A stretch of DNA of 64,000 nucleotides from Candidatus Spechtbacteria bacterium RIFCSPLOWO2_12_FULL_38_22 (lineage in GTDB: Bacteria; Patescibacteriota; Minisyncoccia; Spechtbacterales; 2-12-FULL-38-22). The stretch spans positions 7,371 to 71,370 of the forward strand of contig MHOK01000005.1 of assembly GCA_001820055.1 (NCBI GenBank). Direction: 5' to 3'. A model generated the notes under the pieces. It searched no databases. It was given only the letters and a program-made list of their open reading frames with translations, and was not told the origin of the DNA. Made by a program: the position numbers and the translations under genes. Shown here one piece after another: positions 1 to 64,000 of this stretch (the first letter of the stretch is position 1; the number at the start of each line of letters is the position of its first letter).

Positions 1-110
1 ATTTATCTACGTTCAGATAAATGATACCAAACAAACACCAGCCTGTAAACACCGCCCACCGTGGCTCTGTGGTATAAGAAAAATGAGTAATAAAATGTTA
101 TTATGTTTGT

Positions 111-1664
111 ATGGAAAATAATACAAAAAAAGTGGCCCTCATAATTTTGGACGGATGGGGCGTCACGGAACCCTCAAACGGAAATGCTATATACAAAGCA
201 AAAACACCAACCGTAAATATGATAGAAAAAACCTATTTTTCTACTACCTTGCAGGCTTCTGGAATCGCAGTTGGTCTTCCTTGGGGCAGAGAAGGAAACA
301 GCGAAGTCGGGCACATAAACTTAGGGGCAGGCCGTATAGTTTATCAATATTTACCCAGAATAGTATCTAGCATAAGAGATGGTTCATTTTTCAAAAATGA
401 AGCCCTGTTGCGTGCTATAAAATTTGTAAAACGAAATGACTCAACTCTACATCTAATGGGCCTTGTTTCAAGTGGCTCTGTGCACAGCTATATAGACCAT
501 CTGTACGGCTTACTTGAGTTAGCTAAAAAAAATGATGTTAAAAAAGTTGTGCTTCATGTATTTACAGACGGCAAAGACGGTGAACCAAACGAAGGGGCAG
601 AATTTATACAAAAACTACAAGATAGGTTAAAAAAAGAAAATCTAGGAAAAATCGGAACAATCATAGGAAGAGCATACGCAATGGATAGAAATAACAAATG
701 GGATTTTACTCAAAAAACATATGAGCTCCTAACGAATGGCATAGGAGAAAAAATTACAAACATCTACGAATACCTTAAAAACTCCTACGCTACCGACAAA
801 ACAGATATGACTATAGACCCAGCTGTCGTATATGAAAACGGATCTCCTATCGGGTTAATAAAATCGCAAGACGCTCTAATATTTTTTAATTTCCGAGAAG
901 ATAGCGCAAGACAACTAACTAGAGCTTTTGTACTTTCGGACGATGAATTTGATAAGTTTCCAAGAAAAAAAATTCAAAGCTTATACTTTGTGGGTATGAC
1001 ACAATACGAGATCGGCCTTCCTTTTGAAACTGCCTTTCTTCCTCCTATCATTAAAATGCCACTAGCTGAAGTGCTGTCCAAAAATAAAAAAAAACAGTTG
1101 CACATAGCAGAAACTGAAAAATACGCACATGTCACATATTTTTTTAATGGAGAAAATGAAAAACGTTACGAAGGAGAAGAAAGAATGCTTTGCTCGTCCA
1201 CGGGGACTCCTCATTATGATAAATTCCCGGAAATGCAAGCAGACAGTATCGCCCAAAAATTTTACGAAAATATAGATAAATATGACTTCTTTCTATTAAA
1301 CTTTGCAAATGCAGATATGCTAGCCCACAGCGGAAATATTAAGGCAACAATACGGGGTATAGAAATAATAGACGCAAATCTTTCTGGAATACTTCAGGTT
1401 GCCCAAGATAAAAATATAACTATAATTATTACGTCAGACCACGGAAATGCAGAAGAGATGTTAAATCTGAAGACAGGAGAGATAATAACTAGCCATTCCA
1501 AAAACCCCGTTCCTATATATATCGTAGGCGAAAAATATACCACCGACAGCATACCCCTTTATAAAAAAGTAGCTAGTGGCGTTTTAGCTGATGTCGCGCC
1601 AACAATTTTAAAAATTATGGGACTAAACATCCCACCAGAGATGACAGGAAAACCTTTAATCTAA
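111..1664 (+). CDS. gpmI: 2,3-bisphosphoglycerate-independent phosphoglycerate mutase
   Basis: 517 aa. N-terminal LIILDGWG and metalloenzyme-superfamily motifs (SDHGN, alkaline-phosphatase-like core) typical of iPGM. Confidence 0.88.
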   Translation: MENNTKKVALIILDGWGVTEPSNGNAIYKAKTPTVNMIEKTYFSTTLQASGIAVGLPWGREGNSEVGHINLGAGRIVYQYLPRIVSSIRDGSFFKNEALLRAIKFVKRNDSTLHLMGLVSSGSVHSYIDHLYGLLELAKKNDVKKVVLHVFTDGKDGEPNEGAEFIQKLQDRLKKENLGKIGTIIGRAYAMDRNNKWDFTQKTYELLTNGIGEKITNIYEYLKNSYATDKTDMTIDPAVVYENGSPIGLIKSQDALIFFNFREDSARQLTRAFVLSDDEFDKFPRKKIQSLYFVGMTQYEIGLPFETAFLPPIIKMPLAEVLSKNKKKQLHIAETEKYAHVTYFFNGENEKRYEGEERMLCSSTGTPHYDKFPEMQADSIAQKFYENIDKYDFFLLNFANADMLAHSGNIKATIRGIEIIDANLSGILQVAQDKNITIIITSDHGNAEEMLNLKTGEIITSHSKNPVPIYIVGEKYTTDSIPLYKKVASGVLADVAPTILKIMGLNIPPEMTGKPLI

Positions 1665-1671
1665 GAGGTTA

Positions 1672-1786
1672 AAAAAATAGTACAACTTATTCTATCGTAA
1701 GCCTGCCTGTCTACCTGCACGTTGTACGTAGGCAGGCGGGAACGAAGTGGCAGCGTGGAATAAGCTGTACTATTTTTTATTTTTTA
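1672..1786. repeat. Inverted-repeat hairpin element, family A copy 1, placed as a bidirectional terminator between convergent gpmI and clpP
   Basis: Outer arms AAAATAGTACAACTTATTC / GAATAAGCTGTACTATTTT. Inner CCTGCCTG...CAGGCAGG palindrome. Conserved core GGGAACGAAGTGGCAGCGTGGAATAA. Related copies at 15634, 15729 and 36080. Confidence 0.6.
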
Positions 1787-2364
1787 GATTTGATTATATT
1801 ATCTATTAAACCGTACTTTTTTGCTTCATCTGACATTAGATAAAAATCCCGATCTGTATCTTTTGTAACCGTCTCTAAACTCTGGCCAGTATGCTTAGCC
1901 AAAATTTCATTCAAACGTTTTTTTGTATTTATTATTTGTTTTGCAGAAATTTCTATATCAGATGCCTGCCCACTCAAACCGCTAATAATCACTTGATGAA
2001 GCATCATCTCTGAATTTGGCAGTGCACTGCGTTTACCTTTGGCACCGGCAGCCAAAATCACCGCTCCCCCGGAAGCTGCCATGCCAACACAAATTGTCGC
2101 TACATCGTTTTTAACATGTTGCATTGTGTCATAAATTGCAAGAGCAGCACTCACACCACCTCCGGGACTGTTTACATATAATTGTATATCTTTTTTAGAA
2201 TCCACGCTCTCCAAAAAAAGAAGCTGGGCAATAATGGTATTTGCGGTATCATCTGATATTAGACCACCCAAAAAAACAATGTGGTCTTTAAGTAAACGAG
2301 AATATATATCGTAAGCTCTTTCACCATATTGACTTTTTTCTATAACAGTTGGAATTAAGTTCAT
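1777..2364 (-). CDS. clpP: ATP-dependent Clp protease proteolytic subunit
   Basis: 195 aa. Matches ClpP throughout (GGxVxAG, catalytic Ser in GMAASGG context). Lies downstream of tig as in conserved tig-clpP synteny. Confidence 0.9.
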
Positions 2365-2519
2365 ATTCCTTCGCTCATTAGTAAATTTAAAAAATTTACT
2401 AATTCGCTTCAGTTAAATTAAACATTTAAAATGAAAAGTGAAAATTTTAGTAATTACTTTCGTAATTTTTAATTTTAAATTGCCCGCTTCGCCAAAGCTT
2501 TAGCGAGGCGAGTCGTTTT

Positions 2520-3545
2520 TTATTTTACATTAACGGCCTCTAGCAATTCAAATACTTTCTCATTTCTTATTATACCACGAATATGAACTCGTAACGCATC
2601 TGGATCAATTTGTTTTTCAGCTTCTTTAGAACTACCAAACTGTATTAAATACCTGTTTGCCTCATCTTCCACCTCTTTCTCGTCAGGAACAAAACCTTCT
2701 TTATCTGCTATTAGGCGTAGCAACAAAGAATTAACAGTTCTCTGATTTGCTTTGTCTCTCCACCCGTCTCTAACCTCTTTTAAGTTCTGCTTCGCGTTTT
2801 CTAAATATTTATCCAGCGTCATGTCCATTGACGCAATCTGCTGGCTTAGTTCGTCCTGCATTTTATCTAGCTCTTGCTCTATTAAACTATCTGGCAATTT
2901 AACTTTTATTTTATTTCCTACAGCCTCCAATATTAATAATCTAAGTTTTTGTCTCTCTTGATATTTTTTTTCCTCCATCATGCCCTCCCTCAAGCTTTGT
3001 TTAAGTCCCTCAAGTGTTTTAAATTCTCCTATCTCTTGAGCAAACTTGTCATCTAGCTCTGGTTTTTTGTCCTTATCTTTAACTCTTGAGTTCCTCAACC
3101 ACTCAAGCGCGCTATCTACTTCCTTATCCTCTACCTCCATTTTCACCTTATGTTTGGTCAGTATGTTTTTGGCTATTGCCTTATAATCCGGTAAATCAAT
3201 TTTTGGTAGCAGAGGAACAACAATTCGAAACTCAAAATCGTTTCCGTAAGCTATTTTTAAAATTTTTATATCTGGCCTTCCGATTGGTTCTATGTTGTTT
3301 TTTTCTATTACATAAACATAGTTATCTTGTATGGCTTCCTCTGCGGCCTCCTGAAAAATTACTTCCCTTCCCAAATGATTTTCTACAACATTGCGGGGGA
3401 TATGTCCTTGGCGGAATCCTTTTATTTTTATATCTTTAGATAACCTGTCTACTACCCTGCTAACAAAGCGCTCCATATCGCTTGGAGTAAGCACAATATC
3501 TATTTGTTTTTGTGAATTTTCTAAATCCTTAATTTCAATTTTCAT
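2520..3545 (-). CDS. tig: Trigger factor (short form)
   Basis: 341 aa. N-terminal ribosome-binding signature region IKGFRQGHIPRNVVE (cf. GFRxGxxP). PPIase-like middle. Shorter than canonical ~430 aa. Synteny with clpP. Confidence 0.72.
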   Translation of the reverse strand: MKIEIKDLENSQKQIDIVLTPSDMERFVSRVVDRLSKDIKIKGFRQGHIPRNVVENHLGREVIFQEAAEEAIQDNYVYVIEKNNIEPIGRPDIKILKIAYGNDFEFRIVVPLLPKIDLPDYKAIAKNILTKHKVKMEVEDKEVDSALEWLRNSRVKDKDKKPELDDKFAQEIGEFKTLEGLKQSLREGMMEEKKYQERQKLRLLILEAVGNKIKVKLPDSLIEQELDKMQDELSQQIASMDMTLDKYLENAKQNLKEVRDGWRDKANQRTVNSLLLRLIADKEGFVPDEKEVEDEANRYLIQFGSSKEAEKQIDPDALRVHIRGIIRNEKVFELLEAVNVK

Positions 3546-5452
3546 ATAAGAAATATAACCAAGAATACAGAAAACACAGCTATAGATAGTATGCTAACCA
3601 TCAAAGTTCCCACGTAAGAATAACTATCTCCAATACCGACCATGTTGTCTGAGTCTAAAATTCTATTTATTATTTTTGCAAATTTATCTGGTGATTTATT
3701 TTTTAGAGCATTAACCACCTTGTCTTCGCTGTCAAAGATTATATGCATAGCTAAAAATGTTCCAAGAATAATACTACCCACGACAAGTCCGCCCAAAGCT
3801 TCGGCTCCAAACAACAAGCTGACAACTAGGGGAACCAAAATGATAATGGACAACAACAAAATACTTTCTCTAAATACAGAGGACGCAATCATGCCGACAA
3901 AAGCGTTGTGATCTGGGTTTATGGTTCTTCCGGCCTTGCCCCTTAATTCCTTTAGCTGTTTTGACAAATAACCCACCAGCCTTAAGCGTATCTTTTGAGG
4001 AAAATGATACGTAAAGTACAGAATCCAGTAAATAAGCGAGCCTCCTAAAAACAAGCTTGCTAGTACGGTTGGGTTGTCTAAGGCAAAATCAAGATGCGTT
4101 GCCTTGCTTGTTATTTCCTGTTTATACAGAAAAAACATAATTATGCTAGCTAATACTGACGCAAACCAAGTATATACGTTAACTCCAACTCTAAAAATTC
4201 TGCTTATAAAATGAAGTTTATCTATGGTATTTATACTCTCTTGCGGAAGTTCTGTTATTTTAGAAAAACTACGAGCGTTGTCTGTAACAGACGAAAATAC
4301 TAGTAGAGAAACGATAGAACTACCCACAGATACAAAGGCCACAACGAATAACGACACCGCATAAATACCCGCCAAAACGTAACTAAACCCTATAAATATT
4401 GGAATAGTGAGCGTAATTGTTGCTATAGACTTTATAACCCCCAAGTTTTTCCATCGCGCAATGTAATAAAAACACGATATAAATCCAGCAGCCCAAAAAC
4501 CAAAAATGGAAGAAAGCCATACAGACACATCAGAATACTGCGGGCTTGCGCTTAAAACCCATGCAAGAAGCGGAAATAAAATTACAGATGCAACTAGCAC
4601 TGTTGCAAATACAGATAAAAATATGTTTTTTAGGATATTAGTAGTAGTTCCAGCTCTTACCAACTTGACTCCGATGAAAGATGAAAATAGCCCCACCGCT
4701 GCTATTAAAGAAGGTAAAATCGTGTCCCCCAATACAGAAGACCCAATGATGATAGCTCCTGTTATGCTTATGGTGAATATCCCAAATATGATTGTCGGTA
4801 GTCCAATGCCGTCCTCTATATCATACCCAACCAAAGATGCCACAATTTGTGGATCTCTAGATTCTTTTTCTGTCTTCTTTCTTCCGGAATCTATAAAAAA
4901 CTTCTTATCTGTCAACACCGTCTGCGTATAGCTTGCAATACCTATTCTGGAAAAAGCCATAACAAGTGTAGCGCCCAATGTCATAGCTACTAAATCTTCT
5001 GCACTGGGGTCTAGTGTTATTCTGTATAGAGAAATTATAAAAAGCGAAAGTCCCAATATAAAAACGCTAAAGATATTTCCGCCTTCCAAAATAGACCTAA
5101 AGGACTCGATTAATCCTTTATACGAATTATCTGCAATTTTAGAGTTAAGTTTGTTCAAAAACAAAAGAGATATATATGCCACCAATCCCGCGCCAACAAC
5201 TCCTATGATAAACCCCAGCGCCGTACTAAAATCTAAAAACGGTACGCTTAAAATAACTATCAATATAATCAAAGCAAATACACCTATGATTCTGTATAGT
5301 CTGAATAAATACACAAAAGATATTTTTTGAACCTTACTCGCCAGAGCAGCTATTTCAATATTTCCCAACTTTCCAAAAAAATGCTTCTGACTGGTATAAA
5401 TAGAGTATATAAGCGCAAGAAAGGATATTGTAAGAGGCACAAGAAAAAACAT
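3542..5452 (-). CDS. Polytopic integral membrane protein, possibly a degenerate H+-pyrophosphatase-like protein
   Basis: 636 aa with more than 12 predicted TM helices. Segment RDPQIVASLVGYDIEDGIGLPTIIFG loosely resembles the H+-PPase [29 protein letters not shown] motif but lacks the Asp-rich catalytic residues. Confidence 0.3.
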   Translation of the reverse strand: MFFLVPLTISFLALIYSIYTSQKHFFGKLGNIEIAALASKVQKISFVYLFRLYRIIGVFALIILIVILSVPFLDFSTALGFIIGVVGAGLVAYISLLFLNKLNSKIADNSYKGLIESFRSILEGGNIFSVFILGLSLFIISLYRITLDPSAEDLVAMTLGATLVMAFSRIGIASYTQTVLTDKKFFIDSGRKKTEKESRDPQIVASLVGYDIEDGIGLPTIIFGIFTISITGAIIIGSSVLGDTILPSLIAAVGLFSSFIGVKLVRAGTTTNILKNIFLSVFATVLVASVILFPLLAWVLSASPQYSDVSVWLSSIFGFWAAGFISCFYYIARWKNLGVIKSIATITLTIPIFIGFSYVLAGIYAVSLFVVAFVSVGSSIVSLLVFSSVTDNARSFSKITELPQESINTIDKLHFISRIFRVGVNVYTWFASVLASIIMFFLYKQEITSKATHLDFALDNPTVLASLFLGGSLIYWILYFTYHFPQKIRLRLVGYLSKQLKELRGKAGRTINPDHNAFVGMIASSVFRESILLLSIIILVPLVVSLLFGAEALGGLVVGSIILGTFLAMHIIFDSEDKVVNALKNKSPDKFAKIINRILDSDNMVGIGDSYSYVGTLMVSILSIAVFSVFLVIFLI

Positions 5453-5457
5453 AAAAG

Positions 5458-6870
5458 TTAACTTTTGAGTTTTTTAACACTTCCTTTTTTCTTTTTGATT
5501 TTAGTTCCTGTTTTGCTTTTTTTATTTTCTCCCACTAAATCTTCGTCAGTCTTTTCTACTGAAGCTTCGGCTTCTGCCTCAGCACCTAAATTTTTTGGGC
5601 TTTCAGCGGTTTCTGTTTTTTTAAAATTTTCGCTTACGACAGTTTCCCCTTCTTCTTCCACTCTCTGTTCTGCTTCTTCTGATGTTTCTTCAACCTCTCC
5701 TGTTTCTTTACTTACAATATCTATCTTCCAACCCGTAAGTTTAGCGGCTAGCCGAACATTCTGGCCCTCTTTGCCTATGGCAAGTGAAAGCTGGTCTTCA
5801 GCAACCGTAACCTCTGCTCTGTTTCTCCCTATTTTAGCGCTTAAAACTTTGGCCGGACTTAAAGAATTTGCGATAAATTCCTCTGAATCCTGTTTCCACT
5901 CAATAATATCTATTTTTTCTCCTCCTAATTCATGTATAACTGCCGTAACACGCGTACCGCGCTGCCCAACACAAGAACCAATCGGATCCACCCCGTCTTC
6001 GTTGCTCATAACTGCAATTTTGCTCCTGCTTCCTGCTTCTCTTGCCACCGCTTTTATCTCTACTGTCCCTGTTCCAATTTCTGGAACCTCTAATTCAAAT
6101 AAACGAGATAAAATTTTAGGGTGAGATCTAGATACAAAAATCTGAGGACCCCTTTGACCCTGTTCAAGCTCTGCCAAGTAAAGACGCATTCTTTGTCCAA
6201 TTCTGTATCTCTCACGAGGCATTCTGTCTTTTGCAAGCATGATGCCGGTTGTTTTACCTAGATCAAAAAATATAGTATTGCCCTCAATACGTTGCACTAC
6301 ACCACTGACAATACTATCTATTTTCTCTTCATACTCCTCAAATACCGCCTCCCTTTCTGCTTCACGAATTCTCTGTATTATTACCTGCTTGGCAGTTTGC
6401 GCGGCGATGCGTCCAAAATCTTCCCGGACATCAAGGTCAAAACGCAAAACATCCTCTGGCTGTGCCTTGGAATTAATTTTTTTTGCCTCATCAACCATTA
6501 TGTGTTTTTCTTCATTGAAACGCACCTTCTTTTGCATATCCTCATCGTCTTCCTCATTAATCTCCGGCAATTCTCCAGCCTCTCTTAAACGAGCTTCTTC
6601 TTCCAATTCTTCTTCGCTTTTTATCATATCTTCGTTCACCACTATTTTTTCTTGCCAAATATCAAATTTACCGGTTGCTGAATCCAGTTTTGCCTTAATT
6701 ATTTGGCCTCTTTGGCCATAGTCTTTTTTATAAGCGGCGGCGATTGCAAGCTCAACCGTTTCTAAGATTTTTTCACGGCTTATGCCTTTTTCCTCTTCAA
6801 TTTGACTTACCGCAGATATAAAATTTTTTAAATCAATCATATATGTTTTTACTAAAAAAGCTCGTTCCAT
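5458..6870 (-). CDS. nusA: Transcription termination/antitermination factor NusA
   Basis: 470 aa. NusA N-terminal domain, S1 domain and two KH domains (IGKEGQNVRLAAKLTGWKIDI). Lys-rich acidic/basic C-terminal tail. Confidence 0.9.
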   Translation of the reverse strand: MERAFLVKTYMIDLKNFISAVSQIEEEKGISREKILETVELAIAAAYKKDYGQRGQIIKAKLDSATGKFDIWQEKIVVNEDMIKSEEELEEEARLREAGELPEINEEDDEDMQKKVRFNEEKHIMVDEAKKINSKAQPEDVLRFDLDVREDFGRIAAQTAKQVIIQRIREAEREAVFEEYEEKIDSIVSGVVQRIEGNTIFFDLGKTTGIMLAKDRMPRERYRIGQRMRLYLAELEQGQRGPQIFVSRSHPKILSRLFELEVPEIGTGTVEIKAVAREAGSRSKIAVMSNEDGVDPIGSCVGQRGTRVTAVIHELGGEKIDIIEWKQDSEEFIANSLSPAKVLSAKIGRNRAEVTVAEDQLSLAIGKEGQNVRLAAKLTGWKIDIVSKETGEVEETSEEAEQRVEEEGETVVSENFKKTETAESPKNLGAEAEAEASVEKTDEDLVGENKKSKTGTKIKKKKGSVKKLKS

Positions 6871-6939
6871 GAACGAACTTCAGTTTATGTGTACAGTATA
6901 GCATAAATGAAATAAAATTACAATAGCAACTAAACGACT

Positions 6940-7120
6940 ATATAACAATATAACCAGATACAATATAACTATACAACAACATAACTACATAACCGCACAA
7001 TCAAACTACCACACAAGGGGTTTGGTAATCTGGTAATTTAGTAATCTGATGATTTAGTTATTTGGTTATTATAGTAATTTAGTTATCCTGCGATATAGTA
7101 ATCCGGCAATTTAGTAATGT
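6940..7120 (-). repeat. Upstream repeat module (family U), reverse orientation, 5' of nusA
   Basis: Contains GGTAATCTGGTAATTTAGTAATCTG, the reverse complement of CAGATTACTAAATTACCAGATT. Also TATAAC/GGTTAT-rich direct repeats homologous to 37601-37815 and 43635-43695. Confidence 0.5.
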
Positions 7121-7122
7121 GG

Positions 7123-7503
7123 TTATCTGACAGCATTTCTATAATATCTTAATCTTGCAACTTTGTTGGCGTTATTTATCTCCAGCGCCGCAAGGTCTAT
7201 TCTATAATCTGTGTCCTCTGGATAGTTGTTTTTTATTAAATATACCTGTGCGGTTTTTATAACTCTTTGAGCCTTTTTGTAATCAAAATGCTCTTCGGGT
7301 TTAAAATATTCTATGTACTTTGCGTCTAGCGCTTTTACTTCAACAAATACTACTGTGCGTTTATCTTTTGCAATAATATCTATCTCTCCAGTTTTGTATG
7401 AAAAATTTCTGTCAATAATTTTAAACTCTAAATCTTTTTTAAGATATTTAACTACCAAATCCTCTCCCAAGTTTCCAGTTTTTATATTATTGTGTTTAAC
7501 CAT
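7123..7503 (-). CDS. yraN: YraN/UPF0102 family endonuclease
   Basis: GEDLVVKYLKK...GEIDIIAKDKRTVVFVEVKA matches the UPF0102 (YraN) signature. Likely true start is the internal Met (MVKHNN). The ORF track extends to 7563. Confidence 0.6.
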   Translation of the reverse strand: MVKHNNIKTGNLGEDLVVKYLKKDLEFKIIDRNFSYKTGEIDIIAKDKRTVVFVEVKALDAKYIEYFKPEEHFDYKKAQRVIKTAQVYLIKNNYPEDTDYRIDLAALEINNANKVARLRYYRNAVR

Positions 7504-7526
7504 TTCTTGTGTAGTATAATAACAAT

Positions 7527-8225
7527 ATGTTTCCTTTGTCCAGCGAAAATGAACAAACTGCAAAAAGTATCGTAGAAAAGTTAAAAATAGAACGCCGAGA
7601 AAGAAGCAATAAACTTCCAGTACTTAGCTTTAGGCGCCTATATAGTATACTAAACGGGGACGAAAAACTCTTTGTAAAAAATCTACTTAACCAAAATCCT
7701 AAGACATATGGTTTCAATGGACCATTTTTAGGCATAGAAAAGGTCCCACTTTTTCTCAAAAAAATACGGGGACAAAAATATACGCGTGAGAGAGAAGAAG
7801 AGGAAATCGCGCAACAATACTTACCGTTCCAGGTATGGCTGGCATACAAAAAACTAAGCAAAGCAATGAAAAATGAAATTGGCAAAGAGATACTAATCGA
7901 ATCTGGTTATCGATCTCCTGCGTATCAAGTGCTTACGTTTCTATATTCTTTAGTTGAAAAACATAAGTTGGACTACGAAAAAACATTGAATCTTGTTGCG
8001 CTTCCCGGTTACAGCCAACACGGACACCCTCCGCTTCAAGCAATAGACTTTACAACCAAGGACGGCGCGCTTAGAGGTGAAAAAATGGGATTTGAAAATA
8101 CAAGTGAGTACGACTGGCTATCAAAAAGTGCAAATAAATACCACTTCCACCTTTCTTACCCTAAAAATAATGCACTGGGTATTAGATTTGAACCCTGGCA
8201 CTGGCACTATCAAAAACAAAATTAA
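7527..8225 (+). CDS. D-alanyl-D-alanine carboxypeptidase, peptidase M15B/VanY-like
   Basis: SGYRS...SQHGHPPLQAIDF (SxHxxGxAxD) and EPWHWHY (EPWHW), characteristic of VanY/M15 zinc peptidases. Confidence 0.7.
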   Translation: MFPLSSENEQTAKSIVEKLKIERRERSNKLPVLSFRRLYSILNGDEKLFVKNLLNQNPKTYGFNGPFLGIEKVPLFLKKIRGQKYTREREEEEIAQQYLPFQVWLAYKKLSKAMKNEIGKEILIESGYRSPAYQVLTFLYSLVEKHKLDYEKTLNLVALPGYSQHGHPPLQAIDFTTKDGALRGEKMGFENTSEYDWLSKSANKYHFHLSYPKNNALGIRFEPWHWHYQKQN

Positions 8226-8240
8226 AAACTACAAAAAAAA

Positions 8241-8732
8241 ATGGCGGACCCAAGAATAAAATTTGACTTATTTAGCACATATATAGCAACTATAAAAAAC
8301 TCCGTCGGAACGAAAATGTTCCGAAATATTTATGTTATAGAAAACAAGAGACGCAGAGATGTCGCAAAAAACGGTAGAGTTTCGTGCGCCGCTTTTGTTT
8401 CCTCTGTTTTAGTAATATCCGACAACTTAATAAAATCATCTCACACAACCGTAAAAGGATTACTGGAAGATATGCGGGAAAGTGGCTGGCATAAAATAGA
8501 CAAACCCAAAAAGGGTGCCGTGCTTGTATGGACACCCTTAAAACAAATGGAAGACTTGTCTAAAGATATTATAAGTTTTCCCTGGGAAAATGAGGACAGG
8601 TGGCATCCTGGATTTTATGTTGGCAAAAATACGGCAATAAGCAATAATTCAGATAGCGGGACACCCACAAAACACCCGTGGACTTACAGAAAAGTGGACA
8701 GCATTTGGTGGAACGATAGACTAAATAACTAG
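8241..8732 (+). CDS. Hypothetical protein with a possible Cys/His hydrolase fold
   Basis: 163 aa. Conserved-looking Cys (RVSCAAFVSSVL) and His (WHPGFYVG) spaced as in NlpC/P60 or CHAP folds. Weak evidence. Confidence 0.3.
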   Translation: MADPRIKFDLFSTYIATIKNSVGTKMFRNIYVIENKRRRDVAKNGRVSCAAFVSSVLVISDNLIKSSHTTVKGLLEDMRESGWHKIDKPKKGAVLVWTPLKQMEDLSKDIISFPWENEDRWHPGFYVGKNTAISNNSDSGTPTKHPWTYRKVDSIWWNDRLNN

Positions 8733-8757
8733 AACTACTAGCCATTAACCACCCTTT

Positions 8758-8803
8758 AAATAAACGTTTCAATCCGCCAGCTGGCGGATTGAAACGTTTA
8801 TTT
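8758..8803. terminator. 46-bp perfect palindromic hairpin (family H copy 1)
   Basis: AAATAAACGTTTCAATCCGCCAG|CTGGCGGATTGAAACGTTTATTT. Same arms as the hairpin at 50407-50456. Confidence 0.6.
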
Positions 8804-8842
8804 GTTGATAAATCAAACAATTTGTGGCATTATAAGTTAACA

Positions 8843-10132
8843 ATGACCTCTCAATCAAAAAATAAAAAACTTATATATGACCCTCTCTGGGGCTTAGTAG
8901 ACGTCACTCAATTTATCCCCATGATAGATATCCCCCAATTCCAAGCGCTAGGCTTTAAGTACCAACTTGGCGTAACTCACTTGCTTTTTCCAGCGGCAAC
9001 TCACACAAGAAAGGAACATTCCTTCGGCGCTCTAAAAAGAACTCAAATTTTAACTGAAAAATGGGTTAAACGCGGATTTATAAAAGAAAAAGAAGCAAAA
9101 CTAATGCAGGCATACGCGCTTTGGCACGACCTAGGACATGGACCGTTTTCTCATGTTGTAGAATCTGTAACCAAGGAACTTTGGAATCACGATCACGACC
9201 AAAACGGCGCAAAAATTATAGATAATCTAAAAAAACCCGTTACTGAAGTAGGGCTTGATATAAAAGAACTAAAAAAGTTTTTTACTAAAGAAAATCCCCT
9301 GTACCTGGGAGTACATGATAAAAATTTGGGCACAGAAAAATTAGACTATCTAAGCCGCGATGCTTATTACACTATTGGAGAAATTCCGGGAGTAGAATAT
9401 GTCACGGAACATACATATTTTATAGATAAAAAAATAATGATAGATGAAAAAGCAATAGATAACGCGAAAGCGTTACAGGATTTCTATGTAAAAATGTTTA
9501 AAACTGTATATTTGCGTAAAAACTCTTCTATCGCGCAACGCATGATGCAAAAAATGATGTTTGATTTAATTAACCTAGAAAAAATAAAGGAAAGTGAAAT
9601 GTGGGCAATGAGAGATTTTGAAATTTTGAGCCGTCTAATAAATTCCAAAGATAAAAACCTGCGGGAAAGTGTAAATAAATTTTTAGATCGCGATTTACCT
9701 CGTACGGCAATAGCTCTAAAAATAAACAGGTTCACAAAAATTGATGAAGTTCAATATAAATCGCAAACTATTATTGGGGTATCTGAAAACCAAATGAAGT
9801 CACTTGGCGCATCCCCCATCCTTGAAAGTCCCTCACAGCTAAAGAAGTTGGAGCAGGAGATCGCAAAAATGGCAAAACTGCCCGACAACTCCATACTTGT
9901 TGTTCCGCCAACATCTCAAGATCGTTTTGTACCAAAAGATATTGATATATACGTATCTGGAAACTCTTGCGCAAAACTAAGCGACTATTTCAAAGACCAC
10001 TACCGCTCAATCGAAGAGGAAGGAAAAAGTTACGCTGTGGTCCGCGTGTGCACATTCAAAGAATACCGAGACAAGTTAAGTGATAAAATTATCGCAGAAG
10101 AAATAAAAGATTATCTGTTTTCTTTGCTTTAA
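8843..10132 (+). CDS. HD-domain deoxynucleoside triphosphate triphosphohydrolase-like protein
   Basis: HD motifs RKEHSFGA ... HDLGHGPFSH, typical of the dGTPase/SAMHD1 family. The ORF track starts at 8789 (alternative start). Confidence 0.72.
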   Translation: MTSQSKNKKLIYDPLWGLVDVTQFIPMIDIPQFQALGFKYQLGVTHLLFPAATHTRKEHSFGALKRTQILTEKWVKRGFIKEKEAKLMQAYALWHDLGHGPFSHVVESVTKELWNHDHDQNGAKIIDNLKKPVTEVGLDIKELKKFFTKENPLYLGVHDKNLGTEKLDYLSRDAYYTIGEIPGVEYVTEHTYFIDKKIMIDEKAIDNAKALQDFYVKMFKTVYLRKNSSIAQRMMQKMMFDLINLEKIKESEMWAMRDFEILSRLINSKDKNLRESVNKFLDRDLPRTAIALKINRFTKIDEVQYKSQTIIGVSENQMKSLGASPILESPSQLKKLEQEIAKMAKLPDNSILVVPPTSQDRFVPKDIDIYVSGNSCAKLSDYFKDHYRSIEEEGKSYAVVRVCTFKEYRDKLSDKIIAEEIKDYLFSLL

Positions 10133-10138
10133 CACAGA

Positions 10139-10201
10139 CTAAAAAGATTTCATCCACTATAGGGTTGCCTGGCAGCCCTATAGTGGATGAAATCTTTTTA
10201 G
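10139..10201. terminator. Long perfect hairpin between convergent genes
   Basis: CTAAAAAGATTTCATCCACTATAGGG-loop-CCCTATAGTGGATGAAATCTTTTTAG, stem ~26 bp. Confidence 0.6.
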
Positions 10202-10239
10202 TAGATAGCTATTCTATAGGAGGGGCAAACTAATAAACT

Positions 10240-10292
10240 CTGATACACAAAGAAAAAGCAGGACTTAATCCTGCTTTTTCTTTGTGTATCAG
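10240..10292. terminator. Second long perfect hairpin between convergent genes
   Basis: CTGATACACAAAGAAAAAGCAGGA-CTTAA-TCCTGCTTTTTCTTTGTGTATCAG. Confidence 0.6.
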
Positions 10293-10306
10293 TTATCATT
10301 ATTAAC

Positions 10307-12208
10307 CTACAAACTATCCGAAACTGTAAAAATTTTGGTTAACCTTATATTATCAAAAAAACTTACAAACTCCTTCCATATCTTGCCTAAAGAACTAACA
10401 GGCGCAATTTCTTTAAAGTCTGGTAGGGGTAATTTAACATCTATTGTATCTGTTTTTGAACACTGGCCGTTACCAGAGTTTGAATCTGTGGCAAGAGTGT
10501 TATCTGTAACCCTTAGGATAATTGTTTGGTTCCCGTCACTGCCAAATACTGCTTGGGGATTTTGTTGGGCAGAAGAACTTGGGGTTGTGTCAGCTGGAAA
10601 TGTCCAGTTCCAAGATTGACTTGCGCTTCCTGAATCAAAAATAGTTTGATCTCCAAATTGTACAGGCTCTCCTTGGGAGGGCTTTTGAGGCGCCCAAGAA
10701 AAATCTACAAACGGATATGGATGAAGAAGAGTTCTAAATGAAGTTCCGGCTGAAAATCCACTGCCTGCGTCCGAGGCATCATATACTTGCACTCTCCAAT
10801 AGTATGTCCTATTAAATGCCAGTTGTCCGTCTCCGTCTGCGATTCCGTCTGTAAATTCTGCCACCGGAGTAGAGGAAATAGCTATAAATCTTTCCTCGGC
10901 TCCACTTGCCACCTTTCCAGAATCAAATTGCAAATTTTGTTGAGTAAAGGATGGATTTCTTGAAACCTGCAATCTATATGCTGACTGGCTTGAACTTTCT
11001 AAATCAGAAAAATCCCACCTAAAACGTTCCCTAGCTATGCACGAGGGGCCAGAACCGATAACTAAACTGGCGGGCGAAGTGATTACTGTGGGGGGAGTAT
11101 TTATTAATGTACAAACCCTATCTCCATTTGGATCCTCGTAACCTGCGGGCATAGTTGCTTGTACTCCTCCGAGATTTGTACACAAATCTATAATACATGC
11201 TTGCGTATTGCATGCTTGCGAATCGCTTGTGCTTGTGCATGAAGTCGTATCCCTATTAATCGCAAGACGAGTGCGTGTTTGAGTGCCACCGCCACAAGGT
11301 TCAGAACAAGCACTCCAGACACTCCATTCAGAATATATACAACATCTGTCATCCAAAGAACATCTTTTTTCATTTGGATACGGAGCGCAAACTGTTCGTT
11401 CTTGCGGAACTTCTGTCGGATCACATTTCTCGCCTCCTCCACAACTGCCGACGGTCGTCCACGGTCCTTTGGCGCATGAATCACAAGACCGATGAGGTGT
11501 ACAACTTATAGACCCCGCGCAGTTAGTTTTTAAACCAGAATCGCATATACCGCAAGTAGGCGTAGACGCACTACATATTTGCGTACAAACCCTATCTCCA
11601 TTTGGATCTTCGTAACCCGCAGGCATAGTTGCCTGATTCCCTGCAATGTTTGTGCATACATCGCTAACGGGGCAAGTGGGAAGGTTTACCCCGTCCCATC
11701 TTATGGTAGTACTCCCAGATGGACAGGCGGCTTCTGAAGGAGCCTTGCCATCTACATTGGCCCTAACAGAATTAACCGGAGTACTGCCGTTACAACATAT
11801 TTTATACCGCCCGCCCACGGTACAATTACAATATCCTGCCCTCAAATACGGCGAAGGACCTGGTTCGTCATATTTATCTGCGGTTGAGCATGAGCTTGTG
11901 GTATAGATGAGTCTCCAACTACATGCATATCTACCCGTTCTCCTGCAAGAGGTAGTGTACTTACTCCATGTGTTAGTCTTGCTATTTGGGCCACAGGCCT
12001 CTCCACACCCTCCTGAATCGGTACGACTAGGACCATTATTACAGACTACGTTCGCGCCGGAGGGAGGACTACACCTTACTGGATCACATGATCCCAAACC
12101 ACCATCCGCCCGATATGGCTGATAAGCGCGAACTATGCTGAAAAAACCAAAAAACACAGCTACACTAACTGCCAAAAAAAGACTATGTTTAAGATATCGC
12201 TTATTCAT
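10307..12208 (-). CDS. Secreted/cell-surface Cys-rich adhesin-like protein with thrombospondin type-1 repeat, Fn3-like and PKD-like domains
   Basis: N-terminal signal/anchor. Residues ~291-338 read CIYSEWSVWSACSEPCGGGTQTRTR...QACNTQAC, a canonical TSP1 pattern (WSxWSxCSxxCGxGxQxRxR). Duplicated MPAGYEDPNGDRVCT modules. Fn3-like segment (TYYWRVQV). PKD-like segment (FGDQTIFDSG...WNWTF...ILRVTDN). Locally elevated GC. Confidence 0.7.
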   Translation of the reverse strand: MNKRYLKHSLFLAVSVAVFFGFFSIVRAYQPYRADGGLGSCDPVRCSPPSGANVVCNNGPSRTDSGGCGEACGPNSKTNTWSKYTTSCRRTGRYACSWRLIYTTSSCSTADKYDEPGPSPYLRAGYCNCTVGGRYKICCNGSTPVNSVRANVDGKAPSEAACPSGSTTIRWDGVNLPTCPVSDVCTNIAGNQATMPAGYEDPNGDRVCTQICSASTPTCGICDSGLKTNCAGSISCTPHRSCDSCAKGPWTTVGSCGGGEKCDPTEVPQERTVCAPYPNEKRCSLDDRCCIYSEWSVWSACSEPCGGGTQTRTRLAINRDTTSCTSTSDSQACNTQACIIDLCTNLGGVQATMPAGYEDPNGDRVCTLINTPPTVITSPASLVIGSGPSCIARERFRWDFSDLESSSQSAYRLQVSRNPSFTQQNLQFDSGKVASGAEERFIAISSTPVAEFTDGIADGDGQLAFNRTYYWRVQVYDASDAGSGFSAGTSFRTLLHPYPFVDFSWAPQKPSQGEPVQFGDQTIFDSGSASQSWNWTFPADTTPSSSAQQNPQAVFGSDGNQTIILRVTDNTLATDSNSGNGQCSKTDTIDVKLPLPDFKEIAPVSSLGKIWKEFVSFFDNIRLTKIFTVSDSL

Positions 12209-12839
12209 TAATAAAATATTTTTTGGACAACTCTTCGTCGTCTATTAAACTTTTAGCGACAGTGTCCATGCTCATAAATTGTATAAGCAAATTATAGTTA
12301 TCAAGAACAGCGGGGCCCTCAACCACTTCTGCAATCACGTGTCCCTCCTTATCTATAGAACCTCCCTTTGTTGAATCAATAATCCCTAAATTTTCTTGGG
12401 CTATTTTTTCCAAAGATATCGCTCCAGCCACAAAAACTCCTGTGGTAAAACTATCCACAACACCATTCGGATCATGCTCAAGAACAACCCAGCTCGTTTT
12501 ATCGTTCCAGTCCCAATCTAAATCAGTTCCGGCCATTAAATATCCTTCAAAGGGCGCTAGTACTCTTGTTCCAACAGGTAAGCTAAACGCAAAAAGACTA
12601 TATCCCTTAGAATCTTTGACAATGGTCCAATCGTCGCAATATTGTTGTTCAAGAATTAAACACTTGCCCGCTGACACTGATGGGAGTCCCTCTTTTTTAA
12701 AATCTTCTTCCAATAAAGAGTCTTCATTCTGGGACGCCCGAAATAAATATAAGAACAAACCCAGAAGAATCACCGAAACTAATGCAAATATTATTAATAG
12801 TATGGTCTTTTTGCTTTTCATGTATTTATAACTAAGCAA
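12201..12839 (-). CDS. Membrane-anchored protein with degenerate LytM/M23-like domain
   Basis: N-terminal TM. Domain VLAPFEGYL...WVVLEHDPNGVVDSFTTGVFV resembles the M23 beta-barrel core without HxH catalytic motifs. Paralogous to 12979-13668 (ILAPFDGYL). Confidence 0.4.
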   Translation of the reverse strand: MLSYKYMKSKKTILLIIFALVSVILLGLFLYLFRASQNEDSLLEEDFKKEGLPSVSAGKCLILEQQYCDDWTIVKDSKGYSLFAFSLPVGTRVLAPFEGYLMAGTDLDWDWNDKTSWVVLEHDPNGVVDSFTTGVFVAGAISLEKIAQENLGIIDSTKGGSIDKEGHVIAEVVEGPAVLDNYNLLIQFMSMDTVAKSLIDDEELSKKYFINE

Positions 12840-12978
12840 CGGTGTTCGTCTTTTTTTAGCTCCGAGGTTTAATTAAATTATATATCACACTCCCAATAAA
12901 CTAAAACCTAATCCTAACAAATTTTTAACAATATATGGAGTTGGGTGAGCGGGTTTGAGGCCCACTCACCCAACAGTC

Positions 12979-13668
12979 TCAAGGAAGATAGCTGAAAAAC
13001 TCGCGCATTAGGTCTTCGTCTTCTTCGTACCCTCCGGTGTCTGGATTGAATGTGGTTAAGCCAATCAATACATTGATTTGACTTTCTAGATCAACCATCA
13101 CCTTGGCAGGATCTGTAACTACAGCGATTACCTCCCCCCTCTTCTTCACTCCCGGCTCTGCAAAAGTGACACTGTGACCCGTGAGAATTAAAAGATAATC
13201 ACCTGACATATCTTCTCCCTGGAAAAATAATCCAGCAGGAACGTTGTGTCCGGCAATAAAAGAATTTGCCTGTGTATCAAGGTAACCATCAAATGGCGCC
13301 AGTATTTCACTCCCACTCGGCAAAATGTACCCAACACCTGCCAATTTTGATTCTGGCTGATACCCTATGTCTCCCAGTGAAATTGGAATGCCTTTTGGAT
13401 ATTCGGCCGGATCAACGATATAAATACCGTTTGCCGGAGGAATTACTTGTATCGTCGTAGTCGTAACTGGAATTGTCGTGGTCGTAGTTGTAGTGGTTGT
13501 CGAAGGAACTGCAGTTGTGGTCGTCGTAACTGGCGGCGCAGTTGTAGTCGTAATTGTCGGCTCTGCGGTAGTACTTGTGGTAGGAACAGCGCCTTTGCCA
13601 CTACATGCCGTAGCAACAAAGAAGATAAATGTCAGCATTAGTGCAAAAGAACGCGCGAACTTGGACAT
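12979..13668 (-). CDS. Lipoprotein with Thr/Pro-rich linker and degenerate LytM/M23-like domain
   Basis: Signal peptide with lipobox-like VATAC|SG. Poly-Thr linker. Domain shared with 12201-12839. Confidence 0.5.
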   Translation of the reverse strand: MSKFARSFALMLTFIFFVATACSGKGAVPTTSTTAEPTITTTTAPPVTTTTTAVPSTTTTTTTTTIPVTTTTIQVIPPANGIYIVDPAEYPKGIPISLGDIGYQPESKLAGVGYILPSGSEILAPFDGYLDTQANSFIAGHNVPAGLFFQGEDMSGDYLLILTGHSVTFAEPGVKKRGEVIAVVTDPAKVMVDLESQINVLIGLTTFNPDTGGYEEDEDLMREFFSYLP

Positions 13669-13832
13669 GTTGTTTACCTCTTTCTTGGTGATCTTGCGTT
13701 CTCAACGTGCGCGTGGCACGCAAGAACTCCTTACTGCCTCCAGTATATCGCTCATTTGACAAATAGTCAATAGTATTGTAAAAAACATTCTCTTCTGCAA
13801 AAATAACCTAAAACCAAAAAACGTCTACCAAT

Positions 13833-14186
13833 CTATAATTCAGTAGCAACACAATCATACGGGAGGAGTTCGTTTAATTCTTTCCTCGTTAATTCGTCTC
13901 TGGCATAAATTTCATCTAAGCGCTTAGTATAATCTTCCTGTTCTAGCAGGGGTAAGCTACTAAAGCCTTCACAAAGTATTTCTAAATTATTTGGCTTGAT
14001 TATATCTGTTTCATTCTTGGGCTTGGGTGAAACTCCTTTGTCAAAACCATTTCCAAAATAAAAGAAAGACCCCGCTCCAAGAATGACGACGCCGAGCACG
14101 ATACTCAAGATTAGCTGTTTATTTAAATGCGGCAAAACTTTAATCTTTTTCATAAATTTTATTGCGGTAAATAACCTCCAACTCAT
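13833..14186 (-). CDS. Small single-pass membrane protein
   Basis: 117 aa. One hydrophobic helix near the N-terminus. No recognizable domain. Confidence 0.35.
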   Translation of the reverse strand: MSWRLFTAIKFMKKIKVLPHLNKQLILSIVLGVVILGAGSFFYFGNGFDKGVSPKPKNETDIIKPNNLEILCEGFSSLPLLEQEDYTKRLDEIYARDELTRKELNELLPYDCVATEL

Positions 14187-14334
14187 TTACTTATACTTAA
14201 TTTTAATATTAAACTCCGCGTAAAGCAAAAAAGTTTTCCACCTATAAAAAATCCGCATCAACGTGCGGATTTTATTAAGGCTCAATCATTATGCATTCGC
14301 CGGGACACTCTTCGGCCGCTTCTAGCACAATAAA

Positions 14335-14360
14335 AAAATACCCGCAAATGCAGGTATTTA
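14335..14360 (-). terminator. Intrinsic terminator of the oxidoreductase gene
   Basis: Hairpin AAATACC-CGCAAATGC-AGGTATTT overlapping the stop codon, followed on the minus strand by a T-run (A7 on the plus strand). Confidence 0.5.
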
Positions 14361-15551
14361 CACTAAATCTTTTTCAAAATAATCAATTAAATCCGCTGGC
14401 AATTGCGGTACTTCTCTGCATCCCATATCCCCGCGTAAAGATTGTGTGGCTAAATCTCCTGTAGCAACCGCTTGGCGCGCGGCAATCGGAGAAACAGTTA
14501 TCTTTTTACCATCCCTAACATATCCAATAAATTCTTCTACAATCCTTGGGTCTGCTCCTCCGTGGCCACCAGCCGGGGGCAACACCCGCAGTATTTCTCC
14601 TTCGCTATATCCATCTACCCTATTTTTTAAAATCCTTATTTGGCTGCTACCAATATTTTCTATTCTTCCTTCCGTACCTATAAATGTGTAGTTGCGCCAT
14701 GCGTCAGGCGTGAAATGACACTGCTGATACGACGCAAATACTCCATTGTCAAATACCATATTTACTAAACTTACATCTTCAACATCCATATCGGGGTTAA
14801 GATTCTCTTGGCCCAACGGTGGCCAATTTTCAGGCACAGAAAATTGTCTAATCGTAACCCTACTTTCTGCTTTTAGGTAGTCCTCGCGCTTACTTGGATC
14901 CAACGCCCTGCCGTAAGTAGTTAAACCTCCCATAGCATGCACAAAGCGAGTATATCCACCACCCAACCAATGCATAACGTCTATGTCGTGTGCGGCCTTC
15001 TGTAATAATAGACCATTTACATATTTTCTTTGAGCATGCCAATCCTTAAAGTATGCATCTCCGCCGTAAGAAACAAAGTGTCTGCACCATATTGTAACAA
15101 TTCTTCCTATACTCCCTGAATCTATAATGCTTTTCATGGCCAATATAAGTTCCATGTGTCTCATGTTGTGTCCAACATAAACTTTTTTATCTACCCTACG
15201 CGCTGTCTCTAAAATTCTGTCGCATCCTTGCGTTGTAATAGCCATGGGCTTTTCTAAAAATACATGCTTACCAGCTTCAAGTGCGGCTACGGCTTGTTCT
15301 TCGTGTAAAAAATCCGGAGTCATTATAAATATCGCAGATATCTCTGGACAATCTAACAGATCTTGGTACTGGGTACTGGTAAACGTATCCCCGGCAAACG
15401 GTTTATTTTTAAACATGGCCAAAATTTCTGGTTTTATATCTGAGACGCCAACCAAAAATAATCCCTCATCGGGATTGTGCATATAGTCCACCATGCCGGT
15501 TCCCAGACCGCGCAGACCTAAACCCACCACCCCAACTCCGAATTGCTTCAC
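14358..15551 (-). CDS. Gfo/Idh/MocA family NAD(P)-dependent oxidoreductase
   Basis: N-terminal Rossmann motif GVGVVGLGLRG. EKPMA motif. C-terminal alpha/beta domain typical of the family. Confidence 0.8.
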   Translation of the reverse strand: MKQFGVGVVGLGLRGLGTGMVDYMHNPDEGLFLVGVSDIKPEILAMFKNKPFAGDTFTSTQYQDLLDCPEISAIFIMTPDFLHEEQAVAALEAGKHVFLEKPMAITTQGCDRILETARRVDKKVYVGHNMRHMELILAMKSIIDSGSIGRIVTIWCRHFVSYGGDAYFKDWHAQRKYVNGLLLQKAAHDIDVMHWLGGGYTRFVHAMGGLTTYGRALDPSKREDYLKAESRVTIRQFSVPENWPPLGQENLNPDMDVEDVSLVNMVFDNGVFASYQQCHFTPDAWRNYTFIGTEGRIENIGSSQIRILKNRVDGYSEGEILRVLPPAGGHGGADPRIVEEFIGYVRDGKKITVSPIAARQAVATGDLATQSLRGDMGCREVPQLPADLIDYFEKDLV

Positions 15552-15633
15552 TTGTGCTCCCGTCTACTCACAAGAACTAAACATAAAATACATAAAAAAA
15601 GAGCCCTAGTCAATGGGCCTTGGGACGTAAAAT

Positions 15634-15718
15634 AAAATAGTACAATTTATTCCGTCGTAAGCCTGCCTGCGGTAGGCAGGCGGGAACGAAGTGGCAGCGT
15701 GGAATAAATTGTGCTATT
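15634..15718. repeat. Inverted-repeat hairpin element, family A copy 2
   Basis: AAAATAGTACAATTTATTCCGTCGTAAGCCTGCCTGCGGTAGGCAGGCGGGAACGAAGTGGCAGCGTGGAATAAATTGT. Confidence 0.6.
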
Positions 15719-15728
15719 TGTTAAAAAA

Positions 15729-15856
15729 AGAGTTTGTATAATTTATTTCGTCGTAAGCCTGCCTACCGCAGGCAGGCGGGAATGAGCGTAGCGAATGGCA
15801 GCGTGAAATAAATTGTACAAACTCTTTTTTTAATAAACTGTACTATTTTTTATTTT
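15729..15856. repeat. Inverted-repeat hairpin element, family A copy 3, with conserved 25-nt tail
   Basis: Tandem to copy 2. Inner palindrome CCTGCCTACCGCAGGCAGGC. Tail AATAAACTGTACTATTTTTTATTTT is also present after copies 1 and 4. Confidence 0.6.
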
Positions 15857-15899
15857 ACGTATCTATGTTTTAAAACAATTCAATATACTGCTTAGAAAC

Positions 15900-17108
15900 T
15901 TAGCGCGGCAAAAAATCCTCAAATTTATCCCGTCTACGAATAAGTTTATCTTTTTTGCCTTGGATTAAGATTTCCGCCGGCAACAACCTCCCATTATACC
16001 GCGAGCTCATGGCAAAACTATGAGCTCCAGCGTCCCGAATCACCAACAAATCGCCCTCGGAAATAAATGAAATTTGTCTATCTTTTGCAAACACATCAGA
16101 ACTTTCACAAATATTCCCCACAATAGTAACCTTCTGCTTGCGTCCATTCGGATTACTGATGTTGTCAACTTTGTGATACGCGCCATACATGGCAGGCCTA
16201 ATTAAATGAGTCATTCCAGAGTTGGTTCCCGCCACCAATTCCCCGGCGGGAGTCTTTTTTATACTTGTTACCTCCATCAATAAGTTGCCCGCCTGACCGG
16301 TTAGGTAACGCCCGGGTTCCAGCAGTAAAAGAATATCTTTACCCAACACAAAAGACAACTCTTTCATTTTTTTAGAAATCCAAATACCGTATTTTTTAAC
16401 ATCCACGGACTTATCTTGAGGCTTATATGGTATTCCCAATCCCCCGCCTATGTTGATATATCTTAGATTTTCAAACTCTTGAGCAATTTTTATAGTAGTT
16501 TCAGTCGGCGCAAAAAAACTATCAACACCTAAAATGCCAGACCCTATATGCTGATGCACGCCTATTATTTTCAATCCGTATTTTTTAGCAATTTCTTTAA
16601 TTTTATTAACATCTTTATAGTAAATTCCAAAAGTATTATGCATGCCCGCGGTTACCACTTTTGCGTGGTGCCCTGCCCCAGAGGCTGGATTAATCCTTAC
16701 GCCAACTTCTGCACCCTTAGCTAATTTTCCAACTTGCTCTAACTGGCTCAACGAATCAGCGTGAAAATAAGTTTTATGTTTTATTATGTATTCTAGTTCT
16801 TGGCGAGAAAAATTACGTCCGGTTACGGAAATTTCATTAGCAAGCGCTCCTGCTTTTTTTGCCAAAAATAATTCTGTTGGAGAACCAGCGTCAAAACCCA
16901 CTCCTAAATCTCTTAATAATTTCAAAATGTATAAATTGCTATTTGCTTTTATAGCAAAAAGTATGCGTTTTGGTTCGTAGCTTATGGCGACTTTCAATGC
17001 TTTGAATTGACGCTCCATAACAGAAACATCATAAACGTAAAGCGGAGTTCCGTATTTTTTTGCTAAAGCTTTAAATTGTGCGTTGGAAATCATACTTTTA
17101 GAAATCAC
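15900..17108 (-). CDS. lysA: Diaminopimelate decarboxylase (PLP-dependent Orn/DAP/Arg decarboxylase family)
   Basis: 402 aa. PLP-binding AIKAN. GGGLGIPY and EPGRYL motifs. The lysA call over other fold-III decarboxylases is by length and motif pattern. Confidence 0.75.
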   Translation of the reverse strand: MISKSMISNAQFKALAKKYGTPLYVYDVSVMERQFKALKVAISYEPKRILFAIKANSNLYILKLLRDLGVGFDAGSPTELFLAKKAGALANEISVTGRNFSRQELEYIIKHKTYFHADSLSQLEQVGKLAKGAEVGVRINPASGAGHHAKVVTAGMHNTFGIYYKDVNKIKEIAKKYGLKIIGVHQHIGSGILGVDSFFAPTETTIKIAQEFENLRYINIGGGLGIPYKPQDKSVDVKKYGIWISKKMKELSFVLGKDILLLLEPGRYLTGQAGNLLMEVTSIKKTPAGELVAGTNSGMTHLIRPAMYGAYHKVDNISNPNGRKQKVTIVGNICESSDVFAKDRQISFISEGDLLVIRDAGAHSFAMSSRYNGRLLPAEILIQGKKDKLIRRRDKFEDFLPR

Positions 17109-17110
17109 AC

Positions 17111-17674
17111 TTATTTTAACCTTTCAACATACTCACCTTTCTCTGTATTTATCTTTATAATATCGCCTTCCTCTATAAAAAGCGGTGTCTGAATTTTGGC
17201 GCCTGTTTCTATTGTAACCATCTTTGTCCCTCCGCCTGCTGTATTACCTTTTACATTCGGGGGAGCATCTACAACCTTGTAATCAATCTTTATAGGCAAC
17301 TTAACGCCTATAAACTCATCGTCAAAATATTCAACCACAACCAATAACCCCCCTTTTAAAAACTCCTTCTCATAAACTAAATCTGACTCTTTTATACTAA
17401 CTCTGTTTGATTTGTCATTGGGGTCACTAAAAACGCACTCTCCCCTGTGGTTATATATAAATACAAGCTCCCTTTTTTCAATATCTGCAGGCTCAAAACG
17501 CTCATTAGAGCTTACGTTTTTTGAAATTATGGATCCCGTGACTAAATTTTTCAACTTCAACTGAACGGTTGCCCCCTGGCGTCCTTTCTTCATATGCGAG
17601 CTCTCCAAAACTTTATGTGGATGACCCCCCAAAATAAACACAGAATCTCTTTTTAAATCATTTGCCGAAATCAT
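17111..17674 (-). CDS. efp: Elongation factor P
   Basis: 187 aa. KLKNLVTG near the modified-Lys loop. Three OB domains. Typical EF-P length. Confidence 0.9.
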   Translation of the reverse strand: MISANDLKRDSVFILGGHPHKVLESSHMKKGRQGATVQLKLKNLVTGSIISKNVSSNERFEPADIEKRELVFIYNHRGECVFSDPNDKSNRVSIKESDLVYEKEFLKGGLLVVVEYFDDEFIGVKLPIKIDYKVVDAPPNVKGNTAGGGTKMVTIETGAKIQTPLFIEEGDIIKINTEKGEYVERLK

Positions 17675-18831
17675 GTTATTTTTTTGACTTCCAAATTATT
17701 TATTGCCTCTTGGACAGCGTCCTGAAGCTTAAGTTTTTCTTCCCACTGCGCAATTTCCTGTAGCTTTGCTTTCGTTTTTGGATTAGCGGAACTCAATACC
17801 GTACAGCAATCTTCAAACGGTAAAATTGAAATTTCGTAGGTATCTATACGTTTTGCAATCTCAATAGTCTCTAGCTTATCAAATCCAACGAGGGGTCGCA
17901 ATATGGGAAAGTTGATAGCATAGTCCACCGCGGCGATATTTTCTATGGTTTGACTTGCAACTTGTCCTAAACTTTCTCCGTTAATTAAAGCTTTGTAATT
18001 CTTTTTTTGGGCAATCTCTTTGGCAATTTGCACCATAAATCTTCTATGCAAGAGTGTCCATAATCGTTCTGGCGCTTTTTTTGATTCTACCTGAATTCTT
18101 GCTAAGTTTACAAGATACAACTGAATTTCCCCCCCATTAAAAACAGCCAACTTGCGACATAAATCTACCACCTTTTCTTTTGCTTTTTCCCCAGTGTAGG
18201 GCGGACTGTAAAAATGCACAGCATCAATTTTCATTCCACGCTTTTGACTCATCCATCCAGCAACAGGGCTATCTATGCCCCCTGAAAGCAACAATAATCC
18301 TGTGCCACTTATGCCCACGGGGAGTCCTTTAGGACCCGCAACTTCATCTTTGCTTGAATATAAATATATGCTAGATTTCTGCACTTCCACAAATATGCTA
18401 AAGTCAGGATTTTTAACATCCACTGTTAACATTTCGCCAAACTTATTAAGAACCGCCTCACCCAGTTCCTGGTTTAATTCCATTGAACTTTTTTCAAACT
18501 TTTTATCTGCTCTGCGAGCTTCTATTTTAAAAGTTTTGGCGCCATTTTCAACCTCTTTGCCTGCGATTTCATGTGTAATTTTTACAGCTTCTTTCAAGTT
18601 TGGTTCAACTTCATACGCTTCAACAAAACTGTGGATTCCAAAAATAGGTTTTAGGTTATAGTTGCTAGGTTTTAGGTTGTAAAGATAAATTCTTCCCTGC
18701 CCTATGATAATATCTTTATTGCTTAAACCTGTGCTTGCTTTAATATTTTTAATCAGTCGACCTATAAATTCATCTCTATTTTTACCCTTAAGCCAGATCT
18801 CTCCAAGTTTTATTAAAATAACTTTTTCCAT
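17671..18831 (-). CDS. thiI: tRNA 4-thiouridine synthase/sulfurtransferase ThiI
   Basis: THUMP domain followed by PP-loop SGGIDSPVAGW. Adjacent to cysteine desulfurase. Confidence 0.85.
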   Translation of the reverse strand: MEKVILIKLGEIWLKGKNRDEFIGRLIKNIKASTGLSNKDIIIGQGRIYLYNLKPSNYNLKPIFGIHSFVEAYEVEPNLKEAVKITHEIAGKEVENGAKTFKIEARRADKKFEKSSMELNQELGEAVLNKFGEMLTVDVKNPDFSIFVEVQKSSIYLYSSKDEVAGPKGLPVGISGTGLLLLSGGIDSPVAGWMSQKRGMKIDAVHFYSPPYTGEKAKEKVVDLCRKLAVFNGGEIQLYLVNLARIQVESKKAPERLWTLLHRRFMVQIAKEIAQKKNYKALINGESLGQVASQTIENIAAVDYAINFPILRPLVGFDKLETIEIAKRIDTYEISILPFEDCCTVLSSANPKTKAKLQEIAQWEEKLKLQDAVQEAINNLEVKKIT

Positions 18832-19974
18832 TTATACTCTTAGTTCTTTTAACTTATTTTTCAAAACTTTACATGTGAAATCTATATCTTTCTCGCTTGT
18901 GAAACGGCTCAATCCAAAACGCAGGCTTCCAGTTATATACTCGTCTGGCACCTTTATTTCTTCTAAAACATGACTAGCCCCGCGATTTGCAGATGAACAA
19001 GCAGATCCGCTAGATACGTATATGCCCTCTAGCTCAAGGGCATGAAGCAAAATTTCAGCAGGAACCCTCTCAAAACTTACATTCAATGTCATCAATATCC
19101 CATTCTGGGGGGAATTTATTCTTACTCCCTCCATGTCTCCCAAATATTCCAAAAACTTGCTTCGCAATTTTTCAAAGTGTTTTTTCTTAACCTCAAAATC
19201 TTCGTACATCAGCTCAACTGCTTTCCCAAAACCAACGATTCCTGCCACATTTTCTGTACCGCTACGCATTCTGTTTTCCTGATTTCCACCGTGTATCAGT
19301 TTTTCTATATTTACACCTTCTTTTATGATTAGCGCACCGACACCCTTTGGGCCATGTACTTTGTGAGAGCTTAAAGCATATAGGTCAATGCCTTCTAGAT
19401 TAATCTCTAGTTTGCCAAGCGCTTGCACGCCATCTGAAAAAAATATAATATCTTTTTTTTTGTTTTTGCATGCTCGCGCTAAATCATTTATCGGATAGAC
19501 GGTTCCTATTTCATTATTTACATGCATTATTGAAACTAAAATTGTTCTATCGGTTATAGAGTCTACTAACTCATCCTTGTTAATGCGCCCCTCACCGTCT
19601 ACATCTAAATAGGTAACCTCAAAACCCTTGCTTTCTAGATACTGGCAGGTGCGCAATACCGCCTTGTGTTCTGTTTTTTGAGTAATTATGTGGTTACCGC
19701 TTTTTTGATGCGCAAACGTAGCTCCCTTTACTGCCCAGTTATCACTTTCCGTTGCGCCAGAAGTAAAAATAACTTCAGAACTTTTCACACACAAGATACC
19801 TGCAATTTTACGACGCGCTTCTTCAATGCCACGCATGGCTTCAACTCCCTTTATGTGCAAACTTGAAGGATTGCCAAAAAATTCCTCCATATAGGGCAAC
19901 ATGGCCTCTTTTACTTTCGGGTCTAGGGGAGTAGTCGCATTGTTGTCAAGATAAATTTTATTCACTTCGTTCAT
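18832..19974 (-). CDS. iscS: Cysteine desulfurase (IscS/NifS family)
   Basis: PLP-dependent class V aminotransferase motifs. SSHKVHGPKGVGAL (PLP-Lys region). Active-site Cys loop near the C-terminus (SGSACSS). Confidence 0.85.
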   Translation of the reverse strand: MNEVNKIYLDNNATTPLDPKVKEAMLPYMEEFFGNPSSLHIKGVEAMRGIEEARRKIAGILCVKSSEVIFTSGATESDNWAVKGATFAHQKSGNHIITQKTEHKAVLRTCQYLESKGFEVTYLDVDGEGRINKDELVDSITDRTILVSIMHVNNEIGTVYPINDLARACKNKKKDIIFFSDGVQALGKLEINLEGIDLYALSSHKVHGPKGVGALIIKEGVNIEKLIHGGNQENRMRSGTENVAGIVGFGKAVELMYEDFEVKKKHFEKLRSKFLEYLGDMEGVRINSPQNGILMTLNVSFERVPAEILLHALELEGIYVSSGSACSSANRGASHVLEEIKVPDEYITGSLRFGLSRFTSEKDIDFTCKVLKNKLKELRV

Positions 19975-20015
19975 AAAATATTAGTAACCAGCAACAAGTA
20001 ACTTGTAACAAGTAA

Positions 20016-20390
20016 TTATTTTTGTTTTTCAATAGACCTTATTAAACCATTAATTAACTTCTCTACATCCTTGCTTGTTTCGCCTAACTGCTGACAGCTC
20101 TCTTTGTCTATTAATTTTAAATCTCTGGCCAAAAGTAGGAAATTCTGCACTTCTGCCACAGAACCCCTTGCTTGATAATAAAATCTTATTTTGTCGTTGT
20201 AGTGATATCGCGCAAATCCCTCTGCCATATTGGCTGTAACTGAACTTGAGGCTCTCCTCAACTGACTAGTTATCCCAAACACTTCTTCTTTGGGAAACCT
20301 TTCTGTAATTTGGTAAATTTTTATGATCAACTGGTGACCCTTTTTCCAAGCGCCCAAGTCATAAAAATTTTTAATGGAATTTTCGTTCAT
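20016..20390 (-). CDS. Four-helix-bundle protein (TIGR02436-type, '23S rRNA intervening-sequence protein' family)
   Basis: 124 aa. N-terminal region (FYDLGAWKKGHQLIIKIYQITERFPKEE...SQLRRASSSVTANMAEGF) matches this family. Confidence 0.7.
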   Translation of the reverse strand: MNENSIKNFYDLGAWKKGHQLIIKIYQITERFPKEEVFGITSQLRRASSSVTANMAEGFARYHYNDKIRFYYQARGSVAEVQNFLLLARDLKLIDKESCQQLGETSKDVEKLINGLIRSIEKQK

Positions 20391-20426
20391 TTTACTAGTT
20401 ACTAGTTGTTTGTTACTTGTTACTAA

Positions 20427-21875
20427 TTATTTCAAATAGTATTTCTCCTTTATATCCTGATTAACTTTTTCTTCCAGTTTTTCTTGTTTCTTTATGGCTT
20501 CTTTTTTTAACTTTTCAAGCTCTTTATCGCTCATTTTACCCAGTTCTCCTGTTCGTTTTTTTAAATAAGTCTTTTTATTTTTTAATGGATCGTCTAACAC
20601 CTCGTCTAAAAGAACGTTTAATACCTGTCCCACTTTTGGACTAGGCTTAATATCTAAAAATTTCATTACCTCGTTGCCGGAAACTTTCAACATGCCAACA
20701 GAGATAGCGTCCTTTTGTACTTTATCTATCATGTAGCGAAGATGACGAAGGCGATATGGTTCGGGCTTTGGAACGCCAGAACCCATTCTGTCGCAAATCC
20801 TTACTTTAATCAAGTCGTCCATATTTTGAGAACCAACCTTCGCGATAAGACGACGGACAGAGCTTTCCGTAACTTCGTCCACATTATAGTAAAACAGGTG
20901 ATAGCGCACTAAAGATACCACCCGTTCAATAAATTCACGTGAAAAATTAAGTCGCTCAAGGGCTTTACGCGTTATGCGCGCGCCCACAACTTCGTGGCCG
21001 TAAAAGGTTGCCTCTTCTCCTTCGCCTCTCTTTGTTTGGGGTTTACCAACATCGTGAAATAATGCGGCAAAACGCACGTGCGTAGGGTAGTCGTGTTCTG
21101 CGGCCCATTTAAGAGATAGGGCATTATGTTCAAAAACAGTATATATATGATGTTTTGATTGGTCTACCCCAACACCTTTTGCAATCTCCAGTAAAACAAG
21201 CTCTAGGAGCCCCGTATCTTTCATAAACAAAAGTCCATTATAGGCGCTTTTCGCGTTTATTAGTTTCACCAGTTCGTCTCTTACCCTTTCGCTGGCTATC
21301 AGTTTTATTAAGTGCGCATTTTTTATAATAGCCTTAAATGTCTCCTCATCAATTGTAAAATTTAACTGCGCGGCAAAACGCACACCTCTCATAAGGCGAA
21401 GTGCGTCTTCGTTAAATCTCTCATGCGGATCTCCCACCGCTTTTATAAATCCCTCTTTTAGATCTTTTTTGCCGTTAAACAAGTCAACAAGTTTGCCATC
21501 AGCGCTCATGGCAAGAGCGTTAATGGTAAAATCTCTGCGAGCTAAGTCCTTTTCAAGCGACTCTGTAAACTTAACCTCATCTGGATGGCGTTTATCAGAA
21601 TACTTTGCTTCAACTCTATAAGTTGTAACTTCTATAACCTTAAGTATTTCGTCTTTAGAATCTGTTTTCACCCCGACTGTTCCAAATGTGTTTTCGTAAA
21701 AACTATCTGGAAACAGTTTTTGAATAGCTTGAGTTTTAGCATTGGTCGTGATATCCCAGTCCTTGGGTTTTTGTTCTAATAAAATATCGCGCACGCATCC
21801 GCCTACAACATAAGCCTCAAAACCTGCTTTTTCTAATGTCTTTAATACTTTTTCTACCTCTTTTGGTATTTTCAT
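20427..21875 (-). CDS. cca: CCA-adding tRNA nucleotidyltransferase with HD domain
   Basis: PolyA-polymerase head GGCVRD. HD domain (HDVGK). 482 aa. Confidence 0.85.
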   Translation of the reverse strand: MKIPKEVEKVLKTLEKAGFEAYVVGGCVRDILLEQKPKDWDITTNAKTQAIQKLFPDSFYENTFGTVGVKTDSKDEILKVIEVTTYRVEAKYSDKRHPDEVKFTESLEKDLARRDFTINALAMSADGKLVDLFNGKKDLKEGFIKAVGDPHERFNEDALRLMRGVRFAAQLNFTIDEETFKAIIKNAHLIKLIASERVRDELVKLINAKSAYNGLLFMKDTGLLELVLLEIAKGVGVDQSKHHIYTVFEHNALSLKWAAEHDYPTHVRFAALFHDVGKPQTKRGEGEEATFYGHEVVGARITRKALERLNFSREFIERVVSLVRYHLFYYNVDEVTESSVRRLIAKVGSQNMDDLIKVRICDRMGSGVPKPEPYRLRHLRYMIDKVQKDAISVGMLKVSGNEVMKFLDIKPSPKVGQVLNVLLDEVLDDPLKNKKTYLKKRTGELGKMSDKELEKLKKEAIKKQEKLEEKVNQDIKEKYYLK

Positions 21876-21907
21876 TATCAGTTACATTTCCTAAGACTTT
21901 CTAGGGG

Positions 21908-21956
21908 AAACTTCCTGGGGGTTGAATCTCCTGGGGGTTGAACCCCCAGGAGATTG
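21908..21956. repeat. REP palindromes (1.5 copies) downstream of the RAYT-type transposase gene
   Basis: CTTCCTGGGGGTTGAA then perfect palindrome TCTCCTGGGGGTTGAACCCCCAGGAGA. Confidence 0.65.
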
Positions 21957-21990
21957 CCGCTTATTACTTCCGACTTCTAATTTCCTGTTG

Positions 21991-22019
21991 ATTTCCCGGG
22001 GGTTCAACCCCTGGGAAAT
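21991..22019. repeat. REP palindrome
   Basis: ATTTCCCGGGGGTTCAACCCCTGGGAAAT, immediately 3' of the transposase stop. Confidence 0.65.
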
Positions 22020-22024
22020 GTGCA

Positions 22025-22750
22025 TTAAAACGTATCCGCTCTAATAATATTATTCTCCGCTTTAAAATTTATCCAGTCTTCAACAATTCTGCGACAACTA
22101 CTTTCTCCTCCAAATAAGTTTAAATAAAAATCTCTTTCTGTAACTAGAGGGAAATTAGAATTTCCAATATAATCACAATAACTAGACCACCTATACCTTT
22201 CCAAAAAATTTAGTGCGTTGTTCTTGTTTTTAACTATTAATTCTTTCCAATCCGACTCCACTAGTTCTACAGGATTTGTATGAACATAGCTAAATATAAC
22301 CATTAATTGTTCGTTAGTCTTAATTTTAACACTTCTATATCTACCCTGAAATATGCCACCCATACCACTCCTATTGTACTTCTCATTAAAATATCCCGTA
22401 TATCCATTGCCTAATTTCTTCATAAATAGAGATATACCGCCATCGTTTATCTCTCTCAAAATTAAATGAAAATGATTGCGCATAAGAACAAGGGCTAAAA
22501 TAGCAACTATCGGCTTACGTTGTTTAACACTTCTAGCCTCTAACTTCTTAGGGGTTGAACCCCCAGGAAGTCGTCTTTCGTCATTCTTTAAGTCTCCTAT
22601 AACAATAAGCTCCTTGTTATTAAACCAATATAATGATTCAATAAAGCGCAAATAATCTTTATCGTCTAAAAATATATCGCGTTTATCATATCCGCGATTA
22701 TATACATGGTATATTCCATTTATTTCAAAATCTCTAGGTGGTGAAGCCAT
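22025..22750 (-). mobile_element. IS200/IS605-like Y1 HUH transposase, REP-associated (RAYT)
   Basis: 241 aa. YHVYNRGYDKRDIF N-terminal motif. HUH motif NHFHLIL. Catalytic Tyr region YVHTNPV. Flanked on both sides by REP palindromes. One REP-like copy at 22546-22575 lies in-frame inside the CDS (RLPGGSTPKKL). Confidence 0.65.
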
Positions 22751-22765
22751 AAAGTCAACCTATCA

Positions 22766-22798
22766 TACAATTCCTGGGGGTTCAACCCCCAGGAATTG
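22766..22798. repeat. REP palindrome upstream of the RAYT-type transposase gene
   Basis: Perfect palindrome ACAATTCCTGGGGGTTCAACCCCCAGGAATTGT. Confidence 0.65.
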
Positions 22799-22874
22799 TA
22801 AATTAGCCACCGAGTCCGCCGAAAGGGCGAATAAACTCCGCGAGGCGAACCAAAACTCTTTGACTTTTCCTACG

Positions 22875-22951
22875 TGGTGCTCCCGGGAGGACTCGAACCT
22901 CCAACCTTCTGGTCCGAAGCCAGACACTCTATCCGATTGAGCTACAGGAGC
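22875..22951 (-). tRNA. tRNA-Arg (anticodon TCG), CCA encoded
   Basis: Manual cloverleaf fold. Acceptor GCTCCTG/CGGGAGC. Anticodon stem TCTGG/CCAGA with loop CTTCGGA (UCG). T-arm GGAGG-TTCGAGT-CCTCC. 3' ACCA. Confidence 0.8.
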
Positions 22952-23211
22952 TATACTTTGCTCAGAAAATATTCTGAGCCACGGAAGAACTAAAAACAAA
23001 TTCAAGTTACTACTTGCTTGCCGTCCGAAGTCTTGACGAAGGATGGCCCTTCCGAAGCCCACAATGAAATAAGGGGCGTAGGAGGGAGCTACAGGAGCAT
23101 ATCGTTATTTATACCACACGCTATGCTAAAATTCAATTGAGAAGTTGACTTTAATTTAAAATTATGTTAGGATTGAGACAGCGTACGAAATCCGTACAAG
23201 GGAGGTGAAAA

Positions 23212-23706
23212 GTGACTGCTCAACAAACTAAACAGCCCGATATGTACCAGCCGGGGGATAATGGGAAGGCGACTGCGGTATTAGTTCTAATGCCAGACCC
23301 AACCAATACATACCTTGGCATTCCATTAGTGAAGGACGAAAAGCATCCTAATCCAAAATGGAAACTACCAGGAGGTAGAGGAGAGGGTGAAGAAAGCCCT
23401 TCAAAGACAGGGGTCAGGGAGTTGCTAGAAGAAACTGGTGTTAGTGTAATCCAGTCCCAGTTGTTCCCTCTTACTGAACCAGAGGATAGACACACCAATA
23501 CATTTTTCCTGTACTGGACTGTTCTTCCCCAGTACCAACCCCTTAAGGACAGGGGAACAGTAGATAAAGAACTTGTGGGATTTTTCTCGGTAGAGGAAGT
23601 TATGGAAATGGTGGAGCGGGAAGAATTTCTGCGTTCCCATGGAAAATTCCTATATCCACTTTTTAAGTATCTGCGAAGCCAACATCCCCAATTCGTTACC
23701 GCCTGA
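23212..23706 (+). CDS. NUDIX hydrolase
   Basis: Nudix box GGRGEGEESPSKTGVRELLEETGV (GGx5Ex7REuxEExGu). GTG start preceded by GGAGGTG Shine-Dalgarno. GC content clearly above the window average. Confidence 0.8.
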   Translation: MTAQQTKQPDMYQPGDNGKATAVLVLMPDPTNTYLGIPLVKDEKHPNPKWKLPGGRGEGEESPSKTGVRELLEETGVSVIQSQLFPLTEPEDRHTNTFFLYWTVLPQYQPLKDRGTVDKELVGFFSVEEVMEMVEREEFLRSHGKFLYPLFKYLRSQHPQFVTA

Positions 23707-23819
23707 AAGAACATAAATACGTCTACTCTGTGTAGGCGTATTATTATATCTGGGGATTAGAAAATAGTGACTAAATATTTTATATCTGATAGAATTATTA
23801 TGTTGCATTAATAAAAAGT

Positions 23820-24239
23820 ATGGAAAAAATTTTTAATAGAATACTATTTGGGGTATTGATCATATTTATCGCGACACTTCCGATATCTCCACAAATTACT
23901 GAAGCAGATACAAGAGGGGGCGGACTAATCCCTTGCGGAGGAACTGAAAACCCTTGCGGTGTACGGGATCTATTTGTTCTACTGCACAATGTGGTGGATT
24001 TTGGTATTACAAAACTGGCTCCCATATTCGTTGTAATGATGCTCGTAATTGGAGGGTTCCACATACTAACTTCGGCAGGTAATCCGGGGCGCGTTACCAA
24101 GGGTAAGGACCTAATAAAATGGGCCTTAATCGGTTATGCGATAGTATTATTGTCATGGATCATTATAAATACGATATTTAGTCTCATCGGCCTTGCCAAT
24201 TGGACGGGGTTAAACAAATGGTGGGAAATAAAACTATAA
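23820..24239 (+). CDS. Small exported VirB2/TrbC-like (pilin-like) two-helix protein, stand-alone paralog
   Basis: 139 aa. Signal peptide, Cys pair (PCGGTENPCG), TM1, motif SAGNPGRVTKGKDL, TM2 (ILLSWIIINTIF). Same module as the N-terminal parts of 46899-48122 and 48132-49715. Confidence 0.45.
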   Translation: MEKIFNRILFGVLIIFIATLPISPQITEADTRGGGLIPCGGTENPCGVRDLFVLLHNVVDFGITKLAPIFVVMMLVIGGFHILTSAGNPGRVTKGKDLIKWALIGYAIVLLSWIIINTIFSLIGLANWTGLNKWWEIKL

Positions 24240-24293
24240 CAATACAGTTAGTAGTGAGTAGTTGGTAGGGAGTAGTGGATAACAACAAAAAAC

Positions 24294-24367
24294 CCGCCCA
24301 TAGCTCAATCCGGCAGAGCAGCTCCCTCTTAAGGAGAAGGTTTCAGGTTCAATTCCTGATGGGCGGA
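24294..24367 (+). tRNA. tRNA-Lys (anticodon CTT)
   Basis: Manual fold. Acceptor CCGCCCA/TGGGCGG. D-stem GCTC/GAGC. Anticodon loop CTCTTAA (CUU). T-arm TCAGG-TTCAATT-CCTGA. Discriminator A. CCA not encoded. Confidence 0.78.
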
Positions 24368-24464
24368 CACTCTAGAAAACGGCTCGTACTACTTCAATAA
24401 TACTGGACATTTTTCATACAAAAATCCTTGATTTAACAAATATAGTATGGTAGCATAGATAAAT

Positions 24465-24734
24465 ATGGCATTAAAAACAGATTCTAAACAAAAAGTTATA
24501 GAAGACTACAAATTACATCCAGCCGATACGGGTTCCGCAGAAGTTCAAGTAGCTGTTCTAACAGAAGAAATTAACAAACTAGTTAAACATCTTAAGAAAC
24601 ATAAAAAAGACGACCACTCCAGACGCGGTCTTTTAATGATGGTTTCAAAAAGAAAAAGATTATTGGATTATCTCTCACGTGAAAACGAAAAGAGGTACAA
24701 AAATCTAATCAAAAAACTAGGATTAAAAAGATAA
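24465..24734 (+). CDS. rpsO: 30S ribosomal protein S15
   Basis: 89 aa. Full-length S15 match ([16 protein letters not shown]...[16 protein letters not shown]). Confidence 0.92.
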
Positions 24735-24736
24735 TC

Positions 24737-25252
24737 ATGGTAGAACCTATTACATATCCGGCTCAACGAGTTGCTGTTTTGATAGATGTTCAGAACTTTT
24801 ATCACTCCGCAAAAAACATATACAAACGCCGAGTAAACTTTAAAGAAATACTAAAACACGCTGTTCAAGATAGGCAACTAATACGCGCCTACGCATATGT
24901 CGTTAGCACAGAAAGCGGGGAAGAAAAAGATTTTTTTGAAGTTCTTAAGGGCATGGGGATTGAAATACGCGTAAAAGACCTGCAAATATACTACGGCGGA
25001 TTAAAAAAGGCCGATTGGGATGTTGGGGTTGTAATAGATGCAGTGCGCTTATGTAGCTATGCGGATGTGATAATTTTAATGAGTGGAGATGGTGATTTTA
25101 TACCTCTTGTTGAATACCTTAAAAACAAGGGGGTGCAGACAGAAGTTCTTGCGTTCGGACGCAGCGCATCAGCAAAGCTAAAGGAGTCAGCAGACTATTT
25201 TATAGACTTAGATGAAGCACCGGATAGGTTTTTACTAAAAAAGAAACTATAA
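24737..25252 (+). CDS. NYN-domain (LabA-like/DUF88) putative RNase
   Basis: VAVLIDVQNF ... DVGVVIDAV ... SGDGDFIPLV. Inserted between rpsO and pnp. Confidence 0.62.
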   Translation: MVEPITYPAQRVAVLIDVQNFYHSAKNIYKRRVNFKEILKHAVQDRQLIRAYAYVVSTESGEEKDFFEVLKGMGIEIRVKDLQIYYGGLKKADWDVGVVIDAVRLCSYADVIILMSGDGDFIPLVEYLKNKGVQTEVLAFGRSASAKLKESADYFIDLDEAPDRFLLKKKL

Positions 25253-25289
25253 AACTTAACAAGCAATTTATAGATTTAAACAGAGAAAG

Positions 25290-25339
25290 AAAGACAAAGA
25301 TTGAATTACTGTAGGTGCGGCAACTCAATCTTTGTCTTT
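25290..25339 (+). promoter_or_regulatory. pnp leader stem-loop (candidate RNase III/autoregulatory hairpin)
   Basis: AAAGACAAAGATTGAATT-(14 nt)-AACTCAATCTTTGTCTTT, about 30 nt 5' of the pnp ATG. Confidence 0.45.
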
Positions 25340-25368
25340 ACTCTAAATCTACAAATTGCATTTTAGAA

Positions 25369-27504
25369 ATGCAAAAAAAAGAATATTCTATTGAACTTGG
25401 GGGTGAAACGCTAACTCTCCGTTTTTTAAATTGGGCACAACAAGCAGATGCTTCTGTTTTGGCTCAACTAGGTGAAACAGTTGTCTTGTCTACTGTTGTT
25501 ATGGGAAAGAAAGAGAGTGCCTTGTCTTACTTTCCCCTAACTGTCGAGTACGCAGAAAAATATTATGCTGCCGGAAAAATAGGGGGTGGTAGATTTAATA
25601 AAAGAGAAGGAAGACCGTCAAATGACGCAACACTAAAAGGCAGGCTAATAGACAGAACAATAAGACCGCTATTTAATAACTCCATGAGACGCGATGTTCA
25701 GGTTGTAAGCACTATACTAAGTTATGATTATAAAAATACTCCAGAAATTTTGGCGCTCATTGCCTCTTCCACCGCGCTATGCATATCAAACATACCGTGG
25801 GACGGGCCAATTGGAGCTGTGAGAATGGCAAAAATAGACGAACACTGGAAAATAAATCCCAGCGCCGAAGATAAGGCAAGCTTTAGCGCTGATATAATCG
25901 CTTCCGGACCAAAAGGAAAGATAAATATGATAGAGATTGGGGCTAACGAGGTGCAGGAAAAAGACTTGGTGGACGCCTTGAGTATAGCGCAAAAAGAAAT
26001 AGATAAACTTGTTGATTTTCAATTAAAAATTCAAAAAGAAATTGGCGAAAAGAAAGAACAAATAGAGCTACGGGAGGCACCGCAGGAAATTCAAAAAGAA
26101 ATACGAGGAAATTTTGAGCAAAAAATAAGGTCTCTCATAATAGAAAACTCCACTAAAGAGGGTAAAGAGGAGTTGAATACTCTCACCGATGAATTAAAAA
26201 AATACCTAGAGGAAAAATATACTGAAAATAACCCTCAATACATAGACAGGGGTTTAGAATATTTTGATAAGCTGATAGATGAGTTAGTGCACGAAGCGGC
26301 TCTTAAACACAATAAAAGGGTAGATGGCCGAGCATTTGATGAAATTAGAAATCTTTCTGCAGAAATATCCATCTTGCCTCGAACGCATGGATCTGGAATA
26401 TTTATGAGGGGTCTTACGCACGTACTGTCTGCGGTAACCCTTGATTCACCCGGGGAAGAGGAGCTAAGCGATGCAATGGAGGGAGAGGCTAAAAAACGTT
26501 TCATGCATCACTACAACTTTCCTCCATACTCTGTGGGGGAAGTTGGATTCTTCCGCGGACCGGGCAGAAGAGAAATAGGGCACGGAGCGTTAGCAGAAAA
26601 AGCGTTACAACCGCTTATTCCTGTTCTTGAAGAATTCCCATATGTTGTACGAGTAGTAACCGAAGCCATATCCAGCAATGGTTCAACTTCCATGGCTTCT
26701 GTTTGTGGAAGCTCTCTTGCCCTTATGGACGCTGGTGTTCCTATTAAAAACCATATAGCTGGAATTGCCATGGGTCTAATAACAGACGGTAAAAATACAA
26801 AAATTCTAACAGATATTCAAGGCCCAGAAGATCATTACGGCGATATGGACTTTAAAGTTGCTGGAACAAGAAATGGGGTGACAGCCGTACAACTAGACGT
26901 AAAAATAGGTGGTTTGGATACAGACTTAGTCACTTCCGTACTTGAACAAGCAAAAAAAGCAAGATTACAAATAATCGAACTGCTAGAAAAGACCATACCA
27001 AGCCCGAGAGAAGAAATATCTAAATACGCACCGGTGATAGAATTTATTAAGATAGAACCCTCCACCATAGCAATATTAATAGGAAGCGGTGGAAGAACTA
27101 TCAAGGAGTTAATGGCACAAACAAACACCGAGATTGATGTCGAAGATGATGGTAGCGTATATGTCAGTGGAGCATTAAGAGAAGAGGTTCAAAAAGCAAT
27201 TAAGCGAGTTGAACAAATAACTCATCAGGTAGAGATCGGAGAAATATATGAAGCCAAAGTAGTGCGTATTGCGGACTTTGGAGCATTTGTAGAACTGACC
27301 CCCGGGCAAGACGCGCTTGTTCATGTTTCAGAAATTAGTTCAAACTATGTAAAAAATGTAAGCGATATAGTAAAGGTAGGGGATACTATACGGGTAAAAG
27401 TAATAAAAATTGACGAAAGTGGAAAAATTGCGGCCTCTGCTCGCTTCAACGACGCAAACGAAACAAACAAAACAAGTGGAAAACACGATAACGCTATGAG
27501 TTAA
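25369..27504 (+). CDS. pnp: Polynucleotide phosphorylase
   Basis: Two RNase PH domains, KH domain and S1 domain. Conserved rpsO-pnp neighbourhood. The ORF track starts at an upstream GTG (25315). ATG 25369 fits the PNPase N-terminus (MQKKEYSIELGG). Confidence 0.9.
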   Translation: MQKKEYSIELGGETLTLRFLNWAQQADASVLAQLGETVVLSTVVMGKKESALSYFPLTVEYAEKYYAAGKIGGGRFNKREGRPSNDATLKGRLIDRTIRPLFNNSMRRDVQVVSTILSYDYKNTPEILALIASSTALCISNIPWDGPIGAVRMAKIDEHWKINPSAEDKASFSADIIASGPKGKINMIEIGANEVQEKDLVDALSIAQKEIDKLVDFQLKIQKEIGEKKEQIELREAPQEIQKEIRGNFEQKIRSLIIENSTKEGKEELNTLTDELKKYLEEKYTENNPQYIDRGLEYFDKLIDELVHEAALKHNKRVDGRAFDEIRNLSAEISILPRTHGSGIFMRGLTHVLSAVTLDSPGEEELSDAMEGEAKKRFMHHYNFPPYSVGEVGFFRGPGRREIGHGALAEKALQPLIPVLEEFPYVVRVVTEAISSNGSTSMASVCGSSLALMDAGVPIKNHIAGIAMGLITDGKNTKILTDIQGPEDHYGDMDFKVAGTRNGVTAVQLDVKIGGLDTDLVTSVLEQAKKARLQIIELLEKTIPSPREEISKYAPVIEFIKIEPSTIAILIGSGGRTIKELMAQTNTEIDVEDDGSVYVSGALREEVQKAIKRVEQITHQVEIGEIYEAKVVRIADFGAFVELTPGQDALVHVSEISSNYVKNVSDIVKVGDTIRVKVIKIDESGKIAASARFNDANETNKTSGKHDNAMS

Positions 27505-27526
27505 AATTTTGTGATAATATGAAGCT

Positions 27527-29056
27527 ATGGTAAAGCAAACTTTTCTAGGAACAATTAGAACAATGCAAGATGATATAAAAGGAGCTCCACAAAAGTCTCT
27601 GGAATACTCTGATCAACCTGATTCTATGGCCGTTCCTGCGCCAAAAAAAACTCCAGAACCCCCACATTTTAAACCACGACCAACGCCTCTACCCGTACAT
27701 AGCCTGCCCACAGAAGAAACCCCGAAACCTCCAATTTTAAAATCATCACCGACACCGCTACCGCCACTACCTCAAATTAAATTAGAAGCTCAACCTACTA
27801 CAACTCATGCTACTCCACCTATAAATCTTCCTTTTCAAAAAAAATCATCAAGAGATATACTTGATGAGCTTTTGCCTATGGAGGATAATGAATTTGCGTC
27901 AACACAACCACAAAAAATAGTGCTACCAGGCACCGAAAAAGAAGAAGAGAGAATAGAACAAGAAATTTTTCCAAGTCCCAACTTTCCAAAAGAAGAAACG
28001 CCAGAACAGTTGTTGGGGCTGGGTGACATAGGTGAAATAAATGATATAGAAAGAACCATTGAAGCTCAGACCGTTCCTTCTACTGCGCCTCTGCGCCCAA
28101 TACACGCACCGATACCACCAAAAGCGCCGGCGCCAATGCTTCCAACACAAAATACTCCAACGCCACCACTTCTCACTACTACAAAAATGAAAAGAAAAAA
28201 AATATTTTTATCAAAAACAATCCTTCTCACAACGTCATTCGTAGTAATCGGAGCGGTGCTTGTTGGTGGTGGGCTATATTTTATATTCTCAAACAAAGAC
28301 GACTCACAGGTTTCCCAAGAACCTGAAAAAATAGATACTGAAAAGACGGAGGATTTGGATTTAACACCTCCAAAAGCACTGGTAAGCCCCGATTTTATAC
28401 TAGAAAATATAGTCGTACAAGATGCACTTAAAAACACCTTGCTTGGAATGTTTGACGACTTAAAACAGGCTAATTTTACAAAAAACACGATTACCTATGT
28501 ACCCATAAGGTTAAAGGGCGTGGTGGTTGACCGAAAGGCTCAATTTTTAAAACTACAAACCTTTTTTAGCGGATTAGACATAGCCTATCCCAAGGAACTG
28601 TTTGACGCTGTAGAATCTAATTTTATGCTCTACATATATTCCCCAGGAGATGAAGAAAGAATAGCTTGTCAAAACAACCTCGTAAGCGAAGAGGAGTGTT
28701 ATGGACCGCGTCTGGGTATAGTTATACAGGCACAAGAAGGTAAACAAGAACAACTAACAAAACTCATGACAGAGTGGACAGACGTGGCTAAAACATCAGG
28801 TCTGGAACAGTTTGTTTTAAATAGCCTAACCAAAATGCCATCGGAAACAGTATTTGAACAAGGAGTATACAAAAGCACAAACGTACCGTCTGCGCCGGAA
28901 GTTGCCGTACATTACATGAATTTACAAATGGCAAAATATAACAATTTAGGACTTTCGGGAACGGCGCTAGACTTTGCCGTCTTAGGCAATAAATTAATAC
29001 TAGCTACCTCAAAAAACTCTATGCGCAAAATTATAGATTACATATTAGCCGAATAA
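27527..29056 (+). CDS. Bitopic membrane protein with Pro-rich N-terminal region
   Basis: 509 aa. Proline-rich low-complexity N-terminal ~220 aa. Single TM (ILLTTSFVVIGAVLVGGGLYFIF). ~260-aa C-terminal domain of unknown function. Confidence 0.35.
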   Translation: MVKQTFLGTIRTMQDDIKGAPQKSLEYSDQPDSMAVPAPKKTPEPPHFKPRPTPLPVHSLPTEETPKPPILKSSPTPLPPLPQIKLEAQPTTTHATPPINLPFQKKSSRDILDELLPMEDNEFASTQPQKIVLPGTEKEEERIEQEIFPSPNFPKEETPEQLLGLGDIGEINDIERTIEAQTVPSTAPLRPIHAPIPPKAPAPMLPTQNTPTPPLLTTTKMKRKKIFLSKTILLTTSFVVIGAVLVGGGLYFIFSNKDDSQVSQEPEKIDTEKTEDLDLTPPKALVSPDFILENIVVQDALKNTLLGMFDDLKQANFTKNTITYVPIRLKGVVVDRKAQFLKLQTFFSGLDIAYPKELFDAVESNFMLYIYSPGDEERIACQNNLVSEEECYGPRLGIVIQAQEGKQEQLTKLMTEWTDVAKTSGLEQFVLNSLTKMPSETVFEQGVYKSTNVPSAPEVAVHYMNLQMAKYNNLGLSGTALDFAVLGNKLILATSKNSMRKIIDYILAE

Positions 29057-29061
29057 TAAAC

Positions 29062-29946
29062 ATGATAACCCAAGATGTTTTAAAAACTCTAGCGTATTTT
29101 CAGGCCTTAGCCGATATGCCCCTAACCTTACTGGAAATCAAAAAATATCTTATAAAGGAGGGGAGTAAAAATAATACTCCTCTTTTTGATATACAAAAAT
29201 CACTAAACCACTTAATTAAAACGAGGCTTGTGTGCGGTAAAAACGGATTTTTTTATTTTGAGAACGCGCGCAACAATAAGGTCTACATAAATAGAATAGA
29301 GAAAATAAAAAATACTCACGGAAAATGGCGTAAATTTAATAAAATAAACAAATTCTTAATGTACATACCCTATATACGATCTATATCCTTAACAGGATCT
29401 GTTGCCCTTAATAACGCCTCGCCAAAAAGCGACCTGGATATACTCATAGAGTCGCGAAAAAATAGAATATGGACCGTACGCCTTCTAACAACAGCCGTGT
29501 CAGCTATCTTTCTAAGAAGAAGATACGCTAAAAAGATAAACAACAAGCTATGTTTTAACCGCTACATGGTTGAAAACTCTGATTTGGGACCTACGAACAT
29601 AAATCATGTAGTTAAAAATCGCGTAATAGTATGGAAAAAAGGTTATGACACAAGTGGTGAGACTATATATTCCTTAAAGCCAAATATTTTTGGGTTTGCC
29701 ATAAAGACCCTAGCAGAATTTATATTAAATATTACCGCAGTAGGTTTTTTCTTAGAAAAAGTGTCTGGCGCGTTACAAATAAAAAAGATAAAACATAACT
29801 TAATAGAATACCCCCGACACATCACACCGCTTACGATTCCTGCTTCCAACATATTCTTTTATTATCCAAGCGTCCTTGAAACAGAAAAAAAATGTAAAGA
29901 TATTTTGAGTTCCTTATACAGATTCGGACATGTGTCCGAAGAATAA
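29062..29946 (+). CDS. Nucleotidyltransferase-fold protein (Pol-beta superfamily)
   Basis: LTGSVALNNASPKSDLDIL fits the GS...D.D minimal NTase motif. Confidence 0.4.
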   Translation: MITQDVLKTLAYFQALADMPLTLLEIKKYLIKEGSKNNTPLFDIQKSLNHLIKTRLVCGKNGFFYFENARNNKVYINRIEKIKNTHGKWRKFNKINKFLMYIPYIRSISLTGSVALNNASPKSDLDILIESRKNRIWTVRLLTTAVSAIFLRRRYAKKINNKLCFNRYMVENSDLGPTNINHVVKNRVIVWKKGYDTSGETIYSLKPNIFGFAIKTLAEFILNITAVGFFLEKVSGALQIKKIKHNLIEYPRHITPLTIPASNIFFYYPSVLETEKKCKDILSSLYRFGHVSEE

Positions 29947-29989
29947 CAAGGATGTGGAAAACTATTTGTTGACTCGGCTGTCCGAATAG

Positions 29990-30476
29990 AAATATAATAT
30001 AATTAGATCCTTTTTTGTGTTCTATCTGCGGACCTCAGGAAAAAATTGGCACGAAAAGACTGGGCCACGAAGCCGGCAGAGGGAGCACAATCCTTGGTAT
30101 TCAGGGAAATAGGCCCTCTAATTAACAACTGGAATATGCTTTAGAAGTATCATTATAGTTATTAATTAGGGGGTCCAAGTGAACCCACTACAAGTAGTAA
30201 AACTATCGGGGATAAATCACAACTCCCTGAATACCGACCAAGCCTCCCTATCGGCAGACAGGCCTATCAACCGACAGGCAAATCAAAAAGTTCTTTATTT
30301 ATTAATACGTAAGTTTTCCTCCAAAAACACTCGGATAAGAGAACGCCTTAAGCCGTAGGCTTCTCTTTTTCATTCTCTCTCGTTGTCCGCATGACTAGGA
30401 CAACATTGTCTGCTCCATCATCGAGAGCAAGACACCCCGCTACTGACTACCAGTAGCGGGTCTTTTTTTATTAATA
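29990..30476 (+). ncRNA. Candidate structured non-coding RNA of unknown family, ending in an intrinsic terminator
   Basis: ~650-bp ORF-free stretch with elevated GC. Multiple local hairpins (GAGAACGCCTTAAGCCGTAGGCTTCTC; CTCTCGTTGTCC...GGACAAC). Terminal hairpin CCCGCTACTG-ACTA-CCAGTAGCGGG plus T9 at 30444-30476. Confidence 0.3.
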
Positions 30477-30606
30477 CTCCAGCGATAAACAGCTTGACAA
30501 AAAATCCAATAACGATTAAGCCCGAAAACTCCTATTATAAATAGGTTCTTCTCCCTAGGGATTAACTTCAATTGTCTTTGTCTGTTTTTTTGTTTACAAT
30601 ATATCT

Positions 30607-30981
30607 ATGACTTTAAAAACCTTAGAAAAATTTAAACTTCTCTTGCTTGAGCAAAAGGACTTGCTAGAAAAGAAATTAGAAACGATTGCTCAACGCGATC
30701 CAAATCAAGAAGATAACTGGAATACTATTTTCCCCAACTTTGCGCCAGACGAGTTTGACGAAGAAGAATCCGCAGACGAAGTGCAAGAGTACATAAACAG
30801 ACTCCCGCTAGAACATGCTATGGAACTGAGAATAAAAGAAATAAACAAAGCGCTTGGAAGAATTAAGGTGGGCACTTATGGAAAATGTAAAAACTGTAAC
30901 GAAGATATACCCCAAAAAAGACTGGAAATTCTGCCCGAAACAGACATTTGTTTAAAGTGTAAAGCTAAAACCAACAAATAG
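30607..30981 (+). CDS. DksA/TraR-family C4 zinc-finger protein
   Basis: C-terminal CKNC-x17-CLKC zinc finger with coiled-coil N-terminus. Confidence 0.62.
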   Translation: MTLKTLEKFKLLLLEQKDLLEKKLETIAQRDPNQEDNWNTIFPNFAPDEFDEEESADEVQEYINRLPLEHAMELRIKEINKALGRIKVGTYGKCKNCNEDIPQKRLEILPETDICLKCKAKTNK

Positions 30982-30983
30982 AT

Positions 30984-31856
30984 ATGTACTGGATTTTGTT
31001 ATCGCTGGGAGCGGGACTGTTTAATTCAGCCACTGGTGTCTTTAAGAAGAGAGGGGGGTTAAAACAGCTTGACCCCTATACTATAGCGTGGTCAGTTGCT
31101 TTTTTTTCTTTATTTATATTAGTGCCAGCTACAATAATTAAAGGAATCCCTCAAATAAGCGCCTCCTTTTGGTGGGCGCTTTTAGTTAGCGGATCTTTAA
31201 ACGCGCTAGCCACCACCCTTCAGGTAAAGGCCCTTCTTAAAAGCGACATGTCCCTAATCGGACCGCTCCAAGCGACAACTCCATTTTTTATAATCTTTAG
31301 CGCGTTCATACTACTAAAAGAAGTCCCTACAATATTGGGACTGGTTGGAATTATCATTCTAATTGTGGGGTCGTATTTTTTACAATACAAACGAAAGGCG
31401 AGCTTATTTGCACCCTTTAAGGCCTTGCTAGAGGACAAAGGAGCGCGATTGGTATTTGGGGCAGCTTTAATTTGGGGCATAACCGGCACCGTAGATAAAA
31501 TCGGTGTACAAAGTTCATCTTCTGTTTTTTGGTCAATGTTTGTAAACGCCCTTATGGCGCTTATTTTATTTCCCATAGTTATCGGGTTTGGAAATAACCG
31601 CGGAATAAAAGATCTATTCTCTTATAAAAAACTTAAAAACTTGGTTCCCCTAGGACTTTTTACATCACTTATGTCTATATTCCAGATGACAGCGCTAACT
31701 ATGGCAAATGTCGCCTACGTAGTATCTCTAAAAAGAACCAGCGCTTTGACAGATGTATTATTTGGCAAGTTATTTTTTAAAGAACCAAATATCAAAAGCA
31801 GGGCACTGGGAGCCACTTTAATAGTTATTGGTGTAATACTTATCTCTATAAACTAA
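30984..31856 (+). CDS. EamA/DMT-superfamily transporter
   Basis: 290 aa. ~10 TM helices in two repeated halves. Confidence 0.5.
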   Translation: MYWILLSLGAGLFNSATGVFKKRGGLKQLDPYTIAWSVAFFSLFILVPATIIKGIPQISASFWWALLVSGSLNALATTLQVKALLKSDMSLIGPLQATTPFFIIFSAFILLKEVPTILGLVGIIILIVGSYFLQYKRKASLFAPFKALLEDKGARLVFGAALIWGITGTVDKIGVQSSSSVFWSMFVNALMALILFPIVIGFGNNRGIKDLFSYKKLKNLVPLGLFTSLMSIFQMTALTMANVAYVVSLKRTSALTDVLFGKLFFKEPNIKSRALGATLIVIGVILISIN

Positions 31857-31957
31857 CAAACCCCACACTAGCTAGGGAAAATTTTTCTATTCTTAATTTA
31901 TCCTGAGCCATTCGATATCTAGCTCACGGCCGAAGTACTTTTCGAAGGACTAGTTAA

Positions 31958-33232
31958 TCACATATCAATTACCAGCGTTGCCCACCCAAATTCGTCAGCA
32001 CCCACCGGCTCACCAGTCAGGGGATTATAAAACTCGTTGAAACCATATTGCTCTACGAGTTTTTTTGATTTACGAGCTATTTGATCTGCTAAATCTCCGT
32101 AGCCATGTTGCCTAAGCCCATCAACTAAAAACCAGTTGGTATTCATAGATAATGGACCTCGCCATATACCACTCCGATCTTTATCATTACTTTTTGGATT
32201 AAAAGTTTTTTCGTTCTTAGCTACAGACGGAATCATGTGGGGCGTTAAAAACTCGTCCCCATTTATTAAATGATCTATAACCATTTTATCTGCAATTTCC
32301 CTCGGCAATTCCTTTATTATAAGGGGCATTAGTGACAAAATGGTTTTTACCTTGGAAGGAGTCTGTTTTTTTCCATCTAAATTCCAAAATAACCCCGATT
32401 CTTTGTCATAACATTTACTTGTCAAAGACTTCAAAGCTACTTGCGCTTGTTCGCGAGCCCATTTTTCAATTTCTATGTTACTGCAAAGTCCCGCCAGGTG
32501 TACCAAAGAAAAAAGACCCTGTATAAAAACGCTATTAACAAGTACGTCCTTGGTTTGGAAGCGTCCAAAAGTAAAAATTAGCTTTAAGTTATAGTTAAAA
32601 AGTTTATTTAAAAAGGTAATTCTGCGAACTTTATCAGCCGGCTTATTTTTATCGCTATCGTATGCTATTGCACTATCGTAGGCCGGACTATAATCTATTC
32701 CTGATTCATACTGGCAAATTATTGATATTAAGCCATCTTTGTGCACACTTCTTGTTTCTAGCAAATTCTTATAGTACCTATATAGGGGAAATAGCATTTT
32801 GTGAACAAAAGTAATGTCTTTGTCTTGTTCCCAAATTTTTTCAACTGCCTGCGCTATAATTGGAGGCTGTATTTCCGCGGTTATTTTTGCTTTTGCCAGT
32901 GGGTTTAGCCATGTAAGATAACCTTTGCTTTGCAATTTATGCCAGCTCCTCCACGACCTAGATCCATGTTTTCTGTCCCAAAAAATAACATGGGGTATAA
33001 ATCCATCCCCTTTTTGCCACAAGACTAAAGCTTGCAATTCTTCTTTGGCGCGCTTATATTCCCCCAACTTAGCCCAAACTATCGCGTGGAAACAAGAATC
33101 CCAAAACCATTGAAACGGATACACGGTTCCGGACGGCACACTGAACCGATAGATATGTTTACCTCTTTTGATGACTCTCGTATTTTTTTCCAACAATTTT
33201 TTTGCTTGTTCTTCCAGTTTTGACATAAACAT
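31958..33232 (-). CDS. Glycoside hydrolase, (alpha/alpha)6-barrel type (GH63/GH37/mannosylglycerate-hydrolase-like)
   Basis: YPFQWFWDSCFHAI motif and overall length match six-hairpin glycosidases. Confidence 0.5.
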   Translation of the reverse strand: MFMSKLEEQAKKLLEKNTRVIKRGKHIYRFSVPSGTVYPFQWFWDSCFHAIVWAKLGEYKRAKEELQALVLWQKGDGFIPHVIFWDRKHGSRSWRSWHKLQSKGYLTWLNPLAKAKITAEIQPPIIAQAVEKIWEQDKDITFVHKMLFPLYRYYKNLLETRSVHKDGLISIICQYESGIDYSPAYDSAIAYDSDKNKPADKVRRITFLNKLFNYNLKLIFTFGRFQTKDVLVNSVFIQGLFSLVHLAGLCSNIEIEKWAREQAQVALKSLTSKCYDKESGLFWNLDGKKQTPSKVKTILSLMPLIIKELPREIADKMVIDHLINGDEFLTPHMIPSVAKNEKTFNPKSNDKDRSGIWRGPLSMNTNWFLVDGLRQHGYGDLADQIARKSKKLVEQYGFNEFYNPLTGEPVGADEFGWATLVIDM

Positions 33233-33274
33233 ATTTAAATGCTAAAAAGTGTATAGTTTACAAAAAAGGTTACG

Positions 33275-34033
33275 ATGAAAAATCCACCCCTAATCATATC
33301 ACATGCAGGATGCGAAGGGCTAGCTCCCAGAAACTCTTTGGAAAGCATAGGGGTAGCGTTAGAATTGGGCATAAACTACATAGAAGTAGATGTTCAGGTA
33401 ACCAGCGATGGTGTTCCAATTTTAGCTCACGACCCCATAGTTCGGTTGTTGAGTGGTCAAACTTTAGTTATCCCAGAAACCGATGCAAAACAGCTGGTTG
33501 GCAAACGCATATACGTATACTCAAATGGAGAACTGGGGTTAACAACCCATCTTGGTACCTTAGAGCAGGCTACTACACTAATACCCAAACACGTAACTCT
33601 GATTGTGGAAATCAAACACCCCCGCTTTGACCCAAAATATGCACGTAGAATGCGAGATGTAGATATTTTACAAGAAGATAAAGTAGAAAGCGCAATCTTT
33701 GATTGTACAAATGGGCATAATGTTCAATATATATCGTTCTATTCGGAAGTTTTACTAAATATCAAAAGATTCAGTTCCAAAGCGATTTGCGGTTTTGTAT
33801 CAGAACTCTCGGATGAGCGTATCTTAGTAGTAGCAAAAGCGCTTGGTGTATACCATGTTGTACCAAATTATAGAAATCTAGGAAAATGCTTCATAGATTT
33901 AGCGCATCAACAGCTTCTAAATGTATTTACCTGGACAGTAGATAAAGAATCAGAAATGCTGCGTCTAGCAGAAATGGGCGTAGACGGCATTATAACAAAC
34001 CGCCCCGACAGAGCGTTAAGACTGTTTTTGTAA
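33275..34033 (+). CDS. Glycerophosphodiester phosphodiesterase
   Basis: IISHAGCEG...ENSLESI...IEVDVQVTSDGVPILAHD matches the GDPD catalytic signature. Confidence 0.8.
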   Translation: MKNPPLIISHAGCEGLAPRNSLESIGVALELGINYIEVDVQVTSDGVPILAHDPIVRLLSGQTLVIPETDAKQLVGKRIYVYSNGELGLTTHLGTLEQATTLIPKHVTLIVEIKHPRFDPKYARRMRDVDILQEDKVESAIFDCTNGHNVQYISFYSEVLLNIKRFSSKAICGFVSELSDERILVVAKALGVYHVVPNYRNLGKCFIDLAHQQLLNVFTWTVDKESEMLRLAEMGVDGIITNRPDRALRLFL

Positions 34034-34070
34034 AAATCCTGTTTTTCAGGATTTTTTATTAATATACAGG

Positions 34071-35642
34071 TTGACTAAAAAACAAAATTTTGATACCTTG
34101 CAAACAATGCCAAATAAACTATACTCCATTGCCAAACTAGGCATGAGTACTCGAACTGTTGAACTAGAAACAGATGTCACAAGCGGTCTGCATGTATTTT
34201 CTATTGTCGGACTTCCCGATAAGGCCGTGGAGGAAAGCAAAGAAAGAATAAGCAGTGCGCTAAAAAATAATGGTTTTAAACCGCCACGCGCATTTAATAA
34301 ACGAGTTATTATAAACCTAGCTCCAGCGGATATTAAAAAAGAAGGCGGACTATACGATCTTGGTATGGCACTTGGTTTTTTAATAGACTCTCAGCAAATC
34401 GAGCCTGTTTTTGATTTAAGTAAAACACTCGTAGTGGGCGAGGTGGGGCTTAACGGAATTATACGTTCGGTACGCGGTGTTATTTTGTATGCAATACATG
34501 GCGCAGAAAATGGATTTGAAAATATAATTGTCCCCGCAGGAAATAAACAGGAAGCCGAACTAATAAAAGATATAAATGTTATTGCTCCTGATAATATCGG
34601 CGAATTGGTGGCGTTTTTAGAAAAAAGAGGAGAAATAAAAGATAAAAAACCAATCGGGAAAAAGGCTGCTTCTGTAAAAACCCAACATGATTTTTCTCTT
34701 ATCCAGGGACAGGAAAATGCAAAATGCGCCCTAGAGGTTGCTGTCGCCGGAGGGCACAATATTTTATTTCATGGACCGCCGGGTAGCGGGAAATCTATGC
34801 TGGCAAAAACTGCGACAACAATCATGCCGACCTTGAGCTACGAAGAAGCGCTTGAGGTAACAAAAATAGAAAGTGTATGCGGTAACGTTTCAACGCAAAA
34901 CCCCCTTGCTGAAAACAGACCCTTTAGATCTCCGCACCACGCTTCCAGCGAAAGCGCGATAATTGGTGGCGGATCCACTCTAAACCCCGGGGAAATAACG
35001 CGGGCGCACAGAGGAATATTATTTCTAGACGAATTTCCAGAGTTCCACCGAGACATTTTAGAATCGCTTCGCCAACCAATGGAAAATGGATCTATAACCG
35101 TAGCGCGCGCAAAAGGAACTGTGAATTATCCAAGCAAATTCATGCTTATCGCCGCAGCAAATCCTTGTCCTTGCGGCTACTTCGGAGATCCAAAACGTGA
35201 ATGTAATTGTACAACCGCAAGCGTTATTAAATACCAAAGAAAATTATCAGGCCCTATCGCCGATAGAATAGACATGCATATAAGTGTGCCGCGCCAACAC
35301 TTCAAAAAAATATCCTCTGAAGATTTGGCGGAATCTTCACAATCAATAAGAAAAAGAGTTGAAAAAGCTCGTTTCATTCAACAAAATAGATTCAAAAATG
35401 ACCCTATCCATACAAACTCTGAAATGGGAATAAAAGAAATAAAAAAATACTGCGCAATTGACGCTAATCTAAAAAACTTTATAGGTCTTGCTATTGAAAA
35501 ATATAAACTTTCAGCCCGCGCCTATCATTCCATACTAAAAGTTGCGCGCACCGTGGCAGATTTAGCTAACTCTGAAAGCATCCAACGACCACATATTGCC
35601 CAAACCTTACAATACATTAAAAGGGATATGGAAATTATTTAG
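34071..35642 (+). CDS. comM: YifB/ComM family Mg-chelatase-like AAA+ ATPase
   Basis: N-terminal Lon-like ChlI domain. Walker A GPPGSGKS. C-terminal Mg-chelatase domain. Confidence 0.8.
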   Translation: MTKKQNFDTLQTMPNKLYSIAKLGMSTRTVELETDVTSGLHVFSIVGLPDKAVEESKERISSALKNNGFKPPRAFNKRVIINLAPADIKKEGGLYDLGMALGFLIDSQQIEPVFDLSKTLVVGEVGLNGIIRSVRGVILYAIHGAENGFENIIVPAGNKQEAELIKDINVIAPDNIGELVAFLEKRGEIKDKKPIGKKAASVKTQHDFSLIQGQENAKCALEVAVAGGHNILFHGPPGSGKSMLAKTATTIMPTLSYEEALEVTKIESVCGNVSTQNPLAENRPFRSPHHASSESAIIGGGSTLNPGEITRAHRGILFLDEFPEFHRDILESLRQPMENGSITVARAKGTVNYPSKFMLIAAANPCPCGYFGDPKRECNCTTASVIKYQRKLSGPIADRIDMHISVPRQHFKKISSEDLAESSQSIRKRVEKARFIQQNRFKNDPIHTNSEMGIKEIKKYCAIDANLKNFIGLAIEKYKLSARAYHSILKVARTVADLANSESIQRPHIAQTLQYIKRDMEII

Positions 35643-35720
35643 TTGAACAACAAAAACAAAGCTTGGTTTAAGATACAAACTATGTTATACTACGTTTAGC
35701 ATTCAAGGAAGGAGTAGGTA

Positions 35721-35966
35721 ATGTTGACATTCTTGGTACTAACGCTTTGGTTATCTTGTGGGTACGTAGGTTCTGCTATTATGTCCGCTCATTTTATAGA
35801 AAATACTCCCAATGCTGGATTTAATAAGATAGACAAACTCTTTGCTTGGCTGGTGGTATTGCTGGGATTGGTTACTATGGTAATGGCGCTCTTAATTGCG
35901 GGTAATTTCTTTCGCTCCCATAAAAAACCCCTATGGAATTGGCCTTTCTATAATAACAACAAGTAA
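35721..35966 (+). CDS. Small two-TM membrane protein
   Basis: 81 aa. Two hydrophobic helices. Confidence 0.35.
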   Translation: MLTFLVLTLWLSCGYVGSAIMSAHFIENTPNAGFNKIDKLFAWLVVLLGLVTMVMALLIAGNFFRSHKKPLWNWPFYNNNK

Positions 35967-35978
35967 TATACGTCTTTA

Positions 35979-36006
35979 TGTCGTCCTGTCAGGACGACAT
36001 TTTTGT
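35979..36006 (+). terminator. Intrinsic terminator
   Basis: Perfect hairpin ATGTCGTCC-TGTCA-GGACGACAT followed by TTTTT. Confidence 0.6.
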
Positions 36007-36079
36007 AAAACAGTCTTTATTCAATGTCGTTTACTTGACGCACAACATAAGTACATACAAGAAAATAAAACAAAAACAA

Positions 36080-36190
36080 AAGAGTCTGTATAATTTTATT
36101 TCGTCGTAAGTGGGAATGAGCGTAGCGAATGGCAGCGTGAAATAAAATTATACAGACTCTTTTGTTAATAAACTGTACTGTTTTTTATTT
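36080..36190. repeat. Inverted-repeat hairpin element, family A copy 4 (lacks the inner palindrome module)
   Basis: AGAGTCTGTATAATTTTATTTCGTCGTAAG-TGGGAATGAGCGTAGCGAATGGCAGCGTGAAATAAAATTATACAGACTCT plus the AATAAACTGTACTGTTTTTTATTTTTAC tail. Confidence 0.6.
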
Positions 36191-36205
36191 TTACTATTTT
36201 TAAGT

Positions 36206-37363
36206 TCAACTCAACGGATTTCTTGCTCCATGCACCTCCCAATGCAAATGGCATCCCGTAGAGCGCCCAGTGGAACCCGTGTAGCCTATCAGTTGCCCCT
36301 GGCCTACATCTTGTCCTTGAAACACAGAGGTCTGGATCAAGTGGGCGTAAAGTGCTGAAGTTCCATTTGGATGTGAAACTTTTACATAGTTGCCAAACCC
36401 GCCATTCCACCTTCCGTTACCCACTGATAAAACAGCGCTTCCAGATGCCGCCGCATAAACTGGCTGCCAACAACCACCTGCGATATCAACAGCATTGTAC
36501 CCATGCAACCGCTGACTAATATAACCCGTGGTAGGTTTTATAAAGTAACCGCTCAAATTCTCAAGCGCAGGAGAAGAGGTGCGTGTTGTCGCGTACTTGG
36601 GCACAGGTGGCTTAACTCCCCCAGGAATGATAAGAGTCTGACCAGCAACAATATGAGCCGCGTCTGCGATATCGTTTACCCTCAAAATCTCCTCGCCGTC
36701 TGCTTTATAGCGGGAGGCAATTGTAGAAATAGTATCGCCATATTGCACCTCATATGCCAGACCGTCCATCGGTAATATCATAAGTTCGTCTCCCGGTTGT
36801 ATGTAATCTGAAGAACTTAGGTCGTTAGACCAAAGCAAAGTATCTAAACTTAATCCGAAGGAGTTTGCGATTGCGGCTGGAGTATCTCCAGAACGAACAA
36901 CATATTTTCTCAAACCGACTCTATCGCTTGTAGGTACCGTCTCTTCAATTTCACTTGTATTATTCCAAAGAAAAGCACTACCTTGATCCACTGAATTAAT
37001 ATACTCCACGCTACCACCAATACCCGTTGAATCAGACATAAGGGCATCTATGTTCAATCCAGCTACTAAGCGACCGCTCGCAAACACTTCCGAGTACTTG
37101 GTGCTACTATTTTCTATTACTTTTTCTACCTTAATTTCCTGGTCAACAATAGCATGTATTGGCGTCACGGGGCCTAAATTGTCGCGTAAGAATATAGAAA
37201 AAAAGCCAACTAAAAAAAGAACGGCGATAGAACCTTTGAAAAAAATAAAAAAGGCATAATGATCGCCTTTCTGTTGTATATCTAAAAATTTGAATTTTAA
37301 TTTACTAAAAACACCCTCGACGTAGAGTACAATTCTTTTTATGTCGCGCATCTTTTTTATCAA
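36206..37363 (-). CDS. LysM-domain peptidoglycan endopeptidase (M23 family)
   Basis: N-terminal TM. Two LysM repeats (GDTPAAIANSFGLSLDTLLWSN; GDTISTIASRY). C-terminal M23 core with HxH (CHLHWEVH). Confidence 0.82.
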   Translation of the reverse strand: MIKKMRDIKRIVLYVEGVFSKLKFKFLDIQQKGDHYAFFIFFKGSIAVLFLVGFFSIFLRDNLGPVTPIHAIVDQEIKVEKVIENSSTKYSEVFASGRLVAGLNIDALMSDSTGIGGSVEYINSVDQGSAFLWNNTSEIEETVPTSDRVGLRKYVVRSGDTPAAIANSFGLSLDTLLWSNDLSSSDYIQPGDELMILPMDGLAYEVQYGDTISTIASRYKADGEEILRVNDIADAAHIVAGQTLIIPGGVKPPVPKYATTRTSSPALENLSGYFIKPTTGYISQRLHGYNAVDIAGGCWQPVYAAASGSAVLSVGNGRWNGGFGNYVKVSHPNGTSALYAHLIQTSVFQGQDVGQGQLIGYTGSTGRSTGCHLHWEVHGARNPLS

Positions 37364-37600
37364 TTTATTGACAGACGAAGATGTGGTTTTTAATTTCTCG
37401 ATAATATATTTCTATAGCTTAAGGGTTGAATAAATACACCATTCAGCTACAATCTAAGAGTATTTAATATATAATCTGCGTAATCAAAAATGCTGCTTTC
37501 GCAGCACTCCTATAGTATTCAGCATAGCAGTTACACCCTATTTGTCAATAGGTCTAGGTGGAAAAAGTGTTAATATCGCATAGTGACTGTATTACTATAT

Positions 37601-37815
37601 TACTAGATTACAAAATTACTAAATTACCAGATTACAGAAACGCCGGATTACTAGATTACAAAATTACTAAATTACCAGATTATTTACATGACCCTGCGGT
37701 TGTACGGTTATATAGTCATCTTATTATGTAGTTATATAGCCGTCTTGTTACATGGTTATATGGTTATGTAGTTATTGTTATATAGTTATATAGTCATCTT
37801 GTTATTAGTTATCTT
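37601..37815 (+). repeat. Upstream repeat module (family U), 5' of pcrA
   Basis: Two tandem copies of ATTACTAGATTACAAAATTACTAAATTACCAGATTA, followed by TTATATAGTCATCTTRTTAT direct repeats. Confidence 0.5.
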
Positions 37816-37820
37816 ATTGT

Positions 37821-39734
37821 ATGGATATTTTAAAAAATTTAAACGAAAAACAAAAGCAGGCAGTTAGTATAACTGATGGCCCACTTTTGATTTTGGCGGG
37901 GCCGGGAAGCGGAAAAACACGAACCCTTACACACAAAATTGTTTATTTAATTCTCAAACAAGTAAGCCCTCATAATATACTTGCCGTAACTTTTACAAAC
38001 AAGGCCGCTTCCGAAATGAAAAACCGCGTATCGGGCCTGCTTTCTGGGCCAAATGTTAAAAATCAAATGTCCAGTGTGTCGTCGGCCATGCCGACGATCG
38101 GGACCTTTCACTCCATATGCGTAAAAATTTTACGAACAGAAGCTAAAAACTTGGGTTATAACTCAAGTTTCACTATATATGACAACCAAGATCAGTTAAG
38201 TTTAATAAAAAATATAATGAAAAGCTTTGAAATGGACACTGAACAACTTCCCCCGTCTCGCGTGGCTTCTTTTATAAATGACGCAAAAGATAATTTAGTG
38301 TCGCAGTCAGAATTTCAACTAACGGCGTATAATACAGCCACGGAAAAGACATCAAAAGTGTACAGCGAATATCAAAAAAGGCTGAAAAACATAAATGCTT
38401 TTGATTTTGGCGATCTTATTACGCAGGTTGTGTTCTTGTTTCGAGAAAATAAAAACATTCTAGAAAAATACCAAAATCGTTTTCACTATATTTTGGTGGA
38501 TGAATACCAAGACACAAATACCGCCCAGTACACCTGGTTGAAACTGCTTGCGCAAAAAAACAACAACATCTGTGTAGTAGGGGATGATGCTCAAGCAATA
38601 TATGGTTGGCGCAACGCTAATTTTAGAAATATCTTAAACTTTCAAAAAGATTGGCCTGACGCTGAAATTATAAAATTAGAACAAAATTACAGATCAACCC
38701 AAAACATAGTGCTCGGTGCCTCAAATCTTATTAAAACCAACACTCTTGGCTATCCAAAAAAACTATGGACCGAAAATACTATCGGAGATCCTATATTCAT
38801 ATGCGAACTGGGAAACGAATATGAAGAGAGTGAGTTTATAATAAGCCAAATAGAACGGCTCACTGAACAAAAGCAGTACCAACTTAAAGATTTTGTTGTT
38901 TTATATAGAACAAATGCCCAATCTCGCCCGATAGAACAAATGTTCTTGAAATATGATATACCCTACAAAATAGTTGGCGGGTTAAAATTTTATCAAAGAC
39001 AAGAAGTAAAAGATGTTATTGCTTGGCTGCGCTTGTTACAAAATCCTTACGATGAAGCATCTGTTCAGAGACTCGAGCGATTAAAATTAAAGGATCTGCT
39101 AAAAAATACTCAAAACGAAGCACGGACAAAAAAGCAGGCGATTGGTGTACTGCTTAAAAAAATTAAAGACTGTGCTGGAGAAAACCCCAGTTTAGGTAAA
39201 TTGTTAAAATATGTAATTGAAATATCAAATTTTGAAATTATGTTGCGCGACAGCACAGAGAAGGGGGAGGAAAAATGGCAAAACGTACAAGAACTCTTAT
39301 CCGTCGCCCAAGACTACGGACAAATAAACGTACGGGAAGCCATAGATACCTTCCTAGAAAACGTAACTTTGGCGCAAGAAGCAGATAATATAGAATACAG
39401 CTCACAACTGGTGCACCTAATGACTCTTCATATGGCAAAGGGGTTAGAATTTCCAGTGGTTTTTATTGCAGGATGCGAAGATGGTCTTTTACCTCACTCA
39501 AGTAGCATGACCAGCGTAGAAGAATTAGAAGAAGAGCGTCGTCTTGCATATGTCGGGGTAACGCGAGCAAAAGACAGGGTTTATATGTTATTTGCGCGCC
39601 AACGGATGTTATGGGGAAATATTCAATCTAACCCTCCTAGCAGTTTTCTACATGAACTACCGCAAGAAAATATACAATTTAAACCCCTTTATGAAGAATT
39701 GGAAACAGAAGAAGATATCATAGAAATAGATTAG
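37821..39734 (+). CDS. pcrA: ATP-dependent DNA helicase, UvrD/PcrA family
   Basis: Walker A AGPGSGKTRTL. Helicase motifs II (DEYQDTN) to VI. 637 aa, shorter than typical. Confidence 0.85.
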   Translation: MDILKNLNEKQKQAVSITDGPLLILAGPGSGKTRTLTHKIVYLILKQVSPHNILAVTFTNKAASEMKNRVSGLLSGPNVKNQMSSVSSAMPTIGTFHSICVKILRTEAKNLGYNSSFTIYDNQDQLSLIKNIMKSFEMDTEQLPPSRVASFINDAKDNLVSQSEFQLTAYNTATEKTSKVYSEYQKRLKNINAFDFGDLITQVVFLFRENKNILEKYQNRFHYILVDEYQDTNTAQYTWLKLLAQKNNNICVVGDDAQAIYGWRNANFRNILNFQKDWPDAEIIKLEQNYRSTQNIVLGASNLIKTNTLGYPKKLWTENTIGDPIFICELGNEYEESEFIISQIERLTEQKQYQLKDFVVLYRTNAQSRPIEQMFLKYDIPYKIVGGLKFYQRQEVKDVIAWLRLLQNPYDEASVQRLERLKLKDLLKNTQNEARTKKQAIGVLLKKIKDCAGENPSLGKLLKYVIEISNFEIMLRDSTEKGEEKWQNVQELLSVAQDYGQINVREAIDTFLENVTLAQEADNIEYSSQLVHLMTLHMAKGLEFPVVFIAGCEDGLLPHSSSMTSVEELEEERRLAYVGVTRAKDRVYMLFARQRMLWGNIQSNPPSSFLHELPQENIQFKPLYEELETEEDIIEID

Positions 39735-39769
39735 ATGCTAACTAAATAACATATTACTAAATAACGAAG

Positions 39770-40582
39770 ATGGTGCAAAATATAAAAAACTTATTAGAAA
39801 AATACAATGTAACACCGAACAAAGTGCTGGGGCAAAATTTTTTAATAAACGAAGGTGTCGCAGATGAGCTTATCAAAGCGACGTGCTTAACAAAAGATGA
39901 TACTGTGGTTGAGGTCGGGCCGGGAACGGGTGTCATCACGAAAAAATTAGCGCAGATTGCAAAAAAAGTAATAGCTGTGGAAAAAGACCCTAAACTTATC
40001 CCAATTCTCCAAAAAGAACTAAAAACTTTTCTTAATATTGAAATTATAAACGAGGACATTCTTAAATTCAATCCCGCAAACTACTCACTACAAACTACCT
40101 GCCTACCGGACAGGCAGGCTCACTACTCACTACTTGGCGCCCCTCCCTATTATCTGACCGGACGCCTGTTTCGTCACTTTTTAGAACTCTCTCTTATTCG
40201 ACCGACACAAATCTCCCTTATTATACAGAAAAATGTCGCTCAAAGAATTATTGCAAAACCACCAAAATCTAATATCCTAGCAACATCTATTCAATTTTAT
40301 GGAGAACCAAGTATTATCAATATAATTTCTAAAAACTCTTTTTGGCCCCGACCCAAAGTTGATTCTGCTATTTTGGTGATTAAAGATATAAAAAATCCTA
40401 CCACAAATGAGCAAAACTTTTTTAAAATTGTGCGCGCTGGCTTTTCTTCACCAAGAAAACAGCTCAAATCAAACCTAAAACAACAATTTAAACTAGATAC
40501 GGCGTTGGAAATAGACTTTTCGCGCAGAGCAGAAACACTCACCATAAAAGAATGGGCATACTTAACAGAAAAACTGCGCTAG
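39770..40582 (+). CDS. rsmA: 16S rRNA (adenine1518/1519-N6)-dimethyltransferase
   Basis: VLGQNFLINEGV ... VVEVGPGTGVITKKL SAM-binding motif. Degenerate NLPYNIS region (APPYYLTG). Contains a 42-bp palindrome-bearing insertion at 40080-40133. Confidence 0.85.
   Translation: MVQNIKNLLEKYNVTPNKVLGQNFLINEGVADELIKATCLTKDDTVVEVGPGTGVITKKLAQIAKKVIAVEKDPKLIPILQKELKTFLNIEIINEDILKFNPANYSLQTTCLPDRQAHYSLLGAPPYYLTGRLFRHFLELSLIRPTQISLIIQKNVAQRIIAKPPKSNILATSIQFYGEPSIINIISKNSFWPRPKVDSAILVIKDIKNPTTNEQNFFKIVRAGFSSPRKQLKSNLKQQFKLDTALEIDFSRRAETLTIKEWAYLTEKLR
40080..40133 (+). repeat. Palindromic mini-element with 12-bp flanking direct repeats inside the rsmA reading frame
   Basis: ACTACTCACTAC-AAACTA-CCTGCCTACCGGACAGGCAGG-CTC-ACTACTCACTAC. 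The palindrome matches the inner module of family A repeats (CCTGCCTACCGCAGGCAGGC). Confidence 0.5.
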
Positions 40583-40591
40583 CGCAGTTTT

Positions 40592-43021
40592 TTGTTAGGG
40601 GAAAACTTCTTGAGCAAACGTGCTCTTCTATTGTATAATAAATCTATAACTAGTATGGATTTTTATAGAAAACTCCGCAAATTTTTTATTACAAAAAATC
40701 TGCATATGTCGCAGAGTATTCTTAGTATTTCGCTGTCCATAAGATACTCAAAATACTTCCTCACAGCTATCGTTTTTGTAGTATTTGGGGGATTTTTCTT
40801 TTCAGCGCAACCAACAGACGCGTTCGGATTTTTAGCGTGGTTCGGTGTTGGTTTATTAGCGGATATACTTACTGGTGGACACGTCTTAAGTGCCGTAGCA
40901 GCACCCTTCTTCGAAGCCTTAATGAAGATATTGACCGAATTTATATTTCCAATTGTTGAAGCTGTCATAACCTCAATATTATCCTTCATAAACTTCTTAC
41001 TCACTGGAATTGTATATGTGGCAAAAACCATAATGGAGTTTGCTTTAAACTTTTCCCTTACCGCTCCTTACACAGACACAAGCCAAGGAGTTATAAAAGC
41101 CGCATGGCCGATATTTAGAGATTTGGCAAATATGGGACTTATTCTAGTACTAGTAGCTATCGGCATCGGGACAATACTTAACCTAAAGACAAACCGCAAC
41201 CAATTGATGCCCTTTATTATAATCGCGTTTCTAATTAACTTTACTCCGATGCTTACGGGCATCGTTATAGATTTAAGTAACTTAACCGCACGTATCTTTT
41301 TTGACGCGGCGCAAAATGCCTCAAACGCGTTTCTAGCTGGGAATCCATTTTCAGGTTCAATGGACAGACTTGGGGGAAGCATACCACTAATAGGTAGAGG
41401 AATATCAGGAGATGCGTTCGGAGCAACAGATTTTTCTGGCATCTCAATTTTTGCCATAATGACTACCATATTTTTACTTGTCCTAATTTTTGCGTACTTA
41501 CTGCTAGGCGCGCTATTTTTGGGTAGAACTTTGGCGCTTTGGTTGCTTGTTATATTTTCTCCTATAGCGTTTGTGGCTTATATACTTCCCTCGACCAGAA
41601 AAGTTTTTGATAACTGGTGGAACAACTTTTTAAAATGGTCCCTCATCGCAATACCCCTTATATTCTCTTTGTGGCTAGCGGGTATATTTTTACATAACAC
41701 AAGTGTTGGTTGTCAGGCGATATCTCAAAGTGCGATAGAACAAAATATTGGCGAAAACTTAGAGGAAAACGACGGAACAATAACAGGAGAGTCGTCGTTA
41801 GCAGGAGATGACTACGCAACCATACTTTATCCTGTAACCGCCGCGCAAACCAATACCGGCACAAATATGATTTGCGGAATTACATCTATGATATTTGCTC
41901 TTGGGACGCTATTTGTTGGCATATCTATGAGCTTAAAAAGTTCTGCCACAGGGGCGAACATTATAATATCGCGCGCTAAAAAACTGAAAGATGCGATGAT
42001 GAAAAAAGCTTCAAAGTGGGCAGGCACTGAAGCTGAAAAAAGGGGAAGACAACTTACGGCAAGACCGCTTTCAAAAGCGGGGCAGGGCTTGGCAGATTCT
42101 CGCCTTGGGCGCAGCGCTCTAGGGTCACCACTTCGCAACCTCGGGCTTGCGATGCAACGCCCTGCTGTAAAATGGGCTCAACAATATAAAGAGCACGAAA
42201 AGAAATTCCAAGGCATGAGCTGGGAACAAATGAAAGGAATGTTGTTTGAACGCACAGACAAAGGGTCTGCTGCGTGGGCATACGCCGCTAAAAACCACGC
42301 CGGAGATTTAAGAAAAACCTTAGATGATCCAAAAACTGGAGGTGGCCTAAGAAAAGTTATGAAAGCAAAGATGAAAAAAGCTAATTTACGAGGCGATGAC
42401 TCTATGAAAGAGGTAGAAAAAATTGATCCAAAAACCGCAGCAGAAACAAAACATGCCGGTATCAGTGATGAAGGAAAACGACTAGATGCTATAAAAAATG
42501 AAATACATAAGATAGTAGAAAAGCTAGATGACAAAGCGGTCGCAAACCTATCTAATTCGTCTCTGGGAGATACTAGAGTTGTAAAAGCGCTAGAGGAACA
42601 AGGCAAGTTAACTAAGGGTGCCATTGAAAATCTGGCAAAAGAAGAAACACGACTTGCAACGCTGGACACCATTCTGCAAGAAAACTACAAAAAAGAATTG
42701 GTCAAAGAATTAAAGAAAATGACATCAGAAGAAAGAATAAAAACATTTGGATCAGTTGGATCACTTATAGCGAGAGGGGGGGATTTATCACCCGAAGCAT
42801 ACAAAAAATTCCTATCAAGTCCTGAAAACTATAAAAAAATGTTGCGATACAAAAAGGATAAAAGTGGGGGGCGTGTTAGCCCGTACTTGGAAACCATAGA
42901 GGCTCACCCTTATGCGGCGGCGTTTCACTTCACAACCAAAGAATCTGTCCGGGAAGGACTAACAAAAAAAGATTTCGAGACTTTTAGAAAAGAAATGACC
43001 TCAAAGGAAGATAAAAAATAA
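40592..43021 (+). CDS. VirB6/TrbL-like polytopic membrane protein with long hydrophilic C-terminal domain
   Basis: ~8-10 TM helices in the first ~400 aa. Charged Lys/Ala-rich ~400-aa C-terminal extension. Position at the head of the VirB3/VirB4 cluster. True start may be 40655 or 40706. Confidence 0.45.
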   Translation: MLGENFLSKRALLLYNKSITSMDFYRKLRKFFITKNLHMSQSILSISLSIRYSKYFLTAIVFVVFGGFFFSAQPTDAFGFLAWFGVGLLADILTGGHVLSAVAAPFFEALMKILTEFIFPIVEAVITSILSFINFLLTGIVYVAKTIMEFALNFSLTAPYTDTSQGVIKAAWPIFRDLANMGLILVLVAIGIGTILNLKTNRNQLMPFIIIAFLINFTPMLTGIVIDLSNLTARIFFDAAQNASNAFLAGNPFSGSMDRLGGSIPLIGRGISGDAFGATDFSGISIFAIMTTIFLLVLIFAYLLLGALFLGRTLALWLLVIFSPIAFVAYILPSTRKVFDNWWNNFLKWSLIAIPLIFSLWLAGIFLHNTSVGCQAISQSAIEQNIGENLEENDGTITGESSLAGDDYATILYPVTAAQTNTGTNMICGITSMIFALGTLFVGISMSLKSSATGANIIISRAKKLKDAMMKKASKWAGTEAEKRGRQLTARPLSKAGQGLADSRLGRSALGSPLRNLGLAMQRPAVKWAQQYKEHEKKFQGMSWEQMKGMLFERTDKGSAAWAYAAKNHAGDLRKTLDDPKTGGGLRKVMKAKMKKANLRGDDSMKEVEKIDPKTAAETKHAGISDEGKRLDAIKNEIHKIVEKLDDKAVANLSNSSLGDTRVVKALEEQGKLTKGAIENLAKEETRLATLDTILQENYKKELVKELKKMTSEERIKTFGSVGSLIARGGDLSPEAYKKFLSSPENYKKMLRYKKDKSGGRVSPYLETIEAHPYAAAFHFTTKESVREGLTKKDFETFRKEMTSKEDKK

Positions 43022-43035
43022 CAAACACAAACATT

Positions 43036-43611
43036 ATGTTGGATATTGCCCTTAATAACTACGTACAAGCATTTGATACAACTCCGCAGAAGATAAAGGA
43101 TGTGCTTTTTGCCGACTTTACATCATCGGCAATAAAAAACATTACTCACCGACATAACGCGCAAAATAACATGCTGGATATATCTGCAACCATTGGTTAT
43201 GTACTAGTTGGCCTTATTCCCGTAAAAAACATTATTGAAGTTTTAAAATTAGAAGCGCAACTTGATCAAAACACAGCTCGCAATATAGCCTATGACATAC
43301 GCGAACAGATATTCGCGCCCATAGCTCAAGAACTTGCTTCAATACAAGCGCAAGCGCAAAACAGTTGGGGACAAATCAACGTACTTCAACCGCAAACAAT
43401 GCTTACTGTAGCTCCTGTTTTAGACGAATCAATCACAAGAGAAAAACTACAAATGATTCCTCCTGCGTTACAAGACCATCCTGCCCTAGAACTCCCCACA
43501 AAAGTAGCGCCCGCCCCGCCTCAAAACTTGCCAACAGAACCAAAAGCAATAGACAATATTCCGCCCGACAATCGAATAGATTTAAGAGACAAAAGAGATA
43601 CAAGGTTTTAA
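43036..43611 (+). CDS. Hypothetical soluble protein in the T4SS-like cluster
   Basis: 191 aa. No TM. Gln/Pro-rich C-terminus. Confidence 0.3.
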   Translation: MLDIALNNYVQAFDTTPQKIKDVLFADFTSSAIKNITHRHNAQNNMLDISATIGYVLVGLIPVKNIIEVLKLEAQLDQNTARNIAYDIREQIFAPIAQELASIQAQAQNSWGQINVLQPQTMLTVAPVLDESITREKLQMIPPALQDHPALELPTKVAPAPPQNLPTEPKAIDNIPPDNRIDLRDKRDTRF

Positions 43612-43634
43612 CGCCTACTGATAAACCCGTACAC

Positions 43635-43695
43635 TATTACTAGATTGCAGAAGTACCAAATTACTAGATTACAAAATTACTAAATTACCAGATTT
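43635..43695 (+). repeat. Upstream repeat module (family U), 5' of the VirB3-like gene
   Basis: ATTACTAGATTGCAGAAGTACCAAATTACTAGATTACAAAATTACTAAATTACCAGATTTG. Confidence 0.5.
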
Positions 43696-43717
43696 GTTAT
43701 CTTGTTATTTAATTATA

Positions 43718-44119
43718 ATGCAATATTCAACTCCACAATTTATAGACAGGGAACAAAAGCTGCTGGGGCCACTAACTGTACACCAAACAGTTATTCTTGG
43801 TTTAACTACTGTGTTTTTGGTAATATCCTATTTTATATTTAATTTCTTTTTGTTTAGCGTGTTACTCGTAATTCTTGGAGGCACGAGTATCTCAATATCT
43901 TTTATTAAAATAAACGACAGACCAGTATACCAGTTTGTAACTTCTTTTTTTGGATATTTTTTAAAACCCCGCATATACATATGGCAAGGAGAATCTCAAA
44001 ATCCTGTTGCGCAACCTCAAACCACGCAAAAGACACAACAAGAAACTGAGCCTCAAAAGAGATCTCCCCAAATTACAAAAAAAGAACTAGAAGAACTGAC
44101 AGAATTTCTTAACAAATAA
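43718..44119 (+). CDS. VirB3-like small membrane protein
   Basis: Two adjacent TM helices near the N-terminus. Immediately upstream of VirB4. The ORF track starts at TTG 43694. Confidence 0.3.
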   Translation: MQYSTPQFIDREQKLLGPLTVHQTVILGLTTVFLVISYFIFNFFLFSVLLVILGGTSISISFIKINDRPVYQFVTSFFGYFLKPRIYIWQGESQNPVAQPQTTQKTQQETEPQKRSPQITKKELEELTEFLNK

Positions 44120-44120
44120 T

Positions 44121-44771
44121 ATGGCACAACCCTCAACTCAACAATTTATACCGATAGATAATATAAGAGATGATGTGGTTATTTTAAAAGGCGGGCAAAT
44201 GCGCGCTGTTTTACAAGTATCCAGCATAAACTTGGCCCTAAAATCGCAAGACGAACAGGACGCAATAATTCAAAGTTACGGAGCGTTTCTTAATTCTCTA
44301 GAATTCCCGATACAGATACTCGCAAATTCCCGCTATATGAACCTAGACGAATATCTTAAAAACCTCAACGACATGATAGAGAAACAGCCATCCGAACTGA
44401 TGCAGATACAAACCCAAGAATATATAAATTTTATACAAGAATTCTTGTCACAAGACTATGTAGTATCTACAAACTTTTACGTTACGGTGCCCTTCAGTCT
44501 GGTTGATATAGATATTCAAAAGGGCGGTGCGCAAGAAAGATTTAAAGCCTTACTTGGAAAACAAAGCGAACTATCCTATATAGACCCCAAAGAATTTGTA
44601 TCTTACAGGAACCAACTAGTGCAGAGGGTTGAATTTATAGCAAGCGGTTTGCACAGAATGGGACTTGTTATAGATATGCTAAACACCGAACAGTTAATAT
44701 CCTTGTTTTGGAGCTTGTACAATCCCGAGGACTTAAAAAAAAGGTCTTTAGTAAAATCATTATTTGAATAA
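44121..44771 (+). CDS. VirB4/TrbE-family protein, N-terminal domain encoded as a separate ORF
   Basis: IPIDNIRDDVVILKGGQMRAVLQVSSINLALKSQDEQDAI... resembles the VirB4 N-terminal domain. Stop TAA overlaps the next ORF's start (TAATATG). Confidence 0.55.
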   Translation: MAQPSTQQFIPIDNIRDDVVILKGGQMRAVLQVSSINLALKSQDEQDAIIQSYGAFLNSLEFPIQILANSRYMNLDEYLKNLNDMIEKQPSELMQIQTQEYINFIQEFLSQDYVVSTNFYVTVPFSLVDIDIQKGGAQERFKALLGKQSELSYIDPKEFVSYRNQLVQRVEFIASGLHRMGLVIDMLNTEQLISLFWSLYNPEDLKKRSLVKSLFE

Positions 44772-46542
44772 TATGAAGCAGCTTGACGCACAACAAATCA
44801 ACCAGAAAGAACTTGAGCAAGAAAAAAAAAGGCGTTTAATAAATGTCCTGGCACCTCCGGTGGTAGAAATTGAAGCAGATTTTATAAAATTAGGTGGAGT
44901 ATTTGTTCGTACATTATTTATATCAAGTTACCCTAGATTTCTTTCACAAAACTGGATCAGTCCAATTATAAATTTGGACGAAACTGTTGATGTGTCCATA
45001 TTTATACAACCGATACCAACAGAATCTGTGCTTAAAAAACTGGAAAGCCAACTGACCGGCGTGGAAGCAGATATGATGGAGCGAGAAAAAAAGGGGCTGA
45101 TTCGCGACCCATTGCTTGAAGCGGCGTATACAAATATAGAAGATTTGAGAGATAAAATGCAAACCTCAGAAGAGAGGGTATTTAAGTTTGGGTTATATTT
45201 AATGCTTTACGGAAAAACAAAAGAAGCGCTTGAAGATGTTGAAAATAAAATTAAATCCCTACTGGAAAGTAGATTGATATACGCAAAACCCGTTGTATAC
45301 AAACAAGAACAGGGAATCGTGGGTGGACTACCTCTGGGTATAGACAACCTTAAATTAAACACGAGCCTAAACACATCATCGCTTTCTGCGTCTTTCCCTT
45401 TTGTTTCTTTTGACTTATCGGACAACAAGGGCATTCTTTATGGAATTAACCGACACAATTCAAGCCTAATACTATTTGACCGTTTCTCCTTAGAAAACGC
45501 AAATACTGTGGTTTTAGGAAAAAGTGGGGGGGGTAAAAGTTATGCTGTAAAATTAGAGATTCTGCGCTCTTTAATGCTTGGCATAGACAATATTGTAATA
45601 GATCCAGAAAATGAGTATAAATATCTTGCGGAAGCGACAGGAGGCAGTTTTTTTCATATATCGCTTACAAGCGGGGACCATATAAACCCTTTTGATATAC
45701 CCCAACCCCAACCAGACGATAAACCTCAAGAGGTTTATCGGGCTAATGTAATAACCTTAATGGGACTACTCAAACTTATGCTGGGCTCTATGACCCCAGA
45801 AGAAGAAAGCGTTTTAAATGAAGCAATAGACCAAACTTATGCCTCATACGATATTACAGCGGACACAGAGAGTTTCTGGAAAAAATCTCCACCCCTAATG
45901 AGAGACCTCCAGGCCGTGCTAGAAAGCATGCAAGGGGGAGAAGCGCTTGGACAACGGTTAGAAAAATATACGAAAGGCATCTATTCAGGATTTTTAAACG
46001 AAAGAACAAACGTAGAGCTAAACGACCAGCTGGTTGTTTTAAGCATAAGGGATATGGAAGAGGAACTGCGCCCAATAGCCATGTATATAATAATTGACTA
46101 TATCTGGGGAGCTATACGGCGGGAGCTTAAAAAAAGAATTTTAACAATAGACGAGGCTTGGTGGATGCTACAACAAAAAGAAAGTGCCTCGTTTTTGTTT
46201 GGAATTGCAAAACGAGCTCGTAAATACTTTTTGGGGTTAACAACTATCTCCCAAGATATAGCAGATTTTTTAAGCAGTGACTACGGCCGCGCTATTATTG
46301 CAAATTCTTCACTTCAAATTTTAATGAAGCAGTCTCCAACCACAATAGACCAAGTGCAAGAAGTATTTAATTTGACAGATGAAGAAAAACTACTGTTACT
46401 GGAGGACAATGTGGGCGAGGGTTTGTTTTTTGCGGGAACCAAGCATGTCGCCATAAAAATAATGTCCTCCTACATAGAAGACCAAATAATAACATCCGAC
46501 CCAGAGCAACTGCTTGAAATAAAAAGAATGAAAGAAAATTAA
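44764..46542 (+). CDS. VirB4/TrbE-family T4SS ATPase, C-terminal ATPase domain
   Basis: Walker A VVLGKSGGGKSY. DPENEY motif. Walker B ILTIDEAWWML. Probable ATG start at 44773. Confidence 0.85.
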   Translation: MNNMKQLDAQQINQKELEQEKKRRLINVLAPPVVEIEADFIKLGGVFVRTLFISSYPRFLSQNWISPIINLDETVDVSIFIQPIPTESVLKKLESQLTGVEADMMEREKKGLIRDPLLEAAYTNIEDLRDKMQTSEERVFKFGLYLMLYGKTKEALEDVENKIKSLLESRLIYAKPVVYKQEQGIVGGLPLGIDNLKLNTSLNTSSLSASFPFVSFDLSDNKGILYGINRHNSSLILFDRFSLENANTVVLGKSGGGKSYAVKLEILRSLMLGIDNIVIDPENEYKYLAEATGGSFFHISLTSGDHINPFDIPQPQPDDKPQEVYRANVITLMGLLKLMLGSMTPEEESVLNEAIDQTYASYDITADTESFWKKSPPLMRDLQAVLESMQGGEALGQRLEKYTKGIYSGFLNERTNVELNDQLVVLSIRDMEEELRPIAMYIIIDYIWGAIRRELKKRILTIDEAWWMLQQKESASFLFGIAKRARKYFLGLTTISQDIADFLSSDYGRAIIANSSLQILMKQSPTTIDQVQEVFNLTDEEKLLLLEDNVGEGLFFAGTKHVAIKIMSSYIEDQIITSDPEQLLEIKRMKEN

Positions 46543-46543
46543 T

Positions 46544-46897
46544 ATGGCTTTGCTCCACAAGAAATTAAAAAAGCGTATAGAAAAAGAATCTGTGTGGGGA
46601 GATAACTTCTTAATATTATTCTGGGCTATATTTATAGACATTATAGGATTTATTTCCGGATTATTGGGATTTCTTATTGTTCCTATAATATTTTCTAACA
46701 TTCTAAGTTCCATAGCCGGTATTCCTATTTTTGTTTGGGGTTATAAAAAATATAAAAAACGCGGAGGCTTTGGTGTTTGGAAATACATAAAACAAGTCTG
46801 GAGGACATCTCTAGCAGAAACGCTTGTAAGCCCGGGACCATGGTTAACTTTATTCGTAAGAAAAACAATACGAGGTAAAAAAATATTTAAATTCTAA
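46544..46897 (+). CDS. Small membrane protein in the T4SS-like cluster
   Basis: 117 aa. Basic N-terminus and 2-3 TM helices. Confidence 0.35.
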   Translation: MALLHKKLKKRIEKESVWGDNFLILFWAIFIDIIGFISGLLGFLIVPIIFSNILSSIAGIPIFVWGYKKYKKRGGFGVWKYIKQVWRTSLAETLVSPGPWLTLFVRKTIRGKKIFKF

Positions 46898-46898
46898 A

Positions 46899-48122
46899 AT
46901 GCTAAACTTCACAAAAAAGTCCACAAGCATTCTTGCGCTCTTCATACTAGTTTTTGGCGGTTGGGGTATAAACGCAAACACGCATGACACACGAGAAGCT
47001 GATATAATATATACTCCGCCATCCGAAGCAACTACCACAGCGGGAGAACCCATAGAACTGGGACCTATAAAATGCAACGTTAACTGGCCACGAATTCCTA
47101 TTCCGGGCGGAACTTTTGACCTAAACGAGTACTGCCAACCGGGCGCTTCAATAAGTATCGGCACCGTGATTGCCGCAATATATGCAACAGCACTCTGGCT
47201 TGGCGGTTTAATCGCATTTGGCGCTTTGTTTTATTCAGGGTTTTTATATATATTTTCTGGAAATGTTCCGGCAAATCGGTCTAAAGCGCGGGGTATGCTA
47301 GTTAATGTAGCATGGGGCATGGGAATACTACTACTTTCCTGGGTAACGCTCAGGTTGATAAATCCAGATATAACTAACCTAAAATTCCAAGAACCTCAAA
47401 AAACTAGAGTATGTCTGGACGCCAATCAGATAAACTGCATACCGGTGCCGGGTTTTATAGGAAGAGTCTCCTATAGCCCATACAATGCCGGAGATCCCTT
47501 GGAATCGGCTAGATGTATCGGGACAGGAGATGTGCGAGTGGGAGACTCCACTCTAAACAGTCTGGCAAATATTATGTGTGAAAGCGAAGAACTACTTAGA
47601 AAAGACGCCCATTCTTACCTAATACAGGCTGTCGGAAATTCAAATTGTTCTCAAGAGGATGTGGATGCGCTGTTGTTAAAAACAGAAACACTATGTCCTG
47701 CGAACCAGCCCGGAGATGAAGCGCTGGGAATAACCGGGGACACTGTGTCAACTGGTTTATGCTACTGGCAAGGACAATACGGTGGGGGAGCAGGAATATC
47801 TTTTGGAGCAAGCGGAGCTGTATATTTTCCGAATGACTATCTAGGCGATGCAGCTGATGATTTTTTGGAAATTGCTAACCTAGACATAATTGATGCTACG
47901 TCTCCCAGTGCCGAATTCGTTAATGCTATTCAAAAAAACCTTGACGCTGTTTTTGACTATTGTTCAAACGAAGATTCTAACCCCAACATCTGCATACTAC
48001 TGGACGAAGACGAATCCAACATCGCTGACCTAAACCCAGCACGAAGGGAGGCGCTACGTTGTTTCTGCACCAGGGACATATTACCATCCAAGTGGAACCC
48101 ATCTTTCCCTGAATGCAACTAA
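46899..48122 (+). CDS. Exported protein: VirB2/TrbC-like two-helix module fused to a Cys-rich ectodomain
   Basis: Signal peptide. Residues ~67-165 read IPGGTFDLNEYC...GGLIAFGALFYSGFLYIFSGNVPANRSKARGMLVNVAWGMGILLLSWVTLRLINPD, paralogous to the 23820 and 48132 proteins. C-terminal ~240 aa has 14 Cys. Confidence 0.45.
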   Translation: MLNFTKKSTSILALFILVFGGWGINANTHDTREADIIYTPPSEATTTAGEPIELGPIKCNVNWPRIPIPGGTFDLNEYCQPGASISIGTVIAAIYATALWLGGLIAFGALFYSGFLYIFSGNVPANRSKARGMLVNVAWGMGILLLSWVTLRLINPDITNLKFQEPQKTRVCLDANQINCIPVPGFIGRVSYSPYNAGDPLESARCIGTGDVRVGDSTLNSLANIMCESEELLRKDAHSYLIQAVGNSNCSQEDVDALLLKTETLCPANQPGDEALGITGDTVSTGLCYWQGQYGGGAGISFGASGAVYFPNDYLGDAADDFLEIANLDIIDATSPSAEFVNAIQKNLDAVFDYCSNEDSNPNICILLDEDESNIADLNPARREALRCFCTRDILPSKWNPSFPECN

Positions 48123-48131
48123 ACACCCTTT

Positions 48132-49715
48132 ATGATTATTAAAAATAAAAAATACATAATACTGGGCTTATCTATTTTGGTACTATTGCCTACTACCTTT
48201 GTATACGCCGCAGAGTCCCCAAACATAATCTTTAATACGAACTTCCCAGCAATTCCCGCTCCAGTACCAGGAGGGTTTTTTGATTTAAATTGCATAGAAG
48301 GATTAAACTCTAATCTGTGTAGTAGCAACTTTGAATATGCTCCAACTATTGGAAACATAATTTTATTTATATTTACCGCCGCGATATGGATCGGCGGACT
48401 TGTCGCATTTGGGGTTTTATTCTACGGCGGGTTTTTATATATATTTTCTGGAAACGCTCCGGCTAATCGATCTAAAGCGCGAGGCATGTTGGTTAATGTA
48501 GCATGGGGAATTGGGATTTTACTCCTTTCTGTTGTATTTTTAAACTTAATAAACCCTGATGTTGCTAACTTGCGTTTTGAGAACCCCGAAGCCATCCAAA
48601 CTTGTCCCGACGGCACAACTGATTGTATAACCTACCCAGAATTGCCAAAACAATACAACACATTTGGATGTAGTTGGAACGAACAGGAAGACAAGTGCGA
48701 AATAGCCCAAGATACCGTAGCGTGTACACTTGGGTTTAAAACCTCTGGTGTGTGTGAAAAAGTTAATGGACTTCATAACCAAAATAGCTTACTTGATAAC
48801 GAAAAGGTTTGTAAAAGCTTAAAATCAAATGCTTGCGCGCTAAGTTCTGAGGGCGAAGACGCAGTTGGCAATGTTGGTTCCTATGTAGCATGTCTTGGAA
48901 CTTGCCTGTCACAAGGAAAATTAGAGGCAACATGCCAAAACGAGTGTTCTGTTTATACAGGAGGGGGCAGCGGATACTCTTGCCGGGAAAGATGCCAGGA
49001 AACCCTTCCTCCACAACTAGCGCATGAGTGTTCAGAGCTTCCGTCATGCTTAGAAACTCCCCCCGGAGTTACACCTGCAGCTGACGGATATTTTAAACTA
49101 CCCGCTTCAAATTTTTATACCAAAAGATACGAAGACGCATCGTGTGGCAAATTAGAACTAATACAAGCAATATATGTTGTGGCAAAAAGATGGTCAGAAA
49201 TAGGGGGGTCTAAAATGAATGTAACGGATTTAAACGGGGGAGGAGATTACAACTCCGGAGTTTGCCACTCAACCCATAATAGAGGCATCGACGTTGATAT
49301 TCATATTGAAGGTGTAACGCTGCACAAAACAGCAAATTCTGGAGAGTGGCTAATTAAACTGGGTAAACTACTAGTGGACACCGGGGTCGTGTCAGGATTC
49401 ATACACAGAACTGATGCTCCCCAGGATGCCGCAGCTTTAGAAGTTGTTAATAGATACTTTGAGAATAAATTCCCAAATCGAAACCCCTGGCACCCACCAT
49501 GGGCTCTAAATGAGGGGTTCTGGAGGACGGATACTGCAGGTAATCACGAAGATCATATGCACATACATATTGGCGACTCAGACGGAGCAACGGGGACAGG
49601 AATTCAACCTGGACCATACAATAGGTCTTGTAGTAGGGATACAACCTTAAGATATTATTCGAGCTCCGATTATTGTTGCTATAGAACAGATGGAGGGCAA
49701 CAAAAGTGTGGTTAG
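48132..49715 (+). CDS. Exported protein: VirB2/TrbC-like module, Cys-rich region, C-terminal LAS/M15-like zinc peptidase domain
   Basis: Residues ~40-145 are paralogous to the 46899 protein (FSGNAPANRSKARGMLVNVAWGIGILLLS). Residues ~375-482 read CHSTHNRGIDVDIH ... NHEDHMHIH, fitting SxHxxGxxxD plus HxH of Hedgehog/DD-peptidase-fold (M15) enzymes. Confidence 0.5.
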   Translation: MIIKNKKYIILGLSILVLLPTTFVYAAESPNIIFNTNFPAIPAPVPGGFFDLNCIEGLNSNLCSSNFEYAPTIGNIILFIFTAAIWIGGLVAFGVLFYGGFLYIFSGNAPANRSKARGMLVNVAWGIGILLLSVVFLNLINPDVANLRFENPEAIQTCPDGTTDCITYPELPKQYNTFGCSWNEQEDKCEIAQDTVACTLGFKTSGVCEKVNGLHNQNSLLDNEKVCKSLKSNACALSSEGEDAVGNVGSYVACLGTCLSQGKLEATCQNECSVYTGGGSGYSCRERCQETLPPQLAHECSELPSCLETPPGVTPAADGYFKLPASNFYTKRYEDASCGKLELIQAIYVVAKRWSEIGGSKMNVTDLNGGGDYNSGVCHSTHNRGIDVDIHIEGVTLHKTANSGEWLIKLGKLLVDTGVVSGFIHRTDAPQDAAALEVVNRYFENKFPNRNPWHPPWALNEGFWRTDTAGNHEDHMHIHIGDSDGATGTGIQPGPYNRSCSRDTTLRYYSSSDYCCYRTDGGQQKCG

Positions 49716-49740
49716 TTGTTTATTATTAACATAAAAGTAA

Positions 49741-50394
49741 ATGAAGCATAATCTGAAAACTTTATTAGCCTTTGGCGGCTTACTGCTGGGTTTAACTTTG
49801 ATATTTGTATTTATAAATAGGTTATGGGATGTACAAGATCCAGAAACTTTTGTAATAAAGAGAACAGACCAAACAACAACGCAATGGGATAGAATTTTAC
49901 AACAAAAAGACACAGAGAACGCAAAGATTATAACTAATGTATACGACGGCTACGAAATAACAATTCCAAAAAATTGGCTAGCTCCCCAAAAAAGTCCCTC
50001 TGCCCTACGTCTATATTCATACGAACAGCTACAATACCGTACAGAAAAAAATCTATTAGAAAATATAGAAAAATGGCCCCCACTAGAACACGAGATGCCG
50101 ATATTCAGTATAGATATCTTAGAAAAAATAGAAAAAACCCCTCTAGATGTTTGGCTAAACACCTCGCCCTTTGTAACAAACGTCCTCCCTGGTGAATTAA
50201 TTTTTAAAAAAATAAAAATAAACACTTTGGAAGCCTTGAAAGCTATACAACAAACATATGAAGAAGACGGTAGCCTAGGACTTATGCAAAGTGTCTTTGT
50301 TGTGTCTGGTAAGAATAGAGTTTACATCTTAACCTGCGCCGACGACTTACAAAAATGTGAAAACGCGATAAAAACCTTTAAAATCCTCGAATAA
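49741..50394 (+). CDS. Bitopic membrane protein, possibly VirB8-like
   Basis: 217 aa. N-terminal TM plus ~190-aa extracytoplasmic domain, the VirB8/PrgL topology and size. No motif-level support. Confidence 0.25.
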   Translation: MKHNLKTLLAFGGLLLGLTLIFVFINRLWDVQDPETFVIKRTDQTTTQWDRILQQKDTENAKIITNVYDGYEITIPKNWLAPQKSPSALRLYSYEQLQYRTEKNLLENIEKWPPLEHEMPIFSIDILEKIEKTPLDVWLNTSPFVTNVLPGELIFKKIKINTLEALKAIQQTYEEDGSLGLMQSVFVVSGKNRVYILTCADDLQKCENAIKTFKILE

Positions 50395-50406
50395 GTGGGC
50401 CCACAA

Positions 50407-50456
50407 ATCAACAAATAAACGTTTCAAACCTGGTTTGAAACGTTTATTTGTTGATT
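50407..50456. terminator. Palindromic hairpin (family H copy 2) between convergent genes
   Basis: AATCAACAAATAAACGTTTCAAACC-T-GGTTTGAAACGTTTATTTGTTGATT. Shares AAATAAACGTTTCAA arms with 8758-8803. Confidence 0.6.
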
Positions 50457-50457
50457 T

Positions 50458-51903
50458 TTAATCCAGTTGCTGATCGGTTTTGGAGAGTAAGTTTGAAGGT
50501 AATATCTTATGAAGTCTAAGTAAATAAGAAGATGCTATAAATATCCCAACACCAAACACGAATACCCGCATGAACCGGTTAGCACCAAGAGGTGTTTGTA
50601 TGTCCGCTATAGCGTAAAACACAAACCCCCCAACAACAGTAGCAACTAACACCGCCCGAAACAACACAGAAAACGAGATACTAAATTTAGTCTTCGTTCT
50701 TACAATATAAACTATGTAAATAAACACTAGTAATTCGGTGGCAACCGTGGTCCACGAAGCTCCCAAATAAGAATACTTAGGTATAAAAATTAAATTAGCG
50801 ACAAAATTAAAAATAAATCCGGCTACGTAAGCCCACATTGCTTTTTTTTGTAAATCCAAAGCTACCACGCTGTTGCCAAAAAGGGTAGCTAAAAATATTA
50901 TACCTGTTGCAATAAATAATATCTGAAGTGGCAAACCAGAGGGTAAAAACTCTGTTCCCCCTATAAAATTTACTATTGAATAAGAGAGTAAAACCCCACA
51001 AACCACCGCCGTCAATGTTACTGTAAATATCAACTCCACTAAACGGGAAAGTAAATGAGAAAACTTTTCTTTATTTTCTTTCGCATAACGTGAAAGAATA
51101 GGGAGCAAAAGACCAACAAAAGCTGCTGGAAAAAATATCAAAACCTCCAAAATCTTATAGGCTACGTTGTATGTTCCTACTTCTTCCTGCGTTTTTATGA
51201 TAGATAAAAGAAGTGTGTCTGATTTAAAATATAGAAGTGTAAAAATAATAGAAATAGCAATCGGATAGGTGGTTTTTATAATTCTTCGCCACTCTAAATT
51301 TCTAAAAGTTACCTTAAACGGAACTAAACGACGAACAAACACCAAGTCAACTACAAATATAACAAACACCCCCGCAAGTACAGCGCTTAGATAGTGAAAC
51401 AGTCCGCCCCCCCTGACAAAAAAGAACCATACAAAACCCAACTGAACAACCCGGCCCAAAACTTCAGCGAACGCCGCTTTATAAACTTGTAAATATTTCT
51501 GAAAAACTCCCAAAAAAAGCTGTGTTAAAGAAAGCATAACAAATGCGGAAGATGCAAAAACTATTCCTAGTTTAAGCTCGCGTGAATACGGAAACAAAAA
51601 TACCAACACGCTCGCCAAGGCCATAAAAAATACGGCCACAATAAGCCGTAGCGTAAAGAACTGTCCCACCAACTGTTTTTCCTGTTCAGGTTTTTGAGAT
51701 ATCTCTTTGGTCAATAAAGAATACAACCCCAAGTCCGCTAAAATTTGAAAAGTAGACAAATAAGCAACGCCTGTTGCGTATTGCCCAAATCCAAAAACAC
51801 CAAGGGAGCGGGTAATGAAACCCAAAATCACGAGCGAAATGCCCCCGCCAAGAACCTTGCCTAACGAAGAAGCAATGGTATTAAGTGTTATTTTCCTCAA
51901 CAT
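50458..51903 (-). CDS. MOP-superfamily flippase (MurJ/Wzx-like)
   Basis: 481 aa. 12-14 TM helices. N-terminal region resembles polysaccharide-biosynthesis/MurJ proteins. Confidence 0.55.
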   Translation of the reverse strand: MLRKITLNTIASSLGKVLGGGISLVILGFITRSLGVFGFGQYATGVAYLSTFQILADLGLYSLLTKEISQKPEQEKQLVGQFFTLRLIVAVFFMALASVLVFLFPYSRELKLGIVFASSAFVMLSLTQLFLGVFQKYLQVYKAAFAEVLGRVVQLGFVWFFFVRGGGLFHYLSAVLAGVFVIFVVDLVFVRRLVPFKVTFRNLEWRRIIKTTYPIAISIIFTLLYFKSDTLLLSIIKTQEEVGTYNVAYKILEVLIFFPAAFVGLLLPILSRYAKENKEKFSHLLSRLVELIFTVTLTAVVCGVLLSYSIVNFIGGTEFLPSGLPLQILFIATGIIFLATLFGNSVVALDLQKKAMWAYVAGFIFNFVANLIFIPKYSYLGASWTTVATELLVFIYIVYIVRTKTKFSISFSVLFRAVLVATVVGGFVFYAIADIQTPLGANRFMRVFVFGVGIFIASSYLLRLHKILPSNLLSKTDQQLD

Positions 51904-52364
51904 TATTTTTTAAGCTTAACGACGATTCTGCGCTCGCGCCCCTCGCCCGTACTTTCAGTTTCCACGTCGCTAAATTCTGAAAGCGCGCTGTGTACTATGC
52001 GTCTATCAAAAGCGGTCATGGCCTCCATTTCTATATCTTTATCTTCTCTCAACGCTCGAGTGCGAGTAAAGTGCGCCATATCTTTTAAAAGCTCCGCGCG
52101 CTTTCTCTTGTACCCGTTAATATCCAGATCCATCACAACTTCATCCCCATGCTTTTTTCTGACCATCAAACGAACTAAGTGTTGTAGCGCGTTTAGATTC
52201 TTGCCTTTTTCTCCTATCAGCTGGCGAGGCTCATCAACAAAAACGTCCACAAAAAATCTGCCATCTTCTTCAATAACCTCCGGCGCTTGCAAAGAAATAT
52301 ATCCAGTTTTCTCCAACAACTCTTGAACGTCTCTTTTTAAATCCAACGCTATTTTAGATTTCAT
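51903..52364 (-). CDS. jag: Jag/KhpB-like RNA-binding protein (KH + R3H)
   Basis: KH-like (IGEKGKNLNALQHLVRLMV) and R3H (DRRIVHSAL) motifs. Downstream of yidC as in the conserved yidC-jag pair. Confidence 0.8.
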   Translation of the reverse strand: MKSKIALDLKRDVQELLEKTGYISLQAPEVIEEDGRFFVDVFVDEPRQLIGEKGKNLNALQHLVRLMVRKKHGDEVVMDLDINGYKRKRAELLKDMAHFTRTRALREDKDIEMEAMTAFDRRIVHSALSEFSDVETESTGEGRERRIVVKLKK

Positions 52365-53080
52365 GTTGTTATTTTATTTAAAGATTTGTTAATAAAAAGC
52401 TGTTGAGCAAAAGAAAACACGGTAGTTACAAACCAGTAAAGAACGAGCCCCGCAGGAAAACTCTGCGCAATAAAAAAAGTAACCAGAGGCAAAACATATA
52501 TCATCTGTTTACCCATCATTCCTTGTAGCCCAGAATTTCCGCTTGTCCCTATTTTTTTCCTTTGGCTGAAAGTGATGCGCGATACCATAAATTGAGAAAA
52601 CGCGGCAAGAAACGCCAACACCATGGAAACTTCTGTCAAAGGAACTAAACCAAGAAAATTAGTGTTTATACCGGAAGGAGCACCGACGAAAGAGTATAAC
52701 CCGTTTAAAGTTTCGGGCGTAAGTTGTATCGAAAATACCTTATACAAACCTATAATAATTGGCAGTTGTATTAAAAATGGCAGACATCCAGCAAAAGGAT
52801 TAATATTATTTTTCTTATAAAACTCCATGACAGCTTGCGACTGTTTTTGGCGGTCGTCTTTAAATTCCTTCTGAATTTCTTTCAACTGTGGTTGTAGCTG
52901 CGACATCTTTTTTTGAGAAGAAAGCGCCTTATGAGACAAAGGGAAAAGTATAAGGCGCGTTATAACAGTAACAGCTACAATCGCCCAACCCAAACTATGC
53001 CCGGGTAAATAATCCACGATAAAAATCAAAAGATTAAGTATGGGCCTAAATATTATTTCATTAAAAATTGTTAGTAACAT
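52361..53080 (-). CDS. yidC: Membrane protein insertase YidC (short form)
   Basis: 239 aa. Conserved YidC/Oxa1 core (LFPLS...QLQPQLKEIQKEFKDD...FAGCLPFLIQLPI). Confidence 0.85.
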   Translation of the reverse strand: MLLTIFNEIIFRPILNLLIFIVDYLPGHSLGWAIVAVTVITRLILFPLSHKALSSQKKMSQLQPQLKEIQKEFKDDRQKQSQAVMEFYKKNNINPFAGCLPFLIQLPIIIGLYKVFSIQLTPETLNGLYSFVGAPSGINTNFLGLVPLTEVSMVLAFLAAFSQFMVSRITFSQRKKIGTSGNSGLQGMMGKQMIYVLPLVTFFIAQSFPAGLVLYWFVTTVFSFAQQLFINKSLNKITT

Positions 53081-53087
53081 AATTAAA

Positions 53088-53357
53088 TTAATGGCATTTT
53101 TTTAACTGCGCAAACCCCGCTTTTAAGCCATGAAGCGCTCCGCGCTCCTTAATCGCTATTTTTGTGTACTGTGAACATGTCGGGCGGAACTTGCACTGCC
53201 CTACTGTAAAAAAACTTACAACACCGTGGTCTGGCGACAGCGTCCATTGATAAACTGTTATTAAACCTAAAAATAAAAAACTGGGAGTTCTTTTGGCCCA
53301 GCTATTGGTCAGTCTATTTTTAAAACATATTGGTTTTTTTAAATAGTTGTATTGCAT
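53088..53357 (-). CDS. yidD: Membrane protein insertion efficiency factor YidD
   Basis: YQWTLSP...CKFRPTCSQY motif. 5' end overlaps rnpA, so the true start is probably internal. Confidence 0.78.
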   Translation of the reverse strand: MQYNYLKKPICFKNRLTNSWAKRTPSFLFLGLITVYQWTLSPDHGVVSFFTVGQCKFRPTCSQYTKIAIKERGALHGLKAGFAQLKKCH

Positions 53358-53655
53358 CTTCTCTTAAATCTTCAAATTTCCTATTTTTAATGTCTTCATT
53401 ACCTATAATTATAATGTCAAACCCTAAATTTAAATTCCCAATAGCCTCACGAGCCACATGGCGCAAAACTCTTTTGTAATAGTTCTTTTTAACAGAGGTT
53501 TTTGCAATCTTCTTGCTAACAGCGACACCGACTTTTATAATTCCAAAATTATTTTTGATAATTCTTACATAAAAAAATCTCCCTCTGTATACACGACCCT
53601 TGGCAAGTGTGTATTCAAATTCTTTCGTGTTTAATCTGTGTTTTTTAGAGAACAT
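53320..53655 (-). CDS. rnpA: RNase P protein component
   Basis: 111 aa. Basic. RNR-like motif region (KKNYYKRVLRHVARE). Position between rpmH and yidD. Confidence 0.85.
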   Translation of the reverse strand: MFSKKHRLNTKEFEYTLAKGRVYRGRFFYVRIIKNNFGIIKVGVAVSKKIAKTSVKKNYYKRVLRHVAREAIGNLNLGFDIIIIGNEDIKNRKFEDLREDAIQLFKKTNMF

Positions 53656-53658
53656 ATA

Positions 53659-53802
53659 TTAAACCGCCAAACGTTTTCGTCCTTTGCTCCTGCGACGCGA
53701 CAAAACTCTACGCCCATTCTTTGTGGCGGCCCTCTTTAGAAATCCATGGGTTCTTTTTCTTCTACTTTTGCTTGGATTATATGTTTGTGCTTTTGTCGTC
53801 AT
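53659..53802 (-). CDS. rpmH: 50S ribosomal protein L34
   Basis: Manual translation of the minus strand: [47 protein letters not shown] (47 aa). Below the ORF-track length cutoff. Confidence 0.85.
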
Positions 53803-54040
53803 ATTTATAACTTTACCACTTTAATGAACTGTTTTCAAGTTAGGAAAGTGATTCCACACACACTCCACAACTTATACCCAAAATTCGTAAAAAATCAAGA
53901 TTTACAACATGGTATGTGCTCGTGGTAGAATGGAATAGAATTAATCGCCCACACTTAGTTATCGTATCCGCCAACTACAGACTGCGACAAAAAACTAAAC
54001 GTAGTCCATAGACACCTTGTGGGTGGTGGCAAATAAAATT
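53803..54040. promoter_or_regulatory. Candidate oriC / dnaA promoter region with DnaA-box-like 9-mers
   Basis: GATTCCACA, ACTCCACAA, TGTGGGTGG. Classical rpmH-dnaA position. Confidence 0.35.
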
Positions 54041-55396
54041 ATGAATGAGTATGATTTGTGGCAAGTCGTTTTAACTGAAATAGAACCTCAAATATCAAAA
54101 GCTAATTTTGTTACTTGGTTTAAAAACACTTATATATCTTCCAAAAAAGATGGGGTTGTTTCTGTTGCAGTACCTAATGCGTTCAGCAGAGAATGGTTAG
54201 AAAATAAATATACCAAACCAATAATGAGATCGTTGAGAAACACATCAAGAGACATTAGAGAGATTCGCTATATAATAGAAAACAAAAAACCTACGATTAT
54301 TACGGCCCAAAATCAAACAGTAGAAAAAAGGGACATTGAGGAAACACAGTTACAGTTTGAAGAGTTACAAATAGATAGTGTAACCAATCTTAACCCAAAA
54401 TACTCCTTTGACAACTTCGTTGTAGGCTCCTCCAACGAGTTGGCGCATGCCGCAGCCATCTCAATAACAAAAAAACCCGGAGCATTGTATAACCCACTAT
54501 TCATATACGGGGGGGTGGGACTAGGAAAAACACACCTGCTTCAAGCGATAGGAAATACTTTTGCCCAAACCAGAAAAAAAGTTCTTTACATAACGTCCGA
54601 ACGCTTTACAAGCGAGTTTATAACCTCTATATCCAACCAAACAATAGATAGTTTTAAAAATAAATATAGAAACAAGGATGTTTTAATAATAGACGATATA
54701 CAGTTTATAGCTGGCAAAGAGCAGACCCAAGAAGAGTTCTTCCACACATTCAACACCCTACATGAAACAAACAAACAAATAATTCTTAGCTCCGACAGAA
54801 CCCCACGGTCCATACCAACCCTAGAAGAAAGGTTGCGATCCAGGTTCGAGGGTGGGATGTTGGTAGACATAGGATACCCAAACTATGAGATGCGGGTAGC
54901 TATTTTAAAAACGAAGGTTAAAAGTAAAAATATCTTTTTATCCGAGGAGGTTATTAACTACATAGCAAACAATATACAAAAAAACGTACGAGAATTGGAG
55001 GGTGCCCTTAATTTGGTCATCGCCTCCTCAAAACTCAACAACAACGAGACGAACCTAGAACAGGCTAAAAAAATACTATCTCACATAACCAGCAAACCAA
55101 ACAAGCCGATTAGTTACAAAAAAATATTTAAGACAGTTTCTGATTTCTATGAGATAGAGGAAAAGTCTCTTTTGGGCAAAAATAGAAAAAGAGAAATTGT
55201 TTTACCCAGACAAATTGCTATGTTTTTAATGCGGTCTGAACTAAAAGCCTCTTACCCGTTTATAGGAGAAAGGTTTGGTGGCAAAGACCACACAACAGTC
55301 ATGTATGCTTGTGCAAAAATAGAAAAAGAAGTAAACACTAATCACAATTTAGAACAAGAAATAGGACTGATAAAACAACAAATATATAGTGACTAA
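54017..55396 (+). CDS. dnaA: Chromosomal replication initiator DnaA
   Basis: AAA+ Walker A GGVGLGKTHLL. Sensor motifs. C-terminal DNA-binding domain. Likely true start at 54041 (MNEYDLWQ). Confidence 0.9.
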   Translation: MWVVANKIMNEYDLWQVVLTEIEPQISKANFVTWFKNTYISSKKDGVVSVAVPNAFSREWLENKYTKPIMRSLRNTSRDIREIRYIIENKKPTIITAQNQTVEKRDIEETQLQFEELQIDSVTNLNPKYSFDNFVVGSSNELAHAAAISITKKPGALYNPLFIYGGVGLGKTHLLQAIGNTFAQTRKKVLYITSERFTSEFITSISNQTIDSFKNKYRNKDVLIIDDIQFIAGKEQTQEEFFHTFNTLHETNKQIILSSDRTPRSIPTLEERLRSRFEGGMLVDIGYPNYEMRVAILKTKVKSKNIFLSEEVINYIANNIQKNVRELEGALNLVIASSKLNNNETNLEQAKKILSHITSKPNKPISYKKIFKTVSDFYEIEEKSLLGKNRKREIVLPRQIAMFLMRSELKASYPFIGERFGGKDHTTVMYACAKIEKEVNTNHNLEQEIGLIKQQIYSD

Positions 55397-55623
55397 TATA
55401 TCAATTTTGTGGAAAAGTTGTTGAAAAGTGTGTATATATCCCTTAGGATATCTATGTTGAAAAAACTCTAATCGTTTTCTAAAAAATAATTAACCCGCTT
55501 CTTTCCAACAAAAATCCACAACGTTATACAAACTAGTTTGCACAGGTTTTTCCATCTAACAAATACTGATCACAAAGCCAAAAAATAGTTTTTGAACAAA
55601 TTTATAACTATACTATAACAACT
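55397..55623. promoter_or_regulatory. Candidate oriC segment (dnaA-dnaN intergenic) with DnaA-box-like 9-mers and AT-rich stretch
   Basis: TTGTGGAAA (TTTCCACAA) and AAATCCACA. AT-rich tracts. Confidence 0.35.
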
Positions 55624-56736
55624 ATGAAACTGTATATAAAAAAAGAGTTATTTCTGAAAGCAATAAGCGCAACCGAAAAAAATACCGGAAAAAATTTTAC
55701 ATTACCTATATTAAACAATGTTTTAATAAAAACTGTTGAAAACATATTGCAATTAACCTCTACAGATTTGGAATTAGCAACAATTGCTGAGGTGCCTGCA
55801 AAAATAGAAGAAGAAGGAAGTATCGCGATGAACCCAAAAACCTTAAGCGGTTTTTTAGTCAATTCCCCAGAGGGAGAAGTTTTATTAAAAACAAAAAAAG
55901 ACATCTTACTTGTAGAGCATAGAAATTATAAAACAAACATTAAAGGTTTTTTAGATAAAGATTTTCCATTATTACCAAAAACAGATAAAAAGAAGTTTTT
56001 TACAATTCCGTCTACCATTATCACCAGTGCTTTGTCCCAAGTAATAAATTCTGTCTCTATCAGTGATTTGAAGCTGGAACTCACAGGAGTGTTTTTTAAG
56101 ATTACAAAAAATAATATTAAACTGGTGTCCACGGATTCTTTTAGATTATCTGAAAAAACACTTTCTAGAGATAAATCAGAAAATGTTAACGAGGAAAGTT
56201 TTATATTGCCGACGAAAGCGGCGAACGAGATTATAAGAAATTATCAAGACCTCAACGATATTTTGTTTTTTTATATAGACAAAAACCAAGTTACTATACA
56301 AAATGAGGAAAACAAAAAGGTAAATTTAAAAATTATATCCAAAATTATTGAGGGCGAGTATCCAGAATATTCCCAAATAATACCCAAAGAATTTACAACA
56401 AAAGTAATTATTTCTAAAAAGGAGTTTGCGCAACAAATAAAAAGCGCGGGCTTATTTGCAAGCAGAATAAACGACATTACTCTCAGGGTTGAAAAAGATA
56501 AATTGACAATACATTCGCAAAATAATGATGTAGGAGAGTTCAGTTCTTATATTGAGGCCCATGTGGAGGGGGAAGAACAGGAAATGAGATTTAATTATAA
56601 CTACCTTTTATCTGGGTTGAATAATATAGAAGGAGATGAAGTTGTGTTTAAGATAAATAGGTCTGACGGCCCAACTCTTGTGGAATCTGTTAAAAACAAA
56701 GATTACTTCTATATTCTGATGCCAATTAGAAAATAA
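55624..56736 (+). CDS. dnaN: DNA polymerase III beta sliding clamp
   Basis: 370 aa. Three-domain clamp. Immediately downstream of dnaA. Confidence 0.9.
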   Translation: MKLYIKKELFLKAISATEKNTGKNFTLPILNNVLIKTVENILQLTSTDLELATIAEVPAKIEEEGSIAMNPKTLSGFLVNSPEGEVLLKTKKDILLVEHRNYKTNIKGFLDKDFPLLPKTDKKKFFTIPSTIITSALSQVINSVSISDLKLELTGVFFKITKNNIKLVSTDSFRLSEKTLSRDKSENVNEESFILPTKAANEIIRNYQDLNDILFFYIDKNQVTIQNEENKKVNLKIISKIIEGEYPEYSQIIPKEFTTKVIISKKEFAQQIKSAGLFASRINDITLRVEKDKLTIHSQNNDVGEFSSYIEAHVEGEEQEMRFNYNYLLSGLNNIEGDEVVFKINRSDGPTLVESVKNKDYFYILMPIRK

Positions 56737-56740
56737 ATTT

Positions 56741-56772
56741 AATAAACCCCCGATGCGTCGGGGGTTTATTAA
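56741..56772. terminator. Bidirectional hairpin terminator between dnaN and the PBP gene
   Basis: AATAAACCCCCGA-TGCG-TCGGGGGTTTATT. Confidence 0.6.
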
Positions 56773-59060
56773 ATGTCGGATTGAGCAGGAACATTTCCAA
56801 CCCAATTTTGTATGGCTGCTTCCCAGTTTTTATACTGGGGATCATCTTGCGAGGTGTCAGAAGACAGAGGATTTTTCTTTGATATGTAGTGAAGTATGGT
56901 GTGGGGTATTGTAATAATTCCGTCTAACATATTTTTTCCCATTGTTTCAATTTTAGGGTCTATAAATTTTTTTTCATTTTCTATAGAAGTTAGTTTGAAG
57001 TAAAACTCTTTTTCTTTTAAGTCTGCTTCCTCTGCGATTTTTTTTGCGTATGCTTCTTTAAAAAACCGATTCCAAATAGGAACAGCGGCGGATACACCGG
57101 GTGCATTGATCATTGCTTCGTTATTATTGTTTCCTACCCAAATGCCCGCGGCTAAACTTGGTGTATATCCGACCACCCAAGCGTCTCTAAATTCTTGTGT
57201 AGTCCCTGTTTTTGCAGCTATATCTAGCCCGTCTATTGTTAGGTTACTTACCCGCCCAAAGACCCTAGAGCGGAACTCGTCTGTGCTTAGAATATAATTT
57301 ATCTGATCTGCCACGTTTTCTTCTAAAACTTTTTCTGACTCTTGGCGCAGTTCCTCTAAAATATTTCCTTCCTTGTCTTCAATTTTTAGTATAAATTTGG
57401 TTTTATTTCTTGTTCCTCTGTTTGCGAAAGTGCTGAACGCCGAAGTCTGTTCTAGAAGCGTTACATCAGCGCCACCTAATACTAATGAGAGGCCGTACCC
57501 AGAGCGGTCTTTTAAAGATTCAACTCCTAATTTTTTTGCTAAATCTATTGTGTTTTCAATTCCCGCAAGATATAGAGTTTTAACCGAACTTATGTTGCGA
57601 GATTCTGCCAAAGACTCTTTCATAGATATAGCTCCAAACTGGAGCGAGTCATAGTTATTCGGATGGTAACAATCAAGTCCGTACTGGTCTTTGTCTTGCG
57701 TTGCGGACCAATGGCAATCTGGGTTGAATTCGGTTTTTATATCGTATAGTATTGTATCTGGTGTGAAGCCCTTCTGGAATGCGGCAGCGTACGCGAAGGG
57801 TTTGAAAGCAGATCCCGGTTGTTGTAGAGAGGTTGCTATGTTCACTTGAGGGTCAAATAGACAAGTTTTTCCAGGAACACATCCTTGAGGATAAGAATCG
57901 CCTAAGTAGTTTTTAGACCCGACCATAGCAAGAATTTGTCCGGTATTTGGGTCTATAGCAACTAGGGACGCATTGTGCGCATTAAAATTTGTTTGATTAA
58001 ACTCCGCTCGTTCTTCTACTGCTGTTTCTGCTATATTCTGAAGTGTTTTATCTAGTGTTGTTAAAACCCTAAGTCCTGCTTGTTGAACAAAACTAACCCC
58101 ATATTTTTCTTCTAGATACTGTTTTACCATTATTACAAAATGAGGAGATCGAATAGAACCAGGCCTTTGTTTGAGTGTTGTGTCTTGCGACCGGGCTTCG
58201 CTATGTTGTTTTTCGGTTATGTAACCAAAATGAAGCATTCTATCCAACACGTATTTCTGGCGAGCTTCTAGGGCGTCTGGATTGTTGGTGTAATATGTCG
58301 GGGCTTGGGGGAGTGCGGCAAGCAGTGCAGATTCTGCCAGAGTCAGATTTTTTGCGCGTTTGCTAAAATAAATTTGCGCCGCCGCTTCTGTTCCGTATGC
58401 GTTAGATCCGTATGGCACATAGTTTAGATATCCGGTTAGGATTTCTTCTTTCGTGTATAGTACCTCCATTTCTATAGCAAGTATGGCTTCTTTAATTTTT
58501 CTAACGAAAGTTCTTTCGGGGGTTAGGAGGAGGTTTTTAATGTATTGTTGTGTAATGGTTGAACCACCCTGTCGTATACTGCCTCCTTTTATATTTACCC
58601 AAACAGCCCGCAGTATCGCCTTGATATCTATGCCCCAATGATGATAAAAGTCATCATCCTCGGCAACTATAGTCGCCCAGCGCATGTAGTCCGGCATATC
58701 TTGCGCGCTGATGACAGTTCTATTATATTCGTCGTAAATATCATAGAGAATAGAAGTACCGGTTCGGTCCAATATTTTTGTGCTTTCTGGAACAAACAAG
58801 TCATTAATTGCATCGCGTCTAGGCAAATCTTTGGCAAAGTAAATAAAAAGAAACGCGACAAAAACAAAGCCGGAAAACGAGGCGTAGCCGACCACTTTTA
58901 AAGTCTGTTTTTTGTTTTGGGATATATAGGAAAAGAGTTTTTTTGCAGAGCGTTTAAGTTTTGTCAGTAAAAATAGGGCTACGTAACCCAATATCTTAAA
59001 CATTTTCCATATGTATATGAGGACTTTTTTTAGGTAGTATTTTGCAGTATGATTTATCAT
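56769..59060 (-). CDS. Class A penicillin-binding protein (transglycosylase + transpeptidase)
   Basis: GT51 motifs (RQGGSTITQQ). Transpeptidase SxxK (SAFKPF), SxN and KTG motifs. N-terminal TM. Confidence 0.85.
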   Translation of the reverse strand: MINHTAKYYLKKVLIYIWKMFKILGYVALFLLTKLKRSAKKLFSYISQNKKQTLKVVGYASFSGFVFVAFLFIYFAKDLPRRDAINDLFVPESTKILDRTGTSILYDIYDEYNRTVISAQDMPDYMRWATIVAEDDDFYHHWGIDIKAILRAVWVNIKGGSIRQGGSTITQQYIKNLLLTPERTFVRKIKEAILAIEMEVLYTKEEILTGYLNYVPYGSNAYGTEAAAQIYFSKRAKNLTLAESALLAALPQAPTYYTNNPDALEARQKYVLDRMLHFGYITEKQHSEARSQDTTLKQRPGSIRSPHFVIMVKQYLEEKYGVSFVQQAGLRVLTTLDKTLQNIAETAVEERAEFNQTNFNAHNASLVAIDPNTGQILAMVGSKNYLGDSYPQGCVPGKTCLFDPQVNIATSLQQPGSAFKPFAYAAAFQKGFTPDTILYDIKTEFNPDCHWSATQDKDQYGLDCYHPNNYDSLQFGAISMKESLAESRNISSVKTLYLAGIENTIDLAKKLGVESLKDRSGYGLSLVLGGADVTLLEQTSAFSTFANRGTRNKTKFILKIEDKEGNILEELRQESEKVLEENVADQINYILSTDEFRSRVFGRVSNLTIDGLDIAAKTGTTQEFRDAWVVGYTPSLAAGIWVGNNNNEAMINAPGVSAAVPIWNRFFKEAYAKKIAEEADLKEKEFYFKLTSIENEKKFIDPKIETMGKNMLDGIITIPHTILHYISKKNPLSSDTSQDDPQYKNWEAAIQNWVGNVPAQSDI

Positions 59061-59098
59061 AAACTATAGTATACTACTATTATATCAATGAATTTTCA

Positions 59099-60292
59099 AT
59101 GCGTATGGATATTAATTTTACACAAAGAGACATTTTAGAAAGGGGGGTGGAAGAAATTATAGAGATTACAAGCTTAAGAAAAAAGTTAAAATCTGGCAGG
59201 AAATTGCGGGTTAAATTAGGCATAGATCCAAATGCGCCGGACATACACTTGGGTCACACGGCGCCTCTTTGGAAGCTTCGACAGTTCCAAGAATTAGGAC
59301 ACAAAGCAGTGCTTATAATAGGAGATTATACAGCTTCTATAGGAGATCCTTCGGGGAAAGACGAAACACGTCCTAGTTTAACAGAGGCGCAGATTAAAGG
59401 AAACTACAAAACTTATGAAAAACAAGCGTTAAAAATTTTAGACAACAAAACTCTGGAGGTTAGGTATCAAACAGAATGGTATAAAAATTTTAATCTGAAA
59501 GATGTATTAAATTTGTTAAGGAAAGCTTCAGTTGGACGGCTTTTGCAACACGAAACATTTCGCGAACGACTTAAAAAAAAACAACAGTTCGCTGTGCATG
59601 AGATTATATACCCGTTTTTACAGGGATATGATTCTGTTGCCGTAAAAGCAGATGTTGAACTAGGTGCCACGGAACAAAAGTTTAATTTGTTGATGGGAAG
59701 GGAACTGCAAAAAGCATATGGACAGGAACAGCAGGATATTATTACGAATCCGTATTTGTTGGGTACGGACGGGAAAGAAAAAATGAGCAAATCGTTGGGT
59801 AATTATATAGCTATACAAGACAAGCCCACGGAAATGTTCGGCAAGGTTATGAGTATACGAGATAGTGAAATTGTGCAGTATTTTGAACTTGTCACACCCG
59901 TACCGTTTAAAAAAGTGCAAGAAATAAAAAAATTAAAAATAACCGGAAAAACCGCACGGGACTTAAAAGTACAACTTGCCGGAGTTATAACGGAGTTATA
60001 TTGGGGCAAGGAAGAGGCAGAGAAAGCGCAGGAAAGATTTGAAACACAATTCCAAAAAAGGGGAGTGTCAAAAGGACTAAGCGTGGTGCGTGTTTCTGGG
60101 TCTGATAGCACAATCATCACAATACTAGTTGATGCTGGATTTGTGTCTTCTAAAAACGAGGCTAGAAGGTTAGTAGAACAAGGGGCTGTATATTTTGATA
60201 ATGAGAGAATGGCAGAGTATAACGATCCTATTCCTAAACGCTCTTTTATACTTAAGGCAGGAAGAAAGATGGCAAAAATAGTGCCAAAATAA
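59099..60292 (+). CDS. tyrS: Tyrosine--tRNA ligase
   Basis: Class I HIGH variant (HLGHTAP) and KMSKS (KMSKSLGN). C-terminal S4-like domain. Confidence 0.9.
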   Translation: MRMDINFTQRDILERGVEEIIEITSLRKKLKSGRKLRVKLGIDPNAPDIHLGHTAPLWKLRQFQELGHKAVLIIGDYTASIGDPSGKDETRPSLTEAQIKGNYKTYEKQALKILDNKTLEVRYQTEWYKNFNLKDVLNLLRKASVGRLLQHETFRERLKKKQQFAVHEIIYPFLQGYDSVAVKADVELGATEQKFNLLMGRELQKAYGQEQQDIITNPYLLGTDGKEKMSKSLGNYIAIQDKPTEMFGKVMSIRDSEIVQYFELVTPVPFKKVQEIKKLKITGKTARDLKVQLAGVITELYWGKEEAEKAQERFETQFQKRGVSKGLSVVRVSGSDSTIITILVDAGFVSSKNEARRLVEQGAVYFDNERMAEYNDPIPKRSFILKAGRKMAKIVPK

Positions 60293-60314
60293 AAAAGAGG
60301 TGTACACCTCTTTT

Positions 60315-61751
60315 TTATTTTGGCTTAGTGTTAGAATAAGTTTTGGTAATTTCGGCACTTTTTTTTGTTAATCCCGCACTTCTAGTTTTTTTACTTTTTT
60401 GAATTTTGTATTCGTATACCAAGCCGTCTATATTGTTAATAAAGTAACCTTTTTTCTTACCCTTTTTAGTAAACCCAGCTTTTTTGAAGGACAGCTGTCT
60501 TTTTTTATTGTTAGCTGGAACGATAACATTGATTTTTTTGTTTTTCGCAGTTTTGGATATCTCTATTAATTGTCGTATCATCCTTCTTCCCATTCTTTGT
60601 CCGCGGAAGTCCTTGAGTATACCCATGCGTGTTATTCTGCGCATTTTGCCACTTAAATAGTGGGTCATAAAAGCTATGGGCTCTTGATTTTTGTAAATTA
60701 CAATAAGATCTCGTTGCAAAACTGTGTCTAGAAAATCTTTTTTTGTAAACGGCTTTTCAGTTTGTTCTGGATTGTCTTTTTCTATCTTGTATAAAGTATC
60801 AAATATTTTCTTTTTAGTTTTTGTGTCAAATTCTGTTTCTATGCTCCACAAATATTTTTCTTCTATGTAGGATATTAACTTTTCTGCCACGTTAATTTTG
60901 GTTGCGGATTCAAAGCCCTCAAATCCGGGGAAGATATTTACCTCTAAAATATAGTGTTTATTTTTATATTTAATGATATCTACTCCCGCAAACTCTGCGT
61001 TAAATATTTTTGCCGCTTTTAGCGCTAGGCGTTGCATTTCAGGCGTTACTTCGGCTTCTTCCGCCGCACCTCCTAAAGACACGTTGGCCCTGAATTCCCC
61101 TTCTTTGGCTGTTCTTTTCATAGCGCCTATTACTTTACCCCCTATCACTATGACCCTGTAGTCATGTTTGGTCGGTATGTATTTTTGTATCAACACCTTG
61201 CCCGGACCAGAGACCCCCACTAGGTTCTCTATTTGTTCCGTCTTTTCTATAAGAAACACTTGAGCACCCCTTGAACCTTCAACATTTTTTGCTATGTATG
61301 GTTTTTTAAATTTTTTATAAACAGTATCCGGTGTGTGCTTTCCTGTATATAGAAGGGACGTTACAATAGGAAGCCCATTTTTAGCTAGCAAGTAATGTTG
61401 TAGTAGTTTATCGTAGAAGGGTATTTTTATTATGGTTTTTTCGTTCAGTACGTGTTTATAGTGTTCGTTTATATATCGAACCAGAAGTAAATAGTGTCGA
61501 TATAAATGACTTACATATGTTGTTTCTTCTTTTCCTTTAAATAGTGGATTTCTTGGGATTATGTAATCGTAGTATTTTAGATCGGTTCCGTTTGGTCTTT
61601 TTATAACCACGCCTTTTTTAGAAAATTGGAAAACAAGTCCACCCCAAAACATGTAGTTTACCGTGTGACCTCTTTTTTTAAGTTCTTGTACCAACCTTCT
61701 TGATACGTACGGTAGTTTTTTAGCGCTAAATCCCAGTAGTAATATTCTCAT
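60315..61751 (-). CDS. RimK-type ATP-grasp ligase fused to C-terminal GNAT acetyltransferase
   Basis: ATP-grasp core closely matching RimK (IQKYIPTKHDYRVIVIGGKVIGAMKRTAKEGEFRANVSLGGAAE...GVDII...LEVNIFPGFEGFE). C-terminal ~130 aa with GNAT acetyl-CoA motif (RGQRMGRRMIRQLIE). Confidence 0.68.
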   Translation of the reverse strand: MRILLLGFSAKKLPYVSRRLVQELKKRGHTVNYMFWGGLVFQFSKKGVVIKRPNGTDLKYYDYIIPRNPLFKGKEETTYVSHLYRHYLLLVRYINEHYKHVLNEKTIIKIPFYDKLLQHYLLAKNGLPIVTSLLYTGKHTPDTVYKKFKKPYIAKNVEGSRGAQVFLIEKTEQIENLVGVSGPGKVLIQKYIPTKHDYRVIVIGGKVIGAMKRTAKEGEFRANVSLGGAAEEAEVTPEMQRLALKAAKIFNAEFAGVDIIKYKNKHYILEVNIFPGFEGFESATKINVAEKLISYIEEKYLWSIETEFDTKTKKKIFDTLYKIEKDNPEQTEKPFTKKDFLDTVLQRDLIVIYKNQEPIAFMTHYLSGKMRRITRMGILKDFRGQRMGRRMIRQLIEISKTAKNKKINVIVPANNKKRQLSFKKAGFTKKGKKKGYFINNIDGLVYEYKIQKSKKTRSAGLTKKSAEITKTYSNTKPK

Positions 61752-62349
61752 ATTTTTTAATTACCCTACTTAATGCTAAAATGAGGTTCGCAAAATGTTT
61801 TTCGTTTTGTCTAACTTCCTCATTAAGTTCTAGTTGGACTGCGGGTATGTCTAGATTTCTTCTAACGTGATAGGTCAGTGTTTTACTACCAGGTCCTTTG
61901 ACTGACCTGAAAAATCCTTTACTCACGTCCTCTTTTAAGAAAAAAGACTCAAAGCTTTTTAATAGTAGTTCTTCGAGGGCCTGGTCATGTTTATGTGTTT
62001 GAGGGAATATAAAATCATAGTCAATTAAAAAAGGTCTTGAATGTTTTGATCCATGAACATCGAGCACTAAAGATATATTATTCTCTTTTACTATTTCTCT
62101 AACAAATTTTTTGTATACCCTATAAACTTTTTTGTCCCAGTTTTCTAAAATACTTTCGCCGGTTTCTAATTGGGTGAATATGCCCCATACTCCGATTTCG
62201 TCGCATAATACCTCTACAATCTCTGACACCCTTTTTTCGAATTTTGTGTAAGGACCCTCCTTATCTTCTTTTAATAACGGAACAGCGTGAGGCGCGGAGA
62301 TTAGTACAGGAAACTTGCCTTCTATGATTTTTATATTTGGGTGTTCCAT
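61726..62349 (-). CDS. N-formylglutamate amidohydrolase-family (M14-like fold) hydrolase
   Basis: ISAPHAVP ... LDVHGS pattern typical of the FGase / succinylglutamate-desuccinylase-like superfamily. Overlaps the RimK-GNAT start by 26 nt (operon). Confidence 0.45.
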   Translation of the reverse strand: MEHPNIKIIEGKFPVLISAPHAVPLLKEDKEGPYTKFEKRVSEIVEVLCDEIGVWGIFTQLETGESILENWDKKVYRVYKKFVREIVKENNISLVLDVHGSKHSRPFLIDYDFIFPQTHKHDQALEELLLKSFESFFLKEDVSKGFFRSVKGPGSKTLTYHVRRNLDIPAVQLELNEEVRQNEKHFANLILALSRVIKKYENITTGI

Positions 62350-62350
62350 A

Positions 62351-62851
62351 TTATGTTCTTTCTAGGTAATTCAACGAACTGGCACAACACATAGCAACCG
62401 CCAACGCGTCAGCCGCATCATCTGGGTGTGGCACTTCGTTTAGTTTTAATAAATTTTTAACCATACTCTGTACTTGTTTTTTGTCTGCTTGGCCATATCC
62501 GGTTACAGCTTGTTTTACTTGTAGTGGGGTAAATGAATAACATTGTTTATGGTTATCTGCGGCAAGAAGCAACACGATACCCCTGGCTTGGCTGACAGTT
62601 ATGAGCGTTTTTTGATTTTTAAAATAAAAAATATCCTCGACAGCAATAACGTGAGGATTGTATTGTTTTACCATACTTTGCAGTGTTTTGTAAATATCCC
62701 CTAGTCGTAGATGTTCGGGAGTATTCATATCTGTTTCTATTATACCATGTGCTATATGGTTTATGTTAGAATCCTCGAGGCTTATAAGCCCGTATCCCAT
62801 ACGCGCGATTCCAGGGTCAATACCAAGTATAATTTTTTTCGCTTCGCTCAT
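62351..62851 (-). CDS. ruvC: Holliday junction resolvase RuvC
   Basis: ILGIDPGIARMGYGL. Catalytic acidic residues (D, E, D, D). 166 aa. Confidence 0.85.
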   Translation of the reverse strand: MSEAKKIILGIDPGIARMGYGLISLEDSNINHIAHGIIETDMNTPEHLRLGDIYKTLQSMVKQYNPHVIAVEDIFYFKNQKTLITVSQARGIVLLLAADNHKQCYSFTPLQVKQAVTGYGQADKKQVQSMVKNLLKLNEVPHPDDAADALAVAMCCASSLNYLERT

Positions 62852-62936
62852 AAGATTATAGGTATTAGGTGATAGGTATTAGGTCGCTACGCTCTTGGGT
62901 TTAAAACTTACCAGCCCAAAACCTATAACCGATAAC

Positions 62937-63659
62937 CTACTTTGTGTTTGAATAAATTGCTTGTACATCGTCGTTTTCATCAAGTGCCTCAAATAATGCC
63001 TCTAGTTTTTTTTGGTCTCCTTGTGAGATTTCTATTTCATCTTTTGCAACCCACTCTAGACCACTATCTACATTTTGAAAACCTTCCTTTTCAAGTATAG
63101 ATTGCATTGCTTGCAAGTTGTTTATATTTGTATAAATAATCACGCATCCCTCTTCTTCTTTCATGTCTTGCGCTCCTGCGTCTATCGCACGCAGTTCAAA
63201 TTCTTCTATATTTTTTACATTATCCTTGGGTATTTTTAGTACACCTACATATTGGAACATCCAGCGAACACCACCCTCTCCAACTGGTTTTCCGTTATTT
63301 TTGTTTAATATTTGTTTGACTTCAGACGCAGTTCGATTTCGGTTGTCAGTAATTGTTTGTATAAGTAATGCCGAATTCCCAGGCCCGTATGCTTCCATAA
63401 GCAGTTCTTCTAGTTGTGTGCCGCTTTTATCTTCTCCCGTACCCTTTTTTATGGCGGCTTCAATTTTATCTTTGGGCATGTTTAGCTCTTTTGCTTTTTC
63501 AACTTCCGTACGGAGCGTATAATTTGCTCCTAGGTCTCCGCCCCCATGCGTGGCGGCCACTGTTATTATCTTTGCAAGTTTACCAAAAACATCAGCACGT
63601 TTTTGGTCCATCGCAGTTTTTTTGTTTTTTATATTAGCCCATTTACTGTGACCAGACAT
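62937..63659 (-). CDS. yebC: YebC/PmpR-family transcriptional regulator
   Basis: MSGHSKWANIKNKK N-terminus is diagnostic. Confidence 0.9.
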   Translation of the reverse strand: MSGHSKWANIKNKKTAMDQKRADVFGKLAKIITVAATHGGGDLGANYTLRTEVEKAKELNMPKDKIEAAIKKGTGEDKSGTQLEELLMEAYGPGNSALLIQTITDNRNRTASEVKQILNKNNGKPVGEGGVRWMFQYVGVLKIPKDNVKNIEEFELRAIDAGAQDMKEEEGCVIIYTNINNLQAMQSILEKEGFQNVDSGLEWVAKDEIEISQGDQKKLEALFEALDENDDVQAIYSNTK

Positions 63660-63780
63660 AATTTTGTTCAGCTTCGCCTCACAAAATCGTAAAACTTGAA
63701 ACTTGAAACCTATAACCTTAAGTCCTAAATGTTTGATGAATGTTTCATGTTCTATGTTTCAAGTTTTAAGAAGTGGATCG

Positions 63781-64000
63781 TTAGCCAAGTAAAGTATTTT
63801 CTTGTTGTGGCAAGTGCAGACCCAAGTGTTTATATGCTGCAGGTGTTGCCACTCTTCCGCGCGGGGTTCTTTCTAAAAATCCGATTTGCATTAGGTATGG
63901 TTCGTAGACTTCTTCTATGGTCTCTATTTCTTCAAAAGTTCCCGCGGCAAGCGCCTGAACTCCAACTGGCCCCCCCGAAAATTTACTGATTATTATTTCC
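63781..64000 (-). CDS. ruvB: Holliday junction helicase RuvB, C-terminal fragment (runs off window)
   Basis: Manual minus-strand translation ...[40 protein letters not shown] matches the RuvB winged-helix C-terminus. Confidence 0.7.

What the first reader, a model, noticed from the sequence alone, without database searches (positions are those of the whole stretch)
1672..1786. Family A inverted-repeat hairpin elements (four copies) acting as terminator-like modules
Four ~85-115-bp elements share outer arms (ACAATTTATTCC...GGAATAAATTGT), a conserved core (GGGAAYGARGTRGCAGCGTGRAATAA) and an AATAAACTGTACTATTTTTTATTTT tail. They sit at 1672-1786, 15634-15718, 15729-15856 and 36080-36190, always at the 3' ends of genes and twice between convergent genes. 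Copies 2 and 3 are tandem. The modular presence or absence of the inner palindrome suggests a composite, possibly mobile element (MITE-like), or a small RNA gene family.
Basis: seen in the sequence. Interest (0 to 1): 0.55.

Follow-up and report, generated by a model that had tools for sequence, protein, structure and literature searches.

The report
Dispersed nested-hairpin repeats in terminator slots
A small uncultured groundwater bacterium (Candidatus Spechtbacteria) carries a private family of about 100-base hairpin repeats, copied to at least twelve places, that sit where ordinary transcription stop signals sit in its relatives; it is a new example of a known kind of bacterial repeat, with some unusual details.

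Summary
All four copies are on the + strand at the stated coordinates. The 16-nt core is exact in all four.

The family extends beyond the window. There are at least 18 copies at 12 loci in contigs of the same Candidatus Spechtbacteria population or close kin. None were found in relatives, GTDB representatives, viral contigs, phages, plasmids or Rfam.

Each copy is a 20-28 bp AT-rich stem bracketed by an A-run and a T-run. At its tip is an asymmetric core of about 35 nt that is nearly invariant (1 of 25 columns vary, against 21 of 32 in the arms).

A GC-rich mini-hairpin of 19-47 nt sits at one fixed point in the core. It can be absent, flipped or nested. At copy 4 it is present or absent between assemblies whose compared flanks are identical.

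Eleven of twelve loci abut a gene 3' end. At the iPGM/ClpP gap, relatives carry a plain bidirectional terminator.

Best reading: a lineage-specific REP/MITE-like repeat family that serves as bidirectional terminators, with a separately unstable REP-like inner module. How it moves is not shown. No target duplication, empty site or parent IS was found. Two RayT-like Y1 transposases exist, but they are flanked by other palindromes.

A small-RNA gene family is not supported. Interest is moderate.

The parts
1670..1786 (+). Copy 1, type A arms, short core. Left arm 1670-1694. TCGTAAG 1695-1701. Inner nested palindrome 1702-1737 (36 nt). Core GGGAACGAAGTGGCAGCGTGGAAT 1738-1761. Right arm and T-run 1757-1786.
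   Evidence: It starts 6-8 nt after the iPGM stop (1664). Its T-run overlaps the ClpP stop codon at 1777-1779. It is the only hairpin in this 112-nt convergent gap.
15629..15722 (+). Copy 2, type A arms, short core. TCGTAAG 15655-15661. 19-nt mini-hairpin CCTGCCTGCGGTAGGCAGG 15662-15680. Core 15682-15705. Right arm to about 15722.
   Evidence: Identical in 8 full-length independent contigs; two further contigs break off inside the repeat and are identical over the part they cover.
15723..15856 (+). Copy 3, type B arms, long core. TCGTAAG 15751-15757. The same mini-hairpin with its loop inverted (CCTGCCTACCGCAGGCAGG) 15758-15776. Core 15778-15809. Right arm 15805-15831. Extra A-type right arm as 'tail' 15832-15856.
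   Evidence: (I3). Best match of model R1 at 129 bits.
36075..36191 (+). Copy 4, type B arms with perfect 28-nt arms, long core, no mini-hairpin (a single T at 36111). TCGTAAG 36104-36110. Core 36112-36143. Right arm 36139-36166. Tail 36167-36191.
   Evidence: (I9). In other assemblies 47 nt replace the T at 36111, with the compared flanks 100% identical in L027. An identical B copy lies at L138 2549-2644.
15602..15619 (-). Ordinary small intrinsic terminator on the minus strand, just past copies 3 and 2 in the direction of the decarboxylase-like gene. It is not part of the family, but it shows that this slot also has a conventional terminator.
40098..40118 (+). Solitary mini-hairpin CCTGCCTACCGGACAGGCAGG of the same type as the inner module of Family A. 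It lies in frame inside the ksgA/rsmA gene and is flanked by the 12-nt direct repeat ACTACTCACTAC.

Best explanation
Family A is a lineage-restricted family of dispersed, nested palindromic repeats in a Candidatus Spechtbacteria (Patescibacteria/CPR) genome. It is non-coding, copy-and-paste DNA of the REP/MITE/ERIC kind.

Anatomy. Each unit is a long AT-rich hairpin with a 20-28 bp stem bracketed by an A-run and a T-run. At its tip it displays an asymmetric, almost invariant core of about 35 nt: GTCGTAAG / CGGGAAYGA(GCGTAGCGA)AKTGGCAGCGTG.

Location and likely function. Units lodge in the short gap after stop codons. There they most likely act as the bidirectional intrinsic terminator, or 3'-end hairpin, for the flanking genes.

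Inner module. A GC-rich REP-like mini-hairpin (CCTGCCT-loop-AGGCAGG, 19 nt, or 36-47 nt when a second hairpin is nested in its loop) occupies one fixed site in the core, AAG^CGGG. It is gained, lost or flipped independently of the rest.

Shown: the anatomy, the dispersal, subfamilies copied whole, stem covariation, core invariance, the polymorphism of the inner module, and occupancy of a slot that holds a plain terminator in relatives.

Inferred: termination itself and the means of copying. My preferred guess for copying is a single-strand hairpin intermediate handled by a Y1/HUH enzyme of the RayT type. This genome encodes at least two such enzymes.
For: 1. Real family: exact cores and arms far above chance.
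2. Dispersal:
- 10 true loci were found among JGI metagenome contigs; 8 are distinct after two duplicate pairs (L013=L023, L014=L022), one of them the copy-4 locus itself.
- A 3-copy cluster lies 7 kb beyond the window end.
- In total that is 18 copies at 12 loci.
3. Copied as whole units: the B copy at L138 2549-2644 equals copy 4 including its unusual arms. The A-B composite recurs at copies 2-3, L015, L011, L025 and L138.
4. Stem is maintained: 95.5% of cells are paired and 11 of 23 outer-stem pairs show changes on both sides. Slid controls give 40-46% paired.
5. Core is more conserved than the arms: 1 of 25 against 21 of 32 variable columns, Fisher p = 1e-6.
6. Terminator slot: 11 of 12 loci abut a gene 3' end. 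At the conserved RNase Y-iPGM> <ClpP-trigger factor locus, three relatives (64-71% iPGM identity) carry a plain A-run, 8-10 bp GC hairpin and T-run where copy 1 sits. Copy 1 is the only hairpin in its gap.
7. The genome's other 3' ends also use unusually long perfect hairpins.
8. Inner module is separate:
- At copy 4 the empty allele is in the window, L126, L127, L130 and L133. The 47-nt allele is in L027, L128, L129 and L131.
- Flanks are 100% identical over 1276 and 253 nt in L027. L128 shows a few downstream SNPs.
- The loop is inverted between copies 2 and 3.
- The same hairpin type occurs outside the family, in ksgA, L014, L113 and L048, where about 0.14 occurrences are expected by chance by my own rough estimate.
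9. Enzymes of the right class exist. A RayT-like Y1 transposase lies at 22025-22750 (Pfam 27.9 bits against a cut-off of 23; NCBIfam REP_Tyr_transpos E = 5e-11). A 49%-identical paralog is P0210. Each is flanked by its own GC-rich palindromes.
Against: - No target-site duplication can be read at any copy, because the arms run into A and T runs.
- No empty site for a whole element was seen. Copy 1 is identical in 6 contigs. Copies 2-3 are identical in 7 of the 8 contigs that span them, with 1 SNP in the eighth.
- No solitary arm and no IS with matching ends occurs in the window.
- The palindromes that flank both RayT genes differ from anything in Family A. No RayT lies near other copies.
- The L013/L023 copy sits between divergent greA and glutaredoxin genes, where no terminator is needed.
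- The slot of copies 2-3 also has an ordinary terminator.
- The stems are AT-rich and the 'loops' are 40-90 nt, unlike textbook terminators. The simple terminator scan does not call them.
- Terminator function does not explain why the core is invariant.
- No expression data are available.
Confidence: 0.6

Rival explanations
1. Family A is a structured RNA. The long stem is P1. The invariant core, with an optional P3 hairpin, is the functional part. It would be either a small-RNA gene family or a cis-acting 3'-UTR element, for example a protein-binding or processing site.
For: - The core is nearly invariant while the stem changes by paired substitutions.
- An optional variable-length hairpin at a fixed position is typical of structured RNAs.
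- The + strand folds are 6-11 kcal/mol more stable than the - strand folds.
- A 4-bp helix UCGU/AYGA is kept, with C-to-U giving G-U.
Against: - Outside two fixed positions there is no wobble bias: 13 G-U against 10 A-C. The stem is therefore not tuned to one RNA strand.
- No promoter-like site lies on the + strand next to any of the four copies.
- At loci with same-direction flanking genes, the core-sense strand is antisense to them.
- No Rfam family matches, even at E <= 10.
- Nothing was found outside one population: 0 in GTDB representatives and 0 in about 80 kb of three relatives.
- Decayed copies sit next to intact ones.
- The core helices never vary, so they give no covariation evidence.
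Confidence: 0.15
2. Family A units are REPIN-like substrates of a RayT (Y1/HUH) transposase. They would move as single-strand DNA hairpins at the replication fork. Successive palindromes would insert into the single-stranded loops of earlier ones, giving the nested structure.
For: - Two RayT-like paralogs exist in this population, each with its own flanking palindromes.
- A related palindrome sits at the tip of a longer terminator hairpin at 10157-10183.
- Nesting is seen at three levels: a 27-nt unit in the loop of the 19-nt unit, which lies in the core loop.
- No target duplication is seen, as expected for IS200/IS605-type chemistry (my own knowledge).
- Orientation follows the replication direction. 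All four window copies, left of dnaA/dnaN, are on the + strand. The cluster right of the origin is on the opposite strand.
Against: - By the published definition, REPINs have conserved REP ends and a poorly conserved spacer (PMC3337134). Family A is the reverse.
- The arms are not themselves palindromes.
- Neither RayT is flanked by Family A sequence.
- The copy number is low, about a dozen loci known.
- Only 4 loci have a known replichore, and gene direction is confounded with replication direction.
- Loop inversion and hairpin gain or loss can also arise by template switching without any enzyme.
Confidence: 0.2
3. The copies are ordinary terminators that share sequence only through local duplication and gene conversion. 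Nothing is mobile.
For: - Tandem clusters occur (copies 2-3 and the 3-copy cluster in L138).
- Whole units are fixed in all sampled strains.
- The copy 4 alleles differ by an indel plus a C/T change, which a conversion tract could explain.
Against: - The copies lie at 12 unrelated loci with no flanking similarity.
- Identical subfamily members are found tens of kb apart: copy 4 and the L138 B copy.
- Relatives have unrelated simple terminators in the same slot. The sequence therefore arrived there after the lineages split.
Confidence: 0.05

Closest known systems
REP / REPIN elements with RAYT transposases (Pseudomonas, Enterobacteria; PMC3337134, PMC3116915)
   Same: Extragenic palindromic repeats that form about 90-nt hairpins. 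They are bracketed by A and T runs thought to be co-opted for transcription attenuation. Subfamilies exist. Y1 transposase genes flanked by cognate palindromes are present in the same genome.
   Different: - In REPINs the two REP ends are conserved and the spacer is not. Here the central core is invariant and the arms vary.
- The arms are not palindromes in themselves.
- The copy number is about a dozen loci, not hundreds.
- The RayT genes here are flanked by other palindromes.
Palindromic MITE-like repeats at gene ends: Correia/NEMIS (Neisseria), ERIC/IRU (Enterobacteria), RUP and BOX (Streptococcus). Recalled from my own knowledge.
   Same: Long imperfect palindromes of 100-150 bp in intergenic DNA. 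They are often transcribed into mRNA 3' ends, where they terminate or stabilise transcripts. They have modular variants with internal insertions or variable modules.
   Different: - No target-site duplication and no transposase-matched terminal repeats could be identified.
- There is no sequence similarity to any of them.
- The host is a streamlined CPR genome.
Small dispersed repeats (SDR) of Nostocaceae and Rickettsia palindromic elements (RPE). Recalled from my own knowledge; SDR are cited in PMC3116915 and PMC2884548.
   Same: Very small (about 20-30 nt) hairpin units that nest inside one another, tolerate both orientations, and can sit in frame inside protein genes. This matches the behaviour of the CCTGCCT..AGGCAGG mini-hairpin (core loop, nested 27-nt unit, ksgA).
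   Different: Unrelated sequence and host. Mobility here is inferred from one population polymorphism and from dispersed occurrences.
Bidirectional intrinsic terminators
   Same: An A-run, a hairpin and a T-run between convergent genes. The same slot is occupied by a plain one in relatives.
   Different: The stem is 20-28 bp and AT-rich at its base. The 'loop' is a structured insert of 40-90 nt with an invariant sequence that is shared between loci.

Membership tests
Intrinsic (Rho-independent) terminator | Stable stem-loop directly followed by a U-run on the transcribed strand | tested here: inconclusive
   Stable hairpins are present (-34 to -53 kcal/mol) with T-runs on both strands. However, the stems are AT-rich at the base and the loops are far above 8 nt, so the consensus scan does not call them.
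Intrinsic (Rho-independent) terminator | Position just downstream of a stop codon, at the end of a transcription unit | tested here: met
   All window copies and 11 of 12 loci meet this. Relatives have a plain terminator in the copy 1 slot. The exception is L013/L023, which lies between divergent genes.
Intrinsic (Rho-independent) terminator | Transcripts end there | not testable with these tools
   No expression data are available.
MITE | Terminal inverted repeats | tested here: met
   Arms are 20-28 nt and 85-100% complementary.
MITE | Target-site duplication flanking the element | tested here: inconclusive
   The arms merge into A and T runs. Aligning five composites gives no clear duplicated flank.
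MITE | A parent IS or transposase whose ends match the arms | tested here: not met
   No solitary arms above chance occur in the window. There is no similarity in plasmid or phage collections. The rest of the genome could not be searched.
MITE | Presence or absence of the whole element at orthologous sites | tested here: not met
   Copy 1 is identical in 6 contigs. Copies 2-3 are the same in the 8 contigs that span them, apart from 1 SNP. Only the inner module is polymorphic.
REPIN / REP-RAYT system | Two conserved REP palindromes in inverted orientation separated by a less conserved spacer (PMC3337134) | tested here: not met
   The core (spacer) varies in 1 of 25 columns and the arms in 21 of 32. 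The arms are not palindromic.
REPIN / REP-RAYT system | The RAYT gene is flanked by the same REP that is dispersed | tested here: not met
   RayT 1 is flanked by CCTGGGGGTTSAACCCCCAGG. RayT 2 is flanked by CTATAGGGACTCCAGGAGTCCCTATAG. Neither occurs in Family A.
Described RNA family (Rfam 15) | Match to a curated covariance model | tested here: not met
   The whole window gives only two tRNAs at gathering score. The region of copies 2-3 at E <= 10 gives only noise.
Small-RNA gene | Own promoter, and a strand-specific structure | tested here: not met
   No promoter-like site lies on the + strand next to any of the four copies. G-U against A-C is 13 against 10.

The most novel reading that the evidence does not exclude
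The invariant asymmetric core is not passive cargo. It would be a recognition module displayed on a single-strand DNA (or RNA) hairpin, oriented with respect to replication. Family A together with the mini-hairpins would then represent a hairpin-loop-targeting mode of spread in CPR bacteria: each palindrome inserts into the loop of an earlier one, driven by the RayT-like Y1 enzymes. The stem need only pair, and the loop carries the specificity. That is the reverse of REPINs and of classical MITEs.
Probability: 0.15. Interest if true: 0.7.

Novelty: new member of a known kind. Interest (0 to 1): 0.4.

Why it matters
CPR/Patescibacteria genomes are about 1 Mb and are usually treated as almost free of repeats. 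This population carries several things that cut against that view.

- It has a private family of hairpin repeats that has taken over terminator positions.
- It has a mini-hairpin that comes and goes between near-identical strains.
- It has at least two RayT-like transposases with their own palindromes.

That makes it a compact natural system for asking how REP-like DNA spreads and gets co-opted as terminators.

There is also a practical consequence. Several contigs in the public assemblies break at or near these repeats, so they limit assembly of these genomes.

The point that is not ordinary is the conserved loop with varying stem. It is the one feature worth an experiment.

Tried and rejected
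- Exact-core scan of 185,579 GTDB species representatives: 0 hits.
  - The source species itself seems to be absent or masked there.
  - The result therefore says only that no other representative has an exact core.
- Viral contigs: 0 hits.
- Plasmid and phage BLAST: only chance matches at E about 0.2-0.7.
- Rfam at gathering score and at E <= 10: nothing.
- Model R1 on about 80 kb of three Spechtbacterales relatives and on other Patescibacteria loci: nothing.
- Two contig look-ups failed because my ORF starts (TTG/GTG) differed from the called genes.
- Integron attC sites: rejected by inspection. There are no GTTRRRY/RYYYAAC core sites, and the neighbours are housekeeping genes.
- A 9-codon ORF in the long core (ATGAGC...TAA): rejected, because the short core shifts the frame by 8 nt.
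- Self-cleaving ribozymes, TnpB/IscB guide RNAs and retron RNA: rejected for lack of any Rfam signal or partner gene.
- A promoter in the arms (TATAAT in type B): considered, but no usable -35 and no scan hit.
- The ksgA mini-hairpin as an insertion polymorphism: all cluster members are 270 aa, and B. subtilis KsgA has a linker of similar length there. An insertion could not be shown.
- RayT near other copies: none.
- Literature search for RAYT or REP elements in CPR: nothing relevant in the library.

Full report

Yes. The four elements are at the stated coordinates, all on the + strand.
- The 16-nt core TGGCAGCGTGRAATAA has four exact matches.
- The 25-nt tail has three matches against none expected.
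- The left arm plus TCGTAAG has three matches against none expected.
- Each copy folds much better than shuffled sequence on either strand, with z from -6.4 to -7.9.

**2. Anatomy**

A unit reads, from outside to inside:
- an A-run;
- a left arm;
- G-TCGTAAG;
- an optional GC-rich mini-hairpin;
- C-GGGAAYGA;
- either AG or GCGTAGCGAA;
- TGGCAGCGTG;
- a right arm and a T-run.

There are two main arm types.
- Type A is AAAATAGTACAATTTATTCC. It occurs in copies 1 and 2.
- Type B is AAAAGAGTYTGTATAATTT(T)ATTTC, which is 13 bp longer. It occurs in copies 3 and 4.

The 'tail' AATAAACTGTACTATTTTTTATTTT is simply a type A right arm. It is copy 1's own arm, and an extra, unpaired one after copies 3 and 4.

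The mini-hairpin is CCTGCCT-loop-AGGCAGG.
- In copy 2 the loop is GCGGT.
- In copy 3 the loop is its reverse complement, ACCGC.
- Copy 4 lacks the hairpin altogether.
- Copy 1 and several outside copies have a second, 27-nt hairpin (CCTGCCTACGYACAACGYGCAGGTAGA, in either orientation) nested in the loop of the first.

**3. The organism**

The window comes from a Candidatus Spechtbacteria (Patescibacteria/CPR) population from aquifer groundwater.
- NCBI MAG contig MHOF01000004.1 of GCA_001821835.1 carries the same loci.
- The ksgA product is named Candidatus Spechtbacteria in four NCBI records.
- The nearest other iPGM proteins are 64-71% identical and are also Spechtbacteria or Spechtbacterales.

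dnaA and dnaN lie at 54.0-56.7 kb. rnpA and yidC lie just to the left, and the cumulative GC skew has its minimum there. The origin of replication is therefore inside the window.

**4. The family outside the window**

- An exact-core scan of GTDB representatives found nothing. The source species itself appears to be missing or masked there.
- A scan of JGI metagenome contigs gave 22 hits.
  - Twelve are high-GC chance matches.
  - Ten are true members in about 36-41% GC contigs.
  - The ten reduce to eight distinct loci after duplicates: L011, L013, L014, L015, L017, L025, L026, and L027.
  - L027 is the copy 4 locus itself.
- Extending the window by 10 kb found a three-copy cluster, A-B-A, at L138/L139 2476-2787.
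- In all there are 18 copies at 12 loci. The flanks of different loci share no similarity.
- None were found in 20 kb around the second RayT gene.
- None were found in about 80 kb from three Spechtbacterales relatives or in other Patescibacteria loci.
- None were found in viral contigs, phages or plasmids.
- No Rfam family matches.

I cannot prove that all the metagenome loci belong to the same species. They do come from the same sample series, and they share other 31-47-nt palindromes with the window at 98-100% identity.

**5. How the copies relate to each other**

- Whole units are copied. The B copy in L138 equals copy 4, including its two paired arm changes and an extra T-A pair.
- The A-B composite of about 240 nt recurs at copies 2-3, L015, L011, L025 and L138. 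In these composites the B part is almost identical, and the A part carries several core substitutions, so it looks decayed.
- Across 15 copies the outer stem is 95% paired, and 11 of 23 pairs show changes on both sides. Slid controls give 40-46% paired.
- Among 12 intact copies the core varies in 1 of 25 columns and the inner arms in 21 of 32 (Fisher p = 1e-6).
  - Three copies with an extra T inflate the arm count somewhat.
  - By eye, 10 of 16 left-arm columns still vary without them.
- This pattern is the opposite of REPINs. There the REP ends are conserved and the spacer is not (PMC3337134). It is also the opposite of transposase-bound terminal repeats.
- Outside two fixed G-T positions, the stems hold 13 G-T and 10 A-C mismatches. 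They are therefore not tuned to one RNA strand.

**6. The inner module behaves separately**

- At copy 4 the single T at 36111 is replaced by 47 nt in L027, L128, L129 and L131. The short allele is in the window, L126, L127 (an NCBI MAG), L130 and L133.
- These come from different samples and assemblers. L027 is 100% identical to the window over 1276 and 253 nt of flank, and L128 carries a few SNPs downstream of the element. The difference is therefore a recent, real polymorphism rather than an assembly artefact.
- The 46-nt composite hairpin in L027 is the reverse complement of the one in L025a.
- The same hairpin type occurs outside Family A:
  - in frame in ksgA at 40098-40118, flanked by a 12-nt direct repeat;
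  - in another terminator hairpin, L014 236-264;
  - in a Spechtbacterales relative, L113 6461-6480;
  - in a Falkowbacteria contig, L048.
- My rough estimate is about 0.14 such occurrences expected by chance in the 827 kb examined.
- Whether these changes arise by insertion and excision, or by template switching at hairpins, cannot be decided here.

**7. Where the copies sit and what they probably do**

- Eleven of twelve loci abut the 3' end of a gene.
- The clearest case is copy 1.
  - The gene order RNase Y, iPGM>, <ClpP, trigger factor, H+-PPase, NusA is conserved in three relatives.
  - In those relatives the iPGM/ClpP gap holds a plain bidirectional terminator: an A-run, an 8-10 bp GC hairpin and a T-run.
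  - Here the gap holds copy 1 and nothing else.
- Other 3' ends of this genome also use unusually long perfect hairpins. A 20-28 bp stem is therefore in keeping with the rest of the genome.
- I infer that the units work as bidirectional terminators or 3'-end hairpins.
- Against a purely functional view:
  - The L013/L023 copy lies between divergent greA and glutaredoxin genes.
  - The slot of copies 2-3 also has a normal terminator at 15602-15619.
  - Nothing about termination explains the invariant core.

**8. Orientation**

- At every locus with a neighbouring 3' end, the T-tail side of the unit faces the 3' end of a gene on the opposite strand.
- In the window, all copies left of the origin are on the + strand. 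The cluster right of the origin is on the other strand.
- This fits a rule tied either to replication direction or to gene direction, and the two are confounded.
- With four loci of known replichore and eleven of twelve overall, the statistics are only suggestive.

**9. Possible means of movement**

- The window encodes a RayT-like Y1/HUH transposase at 22025-22750.
  - Pfam Y1_Tnp scores 27.9 bits, above its cut-off.
  - NCBIfam REP-associated tyrosine transposase gives E = 5e-11, below its cut-off.
  - The HUH motif NHFHLIL is visible in the translation.
- It is flanked by CCTGGGGGTTSAACCCCCAGG palindromes.
- A 49%-identical paralog elsewhere in the same population is flanked by CTATAGGGACTCCAGGAGTCCCTATAG palindromes.
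- A related palindrome sits at the tip of the long hairpin at window 10157-10183.
- So enzymes that handle single-strand hairpins, and their small GC-rich palindromes, are active parts of this genome.
- Neither gene is flanked by Family A sequence, and no RayT lies near other copies. The link is by analogy only.

**10. Comparison with known kinds**

- It works like the palindromic intergenic repeats of other bacteria that end up as terminators or mRNA 3' hairpins: REP/REPIN, Correia, ERIC, RUP.
- Its mini-hairpins behave like the very small nested repeats of Nostoc, or like Rickettsia RPEs. These comparisons rest on my own knowledge.
- Membership fails for REPIN, because conservation is reversed and there is no cognate RayT.
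- Membership is unproven for MITE, because no target duplication, empty site or parent IS was found.
- It is not a described RNA family.

**11. Verdict**

This is a real, lineage-specific repeat family, and a new member of a known kind. It has two uncommon traits: a conserved loop on a variable stem, and a nested mini-hairpin that is polymorphic within a population. All of this is in a CPR genome, where such repeats have hardly been described; my searches of the paper library found nothing relevant. Interest is moderate, at 0.4.

Noticed in passing
window 21912-22805: A RayT-like Y1/HUH transposase gene (22025-22750, minus strand, 241 aa) lies next to tRNA-Arg. It is flanked by 21-nt GC-rich palindromes CCTGGGGGTTSAACCCCCAGG at 21930-21950, 21995-22015 and 22773-22793. 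This is a REPtron-like arrangement. One more copy of the palindrome is in L025 820-840.
   Followed up: partly
window 22547-22567; L134 10206-10232: Both RayT-like paralogs carry a copy of their own flanking palindrome inside their coding sequence, at about the same relative position (around codon 60-75). In the window gene it encodes ..RRLPGGSTPKKLE... This could mean self-insertion or autoregulation.
   Followed up: no
window 40085-40135: A 21-nt hairpin CCTGCCTACCGGACAGGCAGG lies in frame in a variable linker of ksgA/rsmA. It is flanked by the 12-nt direct repeat ACTACTCACTAC, which looks like an insertion with a duplicated target. All cluster members are 270 aa, so no polymorphism was seen.
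   Followed up: partly
window 8757-8803 and 50405-50457; L011 8320-8367; L026 1049-1091: A second family of perfect palindromes at gene 3' ends shares AAATAAACGTTTCAA. The arms are 23-26 nt with a 0-1 nt spacer. Its copies in two other contigs match the window at 98-100%.
   Followed up: no
window 10138-10301: Two long perfect hairpins (15- and 24-bp stems) stand back to back between convergent genes 8789-10132(+) and 10307-12208(-). The first has at its tip a CTATAGGG..CCCTATAG palindrome related to the palindromes that flank the second RayT paralog.
   Followed up: partly
window 7025-7128 (inverted), 37567-37700, 43628-43699: Arrays of an 8-bp unit ATTACNAR (for example ATTACTAG ATTACAAA ATTACTAA ATTACCAG) lie just upstream of gene starts: UPF0102 at 7563, the uvrD-like gene at 37821, and the ORF at 43694. 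They may be phased upstream promoter elements or protein-binding arrays.
   Followed up: no
window 53320-56736: The gene order rnpA, (rpmH), dnaA, dnaN together with the cumulative GC-skew minimum places the replication origin inside the window. Yet genes at 24-50 kb run head-on to the leftward fork.
   Followed up: partly
window 43036-50394: A cluster contains a TraG-like P-loop ATPase (44764-46542) and three proteins with T4SS-pilin domains (23820-24239, 46899-48122, 48132-49715). Direct repeats of 226 nt at 47153 and 48344 link the two pilin-like genes.
   Followed up: no
L026 2779-2805 and 2923-2949: Two 27-nt palindromes of the CTAYAGGG..CCCTRTAG type lie inside a 363-aa ORF (2399-3490, minus strand). 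This is another case of REP-like hairpins within coding sequence.
   Followed up: no
L113 6408-6553: In a Spechtbacterales relative, the same CCTGCCT..AGGCAGG hairpin forms part of a GC-rich, apparently structured stretch just downstream of a tRNA. There is only a weak RAGATH-8 similarity (17 bits, gathering score 86.7).
   Followed up: partly
L124, L125, L130-L133 (contig ends): Several public metagenome contigs stop at or close to copies 2-3 or copy 4. These repeats appear to be assembly breakpoints for this population.
   Followed up: no

What the first reader, a model, noticed from the sequence alone, without database searches (positions are those of the whole stretch)
10307..13668. Operon of exported proteins headed by a Cys-rich adhesin with a eukaryote-like thrombospondin type-1 repeat plus Fn3 and PKD domains
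The 633-aa protein contains a textbook TSP1 motif (WSVWSACSEPCGGGTQTRTR...QACNTQAC, nt ~11195-11338), rare in bacteria. It also has duplicated MPAGYEDPNGDRVCT modules (the DNA carries a 54-bp direct repeat at 11110-11162 and 11583-11636), an Fn3-like and a PKD-like domain, and elevated GC. Upstream in the same orientation are two paralogous anchored proteins with degenerate LytM-like domains. This is a candidate host/partner-attachment module.
Basis: partly seen in the sequence, partly recalled or inferred. Interest (0 to 1): 0.65.

Follow-up and report, generated by a model that had tools for sequence, protein, structure and literature searches.

The report
TSR surface protein with LytM-like partners
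An uncultured groundwater bacterium (Candidatus Spechtbacteria) encodes a secreted, cysteine-rich protein with a genuine animal-type thrombospondin repeat, and its gene always follows genes for membrane-anchored, inactive LytM-like proteins, which makes the set a plausible but untested cell-surface attachment module.

Summary
ORF 10307-12208(-) encodes a 633-aa protein with 38 Cys and a signal-peptide-like N-terminus. Pfam finds TSP_1 (33.5 bits, cut-off 21.6), an Ig-like domain and a marginal PKD domain. The TSR aligns with F-spondin TSR1 with all six Cys in register. The duplicated module and its DNA repeat are real.

Three corrections:
- The TSR protein is the last gene, not the head.
- The raised GC sits in codon position 2 (GC3 0.324 against 0.333), so it reflects amino-acid composition, not transfer.
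- TSRs are not that rare: one 9-residue pattern found 140 TSR-like stretches in prokaryotic species genomes.

New points:
- The window is Candidatus Spechtbacteria (Parcubacteria/CPR).
- The two upstream proteins belong to a small family remotely similar to M23/LytM peptidases and lack the metal ligands.
- In seven lineages the membrane-anchored LytM-like gene is followed, overlapping by 4-14 nt, by a gene starting with the same unmatched ~140-aa cysteine-rich N-domain.
- Against a sister lineage the gene is a recombination mosaic.

Best reading: a secreted modular surface protein coupled to non-catalytic LytM-like partners. Tethering and adhesion are inferred. Both structure predictions failed.

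The parts
12979..13668 (-). C-type LytM-like lipoprotein, 229 aa: lipobox VATAC, a Thr/Pro-rich stalk of about 50 aa, then a domain of about 150 aa without metal ligands.
   Evidence: ORF. Family profile A5 hit at 2.7e-48. UniRef names it 'Peptidase M23 domain-containing protein', OGZ59430. Orthologue in L086 is 75% identical, dN/dS 0.19.
12201..12821 (-). B-type LytM-like protein, 206 aa from the ATG (the ORF list gives a TTG at 12839): N-in membrane helix, then an extracytoplasmic degenerate LytM-like domain with the motifs SCxILExxYC and LPxGTxVLAPFEG.
   Evidence: Profile against PDB: all top hits are M23/LytM. hhalign against M23: probability 90.7% over 27 columns. No conserved His, no HxxxD, no HxH. 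OGZ59429.
12201..12208 (-). 8-nt overlap (ATGAATAA) between the stop of the B-type gene and the start of the TSR gene, which suggests translational coupling.
   Evidence: Sequence read directly. Overlaps of 4-14 nt occur at the same junction in L086, L092/93, L094, L096 and L097.
10307..12208 (-). Gene for the 633-aa secreted modular protein with 38 Cys.
   Evidence: The identical protein is found on 22 contigs.
12125..12208 (-). Signal-peptide-like N-terminus, aa 1-28: K/R-rich start, hydrophobic core, then VRA|YQ.
   Evidence: Hydropathy windows above 1.6 occur only at aa 5-29. The motif is conserved as ARA|YQ in L086. No dedicated predictor was available.
11708..12124 (-). Cysteine-rich N-domain, aa 29-167: 10 invariant Cys and the motifs W[ST]K[YW]xxSC, CSTxDK and YKxCC. 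In this data it is found only downstream of B-type LytM-like genes.
   Evidence: Alignment A6. Profile hits at 1e-33 to 1e-94 in L086/87, L091, L092/93, L094, L096 and L097, and in none of the 79 other TSR loci. No hit in Pfam, NCBIfam or PDB.
11582..11662 (-). CTN module 1, aa 183-209: DVCTNIAGNQATMPAGYEDPNGDRVCT.
   Evidence: The same module of about 30 aa with 2 Cys is tandemly repeated in proteins with sortase-type signals, P0009/12/15/18/20.
11345..11581 (-). Cysteine-rich spacer, aa 210-288, including a possible degenerate TSR-like stretch (GPWTTVGSCGGGEKC...QERTVC).
   Evidence: Read from the sequence. No family hit. The TSR-like reading is my inference only.
11195..11344 (-). Thrombospondin type-1 repeat, aa 289-338, of the spondin/TRAP ('group 2') cysteine pattern.
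   Evidence: Pfam TSP_1 33.5 bits against 21.6; TSP1_spondin 36.9 bits, below its cut-off of 41. F-spondin 1szl aligns with all six Cys in register, 'CIYSxWSxWSACS'. Two substitutions in L086, dN/dS 0.18.
11108..11188 (-). CTN module 2, aa 341-367: DLCTNLGGVQATMPAGYEDPNGDRVCT.
   Evidence: The same TSR-then-CTN adjacency occurs in P0027.
10718..11038 (-). Ig-like beta-sandwich (Ig_Rha78A_N), aa 391-497.
   Evidence: Pfam 36.4 bits against 27.4. Shared at 51-66% identity with P0002-P0004.
10481..10708 (-). PKD domain, aa 501-576.
   Evidence: PKD_4 28.0 bits against 27.0. Weak similarity to ColH PKD structures.
10310..10432 (-). Conserved C-terminal tail, aa 593-633: LPLPDFKEIAPV followed by about 30 amphipathic residues. 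It is not hydrophobic enough for a membrane helix and has no LPXTG.
   Evidence: Conserved in P0002-4 and, more loosely, in the L091 protein. Hydropathy.
13742..13770 (-). Best sigma-70-like promoter match (TTGACT-17-TATACT), upstream of the 229-aa gene.
   Evidence: This is a consensus match only, and the number of matches in the region is no higher than in shuffled sequence.
10149..10191 (.). 20-bp perfect hairpin between the 3' end of the TSR gene and the convergent HD-domain gene, probably a terminator.

Best explanation
This is a conserved extracytoplasmic gene cassette of a Candidatus Spechtbacteria (Parcubacteria/CPR) bacterium.

Two membrane-tethered proteins with non-catalytic LytM-like domains come first: a lipoprotein on a Thr/Pro-rich stalk and a single-pass membrane paralogue. 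A translationally coupled gene for a secreted, disulfide-rich, modular protein follows. That protein consists of a signal peptide, a lineage-specific cysteine-rich N-domain, a CTN module, a cysteine-rich spacer, a spondin-type thrombospondin repeat, a second CTN module, an Ig-like domain, a PKD domain and a conserved tail.

Proposed mechanism:
1. All three products are exported by Sec. This rests on sequence features.
2. The N-domain binds the degenerate groove of the LytM-like proteins, as SpoIIQ binds SpoIIIAH and EnvC/NlpD bind amidases. This would tether or position the long protein at the cell surface. It is inferred from strictly conserved, overlapping gene order.
3. The elongated TSR/CTN/Ig/PKD part acts as the adhesive or spacer region that contacts a partner cell or matrix. 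This is inferred from what these domains do elsewhere and from the episymbiotic lifestyle of cultivated CPR bacteria.

The post-N-domain part of the gene is exchanged between related lineages by recombination, whereas the N-domain start travels with the LytM-like genes. The divergence profile shows this directly.
For: - Domain content.
- Export signals and cysteine distribution.
- Organism.
- LytM-like family: 52 representatives, all with an anchor plus a domain of about 150 aa. Every top PDB hit is an M23/LytM peptidase, E 1e-3 to 9e-3. hhalign gives 90.7% probability. UniRef names the 229-aa protein as M23-domain-containing. No conserved His, HxxxD or HxH.
- Gene coupling: the B-type LytM-like gene is immediately followed, overlapping by 4-14 nt, by a gene with the N-domain in the window, L086/87, L091 (Ca. 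Zambryskibacteria), L092/93, L094, L096 and L097. That is all seven lineages where the downstream sequence is available, at identities down to 30% (LytM-like) and 35% (N-domain).
- The N-domain was found nowhere else among 99 loci.
- Purifying selection throughout, dN/dS 0.05-0.2.
- Mosaic divergence: 68-85% nucleotide identity from the 229-aa gene to about codon 105 of the TSR gene, then 88-99% to the end. dS is 0.7-0.8 in the first part and 0.04-0.26 in the second.
- The syntenic locus L089 has a different head on the same Ig/PKD/tail and no LytM-like genes.
- Degenerate LytM domains acting as protein-binding modules: PMC3817522, PMC5053510.
Against: - There is no direct evidence of binding between the N-domain and the LytM-like proteins.
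- Both AlphaFold runs were unusable (mean pLDDT 37 and 34), so no fold or interface could be examined.
- The LytM assignment is remote: Pfam M23 is not hit by either window protein, only 1 of 34 family members gives E 0.035, the hhalign match covers only 27 columns, and comparison with the window's own M23 peptidase alone gave nothing.
- Co-divergence of the LytM-like genes and the N-domain start could simply reflect one contiguous recombination tract.
- The protein also has a conserved C-terminal tail that could be the real anchor.
- A C-type-like protein occurs alone in a contig that does not look like CPR (L099).
- Adhesion and the binding partner are entirely inferred.
- No signal-peptide predictor was available.
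Confidence: 0.5

Rival explanations
1. Cell-wall remodelling or attack module. The degenerate LytM-like proteins act as activators or regulators, as EnvC/NlpD do for amidases and Csd2 does for Csd1. The cysteine-rich N-domain would be a new peptidoglycan-active or peptidoglycan-binding domain. The TSR/Ig/PKD part would target it to the organism's own septum or to a host cell wall.
For: The best-known role of degenerate LytM domains is hydrolase activation (PMC5053510). One family member, P0050, is fused to a domain that looks like NlpC/P60. Cell-wall genes lie nearby: VanY at 7527-8225 and LysM-M23 at 36206-37363. The N-domain has invariant polar residues (CSTxDK, YK) that could form an active site.
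Against: The N-domain matches no hydrolase family in Pfam, NCBIfam or PDB. Ten invariant Cys in about 110 aa is more typical of a binding or structural module. The P60 hit is E 0.063 in one protein.
Confidence: 0.2
2. General matrix or biofilm structural protein. The protein would be a secreted, disulfide-stabilised extracellular fibre that binds polysaccharide or mineral surfaces in the aquifer, with no specific host-cell recognition.
For: TSR, PKD and Ig-like domains are generic extracellular binding modules. There is no LPXTG or membrane-helix anchor. TSR proteins occur in many free-living phyla.
Against: The tight coupling to membrane-anchored partners argues for cell association. Cultivated CPR bacteria are episymbionts (PMC12206443 abstract).
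Confidence: 0.15
3. Accessory or tip adhesin of a type IV pilus.
For: A LytM-like family gene lies directly after a complete type IV pilus operon in L098. TSRs are fused to type IV pilin N-termini in other uncultured bacteria, P0024 and P0030. Type IV pili mediate CPR-host contact (PMC9894109 and PMC12206443, listed).
Against: The 633-aa protein has a classical signal peptide, not a prepilin methylation motif. No pilus genes were found among the window ORFs I annotated. In L098 the downstream gene is cut off, so the N-domain link is not shown there.
Confidence: 0.08
4. Recent acquisition of a eukaryotic gene fragment, or eukaryotic contamination, explains the TSR.
For: TSRs are overwhelmingly eukaryotic in the experimental literature. 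Gene GC is 6 points above the window mean.
Against: GC3 equals the genome value. The TSR lies inside one ORF between prokaryote-specific modules. The gene sits among housekeeping genes on contigs from many samples. An orthologue is under purifying selection. TSRs occur in at least 140 prokaryotic loci.
Confidence: 0.03

Closest known systems
Eukaryotic thrombospondin type-1 repeats of the spondin/TRAP type (F-spondin TSR1, PDB 1szl; Plasmodium TRAP; Toxoplasma MIC2)
   Same: About 50 aa with WxxW, CSxxCG, RxR and six Cys. One Cys lies N-terminal to the tryptophans and none follows RxR. F-spondin aligns with all six Cys in register. In apicomplexans such repeats serve attachment to host cells (PMC3417536).
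   Different: There is a single repeat in a bacterial protein, flanked by prokaryote-specific modules. There is no vWA domain and no transmembrane or cytoplasmic tail. The O-fucosylation position (CxxS/TCG) is Pro. The fold and disulfide map are unverified.
Degenerate LytM proteins that act as protein-binding modules: B. subtilis SpoIIQ (binds SpoIIIAH), E. coli EnvC/NlpD (activate amidases), H. pylori Csd2 (pairs with Csd1)
   Same: Membrane-anchored or lipoprotein topology, an extracytoplasmic M23-like domain, and loss of the Zn ligands (PMC3817522, PMC5053510). They occur as a pair of paralogues, as Csd1/Csd2 do.
   Different: Homology is remote: E about 1e-3 against PDB, and 27 aligned columns in hhalign. 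The partner here would be a new cysteine-rich domain rather than an amidase or a YscJ-like ring protein. No interaction has been shown.
Other prokaryotic TSR-containing proteins in metagenome-assembled genomes
   Same: Cysteine-rich, secreted, with 1-9 TSRs, found in CPR, DPANN, gut Bacilli, Myxococcota, Bdellovibrionales, Rickettsiales, Planctomycetes and others. P0027 has the same TSR-then-CTN junction.
   Different: None of the 79 fetched loci has the N-domain or the LytM-like genes. Some are fused to type IV pilin N-termini (P0024, P0030) or to peptidoglycan-binding domains.
Modular Gram-positive-type surface adhesins (Ig/PKD stalks, sortase-anchored repeat proteins)
   Same: Signal peptide, tandem small beta-rich modules, and Ig-like and PKD domains. 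The CTN module also occurs in proteins with LPXTG- or IPVTG-type signals.
   Different: The 633-aa protein has no LPXTG or sorting signal. It ends in an amphipathic tail shared with the AWSSNIGWISF-repeat proteins P0002-4.

Membership tests
Thrombospondin type-1 repeat (Pfam PF00090 TSP_1) | Profile score above the curated gathering score | tested here: met
   33.5 bits against 21.6, E 4.8e-8, aa 293-338. The orthologue in L086 scores 32.1 bits.
Thrombospondin type-1 repeat (Pfam PF00090 TSP_1) | WxxW tryptophan motif, CSxxCG turn and RxR arginine ladder | tested here: met
   W294-S-V-W297, C301-S-E-P-C305-G and R312-T-R314, read from the sequence and aligned to thrombospondin-1 and F-spondin.
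Thrombospondin type-1 repeat (Pfam PF00090 TSP_1) | Six cysteines in a known TSR pattern | tested here: met
   C290, 301, 305, 324, 333 and 338 align one-to-one with the six Cys of F-spondin TSR1. This is the 'group 2' pattern as I recall it from the TSR literature. Disulfide connectivity itself was not testable.
Thrombospondin type-1 repeat (Pfam PF00090 TSP_1) | Elongated three-stranded layered fold | tested here: inconclusive
   The AlphaFold model of the whole protein has mean pLDDT 34, and 35-39 across the TSR.
Spondin-like TSP1 subfamily (PF19028) | Profile score above the gathering score | tested here: not met
   36.9 bits against a cut-off of 41, although the full profile length 1-52 is matched.
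PKD domain (PF18911 / PF00801) | Profile score above the gathering score | tested here: met
   PKD_4 scores 28.0 against 27.0, which is marginal. PF00801 scores 19.2 against 23.5 and is not met. The L086 orthologue scores 25.0 and falls just below.
Fibronectin type III (PF00041) | Profile match | tested here: not met
   No fn3 hit at E <= 1. The region matches Ig_Rha78A_N instead, 36.4 bits against 27.4.
Peptidase M23 / LytM domain (PF01551) | Sequence or profile similarity to M23 | tested here: inconclusive
   Neither window protein gives a Pfam hit, and 1 of 34 family members gives E 0.035. However, all top PDB hits of the family profile are M23/LytM, E 1e-3 to 9e-3. hhalign gives 90.7% probability, E 1.2e-6, over 27 columns. 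UniRef names the 229-aa protein as M23-domain-containing.
Peptidase M23 / LytM domain (PF01551) | Catalytic Zn ligands HxxxD and HxH | tested here: not met
   The 34-member alignment has no conserved His. The aligned H and D positions are hydrophobic or Gly. If the domain is LytM-like, it is degenerate and non-catalytic.
Sortase-anchored (LPXTG) surface proteins | C-terminal LPXTG-like motif, hydrophobic helix and basic tail | tested here: not met
   No such motif, and no hydropathy window above 1.6 outside aa 5-29.
Diversity-generating retroelement target (TR/VR pair) | Repeat pair whose mismatches fall at adenines of the template, with a nearby reverse transcriptase | tested here: not met
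   The mismatches between the two repeat copies are of all kinds and lie in two in-frame protein modules. No reverse transcriptase was seen among the ORFs I annotated.
Type IV pilin / pseudopilin | N-terminal prepilin methylation motif (PF07963) | tested here: not met
   No N_methyl hit in the 633-aa protein, unlike P0024 and P0030.

The most novel reading that the evidence does not exclude
Parcubacteria may have a previously undescribed surface-display system. In it, membrane-anchored, catalytically dead LytM proteins would serve as dedicated receptors for a private cysteine-rich N-domain carried by secreted adhesins. The distal modules (TSR, CTN, Ig, PKD) would be swapped by recombination to change binding specificity. 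That would be a bacterial counterpart of the TSR-based attachment proteins of apicomplexan parasites and a handle on how these episymbionts recognise partners.
Probability: 0.25. Interest if true: 0.7.

Novelty: new variant of a known kind. Interest (0 to 1): 0.5.

Why it matters
How ultra-small CPR bacteria recognise and hold on to other cells is largely unknown beyond type IV pili. This locus provides a concrete candidate that can be synthesised.

- It pairs a secreted protein carrying a real thrombospondin repeat with dedicated LytM-like membrane partners, and the pairing is conserved in at least two Parcubacteria lineages (Spechtbacteria and Zambryskibacteria).
- It defines three uncharacterised sequence modules that current domain libraries miss: the N-domain, the CTN repeat of about 30 aa, and the LPLPxFxEIxPV tail.
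- It shows that TSRs, usually treated as eukaryotic adhesion modules, recur in surface proteins of many uncultured prokaryotes. That bears on the origin of the domain.

If the tethering idea is wrong, what remains is an ordinary modular surface protein of modest interest.

Tried and rejected
- AlphaFold2 of the B-type LytM-like domain with a 3-sequence alignment gave mean pLDDT 37. AlphaFold2 of the full 633-aa protein with a 7-sequence alignment gave mean pLDDT 34. Both are unusable, so no fold searches were run.
- A word-indexed homologue search with the N-domain alone found nothing and did not even return the protein itself, so it is a weak negative.
- A metagenome scan with the N-domain alignment gave 126 pattern matches, none confirmed. 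A scan with the B-type alignment gave one locus, L095, which is a false positive in a glycosyltransferase-like ORF.
- hhalign of the family against the window's own M23 peptidase as a single sequence gave no signal. A 3-sequence M23 alignment was needed.
- The profile of only three family members against PDB gave chance hits to GFP.
- The DGR idea for the 92-nt repeat was rejected: the mismatches are not adenine-specific and both copies are coding modules.
- The idea of transfer inferred from GC was rejected.
- The N-domain profile against PDB gave no hits.
- NCBIfam has no model for the CTN repeat, the AWSSNIGWISF repeat or the N-domain.
- Rfam found only two tRNAs in the window.
- Literature searches for thrombospondin together with Patescibacteria, CPR or DPANN, or for PF00090 in bacteria, returned nothing relevant.
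- My regular expression for CTN modules in the 79 TSR loci found none. I do not rely on that result, because tblastn matches extend into the module in several loci.

Full report
**1. What is in the sequence**

The minus strand carries three consecutive genes:
- 12979-13668, 229 aa.
- 12201-12839 in the ORF list. The start is more likely the ATG at 12821 (206 aa), which the gene callers and orthologues use.
- 10307-12208, 633 aa.

The last two overlap by 8 nt, ATGAATAA. The best promoter-like match on this strand lies just upstream of the first gene, at 13770-13742. A 20-bp hairpin at 10149-10191 separates the last gene from a convergent HD-domain gene. The TSR protein is therefore the distal gene of the set, not its head.

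**2. Organism and setting**

Neighbouring housekeeping proteins (NusA, trigger factor, EF-P, H+-pyrophosphatase) are identical to GenBank proteins OGZ594xx of Candidatus Spechtbacteria bacterium RIFCSPLOWO2_12_FULL_38_22 and sister bins. These are Parcubacteria (CPR) from the Rifle aquifer. The identical 633-aa protein occurs on 22 contigs from several samples, always in the same housekeeping context. It is a resident chromosomal gene, not contamination.

**3. The 633-aa protein**

- aa 1-28 look like a Sec signal peptide: a basic start, a hydrophobic core, then VRA|YQ. In the orthologue this is ARA|YQ.
- 36 of the 38 Cys lie between aa 41 and 390.
- Pfam gives TSP_1 at aa 293-338 (33.5 bits, cut-off 21.6), Ig_Rha78A_N at aa 391-497 (36.4 against 27.4) and PKD_4 at aa 501-576 (28.0 against 27.0). 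The spondin-type TSP1 model covers its full length but scores below its cut-off (36.9 against 41).
- Against PDB sequences the domain matches thrombospondin-1 TSRs at E 9e-14. It aligns with F-spondin TSR1 with all six Cys in register, including the N-terminal 'CIYSxWSxWSACS' and the absence of a Cys after RxR. As I recall the TSR literature, this is the spondin/TRAP-type cysteine pattern.
- The duplicated module (aa 183-209 and 341-367) is real. Its DNA copies are 78% identical over 92 nt with a near-identical core. The mismatches are of all types, so this is a module duplication and not a retroelement template/variable pair.
- The same module of about 30 aa with two Cys occurs in 4-10 tandem copies in proteins with sortase-type C-terminal signals (P0009, P0012, P0015, P0018, P0020). 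It directly follows a TSR in P0027. Neither Pfam nor NCBIfam has a model for it.
- The last 260 aa (Ig, PKD and the tail LPLPDFKEIAPV plus about 30 amphipathic residues) are shared at 51-66% identity with P0002-P0004. Those proteins carry AWSSNIGWISF repeats at the N-terminus instead.

**4. GC content**

The gene is 44.8% GC against 38.5% for the window. GC3 is 0.324 against 0.333 +/- 0.03 for 22 other genes, and the excess lies in codon position 2 (0.567). The cause is Cys/Gly/Thr/Ser/Pro/Ala-rich composition, not foreign origin.

**5. How rare TSRs are in prokaryotes**

One degenerate 9-residue pattern, CGGG[TK]Q[TD]RT, scanned over one genome per GTDB species, gave 140 tblastn-confirmed TSR-like stretches. 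The 79 loci shown come from:
- at least 20 CPR genomes (Roizman-, Moran-, Yanofsky-, Nomura-, Kaiser-, Sacchari-, Peribacteria, WWE3, Microgenomates);
- 6 DPANN archaea;
- gut Bacilli MAGs;
- Myxococcota, Bdellovibrionales, Rickettsiales, Planctomycetes, Binatia and others, several on contigs longer than 200 kb.

The ORFs are typically cysteine-rich with 1-9 TSRs. Some are fused to type IV pilin N-termini (P0024, P0030). TSRs are therefore sparse but widespread in uncultured prokaryotes. The list is ranked by similarity to the query, so I make no claim of enrichment. I found no paper in the held library that discusses this.

**6. The upstream pair**

The two proteins are weak paralogues (25% identity, E 2e-5). 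An exhaustive profile search found 52 representatives. Nearly all are 175-250 aa, with a membrane helix or lipobox, often a Thr/Pro-rich linker, and a domain of about 150 aa. The domain carries the motifs SCxILDExYC, GFxLPxGTxIxAPFDG, VxKGxVIA and YN...F, and has no conserved His.

Evidence for LytM likeness:
- Pfam does not recognise the window proteins.
- Only 1 of 34 family members gives a faint M23 hit.
- The 34-sequence profile's top PDB hits are all M23/LytM peptidases: 5kqb at 1e-3, S. aureus LytM at 2e-3 and 9e-3, then zoocin A, 2hsi and LECT2.
- hhalign against a small M23 alignment gives 90.7% probability over the 27-column 'hYGvD..P.GtpVyAp.dG.V' hairpin.
- UniRef already calls the 229-aa protein 'Peptidase M23 domain-containing'.

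The HxxxD and HxH ligands are absent. Topology places both domains outside the membrane: basic residues precede the helix, and the other protein has a lipobox.

**7. The conserved unit (new result)**

I looked up where family members are encoded. The B-type gene is followed, overlapping by 4-14 nt, by a gene that begins with a signal peptide and the same cysteine-rich N-domain as aa 29-167 of the 633-aa protein. This holds in:
- L086/L087 (sister lineage);
- L091 (Ca. Zambryskibacteria, MCR4279139);
- L092/L093;
- L094;
- L096;
- L097.

Together with the window that makes seven lineages, with identities down to 30% for the LytM-like gene and 35% for the N-domain. These are all the cases where downstream sequence exists. 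In L098 the next gene is cut off after 23 codons, and there the LytM-like gene sits directly after a type IV pilus operon.

The C-type lipoprotein gene lies upstream in four of these lineages. A C-type-like protein also occurs alone in a contig that does not look like CPR (L099).

The N-domain has 10 invariant Cys and the motifs W[ST]K[YW]xxSC, CSTxDK and YKxCC. It matches nothing in Pfam, NCBIfam or PDB. It is absent from all 79 other TSR loci.

After the N-domain the proteins differ. The Zambryskibacteria homologue again carries TSRs (18.1 and 22.0 bits). L092 has only a TSR-like stretch, and L096 has a Pro/Thr linker. The invariant part of the system is therefore the LytM-like gene plus the N-domain. 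The TSR is one of several distal modules.

**8. Locus history**

A syntenic locus in a related genome (L089) runs LysA-like, surface protein, HD, M15, VanY... NusA. It has P0003 (AWSSNIGWISF head plus the same Ig/PKD/tail) and no LytM-like genes. In the window's lineage the head was replaced and the LytM-like genes, with two further genes, were added.

Against the sister lineage L086:
- Nucleotide identity is 68-85% from the 229-aa gene through about codon 105 of the TSR gene. It then jumps to 88-99% up to and beyond the stop codon.
- dS is 0.69 for the 229-aa gene, 0.79 for the 206-aa gene and 0.82 for the N-domain. It is 0.04 for the cysteine-rich spacer, 0.10 for the TSR, 0.05 for CTN module 2, 0.26 for Ig, 0.23 for PKD and 0.04 for the tail.
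- dN/dS is 0.05-0.2 nearly everywhere.
- Population variant P0090 carries L086-type residues only in the PKD domain.

The gene is a recombination mosaic under purifying selection.

**9. Mechanism**

Shown:
- three extracytoplasmic products;
- genuine TSR, Ig and PKD modules;
- a non-catalytic LytM-like pair;
- strict, overlapping gene coupling between the B-type gene and the N-domain;
- modular exchange of the distal part.

Inferred:
- The N-domain docks on the LytM-like proteins, by analogy with SpoIIQ-SpoIIIAH, EnvC/NlpD-amidase and Csd1-Csd2, where degenerate LytM grooves bind partner proteins (PMC3817522, PMC5053510).
- This docking tethers a long disulfide-stabilised stalk at the surface.
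- The TSR/CTN/Ig/PKD part mediates adhesion to a partner cell or matrix.

I put about 0.8 on functional coupling, and about 0.4 each on physical tethering and on an attachment role.

The main rival is that the LytM-like proteins regulate a cell-wall-active N-domain. Lesser rivals are a generic matrix protein, a pilus-associated adhesin and recent eukaryotic acquisition. The last is disfavoured.

**10. Limits**

- Both structure predictions failed, so no fold-level test of the TSR, the N-domain or the LytM-like domain was possible.
- Two metagenome scans found nothing useful.
- The N-domain word search did not even return the query protein.
- No signal-peptide predictor was available.
- The LytM assignment is remote.

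**11. Verdict**

The TSR in a bacterium is real but already visible to Pfam, and TSRs are not unusual among uncultured prokaryotes. The more interesting and apparently undescribed feature is the conserved cassette of a LytM-like gene plus a cysteine-rich N-domain gene in Parcubacteria, with recombining distal modules. I rate it a new variant of a known kind (a modular bacterial surface protein with degenerate-LytM partners), with interest 0.5.

Noticed in passing
window 40592-50394 (+): A type IV secretion-like cluster. It has an 809-aa protein with a weak TrbL/VirB6 hit, a VirB4/TraG-like P-loop ATPase (44764-46542) and two large proteins with T4SS_pilin domains (46899-48122, 48132-49715).
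   Followed up: partly
window 36206-37363 (-): A genuine LysM + Peptidase_M23 protein with HxH intact (..CHLHWEVHG), in contrast to the degenerate LytM-like pair.
   Followed up: partly
window 54017-57000: DnaA (54017-55396) is followed by the lowest-GC stretch of the window (30.7-33.1%). The cumulative GC-skew minimum falls near 55-56 kb. This is probably the replication origin.
   Followed up: no
window ~20016-20390 (-) and 22025-22951: A small 23S-rRNA-IVP / weakly bAvd-like four-helix-bundle ORF. An IS200-type Y1 transposase (22025-22750) lies next to tRNA-Arg (22875-22951). No reverse transcriptase was seen, so there is no evidence of a DGR.
   Followed up: partly
L091 3162-5282 (Ca. Zambryskibacteria, JANLIM010000005): The homologous N-domain/TSR gene is interrupted by a single in-frame TAA at 4275-4277, and the same frame continues for 335 more codons (PKD-like, TSR, tail). 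This could be a pseudogene, a sequencing error or two genes.
   Followed up: partly
P0024, P0030; L016, L029: Proteins with a type IV prepilin N-terminus (N_methyl) followed by 4-7 thrombospondin type-1 repeats, in uncultured bacteria including gut Bacilli MAGs.
   Followed up: partly
window 10310-10432 (-); P0002-P0004; L089 409-1830: A conserved C-terminal tail, LPLP[DE]FxEIxPV plus about 30 amphipathic residues, after Ig and PKD domains. It is shared with proteins whose heads are GYAWSSNIGWISFN repeats. Neither the tail nor the repeat has a Pfam or NCBIfam model. It may be an unrecognised sorting or anchoring signal.
   Followed up: partly
P0009, P0012, P0015, P0018, P0020; window 11108-11188 and 11582-11662: A repeat of about 30 aa with two Cys, DLCTNxxGxQxxMPxGYEDPxxDxVCT. 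It occurs in 4-10 tandem copies in proteins ending in IPVTG/LPFTG plus a membrane helix and a basic tail. It is an uncharacterised domain family.
   Followed up: partly
L098 1-6647: A member of the LytM-like family lies directly downstream of a complete type IV pilus operon (PilB, PilC, pilin, PilD, minor pilins). The next gene is cut by the contig end.
   Followed up: partly
window 10307-12208 (-): The exact 633-aa sequence is present in JGI, ENA, Logan and MetaClust data but not in NCBI or UniRef, although both flanking gene products are (OGZ59429, OGZ59430). The gene may be annotated differently or missing in the deposited MAGs.
   Followed up: no
window 8241-8732 (+): A 163-aa protein between VanY and the HD gene. 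It has no family hit, but its Cys...His pattern reminded me of NlpC/P60/CHAP enzymes. In L089 the corresponding position holds a Peptidase_M15 gene.
   Followed up: no
window 13833-14186 (-): A 117-aa membrane-anchored protein just upstream of the cassette on the same strand. It has no homologue or family hit. Whether it belongs to the cassette is unknown.
   Followed up: no

What the first reader, a model, noticed from the sequence alone, without database searches (positions are those of the whole stretch)
21908..22798. REP-associated HUH tyrosine transposase (RAYT) flanked by REP palindromes, with a REP copy embedded in-frame in its own coding sequence
The 241-aa protein has Y1-transposase hallmarks (HUH = HFHLIL; YVHTNPV). 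It is flanked by at least four copies of CCTGGGGGTTSAACCCCCAGG. An additional imperfect copy (CTTCTTAGGGGTTGAACCCCCAGGAAG, 22546-22575) lies inside the ORF, encoding RLPGGSTPKKL within an insertion just N-terminal to the HUH motif. RAYT/REP systems are mostly documented in Proteobacteria. An in-frame REP inside the transposase gene itself is unusual.
Basis: partly seen in the sequence, partly recalled or inferred. Interest (0 to 1): 0.62.

Follow-up and report, generated by a model that had tools for sequence, protein, structure and literature searches.

The report
Tyrosine-nuclease gene carrying its own palindrome
A single-copy HUH/tyrosine "transposase-like" gene of an uncultured groundwater bacterium is bracketed by copies of one private DNA palindrome and holds a further copy in-frame in a floppy protein loop. 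This layout recurs, with a different palindrome each time, in most relatives of the gene, so it is a family trait rather than a one-off accident.

Summary
ORF 22025-22750 (-) encodes a 241-aa Y1 HUH enzyme: Pfam Y1_Tnp is above its cut-off, and the best fold match is E. coli TnpA_REP (4ER8).

The palindrome ...GGGGTT S AACCCC... lies once upstream, twice downstream plus a half copy, and once in-frame as PGGSTP. The in-frame copy encodes the model's only internal segment below pLDDT 50.

- **Not shown to be a dispersed REP.** There is no other copy in the 64-kb window. Public contigs gave only the same locus and one remote copy, itself in-frame in a FAD-oxidase gene.
- **Not a private accident.** Of 72 loci, 45 have a perfect palindrome (stem >=8, up to 19 bp) at one of two fixed in-frame hot spots, before HUH or just after the Tyr motif. 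Its 8-nt arms recur in the locus's own flanks in 29/37 cases, against 0.9% for other loci's flanks.
- **Precedent exists.** Quentin et al. 2018 described in-frame REPs in TnpA_Y1 subclass 2.4. This protein instead carries the subclass 2.1 (TIRYT) motif signature.

Best reading: a class-2 Y1 nuclease cassette whose recognition hairpins evolve in concert, with in-frame copies tolerated in permissive loops. I rate it a new variant of a known kind, of moderate interest.

The parts
22025..22750 (-). Y1 HUH/tyrosine nuclease gene, 241 aa, class 2 TnpA_Y1 with a subclass 2.1 (TIRYT)-like motif signature
   Evidence: ORF. Pfam PF01797 scores 27.9 bits against a cut-off of 23. AlphaFold model has pLDDT 87 and pTM 0.85. 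Best Foldseek match is 4ER8 TnpA_REP, E 2.2e-5, TM 0.69 normalised to the target. 754 homologues were found, those with names being mostly Patescibacteria.
22466..22474 (-). HUH motif codons (H93-F94-H95)
   Evidence: Read. N92 and H93 are invariant and H95 is >=90% conserved across 40 homologues.
22286..22288 (-). Catalytic tyrosine codon (Y155 of YVHTNP)
   Evidence: Read. Y155, N159 and P160 are invariant in alignment A1.
22766..22800 (.). Upstream palindrome: 35 nt, perfect 17-bp arms around one central base, ending 15 nt before the ATG
   Evidence: Inverted repeat I9. DNA fold -17.9 kcal/mol, z -7.3.
22543..22571 (.). In-frame internal palindrome (imperfect, two arm mismatches) encoding L61-PGGSTPKK-L70, about 70 nt upstream of the HUH codons
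   Evidence: It encodes the low-confidence loop 62-73 of the model. It sits at the same position as the perfect palindromes found in relatives.
21991..22019 (.). Proximal downstream palindrome (variant CCCGGGGGTTCAACCCCTGGG), starting 6 nt after the stop codon
   Evidence: Inverted repeat I14. DNA fold -9.9 kcal/mol.
21925..21955 (.). Distal downstream palindrome: 31 nt, perfect 15-bp arms
   Evidence: Inverted repeat I13. DNA fold -16.3 kcal/mol.
21910..21926 (.). Half copy (ACTTCCTGGGGGTTGAA) abutting the distal palindrome. It is 94% complementary to one arm of the internal copy.
   Evidence: Inverted repeat I11 and direct repeat D1.
22875..22951 (-). tRNA-Arg(TCG), the upstream boundary of the cassette
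   Evidence: In the syntenic relative L095 this tRNA is followed after 28 nt by the CCA-enzyme gene, with no Y1 gene between them.
20427..21875 (-). CCA-adding enzyme gene, the downstream boundary of the cassette

Best explanation
This is a single-copy cassette encoding a class-2 Y1 HUH/tyrosine nuclease (RAYT/TIRYT kind) together with a small, largely local family of its own recognition palindromes.

By analogy with TnpA_REP and IS608 TnpA, the enzyme would bind the palindrome when it folds back as a single-stranded DNA hairpin. It would then cut and rejoin DNA beside the hairpin through its HUH-bound metal and Tyr155.

The copies up- and downstream of the gene form a REPtron/TIRtron-like frame. 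Further copies have entered, or been converted into, the enzyme's own coding sequence. They survive only where they are in-frame, stop-free and encode a dispensable surface loop. Two such places are seen: the disordered loop before the HUH strand, which this window uses, and the loop just after the Tyr helix.

All copies of a locus are kept alike, so each lineage has its own palindrome in all positions. This could arise from enzyme-mediated strand exchange or gene conversion, from selection for recognition by the same protein, or from both.

Shown here: the fold and motifs, the architecture, the clade-wide co-variation, the disordered loop, the presence/absence of the cassette among syntenic relatives, and one remote in-frame copy in a host gene.

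Inferred: hairpin binding and cleavage, the homogenisation mechanism, and that the internal copy is tolerated rather than required.
For: **Enzyme.** Pfam Y1_Tnp is above its gathering score. HUH and Tyr are invariant in 40 homologues. The confident model's best PDB match is TnpA_REP bound to a REP hairpin (4ER8), followed by the IS608 and ISDra2 TnpA structures.

**Architecture in the window.** There are 4 full copies and 1 half copy within 900 bp and none elsewhere in 64 kb.

**Family scale (window plus relatives from GTDB genomes and assemblies).**
- Density of perfect hairpins (stem >=8): 4.2 per kb in the pre-HUH loop, 2.3 in the post-Tyr loop, 5.5 and 5.0 in the 150 nt up- and downstream. 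Elsewhere in the gene and in the far flanks it is 0.14-0.48 per kb.
- 45 of 72 loci carry an in-frame copy.
- In 42 of 46 loci the internal core recurs next to the gene at <=2 mismatches.
- The internal 8-nt arms are found in the locus's own flanks in 29/37 cases, against 12/1332 for other loci.
- Internal copies are as perfect as flanking ones: mean perfect stem 10.8 and 12.3 against 11.3 and 12.0.

**Concerted change among close relatives.** The window has CCTGGGGGTT.AACCCCCAGG, L088 has ACCTAGGGGTT.AACCCCTAGGT and L089 has TGCCAGCGGTT.AACCGCTGGCA, each shared by nearly all copies of that locus (the L089 downstream copy is a shorter variant).

**Loop.** Residues 62-73 have pLDDT below 50.

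**Mobility or loss.** The syntenic relative L095 lacks the cassette between tRNA-Arg and the CCA-enzyme gene. An identical 31-nt palindrome lies in-frame (IPGGSTPRN) in a FAD-oxidase gene on contig L087, in a loop that is 4 aa shorter in most homologues.

**Precedent.** Tolerated in-frame REPs in tnpA_REP genes are described in PMC6006769.
Against: - No biochemical evidence exists for this clade; binding and cleavage are by analogy only.
- The palindromes are perfectly symmetric. The central base shows no orientation rule among the upstream, internal and downstream copies. No GT[AG]G-like foot is evident. Strand-specific hairpin recognition as in TnpA_REP is therefore not supported, and recognition of double-stranded DNA by a dimer is not excluded.
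- If internal copies were merely tolerated, they should on average be more decayed than flanking ones. They are not, which leans towards a function or very active homogenisation.
- Some lineages have lost the internal copy while keeping the flanks (L006 and L091). It is therefore not indispensable.
- With almost no dispersed copies (window, and +/-10 kb in L090-L092), it is unclear what the enzyme would be mobilising.
Confidence: 0.55

Rival explanations
1. The in-frame palindrome is a functional cis element of the cassette, not a passenger. The nuclease, or a host factor such as RNase III, would act on the same hairpin in the 5' leader, inside the coding region and in the 3' trailer. It could do so on DNA or on the mRNA, and so autoregulate or switch off its own expression. 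For example, it could bind or cut the transcribed single strand, or excise the segment between two hairpins.
For: - Position is conserved at two fixed sites across proteins only ~40-50% identical.
- Internal copies are as perfect as flanking ones, up to 19-bp stems inside a coding sequence.
- Upstream copies lie within roughly the last 100 nt before the inferred start of the gene.
- Downstream copies lie 10-50 nt after the stop.
- The three sites share 10-14 nt per arm.
- There are almost no copies elsewhere that the enzyme could be serving.
Against: - The internal copy is lost in some lineages that keep the gene and flanks (L006, L091).
- In this window it is the weakest hairpin (-7.2 kcal/mol, z -1.6).
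- Two alternative positions, and sometimes both, fit 'permissive loops' at least as well as one regulatory site.
- There is no promoter or terminator signal above chance around the sites.
- The same palindrome also sits in-frame in an unrelated host gene, where autoregulation makes no sense.
Confidence: 0.25
2. It is simply an autonomous IS200/IS605-like insertion sequence. The outer palindromes would be its left- and right-end hairpins, and the internal copy an incidental self-insertion.
For: - The cassette is present or absent at the tRNA-Arg/CCA site among syntenic relatives.
- A tandem duplicate of the whole unit occurs in L072.
- Several MAGs carry two family members on different contigs (JAHCSD01, CAYNAD01, JAHJQY01, CAZYIG01).
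- Genomic neighbourhoods differ between lineages.
Against: - The Tyr motif is Y-x-x-x-NP (class 2), not the Y-x-x-x-Q of IS200 transposases (PMC6006769).
- There is one copy in the 64-kb window, and the exact protein was found in the same context in every place shown across 24 assemblies.
- No tnpB is present.
- The two-copy MAGs listed were not compared copy against copy here.
- The ends are symmetric palindromes rather than distinct left and right ends.
Confidence: 0.12
3. The palindromes are ordinary host signals, such as bidirectional terminators or an operator for an unrelated dimeric DNA-binding protein, that happen to flank this gene. The enzyme would have nothing to do with them.
For: Other long perfect palindromes with a one-base centre sit between convergent genes in the same window (10138-10202 and 50405-50457). 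Symmetric sites suit dimeric dsDNA binders.
Against: - Those other palindromes are unrelated in sequence.
- The Y1-linked palindrome changes with the Y1 lineage, and does so in upstream, internal and downstream copies together.
- No T-run follows the stems.
- A terminator inside a coding region at a conserved position is implausible.
Confidence: 0.05

Closest known systems
TnpA_Y1 subclass 2.1 (Quentin, Siguier, Chandler & Fichant 2018, PMC6006769), equated there with the TIRYTs of Di Nocera et al. 2013 (PMC3733652) and with Bertels' RAYT Group 1
   Same: - Length: 241 aa against a median of 238.
- Motifs: NH[YF]H, FQ in place of the W motif, and Y[IV]HxNP.
- C-terminal tail with the conserved 'SS' (W188-S189-S190).
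- Low copy number.
- No dispersed REP family.
- The family-wide inner arm GRRGTY resembles the GGGGWSAS motif reported in TIRYT terminal inverted repeats.
   Different: - Subclass 2.1 was reported without hairpin or REP-like sequences, or with long terminal inverted repeats. Here each site is a compact self-complementary palindrome.
- No core insertion is listed for 2.1 (Table 1). This clade has a 25-45 aa loop before HUH that carries the palindrome.
- The named relatives here are mostly Patescibacteria, which those surveys did not list.
- The assignment rests on motif signatures only; I had no subclass HMMs.
TnpA_Y1 subclass 2.4 (Bertels Group 4) with REPs inserted in-frame in the tnpA_REP gene (PMC6006769, section 12 and Fig. 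S10)
   Same: - Cognate palindromes both flank the gene and lie inside it without breaking the frame.
- The inserts sit in peripheral loops.
- 'Double-foot' symmetric REPs.
   Different: - A different protein subclass: NH[IFV]H, WQ, YIxNNP, ~194 aa, no tail.
- Inserts lie between HuH and Tyr and vary in length and sequence, and the REPs carry GT[AG]G feet.
- Here the sites are before HUH or just after the Tyr helix, and they are positionally fixed.
- Here there is no GTAG foot, and the palindromes are nearly confined to the cassette.
E. coli TnpA_REP / REPtron (subclass 2.2; PDB 4ER8)
   Same: It is the best structural match, sharing the HUH + Tyr fold. The gene is framed by its cognate palindromes and is single-copy.
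   Different: - 14% identity.
- Hundreds of dispersed REPs with a GTAG foot and imperfect bulged stems.
- No in-gene copy, and no long loop before HUH.
Rickettsia palindromic elements and other intragenic REPs (discussed in PMC3733652)
   Same: Short palindromic repeats that sit in-frame in protein-coding genes and encode extra surface peptide. The L087 FAD-oxidase copy (IPGGSTPRN) is of this kind.
   Different: RPEs are longer, numerous, and have no known dedicated enzyme. Here the commonest in-frame host is the nuclease gene itself.

Membership tests
Y1 HUH endonuclease / IS200-like transposase superfamily (PF01797) | HMM match above the curated threshold | tested here: met
   27.9 bits against a gathering score of 23, residues 82-158.
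Y1 HUH endonuclease / IS200-like transposase superfamily (PF01797) | HUH metal-binding motif and a single catalytic Tyr on a following helix | tested here: met
   H93-F94-H95 and Y155 are present. N92, H93 and Y155 are invariant and H95 is >=90% conserved in 40 homologues.
Y1 HUH endonuclease / IS200-like transposase superfamily (PF01797) | TnpA fold | tested here: met
   Model pLDDT 87. Foldseek matches: 4ER8 at E 2.2e-5, then the 2A6M, 2XM3 and 2VJV TnpA structures. The profile search of PDB sequences found nothing.
RAYT / TnpA_REP in the strict sense (REP-associated) | Class-2 Tyr motif Y-x-x-x-N-P | tested here: met
   Y155-VHT-N159-P160. The criterion is from PMC6006769.
RAYT / TnpA_REP in the strict sense (REP-associated) | Gene flanked by cognate palindromes (REPtron arrangement) | tested here: met
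   One upstream copy, two downstream copies and a half copy. The same holds in relatives.
RAYT / TnpA_REP in the strict sense (REP-associated) | The same palindrome dispersed at high copy number in intergenic regions | tested here: not met
   - 0 copies in the remaining ~63 kb of the window.
- 0 hits in the GTDB representative genomes, which evidently lack this genome.
- 2 contigs in JGI metagenomes, one being the same locus.
- 0 extra copies in +/-10 kb of three relatives.
- The whole genome was not available.
RAYT / TnpA_REP in the strict sense (REP-associated) | GT[AG]G tetranucleotide at the foot of the hairpin | tested here: not met
   The feet read TACAATTCC, ATTTCCC, AATCTCC and ACTTCC. 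No GT[AG]G is present.
RAYT / TnpA_REP in the strict sense (REP-associated) | NCBIfam NF047646 REP_Tyr_transpos equivalog cut-off | tested here: not met
   42.6 bits against a cut-off of 80.
RAYT / TnpA_REP in the strict sense (REP-associated) | Single or low copy number, stable chromosomal position | tested here: met
   There is one copy in 64 kb. The exact protein was read on 24 ENA/JGI contigs, and all five places shown have the same neighbours, with others collapsed as similar.
TnpA_Y1 subclass 2.1 / TIRYT | Signature NH[YF]H, FQ, Y[IV]HxNP, ~238 aa, tail with 'SS' | tested here: met
   NHFH, IFQGRY, YVHTNP, 241 aa and RWSSY, compared with Table 1 of PMC6006769. This is by motif inspection, not by subclass HMM.
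TnpA_Y1 subclass 2.1 / TIRYT | Flanked by terminal inverted repeats (GGGGWSAS) rather than hairpins; no REP | tested here: inconclusive
   The sites are compact palindromes. The inner-arm consensus GRRGTY resembles the TIR motif, but the window's GGGGTTSA does not fit GGGGWSAS exactly.
TnpA_Y1 subclass 2.4 (in-gene REPs) | Signature NH[IFV]H, WQ, YIxNNP, ~194 aa, no tail; inserts between HuH and Tyr | tested here: not met
   The motifs and length differ. The in-frame copies lie before HUH or after the Tyr helix.
IS200/IS605 insertion sequence | Y-x-x-x-Q motif, multiple near-identical copies, distinct left/right-end hairpins, often tnpB | tested here: not met
   The motif is Y-x-x-x-NP. There is a single copy, symmetric palindromes, and no tnpB among the neighbours.
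Known anti-phage defence proteins (PADLOC) | Match to any PADLOC model | tested here: not met
   No family at E <= 0.01.

The most novel reading that the evidence does not exclude
In this largely Patescibacteria-borne clade of class-2 Y1 nucleases, the in-frame palindrome would be a required working part. Each gene would carry its enzyme's own recognition hairpin at a fixed place in its reading frame, matched to copies in its leader and trailer. This would form a three-site self-recognition circuit. Possible roles are autoregulation, a DNA-level on/off switch by hairpin-to-hairpin excision, or a cis-loading site. That would explain why these 'domesticated transposases' persist in tiny genomes that have almost no dispersed REPs to service.
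Probability: 0.25. Interest if true: 0.75.

Novelty: new variant of a known kind. Interest (0 to 1): 0.55.

Why it matters
What RAYT-type Y1 nucleases do for their hosts remains an open question in the RAYT literature (PMC5581495, PMC6006769).

Here is a large, mostly uncultured clade in which the enzyme's cognate palindrome is almost confined to the gene's own cassette. It lies before the gene, after it, and in-frame inside it, and it co-evolves across all three places.

This gives a compact, testable system of one protein and one 25-35-nt palindrome. It could be used to ask three things:
- whether such enzymes recognise hairpins or duplex palindromes;
- how repeat copies are homogenised;
- whether a nuclease gene can be regulated through a recognition site embedded in its own codons.

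It also extends the in-gene REP phenomenon. That was described as unique to subclass 2.4. It now reaches a second subclass and phylum, and proteins with the subclass 2.1 signature turn out to have cognate hairpins after all.

For annotation, peptides such as PGGSTP, EVGLP, EVQP and GTVP in these proteins are palindrome read-through, not protein motifs.

Tried and rejected
- **Rfam.** Near the cassette there were only sub-threshold hits (His_leader 33 bits against 49; several miRNA models) on the downstream palindromes. I take these as generic hairpin matches. Over the whole window at gathering threshold only the two tRNAs were found.
- **Terminator or promoter role.** No T-run follows any copy, and promoter- and terminator-like hits are at or below the shuffle expectation.
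- **Defence system.** No PADLOC match.
- **PDB by sequence profile.** No hit. Fold search was needed instead.
- **Genome-wide REP count.** The 21-mer scan of the GTDB representative genomes returned nothing, not even the window's own locus, so this genome is not in that collection. The JGI scan returned only two contigs. A true whole-genome count could not be made.
- **Orientation rule.** The central base of the upstream, internal and downstream copies is 'same' or 'complementary' at roughly equal frequency. No strand logic emerged.
- **Exact insertion boundaries.** The syntenic relative L095 lacks the cassette, but its 28-nt tRNA-to-CCA spacer is too diverged to align, so the ends of the unit remain undefined.
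- **Peptide selection.** I considered that the loop peptide, rather than the DNA, is the selected feature. I rejected this. The palindrome centre falls in different codon phases in the pre-HUH loop (30, 4 and 7 cases). The peptides differ widely (GGSTP, EVGL, EVQP, GTVP, GSDP, TGSTG). The arms stay perfectly complementary while their sequence changes.
Full report
**1. What is in the window**

The minus-strand ORF 22025-22750 encodes 241 aa. It carries NHFHLIL (HUH codons 22466-22474) and YVHTNPV (Tyr155 codon 22286-22288), read.

The core GGGGTTSAACCCC occurs four times in 64 kb, all between 21934 and 22789. Shuffles gave a mean of 0.05 matches, and none of 100 reached four. In detail:
- A perfect 35-nt palindrome at 22766-22800 ends 15 nt before the ATG (-17.9 kcal/mol as DNA, z -7.3).
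- An imperfect in-frame copy at about 22543-22571 has two arm mismatches (-7.2 kcal/mol) and encodes L61-PGGSTPKK-L70.
- A variant copy at 21991-22019 starts 6 nt after the stop codon.
- A perfect 31-nt copy lies at 21925-21955.
- A half copy at 21910-21926 abuts the 31-nt copy.

The flanks hold three full copies and a half, not four or more. Only two copies match the quoted 21-mer exactly.

**2. What the protein is**

- Pfam Y1_Tnp is above its gathering score (27.9 against 23). It aligns only from residue 82.
- NCBIfam's REP_Tyr_transpos equivalog scores 42.6 against a cut-off of 80.
- An AlphaFold model built on 40 homologues is confident (pLDDT 87, pTM 0.85).
- Its only internal segment below pLDDT 50 is residues 62-73, which is the palindrome-encoded peptide.
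- The best solved-structure match is E. coli TnpA_REP bound to a REP hairpin (4ER8, E 2.2e-5). The IS608 and ISDra2 TnpA structures follow.
- A sequence-profile search of the PDB found nothing, and PADLOC found nothing.

The motif set is NH[YF]H, FQ and Y[IV]HxNP, in a ~240-aa protein whose C-terminal tail has a conserved WSS. It matches the signature that Quentin et al. 2018 give for TnpA_Y1 subclass 2.1. They equate that subclass with the TIRYTs of Di Nocera et al. 2013 and with Bertels' Group 1. It does not match subclass 2.4 or the E. coli subclass 2.2. This assignment is by motifs only.

**3. Where it comes from**

The exact protein was read on 24 ENA/JGI assembly contigs, including Rifle-aquifer assemblies. 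All five places shown have the same neighbours, with others collapsed as similar: PNPase, NYN, S15, pilin, NUDIX, then the Y1 gene, the CCA enzyme, an IVP/Avd-like protein and an aminotransferase; the tRNA-Arg between NUDIX and the Y1 gene is seen in the window.

The closest named CCA enzymes are from Candidatus Spechtbacterales, at 71% identity. The 754 homologues of the Y1 protein that carry names are nearly all Patescibacteria, such as Nealsonbacteria, Spechtbacteria, Wildermuthbacteria and Paceibacterota.

A syntenic relative (L095, CCA enzyme 76% identical) has tRNA-Arg followed by the CCA gene after 28 nt, with no Y1 gene. Another relative (L097) has a GIY-YIG ORF at that place. The cassette is therefore an insertion or deletion unit, not a fixed host gene. 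Its exact ends could not be aligned.

**4. Is the palindrome a REP?**

Not on the evidence available.
- It is absent from the other ~63 kb of the window.
- The scan of 185,579 representative genomes returned nothing, so this genome is not in that collection.
- The JGI metagenome scan returned only the same locus (L086) and one remote site (L087).
- In +/-10 kb around three relatives, the cognate palindrome occurs only at the cassette.
- Occasional extra copies 0.2-1 kb away are seen in a few relatives.
- There is no GT[AG]G foot.

The remote copy is informative. On L087 the identical 31-nt palindrome lies in-frame in a FAD-binding oxidase gene as IPGGSTPRN. L087 is a 39-kb contig of similar G+C that also shares another repeat family with the window. 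The loop holding the palindrome is four residues shorter in most homologues. The two closest homologues carry related peptides, SRGSTPGN and SGSPTSRD. So the palindrome can reach other places, and it survives in-frame there too.

**5. The main result: the in-frame copy is a family trait**

The protein alignment hinted at this first. Many homologues have G-[SGQ]-T-like peptides in the same loop. In some, the ORF end repeats the loop peptide.

I fetched 80 related loci from GTDB genomes and more from assemblies, then searched them with scripts.
- A perfect palindrome of stem >=6, up to 19 bp, nearly always with a one-base centre, lies 40-110 nt upstream of the HUH codons in 46 loci including the window.
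- In 42 of those 46, the same core (at <=2 mismatches) recurs elsewhere in the locus, mostly just upstream of the ORF and 7-50 nt after its stop.
- In an unbiased test I grouped all perfect hairpins per locus and took the most repeated. That test placed them at these three positions.
- It also revealed a second in-frame hot spot just after the Tyr-motif helix, with peptides such as GGSTS, GSSTP and RGSTS. This hot spot is used by 11 loci, three of which also use the first.

Densities of perfect stems >=8 bp:

| Region | Hairpins per kb |
|---|---|
| Pre-HUH loop | 4.2 |
| Post-Tyr loop | 2.3 |
| 150 nt upstream of the gene | 5.5 |
| 150 nt downstream of the gene | 5.0 |
| Rest of the gene and far flanks | 0.14-0.48 |

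Further counts:
- 45 of 72 loci have an in-frame copy at this stringency.
- The internal copy's 8-nt arms occur as a palindrome in the locus's own flanks in 29 of 37 cases. For other loci's flanks the figure is 12 of 1332.
- Copies within a locus share 10-14 nt per arm. Further out they differ, yet each stays self-complementary.
- Close relatives of the window show concerted change in nearly all copies of each locus. The window has CCTGGGGGTT.AACCCCCAGG, L088 has ACCTAGGGGTT.AACCCCTAGGT and L089 has TGCCAGCGGTT.AACCGCTGGCA.
- Internal copies are as perfect as flanking ones, with mean perfect stems of 10.8 and 12.3 against 11.3 and 12.0.
- Across the family the inner arm follows GRRGTY. This is reminiscent of the GGGGWSAS motif of TIRYT terminal repeats.
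- The palindrome centre falls in different codon phases and the encoded peptides differ widely. The nucleic-acid symmetry is therefore what is maintained, not the peptide.
- Some lineages have lost the internal copy but keep the flanks (L006, L091).

**6. How it most likely works**

Shown:
- a Y1 HUH fold with intact catalytic residues;
- a cassette framed by cognate palindromes;
- in-frame copies restricted to two loops, one of them modelled as disordered;
- co-variation of all copies;
- presence/absence of the cassette among relatives;
- one remote in-frame copy.

Inferred from TnpA_REP and IS608 TnpA:
- The enzyme binds the palindrome as a single-stranded hairpin, and cuts and rejoins beside it.
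- Copies are spread and homogenised by strand transfer or conversion, preferentially in cis.
- Only in-frame, stop-free copies in dispensable loops persist.

I put this at about 0.55.

The main rival, at about 0.25, is that the internal copy is a working cis element for autoregulation or a switch. Fixed positions, undiminished perfection and the near absence of other copies to service favour it. Lineage losses, two alternative sites, the decayed state of this window's own copy and the FAD-oxidase copy argue against it.

A plain IS200-like element (about 0.12) and unrelated host signals (about 0.05) fit less well. The lack of any orientation rule for the central base and the perfect symmetry leave open recognition of duplex DNA by a dimer.

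**7. Comparison with what is known, and novelty**

[quoted passage not shown] There they lie between HuH and Tyr, in a different protein subclass, with GTAG-footed REPs, in Cyanobacteria and Bacteroidetes.

I found no paper in the held library that describes these enzymes in Patescibacteria or this architecture.

The finding is therefore a new variant of a known kind:
- a second, large clade with in-gene cognate palindromes;
- new and fixed positions;
- clear concerted evolution;
- almost no dispersed copies.

**8. Verdict**

Interest is moderate (0.55). The gene itself is an ordinary member of a very common Patescibacteria family. The family-wide three-site palindrome architecture is under-described and experimentally tractable.

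Noticed in passing
window 1669-1779, 15629-15723, 15725-15856, 36075-36191; L087 5285-5521: A structured ~90-nt repeat family. It is bounded by inverted ends AATAGTACAATTTATTCC...GGAATAAATTGTGCTATT, with an inner GC hairpin GCCTGCCTGCGGTAGGCAGGC. It occurs at three places in the window, once as a tandem pair, and at 90-97% identity on contig L087. No Rfam family reaches gathering score. It could be a MITE-like element or a small RNA.
   Followed up: partly
window 10138-10202 and 50405-50457; half copies at 8786-8809 and 59671-59694: Two other long, near-perfect palindromes with a one-base centre (32-nt and 26-nt arms) sit between convergent genes. One has half copies elsewhere in the window. 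They are unrelated in sequence to the Y1-linked palindrome. They may be bidirectional terminators or orphan REP-like elements.
   Followed up: partly
window 7025-7126, 37567-37700, 43628-43699; also the L095 intergenic region 3720-3870: Arrays of 8-nt-period degenerate repeats (ATTACTAG / ATTACAAA / ATTACCAG) lie in intergenic regions. They are present in both orientations in the window. A similar TAGTTAT-type array occurs in a relative.
   Followed up: no
window 22939-22951 and 23086-23098: The first 13 nt of tRNA-Arg(TCG), GCTCCTGTAGCTC, are repeated 147 nt upstream of the tRNA. A short hairpin-rich spacer lies between them. This may be a scar of an older rearrangement at this tRNA locus.
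   Followed up: no
L087 816-846 (JGI contig Ga0209343_10000986): The 31-nt palindrome identical to the window's upstream copy lies in-frame in a FAD-binding oxidase gene (IPGGSTPRN). The two closest homologues, P0242 and P0241, carry related peptides, while other homologues have a loop 4 aa shorter.
   Followed up: yes
L097 3563-3826; L095 3410-3900: The tRNA-Arg/CCA-enzyme junction looks like a hot spot. One relative has a GIY-YIG ORF there. Another has a ~490-nt spacer upstream of the tRNA that holds its own perfect 30-nt palindrome (ATGAATACGCCAGGCGCCTGGCGTATTCAT) and a long inverted repeat.
   Followed up: partly
L072 1284-2990: A tandem duplication of about 925 bp covers a whole Y1 cassette, with upstream, internal and downstream palindromes all present twice and with identical flanks.
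   Followed up: no
window about 20000-20390 (L001 5361-5735): A 23S_rRNA_IVP / bAvd-like four-helix-bundle gene lies directly downstream of the CCA-enzyme gene. It is conserved in the relatives L095 and L096.
   Followed up: no
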